Source: a virus (taxonomy: Duplodnaviria; Caudoviricetes). From it: a stretch of 52,384 bases of DNA. Below are positions 1 through 52,384 of this stretch, one piece after another. Numbering within the stretch: position 1 is the first letter of the stretch; the number at the start of each line of letters is the position of its first letter. Location of the stretch: positions 1-52,384 of IMG/VR virus record IMGVR_UViG_3300043410_000251, one strand, 5' to 3'. A program made the position numbers and the translations under genes. The notes under the pieces are model-generated. The model did not search any database, was not told where the DNA came from, and saw only the letters and a list, made by a program, of their open reading frames with translations.

Positions 1-40
1 CTCTGGAAGAAAAAGTATGATAGTAAGAAGGAGCTGAACC

Positions 41-211
41 ATGCATGACATCAAAGAACAAATCCAAATTATTTGGGGTGCGTTACACGCGTACAGGGAA
101 GACCTGATTCCCGAGGGTGACCCGATGTACGATGAACTGTGGAATGATATTTGCACCGCGATGGCAGTTATTCAAGAAGATCTTAATGTGTCCGAGGAGG
201 TTGACCAATGA
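41..211 (+). CDS. small hypothetical protein (56 aa, MHDIKEQIQIIWG...)
   Basis: Read manually; AAGGAG RBS upstream; stop overlaps next start (ATGA). Confidence 0.65.
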   Translation: MHDIKEQIQIIWGALHAYREDLIPEGDPMYDELWNDICTAMAVIQEDLNVSEEVDQ

Positions 212-297
212 TGACACGATGGGAAAAGTTTGAACGTGTGCTGCTTTTACTAGCCATAATGATACTTATTGCCGATTTATTTTATTGGAGACCATGA
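208..297 (+). CDS. 29-aa single-transmembrane peptide (MMTRWEKFERVLLLLAIMILIADLFYWRP)
   Basis: Read manually; GAGGAGG upstream; ATGA coupling at both ends; hydrophobic core. Confidence 0.55.
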   Translation: MMTRWEKFERVLLLLAIMILIADLFYWRP

Positions 298-602
298 TGC
301 CACAACCCGATCCACTTGCCGAAGGACTACAAAAATGGATTATGGATGATGATCCATTCGTTGATGAAGTCGTTGATTTTGTGATGTTCAATATGTACTT
401 ACTTGGCGGGTGGATGAAAGCCACTTCCGAGGAGTATGAGGATGGAAATGAAGTAATGAAAGCTTTAGTTAAAGATTCCATCGAGGCTTTCTATCAAGGT
501 GCTGAAAATTATGCAAAACATTGTGACAATTTAGACGAAACCCCATTGTCAAGTCTTTCAAAACTGGTTAATAATCGCATCCCCAAGGAGAAAAAACGAT
601 GA
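294..602 (+). CDS. hypothetical protein
   Basis: ORF 285..602; ATG at 294 coupled to the previous stop, GGAG upstream. Confidence 0.65.
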   Translation: MMPQPDPLAEGLQKWIMDDDPFVDEVVDFVMFNMYLLGGWMKATSEEYEDGNEVMKALVKDSIEAFYQGAENYAKHCDNLDETPLSSLSKLVNNRIPKEKKR

Positions 603-757
603 AGAACTACCAGATGAAACTTAACTTCGGTGAGGATGAGTATTGCCACGAGTTGTATGAGCGGTGGCTTGAAGTTTCTGATGAAGAAGACAACCCACGC
701 AACTGGGAAGAATTTAAGATGATCTACAGTCAGTTGATGAATAAAAATGACACCTGA
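599..757 (+). CDS. small acidic hypothetical protein (52 aa, MKNYQMKLNF...)
   Basis: Read manually; AAGGAG RBS; ATGA overlap with the previous gene. Confidence 0.6.
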   Translation: MKNYQMKLNFGEDEYCHELYERWLEVSDEEDNPRNWEEFKMIYSQLMNKNDT

Positions 758-1043
758 AGGTAAAGTTAAAAAGCAAGTAACTGCGATACTCAAACAGTAT
801 GGTGCTTACTACTTCAGCCCTGTAACAGGTGGGTTCGGAGCATCAGGTGTGCCGGACATAATTGCCTGTTACAAGGGCAGATTTATAGCGATTGAATGCA
901 AGGCGGGAAACAACAAACCAACTGCATTGCAGCTCAAAAACATAGACGATATTGATAGGCAAGGAGGGATCACCGCGGTAATCAATGAAGATAATATTTG
1001 GACAGTAGAGAGATTTTTAAAATATTTAGGAGAAAAGAAATGA
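747..1043 (+). CDS. VRR-NUC domain nuclease / Holliday junction resolvase-like
   Basis: TPEGKVK...GVPDIIAC..GRFIAIECKA..KPTALQ PD-(D/E)xK VRR-NUC pattern. Confidence 0.85.
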   Translation: MTPEGKVKKQVTAILKQYGAYYFSPVTGGFGASGVPDIIACYKGRFIAIECKAGNNKPTALQLKNIDDIDRQGGITAVINEDNIWTVERFLKYLGEKK

Positions 1044-1495
1044 ACTGGAAAGCAACAACCCCAACAGAAACTACGAAGGAAGAAACCATGAAAGAATTTA
1101 AAGAGTACGGCATCGGTGGCGAAGAGATTTCGCAAGAAGCACTTGATATTGCAGAAAAGCATTTATCCCCTGTATTTACATCAGGCTTGAACGGCACAAC
1201 GGCAGAAGACATTGTCGGTACATATGCAGACAAAGTTAAGCCCAAGCGCAAGAGCATCGTTATCCCAAAAGTCAAAGTTGATGTGGTCAACCAACCACCA
1301 CACTACACCACAGGCGGTATCGAGACCATCGACTTCATCGAGGCAAAGCTCTCGCATGAGGAATACATCGGCTACCTCAAGGGTAACGTGCTGAAATACG
1401 CAAGCCGACTGGGACACAAGGGCGATGCCGTGACAGATGCAGGTAAACTGAACTGGTACACCACACGTCTGGCTCGTGCCTTGGGAGGTGAGTGA
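1040..1495 (+). CDS. DUF3310 (SaV-like / T7 gp1.7-like) domain protein
   Basis: DVVNQPPHYTTGGIETIDFIE...GYLKGNVLKY..R.GHKG motif; AGGAG RBS before ATG at 1040. Confidence 0.8.
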   Translation: MNWKATTPTETTKEETMKEFKEYGIGGEEISQEALDIAEKHLSPVFTSGLNGTTAEDIVGTYADKVKPKRKSIVIPKVKVDVVNQPPHYTTGGIETIDFIEAKLSHEEYIGYLKGNVLKYASRLGHKGDAVTDAGKLNWYTTRLARALGGE

Positions 1496-1947
1496 TGATC
1501 GTCGTACAGAAAGAATCCACTCCGAAGCAGATCTTTGACTTCTTCGTGCGCTTCCCAAGTTCTACAGTCTACGAGGTGCAAAACAATCTGGACATTGACC
1601 GCCAGAAGTGCGCAACGACTGTGAACTCCCTGTACAAGCGGGGCTTGCTCGAGCGCAAGAAGGTGGTGAACCGCAACACGGACATACCGCGTAAGCACGT
1701 GTTCAAGTACTGGGCGACAACGGATGAGTTCAAGCGTGTGAAGAAGATCACACCGAAGAGTCTGAAGGCTTTCAGCAAAGCGATGAAAGAGTTTGAGACA
1801 CCCAAGCCTGTAGAAGCACCCAAGCCACCACCACAGGTTCGCACCGCGCCACCTGAGACCAACACGATCCACCACAACGTGACTGTGACAATCTCTGCGC
1901 ATCCGGCTCTCTTGAAGTTGGCTGAGAGACTGGCGGGCATTCTATGA
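1492..1947 (+). CDS. putative winged-helix DNA-binding protein
   Basis: N-terminal wHTH-like pattern (STVYEVQNNLDI...TVNSLYKRGLLER); GTGA coupling. Confidence 0.5.
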   Translation: MMIVVQKESTPKQIFDFFVRFPSSTVYEVQNNLDIDRQKCATTVNSLYKRGLLERKKVVNRNTDIPRKHVFKYWATTDEFKRVKKITPKSLKAFSKAMKEFETPKPVEAPKPPPQVRTAPPETNTIHHNVTVTISAHPALLKLAERLAGIL

Positions 1948-2159
1948 ATGAACACGAAGACAATCTTCGTGACCTCGCTGCGATGTTTGCGATGATGGGC
2001 TTGCTCACCACGTGGAAGAAACTCCCTGATGATCTCAGGGAGATCCCAGAACACGCCTATCAACTCGCTAACGCATTCATGGAAGTCAGGGCTGATGAAG
2101 CCCTTGATCGTGAAGCCGAAGGTATTGCGTCAATCAAACCAAAGCGAGCCCCCAAATGA
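1944..2159 (+). CDS. hypothetical phage protein
   Basis: LRDLAAMFAMMGLL...AYQLANAFM pattern typical of small phage proteins; coupled start and stop. Confidence 0.65.
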   Translation: MNEHEDNLRDLAAMFAMMGLLTTWKKLPDDLREIPEHAYQLANAFMEVRADEALDREAEGIASIKPKRAPK

Positions 2160-2221
2160 CCATCTATGTACTTGAATTCTTTTTCTTGATATGGGTGTTG
2201 TGGGTAAATCTAAAAGACTAG
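2156..2221 (+). CDS. 21-aa hydrophobic micropeptide (MTIYVLEFFFLIWVLWVNLKD)
   Basis: Read manually; ATGA-coupled to the upstream gene; fills the gap to the next RBS. Confidence 0.35.
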   Translation: MTIYVLEFFFLIWVLWVNLKD

Positions 2222-2230
2222 GAGACAGAG

Positions 2231-2410
2231 ATGATGATAGTAGAGAAGAAGGTTGTGCCATACGACACCGGCAAAGTCAAAATTGGTTTGCTTTACACAC
2301 CACCGAGGGACTACCCCATGAGCTTGGATGCTGAGAGACTGCAAAACGCGCTCTTGAACCCCCAGGTAAATATCTCATGGCTCGAGAAGCTTTTGAAGGG
2401 TCTGAAATGA
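2231..2410 (+). CDS. hypothetical protein (59 aa, MMIVEKKVVPYDTGKVKIG...)
   Basis: Read manually; AGGAG RBS; stop overlaps next ATG. Confidence 0.6.
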   Translation: MMIVEKKVVPYDTGKVKIGLLYTPPRDYPMSLDAERLQNALLNPQVNISWLEKLLKGLK

Positions 2411-2697
2411 TCGAAGGACTCAGCCATGTGGGAACGGATCACGTCTGCAACATCTGCTCGTGTGACTACACCGATGACGAAGGCGGGGTGGAGGGCTACC
2501 TAGGCATCTTGCCTGTGGCGTTCTGCCCTACTTGCTTTGCCAGCGTTTGCGACATGGTAGAGCAGCTCAACGGACGAGACTGGGAAGGTCTGACGGATGA
2601 GGATATTGCCCTGATTGACTGGGAATCTTTGGTAACTAGAAAAGATTGCGTCCAAGCCATTGAAGTCACATTAAAGGAGAAAAACGGATATGAGTAA
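2407..2697 (+). CDS. putative zinc-finger protein with WxGLTDE module
   Basis: CNIC...CPTC pairs; C-terminal WEGLTDED...LKEKN. Confidence 0.6.
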   Translation: MIEGLSHVGTDHVCNICSCDYTDDEGGVEGYLGILPVAFCPTCFASVCDMVEQLNGRDWEGLTDEDIALIDWESLVTRKDCVQAIEVTLKEKNGYE

Positions 2698-2890
2698 AGG
2701 TTCAGTTCCACGCCCATTCGCGGTGTCGAATGAAGAGTACGCCAACAGATGGGATGCCATCTTTGGCACTGACGCTAAACCAACCAAGAAAGAGCCGATG
2801 ACTTGGCCTTTCCCAACCGAACTTCTGCCCACAACACCTTTGGATAAGTTGCCGTTCAACCCTGAGAACGAGGACGATGCACCGCTATGA
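2690..2890 (+). CDS. hypothetical protein
   Basis: AAGGAG RBS; MSKGS.PRP...WDAIFG pattern. Confidence 0.65.
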   Translation: MSKGSVPRPFAVSNEEYANRWDAIFGTDAKPTKKEPMTWPFPTELLPTTPLDKLPFNPENEDDAPL

Positions 2891-3111
2891 CCAAAGATGA
2901 AATCATTGAGATGGTTCAATTTTGTTTTCCATCACATAGAGAAATGTGGTGTGTTGATGGGCATTTGCCAAGACTTGAACGCTTTGCCAAGCTAGTAGCA
3001 CAGCATGAGCGTGAGGCGTGTTGGAATGATATTTCCATTGCATTGCTTGGATCAGATAGGGAATTGACAAAACGTGTTTTTAAAGCCATCCGAGCAAGGG
3101 GACAAGCATGA
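2887..3111 (+). CDS. hypothetical protein
   Basis: MTKDEII...LERFAKLVAQHEREAC...AIRARG; coupled start and stop. Confidence 0.65.
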   Translation: MTKDEIIEMVQFCFPSHREMWCVDGHLPRLERFAKLVAQHEREACWNDISIALLGSDRELTKRVFKAIRARGQA

Positions 3112-3656
3112 GCAACATGGAAGCATTCAATAAGATCATGTCTGAAATTGGCAATCAACTGACCGAAGAAGCCATCACCGCCATCAAAGCCGCACTAGAA
3201 GCGAAGGATGAGAAAGCCAATGATGAATTGCGAAGACTGCATGACCTACTAGGTAAAGCAAATGCGCTGGCGCGTATTCGTGCTAATAAAATTGACGAAT
3301 TAGAACAACGACTAACTAAGACCGAGGCGCAACTTGGGGAAGCAGTATGGAACTATGGCGAACTTAAAAGGGAGCAATTAGCGAACCAACAAAAAACTTC
3401 TGGTTCGCCAATAAATACATCAACCGCACTAGAAGCGAAGGATGAGCCTGTGGCGTGTAAAGAATGCCACCTGAAAGACACTGTGTACGACTTGTTGGGT
3501 GACCTGAAAGTTGCAAATTTGAAGCTATCAGTTCGTTCACAGCGCACATGGGTAGGGCTGACGGATGAGGAGAAGCACAGTGCCGCTTGGTCGAACGGAG
3601 AATTTGGCGATGGGGTGTTATGGGCAGAAAAGTTACTCAAGGAGCGCAACAAATGA
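3108..3656 (+). CDS. modular hypothetical protein (coiled coil + WVGLTDEE module)
   Basis: ALEAKDE occurs twice; C-terminal WVGLTDEE...LKERN. Confidence 0.65.
   Translation: MSNMEAFNKIMSEIGNQLTEEAITAIKAALEAKDEKANDELRRLHDLLGKANALARIRANKIDELEQRLTKTEAQLGEAVWNYGELKREQLANQQKTSGSPINTSTALEAKDEPVACKECHLKDTVYDLLGDLKVANLKLSVRSQRTWVGLTDEEKHSAAWSNGEFGDGVLWAEKLLKERNK
3190..3446 (+). repeat. 23-bp exact direct repeat CCGCACTAGAAGCGAAGGATGAG (3190-3212 and 3424-3446)
   Basis: Seen directly in the sequence. Confidence 0.9.
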
Positions 3657-3672
3657 GCAAAAAGGAGAAGAA

Positions 3673-3873
3673 ATGAACTACCCCTACGGAGAAGATGACG
3701 ATGACATTCAAGAGTACATCAGCTACCGCAAAGCGTTTCCTAAGCGTGAGTACGTTCCGTTTGTTGACCGCAATGAAGTCCTAGAAGAAGTGGCTAAAGA
3801 GTTTGATAAGATGAAAGTCTTTGGCGATACGGCTGCAAGCTTTGCCATCTTTGTAAGGAACATGAAGAAATGA
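3673..3873 (+). CDS. hypothetical protein
   Basis: AAGGAG RBS, ATG at 3673; RNEVLEEVAKEF...FGDTAASFAIFVR. Confidence 0.65.
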   Translation: MNYPYGEDDDDIQEYISYRKAFPKREYVPFVDRNEVLEEVAKEFDKMKVFGDTAASFAIFVRNMKK

Positions 3874-4616
3874 CAATCGATCTCTCCAGTATGTTGGCGC
3901 GCCATGTTGTGTTTACCGAAGGTAAGCTCGAGGCATTCAAAGAGTGCGCTACGTACGTACAAGCCATGGGCGAGGAGGCTTTCACTGCTCAGCCTAGGAT
4001 GTCTGTTGCCATGCGGATGCAACTGCCTGACATGACTTTGTTTTCAAACTTTATGACCCCTGCGGAATGTGATGAGTTGATTGCACAGGCACAGTCTAGG
4101 CTTGAGAGATCTAAAACGTTTGACCCCAAGACAGGTAACCCTGTTGAACATCCAGTACGCACAAGCTTTGGAATGTTTTTCAAACGCAATGAGACACCAC
4201 TTGTTGAATACATCGAGCGAAAGATTAGCGCAATCACAGGTGTGCCTGTTGATCATGGTGAAGGTATACAAGTTCTGCGCTATGAAGTTGGTCAGGAATA
4301 CAAGCCACATCACGACTACTTTGACCCGAGCCGTCCTGGCTACGACAAGGTGGATGGTGGTGCCGGCCAACGCGTTGCAACGTTCCTCATGTACCTCAAC
4401 ACACCTGAGAAGGGTGGTGGCACATCATTCCCTGAATCTAAGATGCTTGTAGAAGCCTGCAAGGGCAACGGCCTGTTGTTCAGATATCCAACCACAGATA
4501 AAGAATCTAAATCCCTGCATGGTGGCGCGCCTGTACAAGCAGGGGTCAAGTGGGTGGCCACCAAATGGTTACGCGAGAAGCCTTACATCCGCCCCGACTA
4601 CCCGAAATCCAAATGA
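3870..4616 (+). CDS. prolyl 4-hydroxylase-like 2OG-Fe(II) oxygenase
   Basis: EGIQVLRYEVGQEYKPHHDYF (HxD), RVATFLMYLN..EKGGGTSFP, SLHGGAPVQAGVKWVATKW. Confidence 0.9.
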   Translation: MTIDLSSMLARHVVFTEGKLEAFKECATYVQAMGEEAFTAQPRMSVAMRMQLPDMTLFSNFMTPAECDELIAQAQSRLERSKTFDPKTGNPVEHPVRTSFGMFFKRNETPLVEYIERKISAITGVPVDHGEGIQVLRYEVGQEYKPHHDYFDPSRPGYDKVDGGAGQRVATFLMYLNTPEKGGGTSFPESKMLVEACKGNGLLFRYPTTDKESKSLHGGAPVQAGVKWVATKWLREKPYIRPDYPKSK

Positions 4617-4933
4617 AAATATTAGACCTCGTTAAATACGACCCTGAAAAAGGATGCTTTGTTTTGAAAGATAAGAAACCCGAACGTGCGCTTAACCCAT
4701 GGGAAGAGTTAGCACAGGTAGACCGCCCGAGTATCTTTTTGAAAGACCCATACTTCCGTGCCAAGACAGCGACAGGAACAATCAAAACCGAAGAAGGACT
4801 GGGCTACAAACAATTCGGGACATTCACCCGAGCAAAAGAGAGACAACCCAACAAACACGAAGGAGTACTAGAACATGCCAAGACCAAAACCACCAGAGCC
4901 CCTCAAGCCAAGGTTCATAAGGATGTCAGATAA
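4613..4933 (+). CDS. hypothetical protein
   Basis: ATG at 4613 coupled to the upstream stop. Confidence 0.55.
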   Translation: MKILDLVKYDPEKGCFVLKDKKPERALNPWEELAQVDRPSIFLKDPYFRAKTATGTIKTEEGLGYKQFGTFTRAKERQPNKHEGVLEHAKTKTTRAPQAKVHKDVR

Positions 4934-5081
4934 GCATTGGATTATCTTGCAGCATCTTGGTGGTGCTGAATGGTTACGAGGGACACTAGATAAAAAAGAT
5001 CCGTTCCCTAAAAAATATTACGAAAAACTAAAGTTAACCAACGAAGGAAACCATGAGCAGAATAATTACGTTCGACGCTGA
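4875..5081 (+). CDS. putative ribbon-helix-helix DNA-binding protein
   Basis: MPRPK...RFIRMSDKHW..LQHLGGAEWLR; AAGGAG upstream. Confidence 0.5.
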   Translation: MPRPKPPEPLKPRFIRMSDKHWIILQHLGGAEWLRGTLDKKDPFPKKYYEKLKLTNEGNHEQNNYVRR

Positions 5082-6876
5082 GACCTACTACGATAGAGAA
5101 TTCAGCCTGTCAAAGATAACAACTGAGGAGTACGTGCGTGATGACCGGTTTGAGATGATCGGTTTCTCATACAAGATCGATGACGAGCCCGCTCGTTGGA
5201 TCACAGGCGATGACGATTACATTCGCGCATCGTTGGAAGTCCTGCCTTGGAAGGAATCATTTGCACTGGCACACAACGCCATGTTTGATGCATCGATCCT
5301 GTCTTGGCGGTATGGCATCAAGCCGATGGCTTGGCTCGATACACTCTCGATGGCTCGGGCTGTGCGTGGTGCAGATGCCGGCAACAGTCTGGCCAAACTG
5401 GTTCAGCACTATGGCCTCGGTGCTAAAGGTGTGGAGGTGGACAACGCGATGGGTCTGCGCAAGAAGGACTTCAGCTCAGCTTCGCTTGAACGCTATGGCG
5501 AGTATTGCAAGAACGATACCGAGTTGTGTTGGTCTCTGTTTCATATCCTTGCACCCCACTTCAAGCAACCCGAACTCAAGCTGATTGACCTGACCATCCA
5601 GATGTTCTCCGATCCTGTGTTGGTGCTAGACACACCCCTGCTCGAGGCTCACCTCGAAGACGTGAAGGCGCGCAAAGAAAAGCTCATGCAAGCCATCGAG
5701 GCAAACAAAGACGAGCTGATGTCTAACCCACAGTTTGCAGAACTCTTGCGCAAGTGCGGTGTTGAGCCACCCACAAAGATCAGCATGACCACCGGCAAAG
5801 AGACCTTGGCTCTGGCCAAGAGCGATGAAGGCTTCAAGGCTTTGCTAGAACACCCTGACGAGCGCGTGCAGGCTCTGGTTGCAGCCAGGCTCGGTAACAA
5901 GTCAACGCTTGAAGAGACCCGCACCGAGCGGTTCATCAGCATCTCTAAGCGTGGTCCGATGCCTGTGCCCTTGCAGTACTACGCGGCTCACACTGGGCGG
6001 TGGGGCGGTACAGACAAGATCAACTTACAGAACCTGCCAAGCCGTGGTGCTAATGGTGGCAAGCTTAAGAAGGCGATCCGTGCCCCCAAGGGCTACGTGA
6101 TCATTGACTCAGACTCTGCGCAGATTGAGGCGCGTGTGCTTGCATGGTTCGCAGGACAGCTCGACTTGGTTGAAGCGTTCGAAAGGAAAGAAGATGTATA
6201 CAAAATCATGGCTTCTGCTATATACGGCAAGGGAGCAGAGGAAGTTACCAAAGAAGAAAGATTCGTGGGAAAAACCACGATTCTGGGATGTGGGTATGGC
6301 ATGGGGGCTCCTAAATTTGCAGCGCAACTCAAGACGTTCGGGACGGTGGTTGAAGATTCAGAAGCATCCCACATTGTCTCTACCTATCGCGCAACGTATC
6401 CTCTGATCCCTGAGTTGTGGAGGCAAGGTAACTCGGTACTGGAGGCCATCATGAACAACCAGTCTGTGCCGTTTGGTAATGGCTGTGTGGCCGTGAATGG
6501 TACAGAAGGTATCTTGATGCCCAACGGACTGCATCAGCCCTACCCAAACCTGCGCAAGGTGACCAACGAGGAAGGCCGTGAGCAGTTTGTCTATGACGCA
6601 CGACGTGGCGTGAACAAGATTTATGGTGGCAAGTTGGTGGAGAACATTTGCCAAGGCTTAGCCCGTTGTATTATTGGTGAGCAGATGATCCGTATTGCCA
6701 AGCGATACAAGACCGTGCTGACTGTGCATGATGCCGTGGCATGTATTGCCAGACAGGAAGAAGTAGACGAAGCCCTAGCCTACGTAGAAGAGTGCATGCG
6801 TTGGGTGCCAGAGTGGGCGACAGGATTGCCTCTGAACTGCGAAGCAGGGTATGGAGAAAGCTATGGAGACTGTTAA
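5053..6876 (+). CDS. DNA polymerase family A with 3'-5' exonuclease
   Basis: ExoI DAETY, ExoII HNAMFD, ExoIII YCKND; polymerase motifs [31 protein letters not shown]. Confidence 0.95.
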
Positions 6877-7735
6877 TGAATATCGTGTCAAGGTATCAGT
6901 TCGCAACAACCTGTTGCTGACTGCCCTCGAGGATGCCGGCTACACCAGTGTGGCTTCGTTTTGCAGAGCAGCTGGTGTTAGTCAAACCGCGATGGGGCGG
7001 TTGATTGCCATGAAAGAGCCACCACTTTTAAACACTGGCGAGTTCAGTGCGTTAGCTAAGAAAGTTATGGAGGAGCTGTGCGCACTGCCAACTGAGTTAT
7101 GGACACCACAGCAACTGACCATGAAGCTTAGCACCAACGTGGCCGAGCGCGATCTTGATATGAACGGAATGCGCGCAGCTCTAGGTGTGACTGCTGAGGA
7201 TGCGTTCCAGATGCTTGAGGTTGACGATAGTCTCTTTGATGAAGAGCGTAAGGCTAAAGTTATGGATGTGGTTGATACACTTACACCACGTGAACGGAAG
7301 GTCTTAATTTTGCGGTATGGTTTGGACGGATGTAAGGAACATACTCTTGATGAGATTGGACCTATGTTTAAGGTGGGAAAAGAAAGAATCAGGCAGATTG
7401 AAGCCAAAGCCCTGCGTAAACTAAAGCATCCATCCCGACTAGATACATTCAGAGATTTGCTAACTCCAAAGTCTTCGGCAGAAAAAGCTTGGGAAGCCAA
7501 GCAAAGTATTTTGCGAGAAGAAGCAGAAGAAAAAGAACGTGAGTTAAGATGGCAGGAAGCTAAGAAACGGCAACAGGAAGCCCAAGCAAAAGCAGATAAA
7601 GAATTTCGTGAACGTATGGCTCTGCGGGGTACAGATACAACATGGATGGAACACCTCAAACGCACGAAGCCAGAGCTACATGCACGGCTTCTTGAGATCA
7701 GCAAAAGAAACGCATACTTGGTATTAGACAGATGA
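6851..7735 (+). CDS. HTH + sigma70 region 4 domain protein
   Basis: [50 protein letters not shown] closely follows RpoD region 4; N-terminal XRE-like HTH; no region 2 visible. Confidence 0.85.
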
Positions 7736-8409
7736 ACATTACTTGGTCTTACAGTAGCCTGAGCCTCTTTGATCAGTGCCCTAAAAAGTACTTCCATCTC
7801 AAGGTGGAGAAGAGCATTGTCGAGCCCGAGTCGGATGCCATGAACTACGGCAAAGACTTGCACTTGGCGGCTGAGTTATTTATCCGTGACGGCAAGCCAC
7901 TCCCAGGTAAGTACGCCTACATTCAGCCCATGCTTGACACCTTGAACAAGCTCGAAGGCGAGAAGCTTTGCGAGTATGAGATGGGTGTGAAGTATGAAAA
8001 CGGTGACCTGATACCTTGCGACTTCCATGACCCTAACCGCTATTGGCGAGGCATCGCTGACCTGCTTGTGATCAATAGGGAAAAGCGGGAGGCTCGTCTG
8101 GTGGACTACAAGACCGGCAAGAGCGCGCAGTACGCAGACACCAAGCAGTTAAAGCTTTTGGCTGCAGCTACATTCTTGCACTTTCCTGACATTGAGAAGG
8201 TCAAGGCAGGGCTCTTGTTTGTGGTGGCCAAGGACTTCATCAAGGAGGACTACGATGTGGAAAATACTTACGATCTGTTCGCTCCGTTCCATCCGATTGT
8301 GGATCAGTTGGTGGCGTGCCACGAGAACAACGTGTGGAATCCCAAGCGCAACTTTACTTGCAAGAACTGGTGTCCCGTCCTAGAATGTTCCCATAACGGC
8401 AAGAGGTAA
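7732..8409 (+). CDS. PD-(D/E)xK exonuclease, Cas4/RecB-like
   Basis: SYSSL..F.QCP, G..LH, RGIADLL, LVDYKTG, QL..; C-terminal [10 protein letters not shown]. Confidence 0.88.
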
Positions 8410-8411
8410 CC

Positions 8412-8690
8412 ATGCCCCGCAATTACAAACGTGAATACGAAACGTACCAAGGTACGGAAGAGCAAAAGAAGAACCGTGCTCAGCGTAACAAAGCTCGTCG
8501 TGAGCTGACACGCGAAGGTAAAGTACATAAGGGTGACGGCATGGATGCCGCTCACGTGAAGGCTATTGATAAAGGCGGCTCTATCAAGAACGGTATCCGC
8601 GTGGAATCAGCAGCGAAGAACAGATCGTTTGCTCGCGACTCGAAACGCAACCTAGTGTCAGAGACAAGCAAGCGAGAGCGCAAGAAGTAA
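8412..8690 (+). CDS. small HNH-endonuclease-like protein
   Basis: RAQRNKARR...HKGDGMDAAHVK...GG...N....S...NRS. Confidence 0.55.
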   Translation: MPRNYKREYETYQGTEEQKKNRAQRNKARRELTREGKVHKGDGMDAAHVKAIDKGGSIKNGIRVESAAKNRSFARDSKRNLVSETSKRERKK

Positions 8691-8700
8691 TTCTGCAGGA

Positions 8701-8803
8701 ATCGTCTAGGACACGCAGACGTTAAAGCGAAGTGGGATCGGGTGGAAACCCCGAACGATAATAAAAATGCTTTGAAAGACCGCTTTCAGAGCGATTACGC
8801 ATC
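8701..8803 (+). ncRNA. candidate structured RNA / 5' leader of the helicase gene
   Basis: Stems CGTCT/AGACG (8703-07/8717-21), TCGGG/CCCGA (8738-42/8750-54) and a 10-bp hairpin 8769-78/8783-92. Confidence 0.35.
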
Positions 8804-8812
8804 GGAGAAAAC

Positions 8813-10360
8813 GTGGAAGTAGTAGACAACAGAGCACTTTTGTTGCGCGTACGCGACGGCTACCGGATCACCAACGTGATTCCAAAGAGCCGCATTATCA
8901 AAGAACATCCAGACCACCACGAGGTGTTGGTGCACTGGGGCTTGGAAGAAGTAAAGGTTCTGCGCAATCTCAAGATCAGTGGCGCGCCCTCACCCATCGA
9001 GGGGCAGTATGCGTGGAACGGAATGTACAAACCGTTCGATCACCAGAAGACCACGGCTTCTTTCCTGACACTTAACCGCAAGGCTTTCTGTTTCAACGAG
9101 CAAGGCACTGGCAAGACCGGCTCTGTTATCTGGGCAGCAGACTACCTCATGAAGATGAAGCTTGTGCGTAGGGTGCTTGTGATTTGCCCACTGTCCATCA
9201 TGGACTCAGCCTGGAGAGCAGACCTGTTTAAGTTTGCTATGCACCGCACAGTAGACATCGCTCATGGTGCCCGCGAGAAGCGTAAAGAAATTATCAACGG
9301 CAGTGCTGAGTTTGTGGTCATCAACTTTGATGGTGTAGAGATTGTTGCAGATGACATCGCCAAAGCTGGCTTTGATCTGATCGTGGTGGACGAAGCCAAC
9401 GCATACAAGAACCCACAGACAAAACGTTGGAAGGTGTTGGCCAACATCGTCAAGCCCGACACGTGGCTCTGGATGCTCACCGGTACACCGGCATCTCAGT
9501 CTCCAGTAGATGCGTTTGGTCTTGCTAAGCTTGTCAGCCCCGAGCGTGTACCCAAGTACATGGGTGCATTCAGAGACAGTGTGATGCATAAGGTCACGCA
9601 GTTTAGATGGGTTGTGAAACCTAATGCGGAAACCATTGTTCATGAAGCCTTACAACCCGCCATTCGTTTTACCAAGGAGCAGTGCTTGGACTTACCAGAG
9701 ATGACCTACGTGACGCGTGATGTACCGCTCACAGCACAACAACAGAAGTACTACGACCTGATGCGTAAAGAGATGCTTGTCACTGCAGCCGGCGAGCAGA
9801 TCACCACAATCAACGCGGCAGCCAACCTGAACAAACTGTTGCAGCTCTCTGGCGGTGCGGTGTACTCAGACACTGGCGAAGTTGTTGAGTTTGATGCAAG
9901 CAACCGCTTGAATGTTTTACGAGAAGTTATCGATGAGGCCAGTCACAAAGTACTGGTGTTCGTCCCCTACAGACATGCTATTCAAGTTGTCTCTGACGAG
10001 TTGAGTAAGCATTACACAGTTGACGTTATTCATGGAGGAGTCACAGCAAGAAAGCGCACAGAAATATTCAACAGATTTCAAACAGAGAAAGATCCACGCA
10101 TCTTGGTTATACAGCCACAAGCTGCAAGCCATGGTGTAACACTCCACGCAGCCGACACCATCGTCTACTGGAGTCCAGTAATGTCCGTAGAGACATACCT
10201 GCAAGCAAACGCACGCGTGCACCGTGCGGGTCAGAAGAATCCAAGCACAGTCTTTCACCTGCAAGGCAGCCAAGTAGAACGTAAGATTTACAAGATGCTC
10301 CAAGAGAAGGTGGACATCCATACAAAGATGACCGATCTATACGGGGAAATACTGAGTTAA
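8813..10360 (+). CDS. SNF2-type superfamily 2 helicase
   Basis: EQGTGKT, VICPLS, IVVDEAN, LTGTP, HGVTL, QANARVHRAGQ; GTG start with GGAG RBS. Confidence 0.92.
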   Translation: MEVVDNRALLLRVRDGYRITNVIPKSRIIKEHPDHHEVLVHWGLEEVKVLRNLKISGAPSPIEGQYAWNGMYKPFDHQKTTASFLTLNRKAFCFNEQGTGKTGSVIWAADYLMKMKLVRRVLVICPLSIMDSAWRADLFKFAMHRTVDIAHGAREKRKEIINGSAEFVVINFDGVEIVADDIAKAGFDLIVVDEANAYKNPQTKRWKVLANIVKPDTWLWMLTGTPASQSPVDAFGLAKLVSPERVPKYMGAFRDSVMHKVTQFRWVVKPNAETIVHEALQPAIRFTKEQCLDLPEMTYVTRDVPLTAQQQKYYDLMRKEMLVTAAGEQITTINAAANLNKLLQLSGGAVYSDTGEVVEFDASNRLNVLREVIDEASHKVLVFVPYRHAIQVVSDELSKHYTVDVIHGGVTARKRTEIFNRFQTEKDPRILVIQPQAASHGVTLHAADTIVYWSPVMSVETYLQANARVHRAGQKNPSTVFHLQGSQVERKIYKMLQEKVDIHTKMTDLYGEILS

Positions 10361-10367
10361 ATAATTC

Positions 10368-10395
10368 TTGACAATGTTAAGTTTGTGATTACAAT
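10368..10395 (+). promoter_or_regulatory. sigma70-type promoter TTGACA-16nt-TACAAT
   Basis: Consensus -35 and near-consensus -10 in the intergenic gap before the 10419 gene. Confidence 0.7.
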
Positions 10396-10418
10396 AGAGC
10401 GCACAAGGAGAAAATAAT

Positions 10419-10811
10419 ATGGACTACCCAACTGAAAAAGTAATCGCCGCATATATCAATTTGCGCGACGCTATCGCTGAGAAGCGTAAGCAACAAGAGG
10501 CAGAGATCCTGCATATGGAAGAGCAACTCGACATGCTCAACCAAGTGCTGTTGGCTCGCTGTGAAGAAGCCGGTGGAAACATTTCCGTCCCAGGAATTGG
10601 ACGTGTTAACCGCCGTGTTGATCATCAGTACTGGACTGACAACTGGCCTGCTTTCTACGAAATGATCAAGGAGCATGATGCATTCCATCTGCTACACAAG
10701 CGCCTGTCTATGAAGGCAGTGCGTGAGTTTCTTGAAGACAATCCTGACGCAACCCCACCTGGTCTGCATTCGGACAGCAAGTACGTGGTCACAGTGACCC
10801 GTGCATCTTAA
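10419..10811 (+). CDS. conserved phage replication-module protein
   Basis: AAGGAG RBS; coiled coil followed by NWPAFYEMI...LLHKRL...PPGL; lies upstream of the putative SSB. Confidence 0.7.
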   Translation: MDYPTEKVIAAYINLRDAIAEKRKQQEAEILHMEEQLDMLNQVLLARCEEAGGNISVPGIGRVNRRVDHQYWTDNWPAFYEMIKEHDAFHLLHKRLSMKAVREFLEDNPDATPPGLHSDSKYVVTVTRAS

Positions 10812-10831
10812 TTTTTAACCGGAGAAAATAA

Positions 10832-11713
10832 ATGACTGACGTAACTTTGTTTAAGGGCGGCATCCCCGCTCACTTGAAAAACGCTGAGCTCGATGCAGCA
10901 ACACTTGCCCTGATGGGTAACCAACCTGTTAAGGGACAATCAAACGCTAAGCGTATCTCTATCAAGGGTGGTGTGTGGCGTATGGTGGTGGACGGACAAG
11001 AAGTCGCTACCAACGAAGAGCGTGGCATGAACGTTGTGATCGTAGCTGCTGCGGCCAGTGAGTCACGCAAGTTCTATGCAGGTGCTTACGAAGAAGGTCA
11101 AGGTGCAAAAGCTCCCGACTGCTGGAGCACACTGGGTGACGTGCCTGATCCCCGCGCTAAGTCCCCACAATCAAACCGTTGCATGACCTGCCCACAGAAC
11201 ATTAAAGGTTCTTCTGGCCGTGGCGATGCACGTGCTTGCAAGTTTGAGCGTCGCCTTGCTGTGGTGCTTGAGAATGACCAACGCGGTGAGATCTTCCAGA
11301 TCGTTATCCCATCAAGCAGCTTGTGGAATTCTGACAACGGTAAGCTTGGCATCAAACCTTATGCAGCTTTCTTGGGCAGCCACGGCTTGAACGTGACGCA
11401 AGTTGTGACTGAGATGCGTTTTGATACAGCCGCCTCTGGTCAGAAGATTAACTTCAAGGCGGTTCGTCCTCTCGAGCCAGAAGAGATCGAGTTGATCCGC
11501 AGCTTGGCTAAGCACCCTGATGCCTTGCGTGCTATCGGCTCTACAACTGCCGAGATGGATGGTGCTGTGGCCGCCCCTGCACCTGCTGCCCCTGCCCCTG
11601 CGATTGAAGCACCTAAAGCTGCTGAGCCTGTGAAAGAGCCAGTCAAGCGTGAGAAGCCACAAGCGGCTGCTCCCAAGGATGTTTCGTCTATCTTGGACGA
11701 TTGGGCACAGTAA
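10832..11713 (+). CDS. putative single-stranded DNA-binding / annealing protein
   Basis: RISIKGG, PDCWS, C..CPQN, RAC..RRLAV; Ala/Pro linker and acidic-aromatic tail (ILDDWAQ); function inferred from context. Confidence 0.55.
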   Translation: MTDVTLFKGGIPAHLKNAELDAATLALMGNQPVKGQSNAKRISIKGGVWRMVVDGQEVATNEERGMNVVIVAAAASESRKFYAGAYEEGQGAKAPDCWSTLGDVPDPRAKSPQSNRCMTCPQNIKGSSGRGDARACKFERRLAVVLENDQRGEIFQIVIPSSSLWNSDNGKLGIKPYAAFLGSHGLNVTQVVTEMRFDTAASGQKINFKAVRPLEPEEIELIRSLAKHPDALRAIGSTTAEMDGAVAAPAPAAPAPAIEAPKAAEPVKEPVKREKPQAAAPKDVSSILDDWAQ

Positions 11714-11720
11714 AAAGTTC

Positions 11721-11813
11721 GGAGTGAGGATGTGCGTCGGGTTAGCGCCGGCGCGTCCCATTAACCGGGAGGACGCTAATTGAACACTGCTTTATGTGAG
11801 CCGTCCTCACTCC
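11721..11813 (+). ncRNA. candidate structured RNA with possible pseudoknot
   Basis: 12-bp closing stem 11721-32/11802-13; inner 8-bp stem 11733-40/11748-55; loop TTAGCG complementary to CGCTAA at 11774-79. Confidence 0.5.
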
Positions 11814-11826
11814 ACCTTTACATACC

Positions 11827-12054
11827 ATGTACGGATATACCCTTTCACTCATTGAAGCGAACAAACGCGCTTCTCGATTTAAGCTTGGTGTCAAACTAGG
11901 ACGCGCTTGCATTGCAGCGAACGTGCCTGTGTCTGATGTTGCGAATCACTTTGGCGTATCGCGCCAAACTATTTACTCCTGGTTTTATGGCCGGAGTGAG
12001 CCACACTGGCGGCATGAGCACGCCATTGAACAGTACATAGAAAAACTGGCGTAA
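11827..12054 (+). CDS. Cro/C1-type HTH regulator
   Basis: VSDVANHFGVSRQTIYSWFYGRSEP. Confidence 0.85.
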   Translation: MYGYTLSLIEANKRASRFKLGVKLGRACIAANVPVSDVANHFGVSRQTIYSWFYGRSEPHWRHEHAIEQYIEKLA

Positions 12055-12089
12055 GCCGCACAATAACGCTGTTTTAGAAATGTGAGTGT

Positions 12090-14912
12090 ATGACCTCAAG
12101 GAATCTCTTTCTCTCCACGGTGCTGCCGACAGAAGGCATCTACTGTGTGGTGGGATTAAAAAAGGGAACCTCGAAGCAGGAATTTGTTGGATCGGTCCCA
12201 GAGCTTACTGAGCTTGTAGGGCATCTAGTTGAACAGGGGTATGACGCATACTTTGGATGCGCCAAGTTCGAGACGGATGAAGCACGGACAACGAAGAACG
12301 CTAAGTGGTTCAAATCATTTTGGCTAGATTTAGACTGTGGAGAAGGAAAGAAATATGAATCTCAAGCGCAAGCGATAACTGCCCTACGTGAGTTCTGCAA
12401 AGACACGGGGCTACCCAAACCAATCATCGTTAACTCAGGCCGAGGCGTACATACATACTGGGCGTTAGAGAATGCGATTGGTTATAACGAATGGAAACCT
12501 GTTGCCGAGTCGTTGAAGAAACTGTGCGTGACGCACAACCTACATGCAGATCCTGTTGTCACTGCGGATGCAGCACGCATCTTGCGAGTACCTGATACCT
12601 TGAACTTCAAGAACGAAGAGTCACCGTATCCAGTTGAAATTATGTCGATGTCGCAGCCGGTGGAGTTTGCGGCATTCAAGGACAAAGTTGGTGTAGACAT
12701 GATGGCCACACTGGCCGCGTCACCCAAGCGTCCGCTTGATGAGACCACATTGGCGTTGCTAGGCAACCGTGTGTCTAAGTTTTCCACCATCATGATCAAG
12801 GGCAAAGAGGGTAAAGGTTGTGCGCAGCTTACTCATATTTACGTCAACCAGAAAACCATTGAGGAACCTCTATGGAGATCCGGTCTTTCTATTGCTCAAT
12901 TCTGTGAAGATCGGGACACGGCGATACACCGCCTTTCAAGTAAGCATGATGGCTACTCACCTGCGGGTACTGAAGAGAAGGCCGCACTTATCAAGGGGCC
13001 ACATACTTGCGCCACGTTTGAAAAGACAAATCCTGTTGGATGTGATGGGTGCCCACACAAAGGCAAGATCTCTTCCCCAATTCAGCTTGGTTCTGAAATC
13101 GCCAAGGCAACTGCTGAAGACAATATTGTCGTTATCAAGAATGAAACTTTGGGGCAAGAGGTCACAGTCGAGATTCCAGAATACCCATTCCCTTACTTCC
13201 GCGGCAGGAACGGCGGTGTCTACCGCAAGGCAAACAAGGGTGATGCCGAAGAGGGCTCGGATGAACCGGCAGAAGATATTCTGGTCTACGAACACGACCT
13301 CTATGTGGTCAAACGATTAGAAGACCCTGAGTTGGGTGAGATGGTGTGGATGCGTCTGCACCTGCCAAGAGATGGCATACGTGAGTTCTCTATTCCTCTG
13401 GCCAGTGTACTGGCTAAGGACAAGTTAAGAGATGTGATCGCGTCTAAGGGCGTGGCGGCATTGAACAAACAGATGGACAGCATCATGGCTTATATGACAC
13501 GTTGGGTAAAGGAATTACAACTTATGACAAATGCAGAGAAGTCCCGCCTCCAGTTTGGTTGGACAGCAGACAATACGTTTGTGGTGGGAGACCGCGAGAT
13601 CAAAGTGGGGGAGACAATTTACAGCCCACCATCTTCATCCACTGCCAATCTGGTGCCAGCCTACGCTAAGAAAGGTGCATTAGAAAACTGGAAGCGTGTG
13701 GCCAACTGGTATGCGCGCCCAGGCATGGAGGCTCGTGCATTCAATCTGTTTGCAGGCTTTGGTACACCGCTCTTGAAGTTCACCAATCTTAAAGGTGTGC
13801 AGATTCACCTGACAGATGATGGCTCAGGCACTGGTAAGACTACGATCCAGATGATGATCAACAGTATCTTTGGTCACCCATCAGAGACCATGATGCTCGA
13901 GCAGGACACGTTCAAATCTAAGATGCACCGCATGGGTACGATCCAGAACATGCCTGCAACGATTGATGAGATCACCAACATGCACAATGATGAAGTCAGT
14001 AACTTGGCTTACATCAGTACACAAGGCCGTGGCCGTAACCGCATGATGTCGCAGTCTAATTCTGAGCGTCTGAACAATACCTCGTGGGCTCTGATCTTGT
14101 GGACCTCTGGTAACCGCAGTGTGCACGATGTGCTGTACAGCATGAAGACTTTTCCCGATGGCGAGTTGGCTCGTGTGGTGGAGATCAATGTGCCCCGCGA
14201 TACAAGCATGACCAAGGAAGAAACCGACGAGCTGTACAACCTGATGTTTGAGAACTACGGCGTAGCAGGCGAAGTCTATATGCAGTATGTGGTGGCTCAC
14301 CTCGATGCCATCAAAGAAAAGATCAAAGAAGTCCAGGCGAAGTTTGATGCCGATGCCGGCTTGACTCAGCGTGAACGCTTTTACTCTGCACTTGCAGCTG
14401 TGGCTGTTGTAGGCGGCATGATCGCTAAGCGCCTTGGCTTGCATGATATTGAGACCGGTTCTGTCTATCAGTGGGCAGTGCAGTACTTCTCTAACACCAA
14501 GTCTGCGGTCAAGCCTACGGCATCCGGCCCTCTAGATCAGATCGGTAGCTACCTCAACGAGTTCAACCAGTCTGTGCTTGTGGTCAAGAGCGAGGTGGAC
14601 AGCCGTACAAACATGGAGCAGGCTCCGATGCAAATGCCGCATAGAGAGCTGCTAGTACGCTACGAGCCTGACACCCATCTGTTGTTCCTGACCACAAAGC
14701 ATTTCCGTGACTGGTGTACAAAGCACCAGACTTCTTACAAGTCAATCAGCGAAGCGTTGGAAAAGGACGGCGTTGCGCAGCTTGGGGTTAAGAAACGTCT
14801 GGCTCGTGGTACAAAGCTGAATACCCCTGCGGTGAACACCATGGTGCTCGATACCCGCAAGATCGATGGCTTTGATATGCAGGAGTTCATGCCAGATGGA
14901 AATAAAGAATGA
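12090..14912 (+). CDS. primase-helicase (RepB/AEP-like primase + DUF927 + P-loop helicase)
   Basis: WLDLDCG, NSGRGVHTYW, ARILRVP, CDGCPH, GSGTGKTT, TIDEIT. Confidence 0.88.
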   Translation: MTSRNLFLSTVLPTEGIYCVVGLKKGTSKQEFVGSVPELTELVGHLVEQGYDAYFGCAKFETDEARTTKNAKWFKSFWLDLDCGEGKKYESQAQAITALREFCKDTGLPKPIIVNSGRGVHTYWALENAIGYNEWKPVAESLKKLCVTHNLHADPVVTADAARILRVPDTLNFKNEESPYPVEIMSMSQPVEFAAFKDKVGVDMMATLAASPKRPLDETTLALLGNRVSKFSTIMIKGKEGKGCAQLTHIYVNQKTIEEPLWRSGLSIAQFCEDRDTAIHRLSSKHDGYSPAGTEEKAALIKGPHTCATFEKTNPVGCDGCPHKGKISSPIQLGSEIAKATAEDNIVVIKNETLGQEVTVEIPEYPFPYFRGRNGGVYRKANKGDAEEGSDEPAEDILVYEHDLYVVKRLEDPELGEMVWMRLHLPRDGIREFSIPLASVLAKDKLRDVIASKGVAALNKQMDSIMAYMTRWVKELQLMTNAEKSRLQFGWTADNTFVVGDREIKVGETIYSPPSSSTANLVPAYAKKGALENWKRVANWYARPGMEARAFNLFAGFGTPLLKFTNLKGVQIHLTDDGSGTGKTTIQMMINSIFGHPSETMMLEQDTFKSKMHRMGTIQNMPATIDEITNMHNDEVSNLAYISTQGRGRNRMMSQSNSERLNNTSWALILWTSGNRSVHDVLYSMKTFPDGELARVVEINVPRDTSMTKEETDELYNLMFENYGVAGEVYMQYVVAHLDAIKEKIKEVQAKFDADAGLTQRERFYSALAAVAVVGGMIAKRLGLHDIETGSVYQWAVQYFSNTKSAVKPTASGPLDQIGSYLNEFNQSVLVVKSEVDSRTNMEQAPMQMPHRELLVRYEPDTHLLFLTTKHFRDWCTKHQTSYKSISEALEKDGVAQLGVKKRLARGTKLNTPAVNTMVLDTRKIDGFDMQEFMPDGNKE

Positions 14913-15120
14913 GGGCGCGGAAGTCCACATTGAGTGGCACCTGCTAACCCCAGGTGCTTCTTTCTTCATTCCCGCTATACAGACAACCCAGTTGGCCCGT
15001 GCAGTACGCAAGGCGGCTACCAGGCGGGGGATCCGCCTGACCCACAGGGTTTGTGTAGATAAGGGTTTTTACGGAGTTAGGTTTTGGAGAATCGCAACGG
15101 ATGTGTTACATTCCGACTAA
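14896..15120 (+). CDS. small conserved hypothetical protein
   Basis: W..L.PG.SFFIP...GVRFWR pattern; ORF 14866..15120, ATG at 14896 after AGGAG. Confidence 0.65.
   Translation: MEIKNEGAEVHIEWHLLTPGASFFIPAIQTTQLARAVRKAATRRGIRLTHRVCVDKGFYGVRFWRIATDVLHSD
15084..15112 (+). promoter_or_regulatory. putative sigma70 promoter (TTGGAG-17nt-TACATT, extended -10 TG at 15104-05)
   Basis: Seen in the sequence; would drive a transcript from about 15119 to the terminator. Confidence 0.4.
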
Positions 15121-15188
15121 CGTATGTAGTTCATGCGTTTTTCTCCTTCCTAAGTTGGTTTGCGCCCCTACCCCGGGGCGCTTTTTTT
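15119..15188 (+). ncRNA. candidate anti-Shine-Dalgarno small RNA
   Basis: Contains TAGTTCATGCGTTTTTCTCCTT, complementary to AAGGAGAAAA..ATGAACTA-type initiation regions; flanked by a putative promoter and an intrinsic terminator. Confidence 0.4.
15162..15188 (+). terminator. intrinsic terminator ending the replication arm
   Basis: GCGCCCC-TACCCC-GGGGCGC followed by T7. Confidence 0.85.
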
Positions 15189-18100
15189 CACCGTTCAATA
15201 CCGGCTTTTTCCAACACTAGGTAACCCTTCTTAGCCACCTGATCGTATTGATCCATCAGCTTATTGATTTGAGCTTGACGGGCATCAGGATCCATATCGT
15301 TTTGCGCCTTTAAGTAGTTAACTCGTTTGCGAATCAAGTTCATCTGATTCTGCAAGTTACGCAGGACTGGGGCAGCGGCATACCGTTTTTTGTTTTCCTC
15401 ATCAGCCATGTAAGTCTGGGCTTCTTCTTTTCTGCCCTGGCTCACCAAACGGTTGAATTGGTTAACAACTTCTTGAGATGTATGTGTGATCTCGTAGAAG
15501 TCCGTAGCTGCACTGCTGGTGTTGGGGTTGGTCATGAACGACTTGAAGAACGGCTGCTCTTCAATGTTCTTAGTAGGTGGCACCTTGCCGTTAGCTTCTG
15601 CAATCATCGAGCTTGCTACACCCATGGTGAATGTACCCAACTCAGCAAAGTAAGCTTGTGTCAGATGGTCAATCATTGCGGGTGACAGACCTGCTTTGTC
15701 TAAGCCCATGGCGCTGAGTGCTTTAGCAGCCTCACCTGCGTTAGGACCACGACTTGCAACAGGTAGTGCCTGGTCACTCATACCCTCGATAGGACGGCGT
15801 GAGTAGAACGAGTAGTTTGTTACAGCTTCCAAGATTGGCTTAGCGCCCTGGGGAATAATGATGCCTTCACCAGGCAGGTTATGGCGGATACCGTCAACAA
15901 CCGAGTGCAGGTATTCCTTACCCGTGCTAGTGCCGGACATGTAACGCACGGAAGCTTCTGGCAACGTCTTGAAGAAAAAACCAACTTCAAACGGCACAGG
16001 GACTTTGATGAACGACTTGCCGTCAGTTCCCCATGGGTTAGGCATGAGCCAGTTGTTATCCTTAACGTTGTCGGGCAGCTTTTTGTACTCATCATCGTCT
16101 TGCAGTGACATGGCGTACAGCGTAGAGAGCACCACCATAATAGCGGCTCGGCTCATGAACAAACGTTGAGCCTCTGCCTTTTCTTCTGGGTTCAAACCAT
16201 AACCTGTAGCTGCGCGGTAAAGCGTGTCCATACTGGTGATGGAAGCAGAGAAGAACGGGATCATGTGACGCAAAGCATGCAGAGTCTTAGAGTTACCATG
16301 CACAGAGAAGTTGATAGACTCACGGGCACGGAACGCGCCATAGTCGTTAGCCTCATCCACACTCATACCTTGCTTGAGACCTTGGTCTCTGGCTTTCTTA
16401 AAGATGGCCACGCGGGTTGCAGCATCAGACGCTTCGTGAGCTTGCATAACTTTATGCAGCATCTTATCGAGCACAGTCTGGTTAAGCTTCTGGGTACCGG
16501 CTTGCTTCAAGAACTGATGGATATCAATCGTTGAGTCCACCTGACCGATGACACCACGAGAAGCCAAGAACTTAGCTTCAGCAGAATTATTGGCCAAGAT
16601 CTTTGCGTATTCGGCAACGGCATGGAACGGAGTCACGATGCCAGAGTTAGCCACCATCGTTGCATGCAAGGGGTCACGAATCAACTGCTTGATCCAGTAC
16701 ATTGGGTTGAGCAGTGCAGTAGTACGCAGGACTTGTGTCGTAGCAGACAGGGCCTTGAGCAAAGGACCCATCTCATAGTTCATGATTTGGAACGCGGCCA
16801 GATCGTTGGGGTTGTCCAAGATAACGGACACATAACCGTTTGCATCGGCGTTAGGATCTGTTGGATCGCGATAACGCAGGTTCACATCAGGATCAGTTGG
16901 CTTGGCTGCAATCTTGGCAGCCCCCAAAGCTTTGAGTTGGCCGACAGCAACCTTACGAGTCTGGTTTTGATAAGCAGCAGCGATCATGGAGGCATAGTGC
17001 TTGTCCATGTTCTCCCAGATGTTACGTTGCAACTCACTGCCTGACAAATGCTCGAGTTCACGAACAGTCTTAGTGCCACCAGCTTTGCCTGTGTAGCCTT
17101 CTTGTTTCAAGGGAGCCAGGTCTTCACGAGCCGCATAGAGAGGTACATAAGACTTCATGCTGCGGTAGTAAGCAGCCTGTGCAGGGGACAAGAGCCCTGC
17201 GTTCTCCCACAGATCGATCAGGCTGTTTGTGGTCTTGCCCCAAATGTCAAAGACTTCTTGCATCTCTGGCACGGCTTGCATCTGCTGCTCAGCCCAGTTG
17301 ATATGGGCTTGCGTTACTTGACGCTCACGATTGACATGCAAGTCTTCGCGGTAACGGGCACGAATAGCTTTAGCCTCGTTGACCAACTTCATAACTACAT
17401 TGAGCGGGGCATTAGCTGCCTTGGCTTGCTTAGCTTGCTGAATCTTGCTCTTAGCAACAGCCAGCATTTGTGCGGCTTTGGCACGGCGCTGTGCGTCGAT
17501 CTTTAAGATTTCTTTACCGCGCAGGATACGAGCGACTTCACCCACAAACTCACGGCCTGTCATGCCGGAACCCTGCACCACTGCGTTCTTATCAAGGTTG
17601 TCGGCCACCAACTGCGACCGCGCTAGGTTAGCCGGATCTTGTTGGATGATGATAGTACCGTCGTTGTTAACAACGGGAATTCCTGACTGCAAACCATTTT
17701 TGATCAGGTTGATCACTTGGTTGAACGAGCGGATCAACATGTCTGCGCGAAGCTGACCGTTCTGGAATACAGGCAAACTCTTCAGGGTCTGCGCCAAACC
17801 AGACGTAGGATCCACGGCTGCAATACGGAAGCGTGTCCAGAAGTCGTTATCGTTCCAGTTCTTCTGTACTTTACCCACCACAGTCTTAACTTGCTGAGCA
17901 GTTGTCTGAGGTGCCTGGAGCTTAGTCAGCTTAGGCAACGTATACGGTTGTCCAGGTGCGGGGACATTGACCGGCCCTGCTGTGGCTTGGATCGGACCGC
18001 GGGTAGCGGTACTGCTTTGAATCGGACCCAACGAGGTGTTGAGCAGCTGTTCAGACAAATAAATAACTTGAGACAGAGCAGTCTCTGTTCTGGGTGACAA

Positions 18101-20968
18101 GCCAAGCACTGTGCGGATTGCTTCCACAAACTTAGACATCACACTACGGCGTCCCTTGTAGGGGATAGACTCAAGCACTTCTTGCATGAAGTTACTTGTC
18201 ATGCCGTGAGCAAGCATCTCATGTGGCTGGTTATACCGAGTACCTCTTGCGCCTTGGTTACCCAACGCATTAGAACCTGACAAAACTTTTTCTTCCGAAC
18301 GCGTCAGTGTCTCGCCACGAGCTTTTTTATCCGTCAAGTGCTTAAGAACAAATTTACTAAGCCTAGTCAGTTCAGTTACAAACTTGCCGGCATCTGTCGT
18401 AGGATTGTTCTCCCCATAGATAACCAGCGATGCAGTAACTGCATGGATCGACTCGTGTGTAGTCGTACGGTACTGGGCACCAAAGGGTTGACCTGAACCT
18501 TTACCAGCAACGCTGATATCTATGTACTTACCTCTTGGCTGCACACGACCTAGAACACCTGGATCGTAACCACCAACTTTTAAAATTTCTGCACGGCTAG
18601 TTGGAACAGTAAACTTGAATGTGTAACCAAGCTTTGTTAGTTCTTTTGCGCGGTTGTACAGTGCCTTAGCAATCTGACGGTTGGATTCAGGACCGCTCTG
18701 TGACAAGAACTTCAGCACTTGGCTAAATGTCTTACCTTTAATATCAGACTCGATATCCGCCGCCATCTCTTGACCGTGCTTAGTGAACGCGGCTTTAATT
18801 TCAGCTTCTGATTTGCCTTGTTCCCCAGCCTTGCGGTCAAGGTGGGCTTTCATGACCTTGGCAAAGTTAGTACCTGTGCTACGTCCTGCAGCGACGGATT
18901 TATTCCAAGCGGCTTGCTCTTCTGGGCTCAGTTGATCGTAGTCAGGCTGTGCAGGATCGCGGTGACGGTCCCACTCTACCGCAGGATCTAATGCAATTGG
19001 CTGCGTTCCTGTTCCTGTTGGAGGCGTTCCAGCAGGTACCCCGCCAGGTACCACTCTAGGTCCGACACCTCCTGGAGTTCCTTGGGGGGTTGCCGGAGGT
19101 TGGGGTTGACCAGGAACTCCCACATCAGGTGGAGCTTCTCCGGGTGCATTGGGGGTAGCTGCAGGTGGTTCAGCATTTCCTTCTCCTGGGAAGAGCTCTC
19201 CTTGGGGAGCAGCCATGAATGAACGATTTCTAATACCTTCTTCAATGTCTAACCCTGTTAGTCGTTGATAAGCCGCATCGAGCAATTCTTGCTGAGCGGG
19301 AGAAAGTGCTCTACCTTGACCAAGCTTATTCTGTTGATACAGCTGCTCCATTGCAGCTGCAAGGTCTAGCTCTGGATTAGCAGTGATCAAATTCTGTACA
19401 CGCTCTTCCACGATCTTTGCAGTGGACGAGTTGTTGCCGCGCATCACTTTAGAGGTGCTTGGATCTGCCTTGGCAATATCAATAACTTTGCGCAAGAACC
19501 CACCGATAGTCTCGGGTGCCGGAGCTTTTGGTGTTTGTGCAGGTGTTTGCTCAGGTTGTTGTGGCGCTTGGCCACGGAACAATTCACCTTGGCCGCCCAT
19601 AGGCAGCTCACCCTGTACTTGAGGGGGCAGTTCACCGGCAGGACGATCAGGACCAACCAATTGTTTAGGATCAGCTAATTGACCTTGAGGTACAACACCG
19701 GCCAGATCACGTTCTGGAGTACCCTCTGGTGTGAGCTTAATTGGCGAATATGGACCCACTGGCGCATTAGGATTAGCGGCAACACCGGGAGCCGCAGGGG
19801 CTGCGGGCGGCATAGGCATGCTAGGCGGCATCGCACCTTGGGGTTGTGCAGGTTGCACTACTGGAGGCTGTGCGGGAGGAGCAGGTGGTTGCGTAGGAGG
19901 CAAAAGTGTTCCGGCAGGAACGTTAGGTAAGTTACCACCGCTAATAGCACCGGCACCGCCACCAAGCAACGCACCACCAAGAGCACCAAGACCCGCTGCG
20001 GATCCAACACCCTTCATCAAATCAGTTTCAGGAATTACATCTTTGATGTTGTAATTTTTAGCAAAGGCACCGCCACCTTCTTCGATACCTTCACTCAGTG
20101 CCTCACCGGTAAGACCTTTAACAAAGCCCTGACCAGGCACTCTGCGGCCCATCAATGCACGCTCAATCGACGCCCCACCTAATTTATCGAGTCCTTTAGT
20201 TGCCGCCAAACTAACAGCCGCGGCTTCAATAGCCGCAATACGACCCTTACCTAGGGCCACACCATGAGCTTCTTCTTCGGGCATGCCTTGTGCACGCAAC
20301 TGCTTGTACAACTGCTCATAGGTATCAGAACCAACATCCGTACCTTGCATTACCGCATTACCAGCAACCGCGCCACGGACGCCGTATTTAGACAATGCTT
20401 CTTCAGTAGCATTACGCATGAGCAGCTTAGCGCCACCCTTGGTGAACATACCAAAACCATAACTTCCGATTAAGCTAGGGATCTGCTCAAAGAAGAATGA
20501 AGAAATCAGCGCAGGATCTTTGGCTGTTTCTTTGATGGATGTAATGAACTCATCAGTAAAGCCTTCGGCCTTCTGAATTTTCTCTGCACGTGCTTGTTCC
20601 TTTGCACGGAGAATGGCGCTCTTCTGTGCTTGGCCGTAGTCCTCTAACTGCTTACCATACGCACCAAGAACCGCACCTGGACCCTCTTTAAATAGTCCAG
20701 GGGTTTCGTCAGGAGAAACTTCGGATGCTTCTCTTGGTCTCTCGCCGGTAATTAGACGGCCTAATTGATCTGGAAACTGTGCAGCTTGACCTAAGCCAGA
20801 ACCTAAGCTGGCTAGGATATCTGACCCTGCTTCACCCCACGTGCGCTTTTCTTTAAGCGCAAGGTCAGGGAACTCCTCAAGAACTTTCCTGCGGACTTCC
20901 TCATCGGGGACATCATCAGGAATATCTTTGAGTAGCACCCCATTTGGAAGCCGCAGATTGTATGCCAT
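15188..20968 (-). CDS. large internal virion / ejection protein with zincin-like HExxH and C-terminal LPD38-like domain
   Basis: 1926 aa; last gene of the virion arm; THESIHAVT...HEMLAH; YKKLPDNVKDNNW...IKVPVPFEVGFFFK; Pro-rich linkers. Confidence 0.75.
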   Translation of the reverse strand: MAYNLRLPNGVLLKDIPDDVPDEEVRRKVLEEFPDLALKEKRTWGEAGSDILASLGSGLGQAAQFPDQLGRLITGERPREASEVSPDETPGLFKEGPGAVLGAYGKQLEDYGQAQKSAILRAKEQARAEKIQKAEGFTDEFITSIKETAKDPALISSFFFEQIPSLIGSYGFGMFTKGGAKLLMRNATEEALSKYGVRGAVAGNAVMQGTDVGSDTYEQLYKQLRAQGMPEEEAHGVALGKGRIAAIEAAAVSLAATKGLDKLGGASIERALMGRRVPGQGFVKGLTGEALSEGIEEGGGAFAKNYNIKDVIPETDLMKGVGSAAGLGALGGALLGGGAGAISGGNLPNVPAGTLLPPTQPPAPPAQPPVVQPAQPQGAMPPSMPMPPAAPAAPGVAANPNAPVGPYSPIKLTPEGTPERDLAGVVPQGQLADPKQLVGPDRPAGELPPQVQGELPMGGQGELFRGQAPQQPEQTPAQTPKAPAPETIGGFLRKVIDIAKADPSTSKVMRGNNSSTAKIVEERVQNLITANPELDLAAAMEQLYQQNKLGQGRALSPAQQELLDAAYQRLTGLDIEEGIRNRSFMAAPQGELFPGEGNAEPPAATPNAPGEAPPDVGVPGQPQPPATPQGTPGGVGPRVVPGGVPAGTPPTGTGTQPIALDPAVEWDRHRDPAQPDYDQLSPEEQAAWNKSVAAGRSTGTNFAKVMKAHLDRKAGEQGKSEAEIKAAFTKHGQEMAADIESDIKGKTFSQVLKFLSQSGPESNRQIAKALYNRAKELTKLGYTFKFTVPTSRAEILKVGGYDPGVLGRVQPRGKYIDISVAGKGSGQPFGAQYRTTTHESIHAVTASLVIYGENNPTTDAGKFVTELTRLSKFVLKHLTDKKARGETLTRSEEKVLSGSNALGNQGARGTRYNQPHEMLAHGMTSNFMQEVLESIPYKGRRSVMSKFVEAIRTVLGLSPRTETALSQVIYLSEQLLNTSLGPIQSSTATRGPIQATAGPVNVPAPGQPYTLPKLTKLQAPQTTAQQVKTVVGKVQKNWNDNDFWTRFRIAAVDPTSGLAQTLKSLPVFQNGQLRADMLIRSFNQVINLIKNGLQSGIPVVNNDGTIIIQQDPANLARSQLVADNLDKNAVVQGSGMTGREFVGEVARILRGKEILKIDAQRRAKAAQMLAVAKSKIQQAKQAKAANAPLNVVMKLVNEAKAIRARYREDLHVNRERQVTQAHINWAEQQMQAVPEMQEVFDIWGKTTNSLIDLWENAGLLSPAQAAYYRSMKSYVPLYAAREDLAPLKQEGYTGKAGGTKTVRELEHLSGSELQRNIWENMDKHYASMIAAAYQNQTRKVAVGQLKALGAAKIAAKPTDPDVNLRYRDPTDPNADANGYVSVILDNPNDLAAFQIMNYEMGPLLKALSATTQVLRTTALLNPMYWIKQLIRDPLHATMVANSGIVTPFHAVAEYAKILANNSAEAKFLASRGVIGQVDSTIDIHQFLKQAGTQKLNQTVLDKMLHKVMQAHEASDAATRVAIFKKARDQGLKQGMSVDEANDYGAFRARESINFSVHGNSKTLHALRHMIPFFSASITSMDTLYRAATGYGLNPEEKAEAQRLFMSRAAIMVVLSTLYAMSLQDDDEYKKLPDNVKDNNWLMPNPWGTDGKSFIKVPVPFEVGFFFKTLPEASVRYMSGTSTGKEYLHSVVDGIRHNLPGEGIIIPQGAKPILEAVTNYSFYSRRPIEGMSDQALPVASRGPNAGEAAKALSAMGLDKAGLSPAMIDHLTQAYFAELGTFTMGVASSMIAEANGKVPPTKNIEEQPFFKSFMTNPNTSSAATDFYEITHTSQEVVNQFNRLVSQGRKEEAQTYMADEENKKRYAAAPVLRNLQNQMNLIRKRVNYLKAQNDMDPDARQAQINKLMDQYDQVAKKGYLVLEKAGIER

Positions 20969-22887
20969 TATTTTTTCTTCCCAAGATCGCTCCAGACACG
21001 CTCAGTATTACCGGATTTAGCGCCGTTGTCCATACCCTCAAATGGGTCACCAAGCTTCAGACGCTTGTGCAGATCACGGTAAAGTTTAGAGCCCTTTAGG
21101 ATTCTAGCCTTCTCTGCTTCAACTTGCGCACGTGCGGCGGCGGGATCCATAGCACCTAGTTTATCTTGCCCGATTAAAGAAACCGCGTTACGTTCTGCGG
21201 CATTCTCCAAAGACACAATTTGGCTGGCGTACTTAGATTCTTCACCTTTAATACCAGCTTCTTTCCTACGAGCAATATCTTCGCTGTGCATCTTGTTGTA
21301 CAGGTCTGCACGAGTAAGCCCCAGCATACCTTGCTGGAGTGCGCGGTCATCAGCAGAAGCTTGTTTCTGTCCTGCCATATAGGCAGCGATACCTTGGCTT
21401 GCGCCCTGACCAATGTTTGCACCAGCGTAACGAGATGTGCCACCCATCATGCCAAGACCGGCCTGTAAGAGCGCCAAGTACTTGTTCTGCTCTTTATCTG
21501 CAGCCATCTGGCCTCTGCGATCTTTGAGGTACGCAGCATACTCGCCAAGATAGTCACCCATGGGGTTGGTCTCAGCTGGGGCTTCAGGAGTAGGAGCAAC
21601 AGGGGCTTCTTGATCTGCTCTAGCTTCTGCGGCAGTGCTGGCCAGTCGTTTCAACTTTTCAGTTTCTGCGGCAGCGGCTGCATTGTCAGCATCTGTAATG
21701 ATGGGTTTAGCTTTCTTTATAGCTTCTTTCTTTTTCTTCTCTTCCTGACGGCGAAGAATGTCTTCGGTGTTAGAGAAGCCCTGCCCCATAGACCAGTTTT
21801 GGATAGCTTCACCAAGTTTTAATGGAGAGCCAGTGTACTCAGGTTCATCGCCTGGAACTACGCCGCCCATTGGGTCCATGTAGACACCACCGGCAAAGCC
21901 AGGTACAACTCTACCGCCCGCAGCCATGTTACGAGAATAGTTGTAGGTCTCTTTAGGCAGCTTAGACATGTCAGCGCCAGCTGCCAACCACTTGTCAGTG
22001 TTGCCTGGACCCCAGTTGTAAGCAATAGCGGCAATCTTAGGATCACCGTACTTGTCCATCATCTTCCCAAAATATTCACGACCCACACGGGCTAAATCAT
22101 CAGGATCATTTGGACGTGCAGGGCGAATACCATAACCAGGATCACGGGCGGTAGCATCCATAACCTGCATCTCACCTTTGGCGGTGCCGTACTTGGTCTG
22201 CGGGCCTTCTAGCAAATTACCGTTCTTATCGTAGCGGCGACCACCACTTTCTTTCATCATGATCTTATTGATCAGGTCACCAGCTGGCGTGCCTTCTTTG
22301 GTCAGCTTTGATATTCCTGCATCTTCAGATGGCGTGTTTTCTTTGTAAAGCTGTGTAATACCTTCAGACTTAGTTTGCTTAGGTTCGTTACCAACTTTAG
22401 AAGAAACCTCACGCTTGGTTTCTTTAACAGCAGTCTTGGCAGCACCAATAGGCAACGCACCAATACCTTCCATCTCTTCAAACTCACGGCTACTTGCTAA
22501 ACGATTACGAAGAGCACTGAACAATTTTTGCTCATCATCGCTCATTCCAAAACCGTCATCTTCTTCCTCATCATCGTCAGCTTCACCACCTTCAGCAAAT
22601 GCAACGATACCGCCTGGTGCAAAACCTTCAGTAGGCAAACCAGTAGGAAGTGCTTCAACTCCGTTAGTCTGTGCAGCCTCGCCCAAGATCTGATGTGCAA
22701 TTGGAGGCTCTCCCTCTTGCTGCATCCCACCCATCAAAGCTTCTTGCTCTTTCTGGGCTTGCATCTTTTCTTGTATCAGGGGGACGCCAATGTAAGCAGG
22801 GACCGTGCCATCTTGCACGCCCTGCGTGAGCATGTCGATAGAGAAGCTATCGGGATCAGCAATAATTTTTTGAGCAATACCGGCCAT
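20968..22887 (-). CDS. internal virion protein with lytic transglycosylase (SLT) domain
   Basis: IMMKESGG, AKGEMQVM, AAIAYNWGPG. Confidence 0.85.
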   Translation of the reverse strand: MAGIAQKIIADPDSFSIDMLTQGVQDGTVPAYIGVPLIQEKMQAQKEQEALMGGMQQEGEPPIAHQILGEAAQTNGVEALPTGLPTEGFAPGGIVAFAEGGEADDDEEEDDGFGMSDDEQKLFSALRNRLASSREFEEMEGIGALPIGAAKTAVKETKREVSSKVGNEPKQTKSEGITQLYKENTPSEDAGISKLTKEGTPAGDLINKIMMKESGGRRYDKNGNLLEGPQTKYGTAKGEMQVMDATARDPGYGIRPARPNDPDDLARVGREYFGKMMDKYGDPKIAAIAYNWGPGNTDKWLAAGADMSKLPKETYNYSRNMAAGGRVVPGFAGGVYMDPMGGVVPGDEPEYTGSPLKLGEAIQNWSMGQGFSNTEDILRRQEEKKKKEAIKKAKPIITDADNAAAAAETEKLKRLASTAAEARADQEAPVAPTPEAPAETNPMGDYLGEYAAYLKDRRGQMAADKEQNKYLALLQAGLGMMGGTSRYAGANIGQGASQGIAAYMAGQKQASADDRALQQGMLGLTRADLYNKMHSEDIARRKEAGIKGEESKYASQIVSLENAAERNAVSLIGQDKLGAMDPAAARAQVEAEKARILKGSKLYRDLHKRLKLGDPFEGMDNGAKSGNTERVWSDLGKKK

Positions 22888-24131
22888 TATTTCCCCGCAT
22901 TCAAAGCGTTGCGCAATCCAAGAGTATCAATACCTTGGCCCTTTGGCTCTTTAATAGTGCCGCCCTTTTTCTTCATCAGACCATAAGCGCCAGCAGCCGC
23001 TGTACCGAGACCGGCAATCTGTGAAGTCATGCTAGGTGCAGCCTGATACTGAGTAGTAGTCATGCCAGGCACAGCGTAACCACGCAACAAAGCGTTGTAC
23101 TGGTTGTAAGCCTGCATTGGGGCTTGTTGTTGGTTGGCGTAGTTCTGGATAGCCTGATTGATGATCTGCTGTTCCTGAGCCTGTTGCTGGCCACCAACTT
23201 GTTGTTGCAGACCCAAAATACCCTGCTGTGCAGCCAACTGCTGATTGCCAATATTCGCTAAACCCGCACCTGCTTGGCCAGCCATGCCGTAGCCTTGTTG
23301 CGCTGTATTCAGACCTTGAAGACCAAGATTTGCGCCGTACTGCATATTCTGCAGGGCACCTTGATATGCGGCTTGTTGGCCTTGCAACTGGTTGTTGTTC
23401 ATCAAAGACTGCAATGAACGATTAGCTTCAGCGTTTTCAATCGCTTGACGGCTTCCACCAAAAGCACCGGCTTTTGTGGCCTGAGCATTACGCTGGGTTC
23501 TAGCAACATCTGCTTGACGTTGAGCAGCTTGATTCTGGATGTCCACCACATTCTGCATGTAAGGTGACATGAAAGAACCTACGGCGTTACTCGCATCGTA
23601 TGTGCCAGTCTTAGGATTAAACACATTACTTGTTGCGCTAAGGTAATCGCCACCCATACCCTGTGCTTGCTGTGCAGTGCCGAGGGCACCCATACCGCCC
23701 ATACCAGTCAGACCAGTAGCTTGGTTGTATTGGCCAGGCATTTGCAGATTAGCGGCGTTGTACTGAACCTGTTGTTGCAAGGGGCTGAAACCCGCTACGT
23801 AGTCCTGTGGGTTTGTGCTGTAAGGCTTGAAGGTGTCGGCTTTAACACCAGTAACATTCTTTACTGGTTGACCGGCCTCGTTCAACATGGGCTTACCAGT
23901 TTCTGGATCGATGGCAGCCTTTGTATTAAACATTTCCTCCATTGCACCGCCAAGCACGGTCTCTACTTGGGGACGTAACCAATCAGGAATGTTTGATGTG
24001 TTGGTTGTTGAAGATGTTGGGCCACCGCCACCGCCACCATAAATGCGACCATGACCACCAGGCTTAATGCTGGTTGCGCTATCGCCAAGGGGCTCACCCA
24101 TGGCATAAAGTTCTCGGCGGGAATAGCTCAT
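22887..24131 (-). CDS. putative DNA ejection / internal virion protein
   Basis: Gln/Ala/Gly-rich; FMSPYMQNVVD and AGAFGGSRQAI motifs; position among internal virion genes. Confidence 0.65.
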   Translation of the reverse strand: MSYSRRELYAMGEPLGDSATSIKPGGHGRIYGGGGGGPTSSTTNTSNIPDWLRPQVETVLGGAMEEMFNTKAAIDPETGKPMLNEAGQPVKNVTGVKADTFKPYSTNPQDYVAGFSPLQQQVQYNAANLQMPGQYNQATGLTGMGGMGALGTAQQAQGMGGDYLSATSNVFNPKTGTYDASNAVGSFMSPYMQNVVDIQNQAAQRQADVARTQRNAQATKAGAFGGSRQAIENAEANRSLQSLMNNNQLQGQQAAYQGALQNMQYGANLGLQGLNTAQQGYGMAGQAGAGLANIGNQQLAAQQGILGLQQQVGGQQQAQEQQIINQAIQNYANQQQAPMQAYNQYNALLRGYAVPGMTTTQYQAAPSMTSQIAGLGTAAAGAYGLMKKKGGTIKEPKGQGIDTLGLRNALNAGK

Positions 24132-24559
24132 ATTAGTACCTCAACAAGGGTATTTCTGGGTTCAAAGTCGTAACGCTTCCAGAGGCGGACAATTGAATCG
24201 CGTCCGTACCCCTGTATTTTCGTCGCACCACGCAGTTTTAACAAGGTTTTAAACTGCTCAAAAGTCTCTTGGCTTGAAATAAGTTTACCGCCAATCGCTG
24301 TCACAAACGCCACCCTGTGCAAGGGGTAGTTGATAAACGAGATTGTCGTGGCACCATGCACATTGCCTTCCTCATCAGCGGCCACAACAAGCAGCCAAGC
24401 ACCGCTAGTCAGAAAGCTTTGGATGTGATCAACTGTGTAGTTATGTGCCCAGTCTGGGAAGTCGCCACCTTTTGTCATGGCTTCTTCCAAGAAAGTCTTT
24501 ACCATAGGCCAGACTTGCTGGACATAGTTGGTATCGACATGGCGGATGGATAAACTCAT
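24128..24559 (-). CDS. hypothetical protein, possibly GNAT-like fold
   Basis: AFVTAIGG, GATKIQGYGR..IVRLWKRYDF; sits among ejection protein genes. Confidence 0.5.
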   Translation of the reverse strand: MSLSIRHVDTNYVQQVWPMVKTFLEEAMTKGGDFPDWAHNYTVDHIQSFLTSGAWLLVVAADEEGNVHGATTISFINYPLHRVAFVTAIGGKLISSQETFEQFKTLLKLRGATKIQGYGRDSIVRLWKRYDFEPRNTLVEVLI

Positions 24560-26355
24560 TTAGGCAGTTTCTTAATCAATTCTGAAATACCACCACCGAA
24601 AGTTCGCGCAGTTGGTGCTTCTTTGTTGAACTGACTAAATGGTGTATTCAGACCAGTAGTACGGCCATAGCGGGCGTTTTCTAAGTCAGCCGCAGTCAGG
24701 CCAACTTTACGCATTTCCGCCAATACTGCGTTCATATCTGCGCCACCGGGCTGCGCCATCTGCTTATCAGCAAGGTCACGTAAGCTCTGGTTAAGTGCAC
24801 CAATACCTTGATGTGTAAGGGCGTAGTTATACCCAGCCGAAGTTGGCAAATCACGACCATAGTTGCTTACATTAAACATCGTCAATGGATCGGCATAGTT
24901 TTGATACTGTGCTTTATAACGTCCAGCAGATGGCACGGGTGTAGTTGGTGTAACAGGTGGTACATAAGGCGCTACATATGGCGCTCTGTACGGAGCTACA
25001 TAAGGTCCAACGTAAGGTGGCACGTAAGGTGGCACGTAAGGTGGCACATAAGGATCTACATAAGGATCTACATAAGGATCTACATAAGGATCTACATAAG
25101 GATCTACATAAGGATCAACGGGAGACTTGTTATGGCTTAACAATCCTTCGCAGATATATGTATGAGCATCATCAATTGTGATACTTACAACATCACCTGA
25201 TTCGGTTTGCTCAACGCCACGAACAATCTGACCACTAATCATATCGCCAAGGCGTATGTCCTTTGCAGCAACCCAATCTCCGACTGATCTAAAGAATTTG
25301 TGCGACAGACTGCAAACAAACTCAACATTATCAAATTTAATTTTGATGCGTTCGGAACCAGAAATAATAGATACTTGTGTAACTGCATGATTACCCCAAG
25401 CTAAAGTGGTTTCGTGTTGCGTTCTAACAATATCTCCAACTTGCAATTCACCTGCAGGTTTAAGAGTGCCATCCGCCAGCAAAATACGCATGTTGGGCGC
25501 AGGGCAAGTATCTGGTGGAACAAATGGTTCTACGTAAGGATCTACATACGGATCTACAAAAGGCGCAACGTAGGGATCTACAAATGGATCTACAAATGGA
25601 TCTACAAATGGATCTACAAATGGCTCCACAAATGGTTCTATGTAGGGTTCAACATAAGGAAGCTGTATGAAAGGAGCTACATAGGGATCTTTAGGAGCTG
25701 TACCAGGAATTATGAGTTCCCCTGCATCAGGTATTTGATCAATAGGTGGACCAAAAGGTGCGACATATGGGTCGACATATGGATCTACGGGTCCAACAAA
25801 TGGATCTACAGGCCCGACATATGGATCGCCGCCAAATGGACCAGGTGTAAATGGATCCCCACCAAATGGATCTATAGGTCCAACGAATGGATCTACAGGA
25901 CCATCATACGGATCATTAATAGGCAACGGATCCCAGTTATGGGGTGTGAAATCATCAGGGCTAGTAAAAGGCGTATTCAGAATATCCCAAACACCACCAG
26001 AAGGTAGAGGTGTTGCAGCGGGGCCGTAATCTAAATCACCGGCAGCAGGAGTGTATACGGGCGGTTGCATACCGGTGAAATCCATTGTAGGATTACCGGT
26101 GATTGGGTTAATACCAGATCTAGCACCACCATCACCGCCGCTACCAGCACCGCCGTAGTCAAACCCACCAGCGTCATACCAGTCATTTGCACCTAAATCG
26201 GAATTATTAATTGTTCCTAAAGTAGAATCCCCGCCAATATCAAAACGGCGAACACCACCAGAGATGCGACCACCAGTGCCGTACTTAACTACAGGCTCAC
26301 TTGAATTTCCGGCTTCTTGCAAAGCCTCATTAAACGCTACACCGCCACCAGCCAT
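24556..26355 (-). CDS. Pro/Tyr-repeat protein containing a Hint (intein-like) domain
   Basis: CPAPNMRILLADG...ELQVGDIV...CSLSHKF...AKDIRLGDMI...VVSITIDDAHTYICEGLLSHN, flanked by DPFV/DPYV/PPYV repeats. Confidence 0.85.
   Translation of the reverse strand: MAGGGVAFNEALQEAGNSSEPVVKYGTGGRISGGVRRFDIGGDSTLGTINNSDLGANDWYDAGGFDYGGAGSGGDGGARSGINPITGNPTMDFTGMQPPVYTPAAGDLDYGPAATPLPSGGVWDILNTPFTSPDDFTPHNWDPLPINDPYDGPVDPFVGPIDPFGGDPFTPGPFGGDPYVGPVDPFVGPVDPYVDPYVAPFGPPIDQIPDAGELIIPGTAPKDPYVAPFIQLPYVEPYIEPFVEPFVDPFVDPFVDPFVDPYVAPFVDPYVDPYVEPFVPPDTCPAPNMRILLADGTLKPAGELQVGDIVRTQHETTLAWGNHAVTQVSIISGSERIKIKFDNVEFVCSLSHKFFRSVGDWVAAKDIRLGDMISGQIVRGVEQTESGDVVSITIDDAHTYICEGLLSHNKSPVDPYVDPYVDPYVDPYVDPYVDPYVPPYVPPYVPPYVGPYVAPYRAPYVAPYVPPVTPTTPVPSAGRYKAQYQNYADPLTMFNVSNYGRDLPTSAGYNYALTHQGIGALNQSLRDLADKQMAQPGGADMNAVLAEMRKVGLTAADLENARYGRTTGLNTPFSQFNKEAPTARTFGGGISELIKKLPK
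25010..25116. repeat. 12-bp tandem repeats: ACGTAAGGTGGC x3 then ACATAAGGATCT x~6 (encode PPYV and DPYV)
   Basis: Seen directly in the sequence. Confidence 0.95.
25129..25506 (-). other. Hint autoprocessing domain (126 aa, Cys...His-Asn followed by Lys)
   Basis: Intein-like blocks A, B, F and G; too short for a homing endonuclease. Confidence 0.82.
25520..25910. repeat. degenerate coding repeats (mostly 12-bp units), including GGATCTACAAAT x4 at 25574-25621 (DPFV)
   Basis: Seen directly in the sequence. Confidence 0.85.
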
Positions 26356-26365
26356 ATTGTTCTCC

Positions 26366-27358
26366 TTATGCAGGTAAATACTTACGTGCGTTTATCTGTT
26401 TACCTTGTTTTGGATTACCAGTACGGGCTTTGCGTACCTTGTTCATCATGCTGTAGAGCTGTTTAGCACCTGCATCGGTTGAGCCATTACCTAGATGTGA
26501 AACCACATCAGCGGGTACAACAAACTCGCCATCAGCCAAACGGGCTGGCTGCTTATTACCAATACTTGCAGGGATGCTATCAGACATTCCATCGCCGGGG
26601 CCTTTGAGCATGCGACCACCATCAGAGTAGCCACCCAAACTTGCAATACCGCCAGTGTCGCCACCACTTGCAAAGCTATAAGGGCGGTATGCACTTGGGT
26701 CAAATCTATACTGACTTAACGCACCAGTGTATGGCTTTTTCTTAGGTATACCACCACGCAATTGATCTGAGATCATGCCAAGACCAGCAATACCAGCACC
26801 GCCGGCAAGTAGTTGTTGCTTGGGGGTTAGGTTACCAAACCATTCTTTAGCACCGCTCATGATGCCTTTATTGGCCGGAGCTTGTGAGGCGTTAACCGAC
26901 ATTTGTTGCTGAGCTAAACCAGTAGGATCTGCCATGGTTGCAGCGGGGCTACCGGCAGGTACGGGGCTACCGAAAGAATCAAAAGACTGTCCAAGAGGGG
27001 CTTCACCAAACGCGCCGTATTGTGTAGCTGTAGGAGTAAAAGATTCAAACCCGGGAGTTACTGTAGCCGCCGGCGTGGCTGCCGCAGTCGTAGCAGCAGG
27101 TGCAGTATTGGCGGCTGTTGTAGTTGCTTCAGCAGCACCAGGCATAAGGCCACTAATACCAGAGGCCGCACCACCCATCAAACCACCAAGCAACGCGCCT
27201 TGCAGTGGGTCTTTACCTTGGACAAGAGATGTTCCACCACCGACAGCAGCGCCGGTCATCATGGCTTCTAAAAGAGCTGCCTCACCAACACCCCCGCCAA
27301 TGTAGAGATTACGTGTGCCATCTTTACGATAGCCGTTGAATTTATTTGGGATAAGCAT
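26366..27358 (-). CDS. internal virion protein with GPGDGMSDSIPA...LADGEFV domain
   Basis: Conserved phage motif GPGDG.SDSIPA..ARLADGEFVVPADVV; Gly/Ala-rich hydrophobic N-terminal segments. Confidence 0.7.
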   Translation of the reverse strand: MLIPNKFNGYRKDGTRNLYIGGGVGEAALLEAMMTGAAVGGGTSLVQGKDPLQGALLGGLMGGAASGISGLMPGAAEATTTAANTAPAATTAAATPAATVTPGFESFTPTATQYGAFGEAPLGQSFDSFGSPVPAGSPAATMADPTGLAQQQMSVNASQAPANKGIMSGAKEWFGNLTPKQQLLAGGAGIAGLGMISDQLRGGIPKKKPYTGALSQYRFDPSAYRPYSFASGGDTGGIASLGGYSDGGRMLKGPGDGMSDSIPASIGNKQPARLADGEFVVPADVVSHLGNGSTDAGAKQLYSMMNKVRKARTGNPKQGKQINARKYLPA

Positions 27359-27391
27359 GGGTAAAGTGCTCCTAGAATTGGGGGGATATTA

Positions 27392-28060
27392 TCATGTTGG
27401 TAACGCTGACACAAATGTTGCGGTCAGAATTACAGATGGAATTGCGGGTACATCATTTGGCGCAGTACCAAAGCCGGCTTCGTATTTAAGTTGGACGTTT
27501 GTATCGTCTGTCATCCAATAAAGCTCAAAATAATCACCAGCATTCATAGGTAAAACAAAATTCCAAGCAGGGACAGATTCCGCCGTTGTACCTTGAATAG
27601 ATACTTTACTTGCCGAAGCTGAGATATTTGCACCATTAACTTTTGGCCAAATCCAAATAGAAGCTGTAGCACCAGAAGCTTTATCCAATTGCGCAGAAAA
27701 TTCAAAGTTGTAATATCCAGCAGTGTTGGTCACGACACGAGAAGTTGGAGTGCCTAAAGCTACACCACTTGAATAATCTGTGGCATTGAACGTGATTGCT
27801 TTTGCTGTGTTGGTAGCTACTTGGGTTTGTGTCGTAGCATCGTGGAATGCGCCATATGGGAAAGTAAGACCAGAGCCATCAGCGGATGGAGTTCCCGATG
27901 CATTTAGGCGGGCAATAAAGTCATCAATACGATTAAAGTACAAACGCAAGACGTTACTGTACTGATCTTGGAAACGCTGATCCCACATCTGCGGCGCAAG
28001 GGGTAAGCTTGGGGCCGCTAACTTATCGATCTGGTAATCAGTGGTAACAATATATGTCAT
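27392..28060 (-). CDS. tail-associated protein with C1q/TNF-like beta domain
   Basis: LRLYFNRID coil, then YGAFHD..AITFN..GYYNFEFSAQL..GDYFELYW. Confidence 0.55.
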   Translation of the reverse strand: MTYIVTTDYQIDKLAAPSLPLAPQMWDQRFQDQYSNVLRLYFNRIDDFIARLNASGTPSADGSGLTFPYGAFHDATTQTQVATNTAKAITFNATDYSSGVALGTPTSRVVTNTAGYYNFEFSAQLDKASGATASIWIWPKVNGANISASASKVSIQGTTAESVPAWNFVLPMNAGDYFELYWMTDDTNVQLKYEAGFGTAPNDVPAIPSVILTATFVSALPT

Positions 28061-29961
28061 CGTCTACCATCCGGTCTAATATCAATACGAGGCGCACCAA
28101 GCTGCCAAGCAGTATTAACTTGGTTTGAGCCAATCTTAAATATCATCTGGCGACCACGCATACGGGTAAATATCTGACCCGTAAATTCTTCTGTGATCAC
28201 GTAAGTATTACTTTTTGCTACCGGTTTAGAAACGTCACTTGTTACGCCCGAGCCAGAGTTGGCCAAGCCATATAGTGTCATCGTCACCGTGGCAGCATCA
28301 CCATTGGGGGCCGCCTCTGCATTTTCAAATGTCAAGTCAGGCAGAACACGCCAGACAAAACCAAAGTTATGACCGTCACCAATATCAAACTCAGATGAAC
28401 TAATGTAAGCATCGATTGGGAGAGCCGTACCGTCAGTATTGTCGTTCAAGCCAGTCTCTTGATTAATCAAGTTACCCGTAACCGTACTGCTGTTGTACTT
28501 AGCGGCAATAGGATAGGACAACAAACCAGAATCAAGCCAAGCCGTGCGCTCCATCGTGCCGTAATACCAGACTCTTTCTGCATAGTTGTAGATAACGTAC
28601 TTGTCTATGGTTGTAGAGTTGGCTGAACAATAGAACCACCAAACTTCATTAAATCCTTCATTTGTACCGCAAAAAACCTGCAGTGATTGCTCTTGATTTA
28701 AGTCTTGGAATACGTAGCGACGTAAGTCACAATTTAATGTTTGCACGCGACCATCGTACATATAGAACTTATCCACACCCATCCAGTACACAACACCAGA
28801 CGCAATCACAACTGAGTTAGGACTCATCACCGAAATATTGTCACCCAGAAGTTGCGAGCCCCATACATAGGGCGGTCCTAAGTACTGAAGCGAATACACA
28901 CTGGAGTCAGTTAAAACCACGATCTCTTGACGAGTCTGGACGTAAGTAATAATTTCTGAGCCGTGAGATAGACGTAAACTACCGGCCTGGTTGGTGACAG
29001 ACGGAATCCAAGTAAATGGGTCTTCTTGGTCTGACCAACGAATAAACATTGGGTCAAGCGTATTTGGGGATGCAGAGTTAGGATCGTTTGTACCAAAAAC
29101 AATTAAGAACCTAGACGCATCTGAAACAATAAAGGAGTTCTGCACTACTGGAGTTTCGGCATCACCCAAAGAAGTTAGTGCAACTCCACGGGTAGTCACA
29201 CCTCCGGTGGCATCCCAGTAATATATAGGTCCGCCACGAGGTCCATAGATTAAGTTTTGGCCAAAGTTAATTTGGTTCCACAAACGAAGCGATGAAGTAG
29301 AAGTCCCGCCAAAACCCCATGTCGTGCCTGTTTGACCCCAAGCACCCGCGCCCCATCCCGTCAATGGAACAGGAATTGCGGGTCCAACATTAACTTGGTA
29401 AGCGGCAACAACAGAAGCGCCACCACCTGGAGATCCAGAGGCATCCGTTGCATTGGCTGTAGCAGAAGCTACAAAAGTATATGTGTTGGCAGTGAGTACA
29501 GTAACTTGGTACTCGGCATTTAGCACCGTGGCAGTGATATTTCCACCAAGACCTGTAGCACCGCTAAAAGTTACGAAGTCGCCAGTTACGCAGCCATGGT
29601 TTGTGTCGGTTACCGTAATAACGGCTGAGCCATTTATTGCTACAAAAGGATTGTTATTAATCGTGGGCGCTGGAACTACTCTTAACGGGGTAACGTCATA
29701 AAAAAGACTGCCCTGTTCAATATAAAACTTAAGATTTGTGCCGACACCAATTACGTTTGTGCCGTCTAATAAAGCCCAGTTCCATAAAGAGCGACAAACA
29801 CCCTGGTATGTAGCTGTTGAAAATGGCTCCCAGCCACCAATTACTTCTGGGTTGCCTTGACGGAAACGTATTTTGTTGCACTCGTACCAACCACCCTCGG
29901 TTGTATAACGAGTGTTCTCCCGGTTGACGCCCGGCTTGAACAGAATTTTTTGTAATGGCAT
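28057..29961 (-). CDS. tail tubular protein B / P22 gp10-like stabilisation protein
   Basis: Start MPLQKILFKPGV at 29961; beta-propeller-like IRWSDQED, FNEVWWFY and YNY.E..WY.G...RTAW motifs. Confidence 0.75.
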   Translation of the reverse strand: MPLQKILFKPGVNRENTRYTTEGGWYECNKIRFRQGNPEVIGGWEPFSTATYQGVCRSLWNWALLDGTNVIGVGTNLKFYIEQGSLFYDVTPLRVVPAPTINNNPFVAINGSAVITVTDTNHGCVTGDFVTFSGATGLGGNITATVLNAEYQVTVLTANTYTFVASATANATDASGSPGGGASVVAAYQVNVGPAIPVPLTGWGAGAWGQTGTTWGFGGTSTSSLRLWNQINFGQNLIYGPRGGPIYYWDATGGVTTRGVALTSLGDAETPVVQNSFIVSDASRFLIVFGTNDPNSASPNTLDPMFIRWSDQEDPFTWIPSVTNQAGSLRLSHGSEIITYVQTRQEIVVLTDSSVYSLQYLGPPYVWGSQLLGDNISVMSPNSVVIASGVVYWMGVDKFYMYDGRVQTLNCDLRRYVFQDLNQEQSLQVFCGTNEGFNEVWWFYCSANSTTIDKYVIYNYAERVWYYGTMERTAWLDSGLLSYPIAAKYNSSTVTGNLINQETGLNDNTDGTALPIDAYISSSEFDIGDGHNFGFVWRVLPDLTFENAEAAPNGDAATVTMTLYGLANSGSGVTSDVSKPVAKSNTYVITEEFTGQIFTRMRGRQMIFKIGSNQVNTAWQLGAPRIDIRPDGRR

Positions 29962-29969
29962 CGGCAGTC

Positions 29970-30446
29970 CTAGGATAGAAACAAGGCACGCTCGTCGATG
30001 CGACGCTTTTGCAGCCCTTTGAGTATTTTGCCACCAGCCATGCAATACTTCAAGAGTTCTTCGGCAGCGCCTTCTTTATCACCGCGAAGCAGCTTTTGGC
30101 GAAGCGTCGAACGCTGGAGTGTTCCCAAACCGACGTTAAAACTAAAAGACACAAGACCGTCAAACATCCCTTGTGTAAGAGGAACAGGACAGAATCGCTC
30201 CACTCCACGTTCAAACCTGTCAAGATCGCTCCTGAGAATCCCATCAACTTCCTCCATTGAATATTTACGCATGGCCTCTGCGGGTGGCACAAAAGCATCA
30301 CGTTGATCTATTTTAAGTTTGCCCTGCTCCGGAAACATTACGTGCCCAACACCTACCGTCCACAACTTTGCAGGGCATTTATACGGATTCTGTCGCACCC
30401 CTTCATGGTGCTGAATCATCTTGATGGCCTTGGGGCTGACGTTCAT
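29970..30446 (-). CDS. endolysin, GH24 phage lysozyme
   Basis: HEGVRQNPYKCPAKLWTVGVGH, FDGLVSFSFNVG, GLQKRRIDERALF. Confidence 0.93.
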   Translation of the reverse strand: MNVSPKAIKMIQHHEGVRQNPYKCPAKLWTVGVGHVMFPEQGKLKIDQRDAFVPPAEAMRKYSMEEVDGILRSDLDRFERGVERFCPVPLTQGMFDGLVSFSFNVGLGTLQRSTLRQKLLRGDKEGAAEELLKYCMAGGKILKGLQKRRIDERALFLS

Positions 30447-30958
30447 TTGCCGAAAGCTCTGCCGCCAAAGTGGAAAGCAATGATGCTGGCAAACAAAGCC
30501 TGGGTGTCAGAATCCCACAGCATATTGAGCATGTCGTCAAAAGGAACGCTCATATAGTATCCATACCAGAAGCCAGCAATATCCACAAACATCAGCAAGA
30601 AGAAGAAGCCATAAGTAATAACAGGCCGTACACTTGCCCGGAGGTTCTTCATCCATTGTGATGTCCCTTCATTCAAACTCATGTCGTGGGCGTAGATGGC
30701 TTGCATCTCAGCCTGCTGCGCACCAATCAGGACTTGCTGTGTATTGGCCGCGCTTTCGGTGGCCAGCTGTTCTGACTTGATATGCTCCACACGCTCTTGG
30801 GCTTCAAAGCCAAGCTTGCGCATCTCCAACTCACGTTGAATCTGCATCTGGGCCAGCGCCAACTCATGTTTCTTGTCTTGCTGACCTTGGAAGAATTCCA
30901 GGATCTTGGGCAGGCCGCCCATCAGAAACGAGATCAAGGTTGAGAGCAATGTCAGCAT
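30443..30958 (-). CDS. putative holin (3TM gene-transfer-type)
   Basis: WMKNLRASVRPVITY, transmembrane segments, FHFGGR; directly upstream of the lysozyme. Confidence 0.7.
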   Translation of the reverse strand: MLTLLSTLISFLMGGLPKILEFFQGQQDKKHELALAQMQIQRELEMRKLGFEAQERVEHIKSEQLATESAANTQQVLIGAQQAEMQAIYAHDMSLNEGTSQWMKNLRASVRPVITYGFFFLLMFVDIAGFWYGYYMSVPFDDMLNMLWDSDTQALFASIIAFHFGGRAFGK

Positions 30959-30971
30959 AAAGTTCCTTTAA

Positions 30972-31496
30972 TTACCATTGAACGGGTTCGCACATGATTT
31001 CCATATTAATGGCAATCCTAAAATCGTCTGTATTACTTTGGTGTGGTTGGTGTTTTAAATGGTTTGGGAAAATTACCAAGTCACCAGCTCTTGGCTTAAA
31101 ACAAAATACTTCGTTATTTGCCTCGTCATAGAAACTAATACCGCCTTCTTTGTATGACTTTGTTTTAGGAACCTGGAGGTAGTAAACCGCGTTGATGATG
31201 CTGGTCCGCATATGGTCATGGATGCCACCACGGTAAAAGTCCTTGTTTGTAAGGTACGCCCAGCACGTGCGCTTGTTGTTTTCTAAAAGCTTTAAGCCGT
31301 CAAACAGATCTTCCGATATCTCAAGCAGCTTGCGGTACAACTCATCAAATGATTCCCTGTTTGAAGTTAATGGGAAACTGTTACCTCTTGTATATACATA
31401 TTTAGCATGCTCATAGATGACGCCTTGCGCCATAGAGTTCTTATTGGAGTGCTCGCCAATGTTGAATATATACAGCGGTAACTTATTCATTTGCAC
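30972..31496 (-). CDS. 2OG-Fe(II) oxygenase (TIGR02466-like)
   Basis: IHDH, NAVYYLQVP, PRAGDLVIFPNHLKH, RIAINM. Confidence 0.8.
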   Translation of the reverse strand: MQMNKLPLYIFNIGEHSNKNSMAQGVIYEHAKYVYTRGNSFPLTSNRESFDELYRKLLEISEDLFDGLKLLENNKRTCWAYLTNKDFYRGGIHDHMRTSIINAVYYLQVPKTKSYKEGGISFYDEANNEVFCFKPRAGDLVIFPNHLKHQPHQSNTDDFRIAINMEIMCEPVQW

Positions 31497-31768
31497 CCAT
31501 TTTCTTTTTTAGTTTCTTCATTCTGCATGAGTTTGATACCAGACAGGAACCCAATCATGCCGCCGATTAGAGTAGAAAAAGCGGGTGAAATCATCTTGAA
31601 AATTTCGGCGTTGTCCACTTCCTTGGCCCATAGTCCCAACATAAAGGCGATTACCATAGCCAATACGGAGATACACAGGGTCGCGCTGACCATTAAGGTC
31701 ACCCACAGCGTCAGCTTTTCTTTCACTTCTATCTGCGGCTTTCGTGGTTGGCGTATCGGTTTGTTCAT
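31487..31768 (-). CDS. two-transmembrane membrane protein
   Basis: Two hydrophobic helices; PAFSTLIGGMIGFLSGIKL. Confidence 0.65.
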   Translation of the reverse strand: MNKPIRQPRKPQIEVKEKLTLWVTLMVSATLCISVLAMVIAFMLGLWAKEVDNAEIFKMISPAFSTLIGGMIGFLSGIKLMQNEETKKENGCK

Positions 31769-32004
31769 ACGTATTTGTCAAAGCGTCTTGTGTTGTTAAA
31801 TATTTCTAACTCAATCGTGTGCTGGTGTGCGCGTTTGTTGTACAGCTCAACTTCAAGGGCGTCAACTGCTTTGTTTACCTTTTCGTACTCAACCGCCAAC
31901 CTGTATTCATACTCCAACCGCTCGGCTCGCTTTTCAGCGGCTATGGCCTTTACATCGTAGGGCGTGGGGAACACAAACGGATACCATTTGCGAAGCTGGA
32001 TCAT
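31765..32004 (-). CDS. hypothetical coiled-coil protein
   Basis: ATGA-coupled on both sides. Confidence 0.55.
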   Translation of the reverse strand: MIQLRKWYPFVFPTPYDVKAIAAEKRAERLEYEYRLAVEYEKVNKAVDALEVELYNKRAHQHTIELEIFNNTRRFDKYV

Positions 32005-32285
32005 TTCTTTTCACGTTCAGCCGCCCTCGCATAAAAATGCAAAACCTTTGCCCTAATCTCTGCCGAATCCGCCGTCCCAGCCCACATCGCCAAGTTGTTC
32101 CAGATCACCAGCAACTGCTCAGTACCGCAACTATTTCCATTCGTAGTCAGCCACATGGACAACTGCGAGTGCCGTACTCCCGGATCGCCAATCCAACTCA
32201 GTCCATAGAAGTCAGTAACAATACATCGTTCATTCGCGGTGGCCCCTGCCAGACACAGCAACAGTGGCAGCAAGAGCCAACGCAT
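32001..32285 (-). CDS. putative secreted protein with signal peptide
   Basis: MRWLLLPLLLCLAGATA signal-like N-terminus; two Cys in the mature part. Confidence 0.6.
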   Translation of the reverse strand: MRWLLLPLLLCLAGATANERCIVTDFYGLSWIGDPGVRHSQLSMWLTTNGNSCGTEQLLVIWNNLAMWAGTADSAEIRAKVLHFYARAAEREKK

Positions 32286-32291
32286 ACATAG

Positions 32292-33161
32292 CTAGAACGT
32301 GATCGAGCCTGAACTCGTCCACTGGTAAATATTAAATCCGCCGCTTGTTGTTACTGTTGGCGAACCTGTTGTGGACGCAGCTAGTTTGTATGAGGATGGA
32401 TAACGAATGATAACGATACCTGAACCGCCAGCGCCAGAAGTTTGATTTACACAACCTCCACCACCACCTCCGGTATTTGCAGTTCCAGAAGTTCCATTAC
32501 CAGAATATGAAGCTGCACCGCCGCCACCTACACCGCCAACACCATTCACTTGTGGCGGAGTTCCACTAGACCCACCCCCGCCACCAGCATAGGTAACTAC
32601 AGAACCTGAAATGGAAGACGCAATACCAGCACCGCCATTACCACTTGCATAACCAATTACGGCGTTTAAACCTGCTGTTCCAGCTCCGCCACCGCCACCA
32701 TTTTGTCCAAAACTAGTTGCGTTTTCTCCTGAACCGCCAGAATTGCCTTGGCCAGCAGTTCCTGTGCCTCCAATATAGGCGGTTGACCATGCGCCACCAC
32801 CGCCTGACCCCCCAGCAACTCCGGCAGCACCAGTACTATAAAAACTGCCGCCGCCGCCGCCTCCAAAGGCAGTAACATTATTAAAAACAGAATTGTTTCC
32901 GTTGCTACCAGCAACTGAAGAACTACTGTTATTTCCCGCGCCACCAGCGCCAACAGTTACAGTGATTGACGAGCCTGAAGTTACACCAGAAAATCCTGCA
33001 AGTAAACCACCAGCTCCACCACCTGCTCCATATCTTCCACCTGCTCCACCGCCAGCAACGACCAAGTACTCCACGTTAGGTGGAGCAATACCAGTCCAGT
33101 TCTGATCCTTGACGGCTTGGGACGCTTGACTCAGCGTCCACACTCCAGATAGTTGGGCCAT
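32292..33161 (-). CDS. glycine-rich domain virion/fibre protein (paralogue 4)
   Basis: VEYLVVAGGG..GG...GGSGIVIIRYP...YQWTSSGSITF. Confidence 0.75.
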   Translation of the reverse strand: MAQLSGVWTLSQASQAVKDQNWTGIAPPNVEYLVVAGGGAGGRYGAGGGAGGLLAGFSGVTSGSSITVTVGAGGAGNNSSSSVAGSNGNNSVFNNVTAFGGGGGGSFYSTGAAGVAGGSGGGGAWSTAYIGGTGTAGQGNSGGSGENATSFGQNGGGGGAGTAGLNAVIGYASGNGGAGIASSISGSVVTYAGGGGGSSGTPPQVNGVGGVGGGGAASYSGNGTSGTANTGGGGGGCVNQTSGAGGSGIVIIRYPSSYKLAASTTGSPTVTTSGGFNIYQWTSSGSITF

Positions 33162-33162
33162 A

Positions 33163-33510
33163 TCAGGCTCCTTGAGTTACTTCAACCCATGATGTTGTAG
33201 CTTCGTCCCATGTGTACATCTTGCCGTCTGTAGGCATAGCAACAGGAGACTCCCACAAATATGTGTCAGCGTTTTTAGTCCAGCTTGGGAAAGGCTGTGG
33301 AGCCGCAAAGCCTACGCCGTCCCATGTAAAACCGATACCAGCGTAATTCTTGTGCAGTGGGCGGCCTTCGGGATGTTGACCGCCGTGAGTGTTGTAGCTC
33401 GTTTGAACCCACTCAGAAGGATCGCCCCAGTGACCTGTTGCCAAAGTCTCAGCATCAATGACAATGACCTGATCGACAACGCCGTTAGTGATGTGTGCAA
33501 AATGTGCCAT
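33163..33510 (-). CDS. conserved small protein associated with glycine-rich fibres (chaperone/adaptor?)
   Basis: MAHFAHI..GVVDQVIV, WVQTSYN, NYAGIG, PQPFPSW, YTWDE; GGAG RBS. Confidence 0.65.
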   Translation of the reverse strand: MAHFAHITNGVVDQVIVIDAETLATGHWGDPSEWVQTSYNTHGGQHPEGRPLHKNYAGIGFTWDGVGFAAPQPFPSWTKNADTYLWESPVAMPTDGKMYTWDEATTSWVEVTQGA

Positions 33511-33521
33511 TTGATTCTCCA

Positions 33522-34430
33522 TTAAAAAGTTACTGTCCCAGAGGAAGTCCATGTATAAATTTGATAGCCATCAGCGTAGTTTATCTGAGGGTTGCCTGTT
33601 GTGGAAGTGGGTGGTGCGCAGTTAGCAGGGTAACGAATGATGACAATGCCAGAACCACCTGCGCCACCTGCATAAATGCTTCCGCTACTTCTTTCACCAC
33701 CACCGCCACCACCGCCTGTATTGGCAGTTCCAGAAGCTCCAGATGAAGCGCCGTTACCAGCACCTCCAGCATTTCCGCCGCCGCCTGCGCCACCCAAACC
33801 ATCTCTTACATAGTTTGAAGAACTACCGCCAAAAGCGCCTCCTCCACCACCAGCATAAAACTTTCGTGATCCATCTATGGTTGAACAAATTCCTGTACCA
33901 CCATCACCACCTGCGGCTCCCGATACTGATGCATCCAAGCCTACAGAACCAGCTCCGCCACCACCACCTGCGGAATTTTCACTTGATGAAGAGCCAGCTC
34001 CACCTGCATATCCTTGTCCAGATGTGGGATCGCCACCTGCGCCACCAACTTTAGCGCCTCCGCCACCAGACCCGCCATTACCGCCTTTGTTGGTTGATCC
34101 TGATGAGGCCGCATAAGTAGAGTTTCCATAGCCACCACCGTAACTAGTAATGGATGAAAAAACAGAATTAGAACCAACTGAGCCGTTAGCATTACTACCG
34201 CCAGCACCTCCAGCACCCACAGTAATAGTTAAAGCAGTACCAGCGGCTACAGCAAACCCAGCGGCTTGCAACAAACCACCCGCACCACCTCCACCACCAC
34301 CTACCGAAGCTGATTGGCCTCCCGCGCCACCGCCACCGCCAGCAACCACCAAGTATTCAACATTAGATGTGATACCGCTGGTCAGCGGGTTAAAAGTCGC
34401 CGATACGTAACCGCCTAAGTAACTGCTCAT
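33522..34430 (-). CDS. glycine-rich domain virion/fibre protein (paralogue 3)
   Basis: Same module as its neighbours. Confidence 0.75.
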   Translation of the reverse strand: MSSYLGGYVSATFNPLTSGITSNVEYLVVAGGGGGAGGQSASVGGGGGGAGGLLQAAGFAVAAGTALTITVGAGGAGGSNANGSVGSNSVFSSITSYGGGYGNSTYAASSGSTNKGGNGGSGGGGAKVGGAGGDPTSGQGYAGGAGSSSSENSAGGGGGAGSVGLDASVSGAAGGDGGTGICSTIDGSRKFYAGGGGGAFGGSSSNYVRDGLGGAGGGGNAGGAGNGASSGASGTANTGGGGGGGERSSGSIYAGGAGGSGIVIIRYPANCAPPTSTTGNPQINYADGYQIYTWTSSGTVTF

Positions 34431-34439
34431 TTCTATTCC

Positions 34440-36167
34440 TTAGAAGGTGATTGAACCACTGGCGGTGAATGTGTAAATCGTTCTGCCAGCATTTGTTGTA
34501 ACTGTTGGTGAACCCGTAGTAGAGGCCGCAGCTTGAGGCGCAGAAATAATCACTACACCAGAGCCGCCGTTACCGCCAAGACCTTGATTTCCTGTACCGC
34601 CACCGCCACCGCCACCGGTGTTAGCCGTACCAGCCGTACCGTTTTCAGGAGAGTTTGATCCGGGGCTTGATGAGTTGTAGCTAGAACCACCACGACCACC
34701 ACCACCAGAACCACCAGCAGCCCCAGGGTAAATAGCGAGGCCACTACCAGCACCACCATTCCAGTAGTTACCGCCACCGCCACCACCAGCATAAGTCACA
34801 GAAGAACCAGTAATAGAAGATGCAGTTCCATTGCCACCAGTACCTAATACAGAACCAGTTGCATTTGCACCAACTGCACCTGCACCACCGCCACCACCGC
34901 CTACGCCAGCACTATTACCACCACCGCCAGCATTACCTTGACCAGAAGTTCCTGCAAAACCATTGCTTGAACCACTACCCATACCACCACCACCAGAACC
35001 ACCAGTAGAGCCGCCCCCTGCCGCAGCACTTCCGCCAATACCACCGCCTGTAGCTGTGAAAGAACCAAAGACTGAATTGGAACCACTTGTACCGATAGTT
35101 GATTCGGTTGCGCCGCGCGTACCACCACCGCCCACAGTCACTGTGATGGCTGAACCTGTTGCGTAGTAGCTAGTACCAGTCAATAAACCACCAGCACCGC
35201 CACCGCCACCTACACCACCTGCACCAGCAGCACCGCCAGCAGCAACAAGGTAATCTACAGACAACAAAGGAGTTGCTGTTGTAGGAGCCAAAGTACCAGA
35301 AGATGTAAACGTGTGAATAACATAACCGTTGGCGTAGCTTAATGTGCCGCCAGTGAAGAACTGAACTGTGCCGGGGTAACGAACGATAACAATGCCTGAA
35401 CCGCCGTTTGAGCCTGTAGCGGCATTTCCACCGCCACCTCCACCGCCTGTGTTAGTTGTCCCCGCAGTACCAGAACTACCTGAAGTAGTACCCGCATCTC
35501 CACCGCCACCAACACCGCCTTTCCCTGTATTTGCGTCTGTTCCACCACTAGCCCTACCACCACCACCGCCACCTGCGTAAGTAGTTACAGTTCCAGAAAT
35601 TGATGACGCAATGCCTGCACCACCATTACCTGCATATCCATCAGGTTTAGCATTTAAGCCAACTGTACCAGCACCGCCTCCACCTCCGTGGTAATGAGGT
35701 GCGCCATCAGTTCCAATTACAGAACCACCCGCATTGCCTTGACCTGCTGTTCCTTGTGCGCCAGCAACATACGATGAATACGTATATTGACCTGCTGAAC
35801 CGCCACCAGAACCGCCTGTTCCACCTAAAGCAACAGCATTTTGGCTAGATGAATACCAAGTACCGCCCTTACCACCACCTGTAGCGGAAATACTACCAAA
35901 TACAGAACTTGAACCGCTTGTAGCTGGTGATGTTGATTCGTTTGGGCCGCCTGTTCCGCCACCACCAACTGTTACGGTATAAGAAGTTCCTGTGGCAACA
36001 GTTACGATACCAGTAAGCAAACCACCGCCAGCTCCACCAGCTCCACCAGCTCCTCCGCCACCTGCTACAACAAGGTACTCAACCCATTTAGGCGCAATAT
36101 AGCCTGACCATGCACCCTGATTGATTGCTTGGTTAACTTGCTTCAGTGTGAATAGACCTTGTGCCAT
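34440..36167 (-). CDS. glycine-rich domain virion/fibre protein with two tandem modules (paralogue 2)
   Basis: VEYLVVAGGG...HTFTSSG followed by VDYLVAAGG...YTFTASGSITF. Confidence 0.75.
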   Translation of the reverse strand: MAQGLFTLKQVNQAINQGAWSGYIAPKWVEYLVVAGGGGAGGAGGAGGGLLTGIVTVATGTSYTVTVGGGGTGGPNESTSPATSGSSSVFGSISATGGGKGGTWYSSSQNAVALGGTGGSGGGSAGQYTYSSYVAGAQGTAGQGNAGGSVIGTDGAPHYHGGGGGAGTVGLNAKPDGYAGNGGAGIASSISGTVTTYAGGGGGGRASGGTDANTGKGGVGGGGDAGTTSGSSGTAGTTNTGGGGGGGNAATGSNGGSGIVIVRYPGTVQFFTGGTLSYANGYVIHTFTSSGTLAPTTATPLLSVDYLVAAGGAAGAGGVGGGGGAGGLLTGTSYYATGSAITVTVGGGGTRGATESTIGTSGSNSVFGSFTATGGGIGGSAAAGGGSTGGSGGGGMGSGSSNGFAGTSGQGNAGGGGNSAGVGGGGGGAGAVGANATGSVLGTGGNGTASSITGSSVTYAGGGGGGNYWNGGAGSGLAIYPGAAGGSGGGGRGGSSYNSSSPGSNSPENGTAGTANTGGGGGGGTGNQGLGGNGGSGVVIISAPQAAASTTGSPTVTTNAGRTIYTFTASGSITF

Positions 36168-36173
36168 AAAACC

Positions 36174-37049
36174 TCAGAATGTGATTGTGCCGGATGCAAC
36201 AAACTTATACACGCGCCATCCGCCTGTAATGTAAGTTTCTGGTGATCCAGTTGTTGACGCAGCTTGGGCCAAGTATGAGGGGTAACGAATGACAACAATA
36301 CCAGAGCCACCATTAGCACCCGCAGCGTCCAAGCCACCATTAGCATAATAATCAGTACAAGAACCGCCACCGCCACCGCCTGTATTAGCTTGTCCAGCAA
36401 ATCCGGGGCCAACTACAGAAGTTCCGCCGTTACCGCCACCGCCAGCCCCACCTAAACCGGGATAAGAGCCTGACAAATTTCTGTAAAATGAAGCGCCGCC
36501 GCCACCAGCGTAAAAAACCGCGCTACCGGTGATAGATGAGGCTAAACCCGTTCCACCACAAGCGCCGTATACTGCACCGGGGATACTAATACCAGCAGAA
36601 CCTGCGCCGCCCCCGCCGCCTCCAGAATAACCTACAGTAGTGGTGCCACCATTGTTACCTTGGCCAACCGTTCCAGTACCCGGTGAATAACCGTATCTTG
36701 CCCCACCACCGCTACCGCCACTGCCACCGCAAACACCACCACCCAAAGCAGTTATGGTTGTACTACCTGCAAGGACAGAATTCGCGCCAGCGCTACCTAC
36801 GGCAGTGCCGCTTGCACTACCAGCGCCGCCAGCACCGACTGTAACTGTAATAGAAGAGCCCGCGGTAACGGCAAAACCTGTTGCAGTTAAAAGACCACCA
36901 GCACCTCCACCGCCACCGGAATTACTGTTTGGTTGGCCGCCTTGACCGGGGCCACCACCAGCCACGACAAGGTATTCCACCGTTGTTGGAGCAGTGTTAA
37001 TGCCGTTAAAGGCGTTAGATACGTAGCCGCCTGTATATCGTTGAGACAT
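36174..37049 (-). CDS. glycine-rich domain virion/fibre protein (paralogue 1)
   Basis: Same module; ends YKFVASGTITF. Confidence 0.75.
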   Translation of the reverse strand: MSQRYTGGYVSNAFNGINTAPTTVEYLVVAGGGPGQGGQPNSNSGGGGGAGGLLTATGFAVTAGSSITVTVGAGGAGSASGTAVGSAGANSVLAGSTTITALGGGVCGGSGGSGGGARYGYSPGTGTVGQGNNGGTTTVGYSGGGGGGAGSAGISIPGAVYGACGGTGLASSITGSAVFYAGGGGASFYRNLSGSYPGLGGAGGGGNGGTSVVGPGFAGQANTGGGGGGSCTDYYANGGLDAAGANGGSGIVVIRYPSYLAQAASTTGSPETYITGGWRVYKFVASGTITF

Positions 37050-37061
37050 GAAAGTCTCCTA

Positions 37062-37466
37062 TCAGGTGATTGCTTCGAAGCTAGCTGTGTAAGTCAAGGC
37101 AGAGCCTGTGCCTGATGTCACGCCAACAGACTGGTTCTCCGTCACATAGAACGAAGTGGTCTTGTCAGTCACGATCAATGAGGCGTTAGGCGGGACGCTA
37201 ATCTGGTAAGCCAGATACGCAATCACAGTACCGCTACCAAACGTTGCGTTGTTGGCAATAGCCACAGTCGCAGTTGCAGCAGACGATGTGGTGTTTGACA
37301 CCACAATCGAGTCAATCTTGTTTACAGTACCTGATGCTGGCGTCAGGCCAGTCAAAGAGGTTGTGCCATTATGCGTCCATGACGTTGTAGCACCTGTGGT
37401 TGAGGGGATCACATAAGCCGTGTTACCGTAAATACTGGTGACGGCTACGATGTTTGGATTTGCCAT
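37062..37466 (-). CDS. virion structural protein
   Basis: MANPNIVAVTSIYG...ISVPPNASLIV; AAGGAG RBS. Confidence 0.65.
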   Translation of the reverse strand: MANPNIVAVTSIYGNTAYVIPSTTGATTSWTHNGTTSLTGLTPASGTVNKIDSIVVSNTTSSAATATVAIANNATFGSGTVIAYLAYQISVPPNASLIVTDKTTSFYVTENQSVGVTSGTGSALTYTASFEAIT

Positions 37467-37480
37467 GTTAGCTCCTTAAA

Positions 37481-38098
37481 TTAACCGAAGACAATTGCCA
37501 TGGCAATCGCTTTACCTGTGGATGCGCCGCCAAGATTGTTAAGCGCCGTTGTTGCATTAGTTGCCCCTGTGCCACCGTTTGCAATAGCCAACGTACCAGC
37601 TACTGTAACCGCACCTGATGTGTCCGTTGCAGGTGTCAAACCTGTAGAACCAAAACTAATTGTGGTCACGCCGTCGGCAACGCTGGAAGAAACCTTCACA
37701 TAATCTGTGCCGTTAAAGTAAACAAAACAACGTTCACCAACAGCAACCGAAACACCTGTCTGGCCGGAAGCTTTGAAAGTTACCGTACCCCCAGTAGCCG
37801 CGTTCTCTACCATGTAGATTTTGCTGTAGCTTGGGGCCGTGATGACTTTGGTTGTGGTCAGCGTGCCAGTAACACGAATCGCCATGTACTGCGCTGTAGT
37901 TGAACCGATGTTGCTGGTAGTTGCATCACCAGTCGTATTAGCCAAAGTGATTGCGCCATCGTTTGCAAAAGACAAAGTGCCCGCAATAGCGATGTTGACG
38001 TATTCGGTAATGCCGTTGTTGACTGTGTCGCCCCAAGTACCAGAGAGCGTGCCCTGCGTTGGGGTGACTAGCCCTAGTTGTCCTGTTGTAGCTGCCAT
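37481..38098 (-). CDS. tail fibre proximal protein
   Basis: GTWGDTVN; GTLAIANGGTGAT repeat; GKAIAMAIVFG end. Confidence 0.65.
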   Translation of the reverse strand: MAATTGQLGLVTPTQGTLSGTWGDTVNNGITEYVNIAIAGTLSFANDGAITLANTTGDATTSNIGSTTAQYMAIRVTGTLTTTKVITAPSYSKIYMVENAATGGTVTFKASGQTGVSVAVGERCFVYFNGTDYVKVSSSVADGVTTISFGSTGLTPATDTSGAVTVAGTLAIANGGTGATNATTALNNLGGASTGKAIAMAIVFG

Positions 38099-38107
38099 TT
38101 AAAGCTC

Positions 38108-38926
38108 CTATGGTGTGGTCGTAATGTTAGTCCAACCAGCATTTTGGGTATTTCCAATATTTTGCCAGTTTGCGTTCTGTGTGTCATCAATTATTTCCCA
38201 AGTTTTTCGTATCGACTCGGAAGTGGTAATTGCGGCTGTGTCGGACACAGTCGATGTATACGTTGTAGCCGCTGTTTCGGCAGACTCGATTGCCCCGATG
38301 ACCTCATCCAAAAACTTGGCGAATGTTGCCGCGCCGGTTTCGGTTGTATCTATTGTGGCGGTTTCATTTACAGTCAGACCGTAATAATCCGTCGCCGCTG
38401 TCTCTGACGTTGAACTTACCGCCGTCTCATTAACGTCTGCATTAAAGAACGAACCGACAAACTGTTCGGTCGATGTAGCCGCTGTTTCAGCCAAGGCTAG
38501 CGCAAATGTTGCTGCTACCGCCTCACTTGTTGCCGTTGCCGCAGACTCCTCGACCAATAGCCCAAAAGTAGCAAACACAGACTCTGCTGTGGTTGTGGCC
38601 GCTGTATCACTTACGCTGGCTGTATATCCTGTGACAACATTTTGTGTCTCGCTAATCGCCGCAGTTTCAGCTACAGCAAATGCAAAAGTGGCTTGGACCG
38701 ACTCAGAATCCGATATAGAACCAAGACCGCCCCAACTTAAGTCGCCCCAAGCGCTTTCGCCCCAAGTGTTGGCCGTAGAGATTGACTCTGCACGACTAAC
38801 AGAAATTGTAAGCTCGGGTATTTCAGACGTTGAGGTGGCAGCAGACTCGGATACGCTGTCGGCAAAGGCAGTTACACCACCCCAACCAGCAGCCCCCCAA
38901 GTGCTGTCGCCCCATGCTAAAGCCAT
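38108..38926 (-). CDS. Ser/Thr/Ala-rich virion protein with WG repeats
   Basis: WGDSTWGAAGWGG, WGESAWGDLSWGG and repeated V.ETAA.S units. Confidence 0.6.
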   Translation of the reverse strand: MALAWGDSTWGAAGWGGVTAFADSVSESAATSTSEIPELTISVSRAESISTANTWGESAWGDLSWGGLGSISDSESVQATFAFAVAETAAISETQNVVTGYTASVSDTAATTTAESVFATFGLLVEESAATATSEAVAATFALALAETAATSTEQFVGSFFNADVNETAVSSTSETAATDYYGLTVNETATIDTTETGAATFAKFLDEVIGAIESAETAATTYTSTVSDTAAITTSESIRKTWEIIDDTQNANWQNIGNTQNAGWTNITTTP

Positions 38927-38927
38927 A

Positions 38928-39506
38928 TTATGTCAATGAGCAAGAGTATGAAACTGCAATCGTGTCGCCTGAAACAACCGCTTTAGAGCTACTAAAGTCA
39001 CCAGCAGAAAACAAAGTTCCTGTGGTGTTGTCGATTGTTGCAGAACCGCCAATGTTGATAAAGCAGCCAGCCACGGTACCTGTTGAGGTAATGGCAAATG
39101 TGGAGGCTGAAGAAGTAGACTTGGTGCAAGTCGTACCGCTTACATAGGCCGCAGCACTAAATGTAGGAGTCTTGCGGTTACCGGAGTATGTGGGGGCATT
39201 AGCCAAACCAACTTCCAACCAGCCGGCGTGTGAAGACTGGGTGTCAGTAATAGCGGCTGTACCAGTACCTTTGAGGCCCATGACAACTGCGCCAGCGGCT
39301 GAGTTACCAAGAATAGTGTCCAAAGTCAGGTTCTTACCCACTGTGGTAACCAGGTTCTCAATAGCATCTTCCCACTTTACGTTACCGTCTTTGTCATAGC
39401 AAACGGCGTAGTAGCGGCCTTCAATGGTCGCTGTATCAGATGGGGCGGTGTTGTAGCCAGTAGACGCTTCGCATTTGTCTGAGGCTGAGATTTTGTCTAA
39501 AGACAT
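38928..39506 (-). CDS. virion structural protein
   Basis: G.Y...CYDKDGNVKWED...NLVTTVG; GTLFSAGDF...VVSGDT. Confidence 0.65.
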   Translation of the reverse strand: MSLDKISASDKCEASTGYNTAPSDTATIEGRYYAVCYDKDGNVKWEDAIENLVTTVGKNLTLDTILGNSAAGAVVMGLKGTGTAAITDTQSSHAGWLEVGLANAPTYSGNRKTPTFSAAAYVSGTTCTKSTSSASTFAITSTGTVAGCFINIGGSATIDNTTGTLFSAGDFSSSKAVVSGDTIAVSYSCSLT

Positions 39507-39515
39507 GTTAACTCC

Positions 39516-39938
39516 TTATAAAAGTCTGATTAGTGCAGATGTGCTTGTGTCTGCGGGCATAGTCACAGTAAATGTGTTACTTGAGATTTTGTCACTACCA
39601 AAGTCAAGCACACAAACTGCTCCATTATCTCCAGCTTTGTAGATCAAAGCACCACGTGCCGTAATCGTACCTGTCCAACTAGGACTGCTAAACGTCACAT
39701 ACACAACGCTGCCGGATGGTGTGAGCGCAGAGTTCACTGTAGCTGTTACTACCTGACCACCAGCGGAATAATCACCGCCAGAAGCCTCGCCTACAGTCGT
39801 ATATGCTGATGTTGTTTGGTCAAGCGAAGCCGCATTTGTATATAACGCTAGATAAAAAGTATCCGTAGTTAAATTAATCGTGCCATCGGCAAGACCAGAG
39901 CGCAACGTATTGCAGGAGTAGTTACCAGTAAAAGCCAT
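39516..39938 (-). CDS. virion structural protein
   Basis: FYLALYT, YSAGG, ARGALIY, VLDFG.DK. Confidence 0.7.
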   Translation of the reverse strand: MAFTGNYSCNTLRSGLADGTINLTTDTFYLALYTNAASLDQTTSAYTTVGEASGGDYSAGGQVVTATVNSALTPSGSVVYVTFSSPSWTGTITARGALIYKAGDNGAVCVLDFGSDKISSNTFTVTMPADTSTSALIRLL

Positions 39939-40603
39939 TAGGTCACCTTCTGACGATACTGACCAGAGCGATATGCATCCTGACGCTCCATACCATCACC
40001 CAGACGTTTAGCCAACGCAAGTGCTTCTTGATACTTTGTATTGTAGAAAGCCATGATATCTTGCTCACCCTTCATGTAGGTATAAGCTTCAACCAAAGAG
40101 CCGTACAACAGAACAGAATCAAAGTTATCACCAAGCCAAGATGTCTCGGCATCAACAATAGATGTTGGGTAATAGTAGTAGTGCAACTCAACGTTGTACG
40201 TGGTGTCTGGTGTTGGACCAAGAATAAACGTCAACTCATCTTCATTATCTGAACGAGGGCCAAACAAAGCGTAGTACTTTGGAAGGCCAGTATCGTTAGC
40301 TTGTGGGTACGCTTGACGAATATAGTTAACGTCTTTATTCAGCAAGTATTCGTATGTGCCAGACTCCAACGTACCATCAACGACAGCCATTGAGTACACA
40401 GCCAAAAAGTCCAACGGGCATTGCAAATATTTATTACTTGCTGTGGTAACACCAGTCACGTTCTTGCGAAGTGAAGGGAACTGTACCGTGTTGTAAATAC
40501 GCTGCTCAGCTTGTTTAACGAAAACAGGAATCTCCGCCACGAAGTTAGTCTCCGTGTTTTCCGTATACGCTTGAATAGCGTCGCTGAGTTCAGTGTAATT
40601 CAT
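39938..40603 (-). CDS. head-tail adaptor / tail tubular protein A-like
   Basis: MNYTEL..AIQAYTEN, AEQRIY, G.PKYYA, PTPD..Y.VELHY, LLYGSLVEA. Confidence 0.7.
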   Translation of the reverse strand: MNYTELSDAIQAYTENTETNFVAEIPVFVKQAEQRIYNTVQFPSLRKNVTGVTTASNKYLQCPLDFLAVYSMAVVDGTLESGTYEYLLNKDVNYIRQAYPQANDTGLPKYYALFGPRSDNEDELTFILGPTPDTTYNVELHYYYYPTSIVDAETSWLGDNFDSVLLYGSLVEAYTYMKGEQDIMAFYNTKYQEALALAKRLGDGMERQDAYRSGQYRQKVT

Positions 40604-40878
40604 GCCATTGGGCCCCGTGCCATTGTGCCTTTAGTTGCAGCACCAGTACCGCGAATCTTAATGCCGGATGTTTTGATTGGCTCATTACCAGCAGACTTGC
40701 TGTAGTTACCAATACTTACATCGAGCTCGTCCAGCTTGCTACGATTTGGGCGTGCAGCCAACTCAGGCAAAGCTTCTTTAGCACGACCTGCATAAGCAGA
40801 AGCGGGCTTGTTATCACGATTAGCACCAGTCTTCACTGGAGGGCTATTCTTCTTTGTAGGTTTAACTTGTGCAACCAT
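40600..40878 (-). CDS. small basic protein
   Basis: Ends GIKIRGTGAATKGTMARGPMA. Confidence 0.65.
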   Translation of the reverse strand: MVAQVKPTKKNSPPVKTGANRDNKPASAYAGRAKEALPELAARPNRSKLDELDVSIGNYSKSAGNEPIKTSGIKIRGTGAATKGTMARGPMA

Positions 40879-40880
40879 GA

Positions 40881-41075
40881 TTAACCTCGCATTTGGTTCA
40901 TTGCGCGCGCCATGTTACGGCCAACTTTACGCATAGCTTCACCGGTTACAGTCTTAGCGCCGCCAGATTTCTTAGCGCCACTTTGAATACCAAGGCTAGG
41001 GCCGTCATCACCAAGGTTCTTGCCTTTGGTTTTGCCGGTTTTGGTAATACCGTCCGCTGCTTTTGTGTATGCCAT
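40881..41075 (-). CDS. small basic protein
   Basis: Start MAYTKAADGITKTGKTKG after AAGGAG. Confidence 0.65.
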   Translation of the reverse strand: MAYTKAADGITKTGKTKGKNLGDDGPSLGIQSGAKKSGGAKTVTGEAMRKVGRNMARAMNQMRG

Positions 41076-41085
41076 ATTCGACTCC

Positions 41086-41514
41086 TTATGTCGTTGTAAC
41101 TGATACTGTACCAAGTTCTATGGTTAAAACCAAGTTATTTGGTGTCAAACCATCATCAAAATTTCTTGATCCACCAACAGGGTTCCAGCCCCATTGAAAG
41201 ATGCGACTGCCAGCTTCTGGGTAGCCAAAACCATCAGGAGCTGTACTGTTAGTAGTCAAGATTTGCAAACCGCTTTGACCTGACACTCGGTAGCTAACAT
41301 CAGGGCGTGGTTCCCGTACCGCTTGAGGATCATCAACTGGGTACATACCCAATTGCAACTGTGGATGATCTGGGTCCCAGCAGGAACGGCAAACTTTAAT
41401 TTTGTAAGGCTTAGTCTTAACCGTCTGGGTACGCAATTCCTTGAGCATATAACGCCCATCGCAGCGGTCACATTCCGCAATTGCATACTTACCAGAAGCA
41501 AACCGATTAGGCAT
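41086..41514 (-). CDS. putative Zn-binding conserved phage protein
   Basis: CDRC...CRSC; DHPQL; DPQAVREPRPD. Confidence 0.65.
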   Translation of the reverse strand: MPNRFASGKYAIAECDRCDGRYMLKELRTQTVKTKPYKIKVCRSCWDPDHPQLQLGMYPVDDPQAVREPRPDVSYRVSGQSGLQILTTNSTAPDGFGYPEAGSRIFQWGWNPVGGSRNFDDGLTPNNLVLTIELGTVSVTTT

Positions 41515-42442
41515 GGTAGAACAAGTTCCTTGGCACGAAACGCAAAGGCGAAGTATCGCGGTCTTCGGCAGATGCCAATTCCCACTGCTGTTCGTAATCA
41601 GCTTTCAGACCCATAACACGCTGAGGATCAACATCTGGCAGCTTCATGCTCAATAAATAAGCAAGGCCAGCCACCATACAAGGGATAAACCGGAATGGGA
41701 TATCTTGGATTGATGTACCTGTACCAGCATCTTGGATGCGTCGCATACGGTAATACACAAACATGTACTGATCACCAGGCGCGTTAGGTGTAGGCCACAC
41801 ATTAATCGCCGGCAAATTCTGCACAGTGATTGCCGCACCATCAGCGTGACTTGCAGCCGTAGTGCCGTTCTGCCCACGAGCGCAATTCAACAATTGGTTG
41901 GTTACGGGGTTAACGTTTGGGTAACTAATGGTTTCATCCCCAACTTTAATAAACCCGGCAGTGGTAAGACTGGCTACATCAGACACAGTAATTGTGGTAT
42001 CTGAAGCAGTAATAGCCCCATCAATAGTAACCGTAGAAAGGTTTTCCTGGCCAGACTGACGGTTGTACCAGACCTGAATTGGACGTCCTTGTGCCAGCTT
42101 ATTTGGCAAGCTCATGTACGTAGATTCAGAAATGCTACTGATATTGATGTCGATCTGGTTGGATGTGCCGTTGCTTTGGCGAATCACAGTGTCCAGCAGG
42201 TTAATCGTATCCGTAGGCATAGGGTACATAGCCTGACCCGTCACCATAGGAATCTGACCCTGTTCAACAGTCCAGAAATTCAAACCACGATTAGCCCACT
42301 CAATCGTTAAAAGGTTTAACGAACGGCGGGCTGTACGAAAGTTGTAACCAGTGCGAAGTTCTTGACCGCAACGCTCGAACGCCTCCTCGATGAGGTCGTT
42401 CATGTCCAAATTAAAGACGGTGGTTCCGGTAGTCTTAGCCAT
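41507..42442 (-). CDS. head-tail adaptor / connector protein
   Basis: LIEEAFERCG, ARRSLNLL..EWANRG.N.W, GRP.Q, WPTP, PFRFIPCMVAGLAY. Confidence 0.7.
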   Translation of the reverse strand: MAKTTGTTVFNLDMNDLIEEAFERCGQELRTGYNFRTARRSLNLLTIEWANRGLNFWTVEQGQIPMVTGQAMYPMPTDTINLLDTVIRQSNGTSNQIDINISSISESTYMSLPNKLAQGRPIQVWYNRQSGQENLSTVTIDGAITASDTTITVSDVASLTTAGFIKVGDETISYPNVNPVTNQLLNCARGQNGTTAASHADGAAITVQNLPAINVWPTPNAPGDQYMFVYYRMRRIQDAGTGTSIQDIPFRFIPCMVAGLAYLLSMKLPDVDPQRVMGLKADYEQQWELASAEDRDTSPLRFVPRNLFYHA

Positions 42443-42690
42443 TATTTCCTCACTGTCTTAGCAGACTGCTTAAATGCCTTAGCTGTTGGCGCACCTTTAC
42501 TACCAGGCTTGCGCATTTTCTCACCGGAACCAGCAGCGATTCTTTTACGCTTTGCATTGATATTGGCATAGAGACCAACCTTTCCGCCCTCGGCGTATTG
42601 AGTAAAGTCCGTGTCATCCCGGCGGGCTTTTTTAACCCCGCTAGGCATTTTTGAGGGTGACACGGCACCCATTCCACGGCTTGCTCTCAT
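42442..42690 (-). CDS. small basic protein
   Basis: MRASRGMG; YAEGGKVGLYANINAKRKRI...GAPTAKAFKQSAKT. Confidence 0.65.
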   Translation of the reverse strand: MRASRGMGAVSPSKMPSGVKKARRDDTDFTQYAEGGKVGLYANINAKRKRIAAGSGEKMRKPGSKGAPTAKAFKQSAKTVRK

Positions 42691-42692
42691 AG

Positions 42693-43211
42693 TTAGCACA
42701 TCTTTCCGCGAGTCTTGCCTTTAATGGCAATACCATCCGCACGCTTGGAAGCAGAAGAAACTGAACCGCCAGCTTTAAAGCCAGGGATACCACGCTTACG
42801 GTTATAAGATTCAGCGCGCTCCCGCATGGTTTCTTGGCGGAGTGGTGGTTTCTTGAATCGAGCCAAACGACCTAATTCATCACCTGTATCAGGGGCTGCA
42901 TCTGGAATCTTAGGAAGTGTTTTTCCCGCACTGGAGGAGTCGCCACGACGTGTCAAACCTTGCTGTTTGTTCATGTAATCGCGCAAGCTCAAACCGGACT
43001 TAGCCAGTTCTTCTTTGGTGACAATCCCTGCTTTAGGCTTAGCCATGGGTTTTTCTGTGGGGAATACAGTCTCTGAAGTCCCTGCAGCGCCACGTTCATT
43101 AGGTACCAACGTACGATCTGTACGTCGATTTGCTATTTCCATATCGTCATACGGATCATCTTCGTAGACTACATCGCCTTCAGCGTACTTTTTCATTTTA
43201 CGTGTTGCCAT
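42693..43211 (-). CDS. basic protein with RADGIA-KGKT motif
   Basis: AAGGAG RBS; ends FKAGGSVSSASKRADGIAIKGKTRGKMC. Confidence 0.65.
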   Translation of the reverse strand: MATRKMKKYAEGDVVYEDDPYDDMEIANRRTDRTLVPNERGAAGTSETVFPTEKPMAKPKAGIVTKEELAKSGLSLRDYMNKQQGLTRRGDSSSAGKTLPKIPDAAPDTGDELGRLARFKKPPLRQETMRERAESYNRKRGIPGFKAGGSVSSASKRADGIAIKGKTRGKMC

Positions 43212-43222
43212 GATTGTGCTCC

Positions 43223-43573
43223 TTACATCTTGCCGCCGCCACACATGGCGATCATTCTGCCTTTAGTTTTGCCTTTGGTAGCAATACCATCGGCGCGTTT
43301 AGAAGCTGAAGAAACAGAGCCACCAGCCTTTAAGTTTGTTAATCTTGGCTTCTTTTTTGGAGCCAAAGTAGTAGGGTCGCGTTCTTGCCTATCTACCAAA
43401 TCATCGAGTGGCCTAGGGTCAACCATCTTACCGTTCTTGGGTCGGTAAACTAAATCGTCTAACTTTCCAAAAGTTGTGTCGGGTTTTGGCATAGCTTTGT
43501 CATAGGCTCTGCCTGCGCTTTCACGCATCTTTGAGTCCATCATTTCTTGGATAGCGTCTTCTTTAATACCCAT
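43223..43573 (-). CDS. basic protein with RADGIA-KGKT motif
   Basis: Ends LKAGGSVSSASKRADGIATKGKTKGRMIAMCGGGKM. Confidence 0.65.
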   Translation of the reverse strand: MGIKEDAIQEMMDSKMRESAGRAYDKAMPKPDTTFGKLDDLVYRPKNGKMVDPRPLDDLVDRQERDPTTLAPKKKPRLTNLKAGGSVSSASKRADGIATKGKTKGRMIAMCGGGKM

Positions 43574-43584
43574 GATATTTCCTT

Positions 43585-44073
43585 TCAGCAGGCTCTGCCG
43601 CCCTTTTTCATTTTGATCATCGTACCCTTGGTTTTGCCTTTAGAAGCAACGCCATTGATACTCGGAGCGGCAGTCTTAACACTGCCCATTTTAGACGCCG
43701 CAATGCCGCCTTTTTTAAGTTTAGACAAGTCAGTACCTTTACTGCCCTTGTGCTCTTGCTTGTCGTGCATTTTGAATGCCTTTTTCACGATGGCTTTATC
43801 TTGTTTGATATCGGCCTTCATGTCTTCTTTCATGTCGCTCTTAGCCATCTCGCCACCCTTTTTAAAAAGCGCCAACTTACCGTGATCAGTTTTAGGCTTG
43901 TTTACTTTTTGAATGTCTGGACGAGCCATTCCGCCGGAGCCAAACTTTCTACCTTTGTCCGCAGCGTTGAAATCTTTTCCGACACTTTGGGGAACACCAG
44001 CTTTTTTGGCAAATGCAGGACTATGCGCTACAGCGGCCATAAAATTACGTTGTTTCTTACTAACCGAGGGCAC
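43585..44073 (-). CDS. Lys-rich basic protein with repeated KKGG motifs
   Basis: MPSVSKKQRNFMAA; FKKGG, LKKGG, MKKGG. Confidence 0.7.
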   Translation of the reverse strand: MPSVSKKQRNFMAAVAHSPAFAKKAGVPQSVGKDFNAADKGRKFGSGGMARPDIQKVNKPKTDHGKLALFKKGGEMAKSDMKEDMKADIKQDKAIVKKAFKMHDKQEHKGSKGTDLSKLKKGGIAASKMGSVKTAAPSINGVASKGKTKGTMIKMKKGGRAC

Positions 44074-44308
44074 TTCGTTGCTCCTTCATAAACTCATCCA
44101 GCTTACCTTCAAGCCTGTCCAATCTGGCCAGAACTCGATTGATATCTGCATGCATATCATTCTTAGTCACAAACTTTTCGGCGTGTTCTTCCCGTGTCTT
44201 ACTCAGCAAAATGCCTATGCGTTTTACTTCGTCGTGAGACACCTTTACCCAAAGCATCAAAGCTGCTGATGCAAAAGATAGAAGAACATTCCAAACCATT
44301 AGTTCCAT
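44060..44308 (-). CDS. small membrane-anchored coiled-coil protein
   Basis: N-terminal hydrophobic helix, then LARLDRLEGKLD. Confidence 0.6.
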   Translation of the reverse strand: MELMVWNVLLSFASAALMLWVKVSHDEVKRIGILLSKTREEHAEKFVTKNDMHADINRVLARLDRLEGKLDEFMKEQRSALG

Positions 44309-44309
44309 A

Positions 44310-44555
44310 TCAGCACTTCCAGGCTCTAAGGGACTTGTTTATGCGTGAGTCTGGGTCTTTGGCGGTTTTGGCGGATGTCAATTTCTTTTTCATCCCTTCC
44401 ATCCTCGCACAGAAAGAGTCTCGCCGGGAGCCGCCTTCGGGCTGGGGCGGTTTCAAATTCATGCCTTGCTTTTTCGCGGAGGCGCGACCCTTCGCATTCA
44501 AGCCACCCTTGGGATTCTTGCCTTCTTTCCTCTGCCATGCTGGTGTTTTAGCCAT
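44310..44555 (-). CDS. conserved small basic phage protein (DUF6321-like)
   Basis: AWQRKEGKNPKGGLNAKGRAS...RRDSFCARM...DPDSRINKSLRAWKC. Confidence 0.7.
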   Translation of the reverse strand: MAKTPAWQRKEGKNPKGGLNAKGRASAKKQGMNLKPPQPEGGSRRDSFCARMEGMKKKLTSAKTAKDPDSRINKSLRAWKC

Positions 44556-45285
44556 TTGCTACTTTCAGTTTAGATTTGCGAACGGCCTCCAAAAGAGGAA
44601 TTACAACCTCTTCACGGAAGTTATTCTCAAACGTGTCTGTACCAACGTGCGGTAAGCTGATATCTACATCGATGTGAATCTTAAAGCCATGCTCACGGGC
44701 GCGATCACAGAACAAATAATCTTCACCAACGTACTTGCCATCCTTCAGTGCAAAGTCAAAGATGCTGCAAATCTGCTCACCTTTAAACTCATACATCCAC
44801 TCTGGATGATCAGCCACCATTTTTTCAAGAACATGACGCTGGATCAACATAAAACCAGTGCCAACACGCTCTACACGCATCAGTGAACCATCAAACTCTA
44901 GGTCCTGGTTCTCGTTGAAATACAGGTCAGCAAAGAAATAGCGATCCTTGGCACGGCGTGGATATGCGCCAGCAGTGATATCTTTACCGCTACTCTGGGC
45001 CAACAAACGCAAAACATCATCTGCTGTGGCAATCACATCAGAATCAATAAACAGCAGCTCTGTGCAATCTGACTTAAGGAACTCATGCACCAACTGGTTT
45101 CTAGCCATAGTGATGATTGAGCACCCAGACACATCGCCCATATTGACGGATACACCAAACTGCAACGCCTTGGGCATTAACGCCGCAATGTTGTAAGCAA
45201 GTTTGATATTGATCTTGCCGTCATAGGCTGGGATGCCGATAAACAGCTTACGCCCAGTCAGAACCGCTTGTTTTGCTTCAGCCAT
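44548..45285 (-). CDS. GT-A fold (GT2-like) glycosyltransferase
   Basis: IGIPAY, ARNQLV..FL, LLFIDSD (DxD), VGTGFMLI.R, GEDYLFC, H.G. Confidence 0.8.
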   Translation of the reverse strand: MAEAKQAVLTGRKLFIGIPAYDGKINIKLAYNIAALMPKALQFGVSVNMGDVSGCSIITMARNQLVHEFLKSDCTELLFIDSDVIATADDVLRLLAQSSGKDITAGAYPRRAKDRYFFADLYFNENQDLEFDGSLMRVERVGTGFMLIQRHVLEKMVADHPEWMYEFKGEQICSIFDFALKDGKYVGEDYLFCDRAREHGFKIHIDVDISLPHVGTDTFENNFREEVVIPLLEAVRKSKLKVANG

Positions 45286-45565
45286 AAAACACCGTTACAG
45301 ATGCCATATTTGAGAGAGAAGCATACACGCTCGTAGAGCAGAGTACACCCTCACCTGGAATTAACATATAAAACGAGTTTGGGTTTGAGTTTGATGGGAT
45401 GTCAATCTCAATAACTGTTGTGCCGCTAGATCCGCCATCTTTGATGATAAGCGTGCCAACAACACTGGCAGAAGCACAGACAGAAATACCCTTAACACGC
45501 GCACGACCACCAAAAACGGAGCCGGATGCGTTTAAGTGCGTACTCTTAACATCAGTTTGCATCAT
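45278..45565 (-). CDS. small virion structural protein
   Basis: MQTDVKS...ARVKG...IPGEGVL...VTVFYG; AAGGAG RBS. Confidence 0.65.
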   Translation of the reverse strand: MMQTDVKSTHLNASGSVFGGRARVKGISVCASASVVGTLIIKDGGSSGTTVIEIDIPSNSNPNSFYMLIPGEGVLCSTSVYASLSNMASVTVFYG

Positions 45566-45577
45566 AATTAATCTCCT

Positions 45578-45602
45578 TTAAAACAAGGGGGCCGAAGCCC
45601 CC
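45578..45602 (-). terminator. putative intrinsic terminator with cUUCGg tetraloop
   Basis: Minus strand GGGGC-TTCG-GCCCC followed by CTTGTTTT. Confidence 0.65.
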
Positions 45603-45610
45603 GGAGTCAA

Positions 45611-46108
45611 TTAGACGTTTTGTTGGCCGAGCAATGGATCAACAACGAAGTACAAGATCGTACCGGAGATAGAACCACCTGTAGGAGCGTCACCAGATGT
45701 GCCGCCACCGGTGATTGTCACCAAGTTGCTTGTAGACATTGTGGTGCCCATGTTTGCACCAGCAGTGGCAGAAGCTTGGTTAATAACCAGCTTGCCGGTT
45801 GTAGCAACAGCTGCTGAAATCAGGCCGGTGTTTGTAGCGGTAGAAGTACCGTACAAAGTGAAGCCCATGTCAAACGTAGGAGTTGTGCCGCCTGTAGCTG
45901 CGCACACTGCTTGAATTTCAACAATGATTGCGCCTGCGGGCAAAATTACGTCTGAAGAATTAGAAGAGGAAACAGATACCGCTGTACCTGCTGCATCAGC
46001 GCCAGAAATGTAGAACTGCGCGGCCATCAAGCCGGAGCCACAGTAAGAGGTGCGAGTTTGATCGCCGCCACCTGAACGCCAAATACTCTGTGTGGTAGAA
46101 ACTGCCAT
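45611..46108 (-). CDS. virion structural (capsid-associated) protein
   Basis: Follows the capsid gene; ILPAGAII.EI beta-rich pattern. Confidence 0.65.
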   Translation of the reverse strand: MAVSTTQSIWRSGGGDQTRTSYCGSGLMAAQFYISGADAAGTAVSVSSSNSSDVILPAGAIIVEIQAVCAATGGTTPTFDMGFTLYGTSTATNTGLISAAVATTGKLVINQASATAGANMGTTMSTSNLVTITGGGTSGDAPTGGSISGTILYFVVDPLLGQQNV

Positions 46109-46111
46109 GAT

Positions 46112-46195
46112 AAATTGTCCTTACATACAAGATCAGCGCATCAATCGGTATGTCGTTTGCCGGGTCAATTTGATGCACCGGGAACCCCGGAACGA
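46112..46195 (-). ncRNA. structured RNA downstream of the gpT-like capsid gene (possibly Mu-gpT-DE motif)
   Basis: 9-bp stem GTGCATCAA/TTGATGCGC; its loop has CCCGG and ACATAC complementary to flanking CCGGG and GTATGT; location matches that described for Mu-gpT-DE. Confidence 0.45.
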
Positions 46196-46199
46196 TTGC

Positions 46200-46228
46200 A
46201 ATATACAACAAAAGAAAAGGGGGCACAA
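46200..46228 (-). promoter_or_regulatory. putative promoter TTGTGC-17nt-TATATT overlapping the capsid terminator
   Basis: Seen on the minus strand; spacer counted as 17 nt. Confidence 0.4.
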
Positions 46229-46240
46229 GCCCCCTTCTCT
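46210..46240 (-). terminator. intrinsic terminator after the major capsid gene
   Basis: AAGGGGGC-TTGT-GCCCCCTT followed by TTCTTTT on the minus strand. Confidence 0.8.
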
Positions 46241-46259
46241 ACATATTTCCTAAGAAATA

Positions 46260-47168
46260 TTAAGCGCCTTGTGAGCCGTACATGCCGAGTGGATCGCTCC
46301 AACCGAATGAATAACGCTCGCGAGACTTGTAACGAACGTTACCTGTATCGAAGTCGCCGTCCATAGACTGCTGCAAAGGTGTACGCACGAAGTGCTTCAT
46401 GCCGTTAGGAACGTCTGTGGTCAGGAACCAAGCGTTAGTATCGGTCAAGAAGTGGTTAACGGTATAGCCTTCAGAGACTGAACCGTTGTTCTTCAATGCG
46501 TTGATATCGTTGTCGTTTGTGCCAACGCGCAATTCTGTTTCCAGCAAGCGTGTAGCAACGAACTGCAATGATGGGGGAACAACCAATTTCTTGGGTTTAG
46601 AAGCGATCAGCAAGCCACGCTCATCTGTCCACAAGCTAATCTGAATAACGGCGGCTTCCAAAGAAGTCTCGTTCAAGTCAGCAGGGGTAGAAGGAATGTT
46701 GCTGTTAGTACCGCCAGAAACCAAAGGATGGCTAGCTGAGAACAAAGCGACACCGTCACCACCAACGTAGTTAGAGCTGAAGCCGTTGTTCAACACAGCG
46801 GCGGCTTTAACTTGCTTGGTGTAAGCCATAGCGCGGGCCAAAGCTTTTGTGTAACGTGCAGACAAAGAGTCATACAAGTTATCTTCAATAGCTTCTTCAG
46901 TCAAGCTGAAGCCCAAAGCAATGGTTTCGTGGTTGTATCGAGCAGTCCATGCTTCCTGTGCATTGTCATAAGCGATGGCAGAGCCCTCGTTCTTAACAGG
47001 TGCAGCAGAAAAACCAGACAGTTTTGTCTCTTCTTCGAAGCTACGCTCAGATGTCTCTGTTTCGTAGATCTCTTTGTGCTCTTCGCCGTATTTAGCATAT
47101 TCCAAACCGAACAAAGCGTTCAGGCCTGGGAGCAACTCTTTAAGTAGTTGTGCGCGTGAAATAGCCAT
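46260..47168 (-). CDS. major capsid protein (Mu gpT-like family)
   Basis: MAISRAQLLKELLPGLNALFGLEY; GDGVALFSASHP; LVVPP.L; RYK.RERYSFGWSD. Confidence 0.92.
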   Translation of the reverse strand: MAISRAQLLKELLPGLNALFGLEYAKYGEEHKEIYETETSERSFEEETKLSGFSAAPVKNEGSAIAYDNAQEAWTARYNHETIALGFSLTEEAIEDNLYDSLSARYTKALARAMAYTKQVKAAAVLNNGFSSNYVGGDGVALFSASHPLVSGGTNSNIPSTPADLNETSLEAAVIQISLWTDERGLLIASKPKKLVVPPSLQFVATRLLETELRVGTNDNDINALKNNGSVSEGYTVNHFLTDTNAWFLTTDVPNGMKHFVRTPLQQSMDGDFDTGNVRYKSRERYSFGWSDPLGMYGSQGA

Positions 47169-47181
47169 GGTAAGTTACTCC

Positions 47182-47799
47182 TTAGATACCAGTAGTATCA
47201 GTGTACTGGTGCAAGTTAAACTTGACCAAGAACTCATAATAAGTTGTGCTGGAGTTGCCACGGACACCAGTAGCGGTATCAGGAACAACATCAATCACAC
47301 GAATAGGCAATGTAGCTGTAGTACCAGCAGAAGCACCGTCAATACCGTAGTAGGAATCGCCAGTGTTTGTAGAGCCAGTATTAATAGACAAAGCTACGTT
47401 AGAACCAACCAACGCACGTGAGAACGCTGTAGGTGTAGTAGTTTGACCGCTAGTTGCCACAACTTTAAAGAGGGCGTTAGGATCATCCACAACATAGCCA
47501 AAAGCCAAAGCTGTAGATGTAGAAGTAGCTGCTGGGTAGTACTGACCCTGAACGGTTTGACCGCTAGAGTTCACGTACTGGCAACCAACCAACACACCAA
47601 CGCTGTCGCCAGAGTTAGATGTGGTGTTTGCTACCAAGTAGCCATTGGTGTCAACCTTAACGGTGTCACCATTCAGAATAGCAGTAGCGTAAGCCGCTGC
47701 AATGGGGATTTGACGGATCGCTCCGGCGTAAGGCAAACCATCAAGACGATTGATTGGTTTTAGGCCGTACGTCTGGGTAACGCTTGGATAAGCAGCCAT
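47182..47799 (-). CDS. capsid decoration / minor head protein
   Basis: YGLKP, I..GD.V, GVLVGCQY, VVDDPNALF; immediately upstream of the capsid gene. Confidence 0.65.
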   Translation of the reverse strand: MAAYPSVTQTYGLKPINRLDGLPYAGAIRQIPIAAAYATAILNGDTVKVDTNGYLVANTTSNSGDSVGVLVGCQYVNSSGQTVQGQYYPAATSTSTALAFGYVVDDPNALFKVVATSGQTTTPTAFSRALVGSNVALSINTGSTNTGDSYYGIDGASAGTTATLPIRVIDVVPDTATGVRGNSSTTYYEFLVKFNLHQYTDTTGI

Positions 47800-47818
47800 T
47801 TTTTAAGCTCCAAAAGAT

Positions 47819-48268
47819 TTAAGTACCTTTACCAAAGCTGCTCGAAGATTTACGCTCTTGGAAGAGCGGCATCCGCGCATCGCTTTGACGCATGAAACTA
47901 TTGTCTACAGCATCCGTCTGAGATTGTGTTTGAGCTGCGAAGTGTTTGTTTCGCTGGTCAACAAACTCTGATGGAGTTTTGCAAAGCAATAATCCGCCAA
48001 TCTCAATGTTGTCTTTAAAACGACTATGAGGATCAGCTAACAGTTGGAATTTGGGTTGCTCCTCTAGTGCAACGGGTTCCCAACCTTCACGGAGTTTGGC
48101 CGAAAGGTTGCGGGGATCTGCCGCATTCAATGTCGAGACGCGAATCCAACGGTAGTTGTAACCTGGCTGTTTGTCTGGCTCAGGCAACATTTCAGGAAGC
48201 GCCCACTGCTTAGGACGCTCTTGTACCGCACGTGTTTGTAATTCTCTTGTCAATTTACTTTCAGCCAT
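47819..48268 (-). CDS. conserved head-module protein
   Basis: PGYNYRWIR, NLSAKLREGWEPV, IGGLLLCK. Confidence 0.7.
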   Translation of the reverse strand: MAESKLTRELQTRAVQERPKQWALPEMLPEPDKQPGYNYRWIRVSTLNAADPRNLSAKLREGWEPVALEEQPKFQLLADPHSRFKDNIEIGGLLLCKTPSEFVDQRNKHFAAQTQSQTDAVDNSFMRQSDARMPLFQERKSSSSFGKGT

Positions 48269-49223
48269 TTTGGGCCTCCACTTTTAGGAACTCACGAACA
48301 TATTGTTCAGGTGTAATTCCTAGTTTTTTAATTGTATTCAACTGGCTCTGCTTTAGTTTCACCTTGTTTGGAGAGGTGCTACGAGCTACCGGGGCTACGA
48401 CTGTGCTAGGTTTTGGCTTAGCAGGCTCAGTTTTGGCCGTTGATTCATTAGATGTCCTTTGGAAAACCTCAGGAAATCGTTGACGGATTGTTTTGTCCAA
48501 TTCCGCATAGTATTCATCCGAGCCAACTGGAACGCCAGAATCCTTCAGGTCTTCGTGAACACCTAAAGCATAAGCCGTCATCCCCTTGTTTTGGCCAAAC
48601 CAGCGATTGCGGTTCTGCCAATCTTCAGCCTTGTTGTCGGGCTTAGGAACACGTTGTTGCTGCTCTTGACGGGGTTGTACTTCAATTTCCTCCTCTTGTA
48701 AAGGGGGTAACTTAAAGTTTTTAATTTGCATTAATTTGTAATTGACATTCTGCAAGGCCTGTTGAGCCTCAATCATCTTGTCAGTATCACCAGAATCATA
48801 TGCCTCGCGGTATGCGCGCTTGGCCATTTCCAACTCCATGTTGGCGGCATTCTGGACTGTGGCAATGTACTCTTTCTCACCATTGGTAAGAATAGTCTTG
48901 ATGCGTTTGTTCTCTTGCAACAGGCGCTGAGCTACGCTTAAAGCCTCTTGTTGTTCACGTAATGCAGCTTCTTTTTCGCGGCGCTCATCGTGCCAAACCT
49001 TACGCATCTGTTTGAGCTTAGTCTTGACCTCATCGTCATACTTATCAAGCTCGTCTTTTTCCAGCTCTTCCACCAAAGGCTTTGGCATGGGTTCGCGACC
49101 ACGGTCTTGGGCGGGTGTATCGTCCTCTACCTCAATCTCAAACTCAGATTCTTTTGCCTCTGGCTTGTCTTTTTCTACAGACTCGTCTGGAAATTTAAAT
49201 TCGTCTTTTTCAAATTCAGGCAT
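48261..49223 (-). CDS. capsid scaffolding protein
   Basis: Acidic N-terminus, long coiled coil, W..RN.WFG, C-terminal KLGITPEQY; lies between portal and capsid genes. Confidence 0.75.
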   Translation of the reverse strand: MPEFEKDEFKFPDESVEKDKPEAKESEFEIEVEDDTPAQDRGREPMPKPLVEELEKDELDKYDDEVKTKLKQMRKVWHDERREKEAALREQQEALSVAQRLLQENKRIKTILTNGEKEYIATVQNAANMELEMAKRAYREAYDSGDTDKMIEAQQALQNVNYKLMQIKNFKLPPLQEEEIEVQPRQEQQQRVPKPDNKAEDWQNRNRWFGQNKGMTAYALGVHEDLKDSGVPVGSDEYYAELDKTIRQRFPEVFQRTSNESTAKTEPAKPKPSTVVAPVARSTSPNKVKLKQSQLNTIKKLGITPEQYVREFLKVEAQNG

Positions 49224-49234
49224 TTTGTACTCCT

Positions 49235-49657
49235 TTATTTGCGTTTAATACCACGAGGATCATCAACAGTACCCTCTACAGAGTCATCGTTGATGATGCG
49301 GAACTCACGGCCATGAATTACCAAACGGGTTCCGGCATGGGGGCGTACAAGGACAAAATCACCTTGCTTGCACCATGGACCTGTTGGAAACTTGTCCGGA
49401 TCTTTGTAGCAGTCTGGACCCATATCGACAACGAACAAAACGGTTGTGAGTGTCTCTTCATTGCGCATGGTTTCTGCTGGTTTAAGAAGGCTAGTGCCTT
49501 CAATCATTTCCTCCACCTCTGGAATAGCGCACAAAATGCGATAGCCAGATGGCTTTGGTAGTTGTTTGCCTTTTTCTTCATTTGTTGCGGTGAAGTTGTA
49601 GGCTCCGACAACTTGCGGGTTGTTGGCGTCTGTAGCCAACAGGATGGAACTAGTCAT
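49235..49657 (-). CDS. GroES/Cpn10-like co-chaperonin
   Basis: PSGYRIL, VVDMGPDCY, WCKQGDFVL, GTRL.I.G.EFRIINDDSV. Confidence 0.8.
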   Translation of the reverse strand: MTSSILLATDANNPQVVGAYNFTATNEEKGKQLPKPSGYRILCAIPEVEEMIEGTSLLKPAETMRNEETLTTVLFVVDMGPDCYKDPDKFPTGPWCKQGDFVLVRPHAGTRLVIHGREFRIINDDSVEGTVDDPRGIKRK

Positions 49658-49838
49658 CCATTTTCTCCATGGTTTGTTGCAGGTCTAGTGCATATCCTCG
49701 CACGGTGAGCAGACCCTTGATCTCACCGCAGAGTTTCTTGTACTCCTCAAAAGACTCGGCTCGGCCTTCGGCCAAGTAGTCTCTGAGTTGAGCAACCTTC
49801 TCGTCAGATTGCTTTACCAGTACATCAATTACGTCCAT
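49650..49838 (-). CDS. small conserved hypothetical protein
   Basis: LAEG...FEEYKKLCGEIKGL; coupled to the portal stop. Confidence 0.7.
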   Translation of the reverse strand: MDVIDVLVKQSDEKVAQLRDYLAEGRAESFEEYKKLCGEIKGLLTVRGYALDLQQTMEKMDD

Positions 49839-52273
49839 TATTCTTCCTTAGATTCTTGGTTTACTTTGCTGTGGTGTTTTTCTGATAAGTGACTCAGAAC
49901 TTCCACGCCTTTGTCAATCAAGTGCGCTTGCTTTGTATTGCGCATTTGTGCCACGGACTTCATAGCATCAATCTTCTGGCGTTGTGCCTCCAGACCCAAT
50001 TGCTCTTGTTTGAGCTGTGCATCTGTTGCATCTTTAGCCACCTTACGTTGCTGTTCGGCCATCTTAATTTGCAACTCTTGTTGTTGCAATTGAACCAATG
50101 GGTCTTGAGCTTGCTGCTGGGCTTGTTGCTGAGCTTGCTGTTGCTGATTACTTGCAAGCAGGCGCTGTGATGCCTGTGCCAACAACGGCGCCAAACGTGC
50201 TTCCACTTCTGGATCCATGTTGATTTCTTCGCCGGCCTCGTCCTTCTGAGGTGGCAAACTCATACCCAACTGCAACTCAATCTGCTTACGATACTCAAAG
50301 CCTAAGTGCTCATTAATGTGAGCCATCATTGCCTGCTGTAACTGCTGAGCCATTGGGTTGTTCTGCAACAAAGACATGATCTTAGGATCTTGCATGGCCG
50401 ACATATGGACCATGATGTGAGCCTGGTGATCCTGATACATGAACGCCTTGACCGGCTTCATCATCAACACGTTTTGATTTTCAGACACTGGGTCTGTAGG
50501 CTTGAGATCGTCATCCATAGGCACCAACTTAGCCGCATCTTTGATGCCCAACACATCCAGCATCTGACGGTGCAACAGTGGCATGTTGTAAAGCTGAGGT
50601 GACTGCTGAGCCAGCTGCATAACAGCCTGATACTGCACAATCTTTTGCGCCATAGTAGACGCATTAGGATCGCTAACGGGAATAACATCCACATCATCGT
50701 AGTCGCTACGCTTGGCTTTGCGTGAACCTTCAGTGGGCTCATAGCTATACTCTTCAGGTGTATACGCCGCAATAATTTCTTTCAAGAGTTTTAATTCTTG
50801 TTTCATTGCAAAGTGCACGCGCGCCTGAACAGCACTCATCACCTTCAACGTACGCTCAAGGATAGCCAGCGTAGTTCCCACTGGGGCGTTAGCAGACATA
50901 TCGCTAATCTGCAAATCAGCCGTATTAGCAAAACGGCGACCCTCGTCAACAATCTGACCCAGCAAAGCCATCAATGTTTGGCTAGGTTCCTTGTATGGCA
51001 AAGGCAATAAGTTATCGCGAATCGTGCCACTTGGTACGTCCACATCGCGCCATTCGCCTGGAGCAATAGGTGTATCGTCTCCCTTTACACGAAGACCGCG
51101 AGCTTTAAAACCGCCGGGTAAATTACTTAAAGTACCAGCATCGACAAGCTGACGAATAAGAGAAGTGCCTGACTTAGCAAAAGCCCCGATAAGGTGTATG
51201 AGGCCAAAACAGTAGAAACCAAATCCAGGAACGTATCCATAGTGGACGTAGTGCTGTCGTTTTTGATATGTCTCATCGCCTTCCTTCCAGTTACGGCGCA
51301 CAGCCAAAACTTTGCTAGAACCCTTCTCTACCGTAACAATATAAGGCAACTTAATACCGGTGGGCTCGCCATCTATCTTATGCTCATAGCCAGGCAGATC
51401 AAGATCCACGCTCATCTCAAGAAGCTTATAGCGGTTATCTGTCGTGGCTCTAAAGCCCATCTTCTCCGCAATTTTCTTCTCTACTTCATCCAACACATTC
51501 TCTGGGTCACCCAGATCAATGTCACGATAGAAGCCAGCCACTTGCAAACGGCGCAGCTCATTCTCTGTCTTACGCATTACATGGGTAACACGCTCAGAAG
51601 TCTCTAAGTCACTAGCGCCATAAGGAACAACCAAGTCCTCCGCCGGCACAAACAGCGACACCTGACGCTCCATGTGCGGATCGTAATAGACTTTCTTAAA
51701 AGCATTACCAGACAAACCCAAGCCCCACAGCATACGCTCATGCTCAGGACGGAACTCAGTCATCACATCGGTCAACTGATAGTTCATGTCATCGGCCACA
51801 CGAATGGCAGCCGCTTTCTTATCGGGCGTTTCTTTACCAATGATCTGAGTCTTCACCGGACCAGCCGCAGGGAACGTACTCATCATTGTTTCAGCTTGGA
51901 ACTTAACCAAAGCTTCCGACAACAGTGGGTGATAAACGCCACATGCACCTTCCCAAGGTTCAGTGCGCTCTTCAATCTTCATGCCTAGCAACTCAAGACC
52001 GTCTACATAGGTCTGCATCCAGTCTTTGCGGCTACCAATGTCATCATCAAAGTCGCCAGACAACTCGCTAGCTAATTCTTGTAGTACAGCTTCGTCCAGA
52101 TACTCAGCTAAGTTGGCATCAAACTCATCACCGCCCTCTACCTCTTCTGGGCCAATATTAATTTCCAACTCGGTGAGTTCAATCTCAGGCTCCATCTCGA
52201 TCTCAATCTCTGGGCCTTCTGTTAGGGCTTCTAATCCCAGTGGTGCCTGGTACAGTGCTTTATCAATAGCCAT
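49838..52273 (-). CDS. portal protein (P22-like)
   Basis: PWEGACGVYHPLL.EA..FQA, GNAFKKVYYD, GFYCFGLIH, LVDAGTLSNLPGGFK; Gln-rich barrel at the C-terminus. Confidence 0.9.
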   Translation of the reverse strand: MAIDKALYQAPLGLEALTEGPEIEIEMEPEIELTELEINIGPEEVEGGDEFDANLAEYLDEAVLQELASELSGDFDDDIGSRKDWMQTYVDGLELLGMKIEERTEPWEGACGVYHPLLSEALVKFQAETMMSTFPAAGPVKTQIIGKETPDKKAAAIRVADDMNYQLTDVMTEFRPEHERMLWGLGLSGNAFKKVYYDPHMERQVSLFVPAEDLVVPYGASDLETSERVTHVMRKTENELRRLQVAGFYRDIDLGDPENVLDEVEKKIAEKMGFRATTDNRYKLLEMSVDLDLPGYEHKIDGEPTGIKLPYIVTVEKGSSKVLAVRRNWKEGDETYQKRQHYVHYGYVPGFGFYCFGLIHLIGAFAKSGTSLIRQLVDAGTLSNLPGGFKARGLRVKGDDTPIAPGEWRDVDVPSGTIRDNLLPLPYKEPSQTLMALLGQIVDEGRRFANTADLQISDMSANAPVGTTLAILERTLKVMSAVQARVHFAMKQELKLLKEIIAAYTPEEYSYEPTEGSRKAKRSDYDDVDVIPVSDPNASTMAQKIVQYQAVMQLAQQSPQLYNMPLLHRQMLDVLGIKDAAKLVPMDDDLKPTDPVSENQNVLMMKPVKAFMYQDHQAHIMVHMSAMQDPKIMSLLQNNPMAQQLQQAMMAHINEHLGFEYRKQIELQLGMSLPPQKDEAGEEINMDPEVEARLAPLLAQASQRLLASNQQQQAQQQAQQQAQDPLVQLQQQELQIKMAEQQRKVAKDATDAQLKQEQLGLEAQRQKIDAMKSVAQMRNTKQAHLIDKGVEVLSHLSEKHHSKVNQESKEE

Positions 52274-52281
52274 ATGTGTCC

Positions 52282-52384
52282 TTAATAATATGCAACTTTA
52301 CGGCGGTAAACCTGGTCTTCTTCTTCATCAGTGTTTAACCTCAAAAAACCGCCCTGTCTAAAACGAATTAAAGCCTGCGTGCTT
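52282..52384 (-). CDS. terminase large subunit, C-terminal end (partial)
   Basis: Minus frame reads STQALIRFRQGGFLRLNTDEEEDQVYRRKVAYY-stop directly upstream of the portal. Confidence 0.7.
   Translation of the reverse strand, partial: STQALIRFRQGGFLRLNTDEEEDQVYRRKVAYY

Follow-up and report, generated by a model that had tools for sequence, protein, structure and literature searches.

Does the meeting point of the two gene arms of an uncultured freshwater phage encode a regulatory RNA and, if so, which genes would this RNA address? The question comes from an initial annotation of the window (the whole stretch of DNA analysed here, 52,384 nucleotides), which had proposed at this junction a candidate small RNA (sRNA) able to pair with many early-gene initiation regions. 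The target is known for only a few phage sRNAs, and the majority come from temperate phages of model hosts (table in PMC12197685). On re-reading, every sequence statement of the annotation was reproduced, and positions 15084-15188 (+) are most likely a conserved gene for an RNA of ~70 nt, representing a new and previously undescribed family of phage sRNAs.

Organisation of the element

The features are collected in Table 1. The putative promoter at the junction is as annotated: a weak -35 box (TTGGAG, 15084-15089) is followed by a 17-nt spacer and an extended -10 box, TGtTACATT (15104-15112; TG at 15104-15105, TACATT at 15107-15112). Transcription is predicted to start at ~15119 and the RNA to span ~15119-15188 (+), i.e. 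about 70 nt. In the 16 copies whose folds were inspected, from several clades, the base of the 5' hairpin falls at the predicted start. Moreover, the promoter motif TGNTANANT is depleted, with 7 occurrences in the window for 26.9 +/- 5.6 expected, which is the pattern that selection against stray promoters would give.

The 5' stem-loop is formed by AACGUAUG and CAUGCGUU around the loop UAGUU, with eight pairs including one G.U. The genes at 3673 and 10419 begin with AUG(A/G)ACUAC, to which the loop and 3' arm of this hairpin (GUAGUUCAU) are complementary. Among seven copies of the window clade with inspected folds, the hairpin sequences vary and the 5' hairpin persists. An unpaired stretch, UUUUCUCCUUCC, separates it from the terminator; positions 15140-15150 are unpaired in the predicted fold, the probability of being unpaired is 0.79 for the CU motif in the window, and the seed is complementary to ribosome-binding sites (RBSs) of the AAGGAGAAAAACG type. 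The terminator that had been placed at the arm junction was confirmed, with a stem at 15162-15181 (GCGCCCC/GGGGCGC) and then T7 up to 15188, the U-run being present on the + strand only. It abuts the stop codon of a convergent 1926-aa gene (15188-20968, -), and the overlap of the sRNA with minus-strand genes is a single base, 15188, where the T-run ends and where this ORF, stop codon included, ends as well. No target gene overlapped on the opposite strand, as for RNAs of the OOP or sar type, was thus found here. In silico, the element looks like an independent transcription unit: it is short, lies at a coding edge and carries a predicted promoter and a predicted Rho-independent terminator. The 16 runs listed for positions 13000-17000 are all DNA.

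Upstream lies a conserved small ORF, which has 82 relatives in viral contigs, an AF2 pLDDT of 89.7 and no match in Pfam, PHROG or PDB. It has the pattern M.I.N.G..IEWH..FFIP..GVRFWR[VI] and measures ~66 aa in most relatives; the ORF of the window is 9 codons longer than most and runs through the -10 box. Its last codons contain the predicted sRNA promoter, the -35 box overlapping the conserved FW codons. The ~70-nt stretch described as non-coding is therefore non-coding for the RNA body and not for positions 15084-15120, which are the last codons of the small ORF, so that the promoter lies inside the ORF and the RNA body begins at its stop codon.

Table 1. Positions of the element, its neighbourhood and its candidate target sites in the window
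Feature	Positions	Strand	Basis or remark
Promoter, predicted, sigma-70-type	15084-15112	+	sequence
5' stem-loop	15119-15139	+	hairpin listing, MFE fold, duplexes
Seed CGUUUUUCUCCUUCC	15136-15150	+	complementarity and fold
Intrinsic terminator, GCGCCCC-UACCCC-GGGGCGC + U7	15162-15188	+	sequence/hairpin listing
Possible alternative hairpin in read-through mRNA, AUGUGUUA (15101-15108) / UAACGUAU (15118-15125)	15101-15125	+	sequence only
Conserved small ORF, 74 aa	14896-15120	+	alignment, 10 invariant columns
Predicted primary target site: Shine-Dalgarno, spacer and start	10405-10427	+	complementarity, covariation
Conserved early gene, 130 aa	10419-10811	+	between SNF2 helicase and 293-aa gene
Secondary candidate site, Shine-Dalgarno of 66-aa gene (2690-2890)	2674-2686	+	13/13 complementary
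Secondary candidate site, Shine-Dalgarno of 52-aa gene (599-757)	585-595	+	11 nt complementary
Secondary candidate site, Shine-Dalgarno of DUF3310 gene (1040-1495)	1028-1036	+	9 nt complementary
Secondary candidate site, Shine-Dalgarno AAAAAGGAGAAG and AUGAACUAC of 66-aa gene (3673-3873)	3658-3681	+	complementarity

Conservation in related phages

Of 80 related viral contigs, about 64 carry the unit, each time downstream of this small ORF. It is complete in 59 of the 80 loci and truncated at contig ends in three more; four loci lack the motif at the end of the ORF, two of which were recovered by a covariance model. The 47 unique copies all contain TAnAnT (TGnTAnAnT in 42 of them) and at least one CUCC/UCCU motif, and all end with a T-run. 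Their predicted RNAs measure 54-80 nt, with a median of 70. The terminator hairpin is seen in the window, in 31 copies of the main clade and in the 16 inspected folds; its helix displays compensatory changes at 4 out of 7 pairs in relatives, and helix H1 is 96% paired. Across the 47 elements, the CU motif has a median probability of being unpaired of 0.94 (vs. 0.45 for the remainder) and is more open than the remainder in 46 folds. The annotation had suggested checking whether the combination of CTCCT and terminator is conserved: the arrangement of promoter, CU motif and terminator persists where the primase is only about 35-55% identical, and the position at the junction of convergent arms is invariant among relatives.

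Each complete genome yields one match to a covariance model (R1) built from the main clade, with scores of 98-110 bits in main-clade genomes. In the window the sole match to R1 is 15082-15188, at the syntenic position (20.7 bits, E 0.011 over 404 kb). R1 gave no match at E <= 1 in G005, a 72% complete genome of the window clade, where the unit is visible by eye.

Searches outside this group were negative. The whole window has no match at gathering threshold in Rfam 15, a library that we take to include the phage c4 and sar families; the best sub-threshold scores within 14800-15400 are those of VrrA (18.6 vs. 50 bits), mmgR (RF00519, 18.2 vs. 41) and RF02278 (17.4 vs. 50). A search for tRNAs and tmRNAs returned none. 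Neither blastn with 14400-15900 nor tblastn with the small ORF matched any of 50,697 phage records, and the main-clade element matched no cultured phage record. Among cultured phages, the closest primase is that of Pseudomonas phage Rollin (31%); this phage carries other genes after the primase and gives no match to the model (best E 0.63). The pattern of the element was absent from 185,579 bacterial genomes, in which the profile of the 130-aa protein (see below) gave 27 pattern matches, none confirmed; no prophage copy and no host was therefore found. A literature search, which did not extend to supplementary files, did not retrieve a description of the element. As far as these sequence searches go, the family is known only from uncultured freshwater phages.

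Complementarity to early start regions

CU-rich RNAs of any kind readily match purine-rich Shine-Dalgarno (SD) regions. We compared the sRNAs with 300 shuffles preserving their CUCC cores, a start region being counted as matched from at least 9 contiguous complementary bases. RNAduplex, run with 43 nt of RNA against start regions of 51 nt, gave inflated and uninformative energies; the start regions themselves rest on crude, arm-wise gene calls. In 22 genomes, 57 early start regions reach the threshold, against 11.5 +/- 3.2 in shuffles, none of which reached 57. The window alone contains four such regions, against 0.47 +/- 0.66, and again no shuffle out of 300 reached this number. The pairing, which according to the annotation could have turned out no better than that of shuffled or generic SD sequences, exceeds generic SD complementarity. 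In five of the 22 genomes, no early start region reaches 9 nt.

These matches are located almost solely on the sRNA's own arm, which carries the early and replication genes, the structural arm on the opposite strand being spared: 23 out of 210 same-strand genes are matched vs. 1 out of 315 opposite-strand genes (Fisher test, P = 5e-9), although the late arm also has AAGGAG sites. The hexamer GGAGAA, to which the seed is exactly complementary, occurs in 8 of 15 GGAG-bearing start regions of the window's early arm vs. 3 of 20 in its late arm. In a matrix of own and foreign sRNAs scored by contiguous match, own pairs stand out (P = 2e-4, genome relatedness being ignored), while an energy-based 6 x 6 cross-genome matrix displays no advantage of own pairs.

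At the level of single sites, the 30-mer that had been quoted does correspond to the reverse complement of 15121-15150, and it occurs once in the window. The 13/13 match reported at 2674-2686 is exact, but taken alone it does not exceed chance, as 4 such matches were found for 1.29 expected and 6 out of 100 shuffles reached 4 when up to two mismatches were allowed. The hybrid at 2690 has an energy of -21.5 kcal/mol (5 out of 500 shuffles as low), and the gene concerned forms a singleton cluster. The resemblances noted for the starts 599, 1040, 3673 and 10419 were confirmed. The start at 3673 gives both the best hybrid of the window (-26.3 kcal/mol; no shuffle out of 500 as low) and the best cofold gain (ddG -19.0, rank 1 of 73). 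Conservation, shuffle tests and the confinement of the pairing to one arm all argue for the earlier proposal of a trans-acting sRNA that would silence early and replication genes.

The 130-aa early gene as primary candidate target

The best candidate target lies 4.7 kb upstream of the sRNA on the same strand, at the start of the 130-aa gene. There, the RNA is complementary in a single register to AAGGAGAAAA, the AUG and ACUAC, over 18 of 23 positions (10 + 3 + 5 bases), with a hybrid energy of -26.0 kcal/mol (2 out of 500 shuffles as low). The model of the 130-aa protein consists of a long N-terminal helix and then a beta region. It has no fold match in PDB, and the closest folds belong to phage proteins that are uncharacterised, to one 'host-nuclease inhibitor' and to one 'Siphovirus Gp157', all of them weak matches (TM 0.46-0.62).

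The start of the orthologous gene has at least 9 nt of complementarity to the sRNA of its own genome in 14 out of 22 genomes. The mean match is 8.95 nt for own pairs vs. 6.98 nt for foreign pairs (22 genomes; permutation P about 5e-5, genome relatedness being ignored), and 9 of the 22 start regions have the own sRNA as their best match, while 18 have it among the three best. The control genes are flat (primase, P = 0.31; polA, P = 0.54; 90-aa gene, P = 0.86). Within its own genome, this start is at rank 1 in 10 genomes and at rank 3 or better in 17 out of 22. Compensatory pairs were observed in G003 (GAGAGAGGGAG with CUCCCUCUCUC), G007 (AGGAGAGUG with CACUCUCCU) and G008, where ACAAAGGAAA, which has no GGAG, occurs with UUUCCUUUGU; G018 has a 14-nt match, GAGAAAGGAGAUCA. 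A match of 9 nt to the 130-aa start is lacking in eight of the 22 genomes (G005, G006, G009, G010, G011, G017, G020 and G021), and the values are also low for L003 (7), L015 (7) and the L009 group (6-7). In the window itself, the 130-aa gene is only third by contiguous match and fifth of 73 by cofold gain. Since the exposed seed mirrors the RBS of this gene and changes in step with it, the RNA most likely switches off its translation and that of a few neighbours.

Alternative explanations

The origin of the RNA can be read in another way, in which the element lacks its own promoter and is the structured 3' end of the early operon, composed of a hairpin (H0), the CU-rich spacer and the terminator. 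It would act in the stability or processing of the mRNA 3' end (e.g. as an RNase III-type site) or in termination at the junction, and the complementarity to RBSs would be a by-product of pyrimidine richness or belong to a regulatory RNA freed only by processing. The main-clade RNAalifold consensus is indeed made of H0 and the terminator, without the 5' hairpin. In this clade the -10 box lies within H0, whose outer helix, including the stop codon of the ORF, covaries: 4 out of 6 pairs are changed on both sides, the stop TGA/TAA varying with C/U in the partner column. A covarying H0 that spans the -10 box implies that an RNA running across this position exists and folds, and the conservation of the box could be partly structural; the weakness of the -35 box and its overlap with the FW codons point the same way. 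The counterpart of H0 in the window is the hairpin at 15101-15125, which contains the -10 box and the ORF stop and is mutually exclusive with the 5' stem-loop. However, TAnAnT, mostly with the TG, is present in all 47 copies, including clades not examined for H0-like pairing, and the H0 loop positions A30 and T32 are conserved beyond what pairing explains. The coincidence of the predicted start with the base of the 5' hairpin in several clades and the depletion of the promoter motif elsewhere in the window also speak for a promoter, and a by-product would not covary with the start region of one gene. We consider this 3'-end origin unlikely; as a processed 3'-UTR sRNA would act alike, it mainly concerns how the RNA is made.

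The targets may also lie elsewhere, the RNA mimicking the anti-SD tail of 16S rRNA and soaking up strong host RBSs, so that host mRNAs or general translation would be its main targets and the matches to phage genes secondary. The seed is CU-rich like the 3' end of 16S rRNA, and the sub-threshold Rfam scores of 17.4 bits for RF02278 and 18.2 bits for RF00519 concern CU-motif sRNAs. Nevertheless, the seed flanks vary by clade, tracking the RBS dialect of the phage's early arm and one phage gene, and the late arm of the same phage stays unmatched in spite of its AAGGAG sites, which makes the host-directed role distinctly improbable. Less probable still is a cis-acting antisense insulator, which would trigger cleavage or termination of late transcripts reading through into the early arm. 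It would fit the position at the convergent junction, invariant in relatives, and the hairpin placed directly after the stop of the 1926-aa gene: the minus strand continues there with AAACCAAC and not with U's, so no U-run follows the shared hairpin in the convergent late operon, whose transcripts may enter the early arm, and the small RNA would be fully complementary to this read-through. Such a role leaves unexplained the conservation and exposure of the CU-rich seed and its covariation with a start 4.7 kb away. The least credible reading, to which we give hardly any weight, assigns the function to the minus strand, where AAGGAGAAAAACGCAUG would be an RBS with the minigene MNYIR (the alternative raised by the initial annotation), what is left of a gene start, or protein-binding GGA-rich sites within the late operon's read-through tail. 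The window does offer a near-perfect SD with a well-spaced ATG (15135-15133), and mini-ORFs of 5-9 codons are readable in other clades too. Yet the peptide is not conserved: L044 has ATA for ATG, the 97% relative L043 has lost the stop, and a 1-nt indel (CGCC/CGCCC) puts the main-clade mini-ORFs, which start with TTG or GTG, into different frames. Differing in start codon, frame and length, the minus-strand mini-ORFs agree with a non-coding element. In addition, the promoter box and the U-run lie on the + strand in 47 out of 47 copies, nine sequence-by-pair cells within the inner helix of the hairpin, read as U.G on the + strand, would be A.C mismatches on the minus strand, and nothing but the antisense of the small ORF is conserved downstream on the minus strand. 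The minigene reading is accordingly not supported.

Two further ideas were set aside: a CsrA-type reading of the minus strand, and a replication-primer or origin RNA by analogy with an early view of OOP, which leaves the covariation with the start region unexplained. An insulator function could also be an additional role of the sRNA.

Proposed mode of action

We favour, with slightly better than even confidence, a trans-acting translational repressor that would mask the RBS of the 130-aa gene and, less consistently, those of other early genes. Host RNA polymerase would start at the extended -10 promoter at the end of the small ORF and stop at the intrinsic terminator, giving an RNA of ~70 nt in which an unpaired CU-rich seed lies between the 5' hairpin and the terminator hairpin. 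The seed and, from the 5' hairpin, the loop and 3' arm would pair in trans with the SD and start of 10419-10811. Partners of weaker consistency may be the genes at 2690, 599, 1040 and 3673 in the window and the SNF2, 293-aa and ~395-aa genes in relatives, which would share one RBS dialect. Pairing would block 30S binding and hence lower the translation of the paired genes, and repression would probably rise with the number of phage genomes and hence of RNA copies.

A bolder version of the repressor model, possible but rather doubtful in our view, is an RNA-only counterpart of the RegB nuclease of T4. The early-arm dialect would be GGAGAAAA for the window clade and GGAGAGAG for the main clade, and the seed, by tracking it, would shut down the early gene set as genome copies rise and spare the late arm. 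H0 would add a switch: with the promoter and the upstream ORF's stop codon both enclosed in it, folding of a read-through mRNA would mask part of the seed, which would be displayed only by a separately started short RNA or by an mRNA translated up to that stop codon.

Comparison with known systems

The c4 antisense RNA of phages P1 and P7 (77 nt) binds around an RBS in its own operon and blocks translation, with its complementary stretches displayed in loops (PMC12197685). The window RNA resembles c4 as a phage-encoded RNA of ~70-77 nt complementary to the RBS of a gene of the same phage. Unlike c4, which acts on an antirepressor in temperate immunity, it would address a Gam/Gp157-like early gene of the replication module and possibly several early genes. 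The two RNAs share no sequence or structure similarity, the window RNA belonging to no Rfam family at threshold. To our knowledge, a CU-rich, SD-centred seed is not a feature of c4. Unlike the window RNA, the sar RNA is transcribed from the strand opposite its target.

Sar (P22, 68/69 nt) and OOP (lambda, 77 nt) each have their own promoter and intrinsic terminator; sar blocks the initiation of ant translation by pairing, and OOP, tabled as cis-acting, adjoins replication genes and is transcribed towards the end of the neighbouring gene (PMC12197685). Sar being opposite-strand and OOP cis-acting, both are fully complementary to their targets. The window RNA is likewise short, with its own predicted promoter and an intrinsic terminator, whereas it overlaps no opposite-strand gene and its target would lie 4.7 kb away with partial pairing (10 + 3 + 5). 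Among trans-encoded RNAs, VpdS of phage VP882 acts on phage and host mRNAs (PMC12197685) and PreS of lambda targets host dnaN (10.1101/2024.10.31.621285); both have intrinsic terminators, act by base pairing in lytic growth, depend on Hfq and belong to temperate phages of known hosts. The window RNA would also be a trans-encoded phage sRNA with an intrinsic terminator, but its best-supported target is a phage gene.

RsaE/RoxS of Firmicutes, RF02278 (a toxic sRNA of Betaproteobacteria) and MmgR (RF00519) mask SD sites with CU- or C-rich seeds. With them the window RNA shares an unpaired pyrimidine motif directed against the SD, the potential for multiple targets, a terminator end and a size within ~60-150 nt. 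All of these are bacterial sRNAs encoded on chromosomes, and the window RNA is not a member of RF02278 or RF00519, as its scores far below threshold indicate. T4 RegB is an endoribonuclease that inactivates many early mRNAs at GGAG in their initiation regions, strong sites having an A-rich sequence 3' of GGA (PMC3014915). It is a functional analogue and not a relative: GGAG sites of early genes would be addressed in both cases, RegB being a protein nuclease that cuts them, while masking by an RNA is proposed here and an early shut-off would follow from it.

Sequence comparison alone thus provides a testable pair of sRNA and target with natural compensatory variants. If the proposed repression is true, phages without cultured relatives would time or dose their early proteins through the masking of RBSs by an RNA, and the family would offer ready-made orthogonal pairs of sRNAs and RBSs.

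Genome setting and architecture of the sRNA unit

The contig comes from IMG/VR (52,384 bases), with an estimated completeness of 83%. Its + arm (1-15120) carries the early and replication genes, and the sRNA unit is located exactly at the junction of the + and - arms. We found no close cultured phage, the best primase match being Pseudomonas phage Rollin (31%). The DNA runs bearing this sequence have freshwater, aquatic, sediment, pond or plain metagenome labels. Just before the primase gene, a 75-aa protein (11827-12054) with an HTH_28 helix-turn-helix match (E 3e-5, marginally under the Pfam cutoff) may regulate early-arm transcription.

Features of the arm junction and the early arm in the window
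Feature	Position	Strand	Remark
Family A DNA polymerase	5053-6876	+	
SNF2 helicase	8813-10360	+	
Candidate target gene	10419-10811	+	130 aa
DUF927 primase/helicase	12090-14912	+	
Small ORF	14896-15120	+	directly before the sRNA unit
sRNA unit	15084-15188	+	
H0-like option, 8 pairs	15101-15108/15118-15125	+	sequence reading only
LPD38 polyvalent protein, 1926 aa	15188-20968	-	first gene of the convergent - arm

On re-reading, all sequence statements of the initial annotation on the unit and its matches were correct. The unit is, as a refinement, not non-coding throughout: 15084-15120 is the end of the conserved small ORF. In its three-part fold, the predicted RNA (~15119-15188) has a 5' hairpin (15119-15139) and the terminator on either side of an open stretch containing UUUUCUCCUUCC. 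The window is markedly poor in the extended -10 pattern TGNTANANT, with 7 sites on both strands vs. 26.9 +/- 5.6 in shuffles. This scarcity fits recognition of the pattern as a promoter by the host polymerase, and suggests counter-selection of stray host-type promoters.

Conservation in related viruses

We collected related viral loci via the primase (41 loci) and via a profile of the small ORF (80 loci). The small ORF protein (~66-74 aa, with IEWH, FFIP and GVRFWR motifs) is always encoded directly before the sRNA gene; its structure model is confident (pLDDT 89.7), and no match was found in Pfam, PHROG or PDB. A complete sRNA unit follows the small ORF in 59 of the 80 loci, and three further loci are cut at contig ends. 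The unit is absent from 14 loci (L050, L101, L104-L110, L116-L120). The ORF-end motif is missing in four (L051, L055, L103, L111), and a covariance model recovers the unit in L103 and L111. This model, built on 31 copies from the main clade, detects a single copy in each complete genome and has a sole match in the window (15082-15188, E 0.011); it misses the unit of the related genome G005.

Among the 47 unique copies (window counted), TAnAnT is present in all and TGnTAnAnT in 42. Every copy has a terminal T-run and an internal CUCC or UCCU, and the predicted RNA measures 54-80 nt (median 70). When folds are computed from a start 7 nt past the -10 box, openness is higher in the CU motif than in the remaining RNA in 46 of 47. 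The three-part layout is common to the 16 copies whose folds were inspected (7 from the window clade), despite differing hairpin sequences.

In locus L003 (85% primase identity), an extra gene (6317-6590) separates the primase from the small ORF, and the sRNA unit still follows the latter. In the most distant clade (L104-L110, L118, L119; ~1690-1880), a hairpin CCCTACCCTG...CAGGGTAGGG stands after the small ORF in place of the sRNA. Its A-run on the 5' side gives it the shape of a minus-strand terminator, and it is followed by a conserved box, CTAGCAGGGG; together they may be a different element.

A hairpin around the -10 box

A hairpin, H0 (A2 columns 16-55; e.g. L078:1702-1741), which RNAalifold picks unprompted, encloses the -10 box in the main clade. 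The inner helix is UGCUAG/CUAGCA with the loop AGUUCGCC. The outer helix, which includes the small ORF stop codon, co-varies, with both-side changes in 4 of 6 pairs, and the choice between TGA and TAA as stop codon co-varies with the partner base. The 5' hairpin of the sRNA, H1, is 96% paired, and the two hairpins are mutually exclusive through common bases. The U.G variants in the helices show that the + strand is the one that folds. Since the -10 box is inside a covarying hairpin, read-through mRNA across the box also matters. H0 may mask the seed in long transcripts, mark a processing site, or both; the mutual exclusion with H1 may allow switching from read-through mRNA to short RNA and back, or reflect a processing site.

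Predicted pairing with early start regions

Pairing was analysed in the window and in relatives (5 long contigs and the early arms of 16 others), with arm-wise calls from a simple gene caller. In 57 early start regions, 9 or more consecutive bases complement the RNA of their own genome, vs. 11.5 +/- 3.2 in shuffles preserving the CUCC core (0 of 300 reached 57); five genomes have none. The window alone has 4 such regions, vs. 0.47 in shuffles. In the six long contigs, matches concern 23 of 210 genes on the RNA's own strand vs. 1 of 315 on the opposite one. Own sRNA/own arm pairs exceed foreign pairs once row and column effects are removed (p 2e-4); an energy-based version of this test gives no own-pair advantage. 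The 13-mer match of the initial annotation is exact, but alone it does not exceed chance.

The ribosome-binding sites differ by arm, GGAG followed by AA occurring in 8 of 15 early (1-15120) vs. 3 of 20 late (15188-52384) start regions. Several early genes (599, 3673, 10419) begin with AUG(A/G)ACUAC.

We then clustered the early-arm proteins and screened orthologue groups for start regions matching the RNA. One group stands out, a ~133-aa protein found in 22/22 genomes, ~4.9 kb upstream of the sRNA; its window member is the gene at 10419-10811. In 14 of 22 genomes, its start region has a complement of at least 9 nt to the sRNA of the same genome; the mean match is 8.95 nt for own pairs vs. 6.98 for foreign ones (p ~5e-5, 20,000 permutations). 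The own RNA is the best of all for 9 of 22 start regions and among the top three for 18; within its own genome, the gene ranks first in 10/22 and third or better in 17/22. Between clades, the matched sequences change in a compensatory manner: GGGAG occurs with CUCCC in G003, GAGUG with CACUC in G007, and in G008 an SD without GGAG (AAAGGAAA) is matched by UUUCCUUU. The match reaches 14 nt in G018. The window site, AAGGAGAAAA-nnnn-AUG-n-ACUAC, is predicted to pair with the RNA in a single register at -26.0 kcal/mol, an energy this low occurring in 2 of 500 shuffles.

The signal is weaker for the neighbouring SNF2 (p 2.5e-4, 4/22) and 293-aa (p 1.7e-3, 3/22) genes; a ~395-aa gene is matched in 4/9, and no own-pair signal was detected in the primase, polymerase, 90-aa and 65-aa genes. 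Genes 3673, 2690, 599 and 1040 are additional candidate targets in the window. In eight genomes and several further loci, the main candidate target shows only a generic match of 5-7 nt. In L009, L010, L013 and L040, where this match is 6-7 nt, a CU-rich leader tract (ttcctcttttt) directly precedes the SD and could be a built-in cis-acting anti-SD.

The candidate target protein has no Pfam family; its PHROG match, phrog_13900, carries the label 'minor head protein', and each of the 78 homologues detected is either labelled hypothetical or nameless. The structure model of the protein (pLDDT 87) consists of a long helix and, after it, a beta region, and has no PDB match. Similar folds are those of uncharacterised phage proteins, of a 'host-nuclease inhibitor' and of a 'Siphovirus Gp157', resemblances that amount to a weak lead.

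Comparison with known systems

CU-rich sRNAs masking SD sites exist in bacteria, and the window sRNA would be alike in seed type. No Rfam family reached threshold for the unit, which is a member of none of the families compared. By mechanism, it would be the same kind of RNA as c4 of P1/P7, sar of P22 and VpdS (PMC12197685). T4 RegB, which puts early mRNAs out of action at GGAG sites with an A-rich sequence on their 3' side (PMC3014915), would be a parallel in proposed role. The trans-acting sRNA on early genes proposed in the initial annotation is retained as the probable reading, narrowed to one primary candidate target. The arm junction, on this comparative evidence, carries a real, conserved and previously undescribed phage sRNA gene with a predicted transcript.
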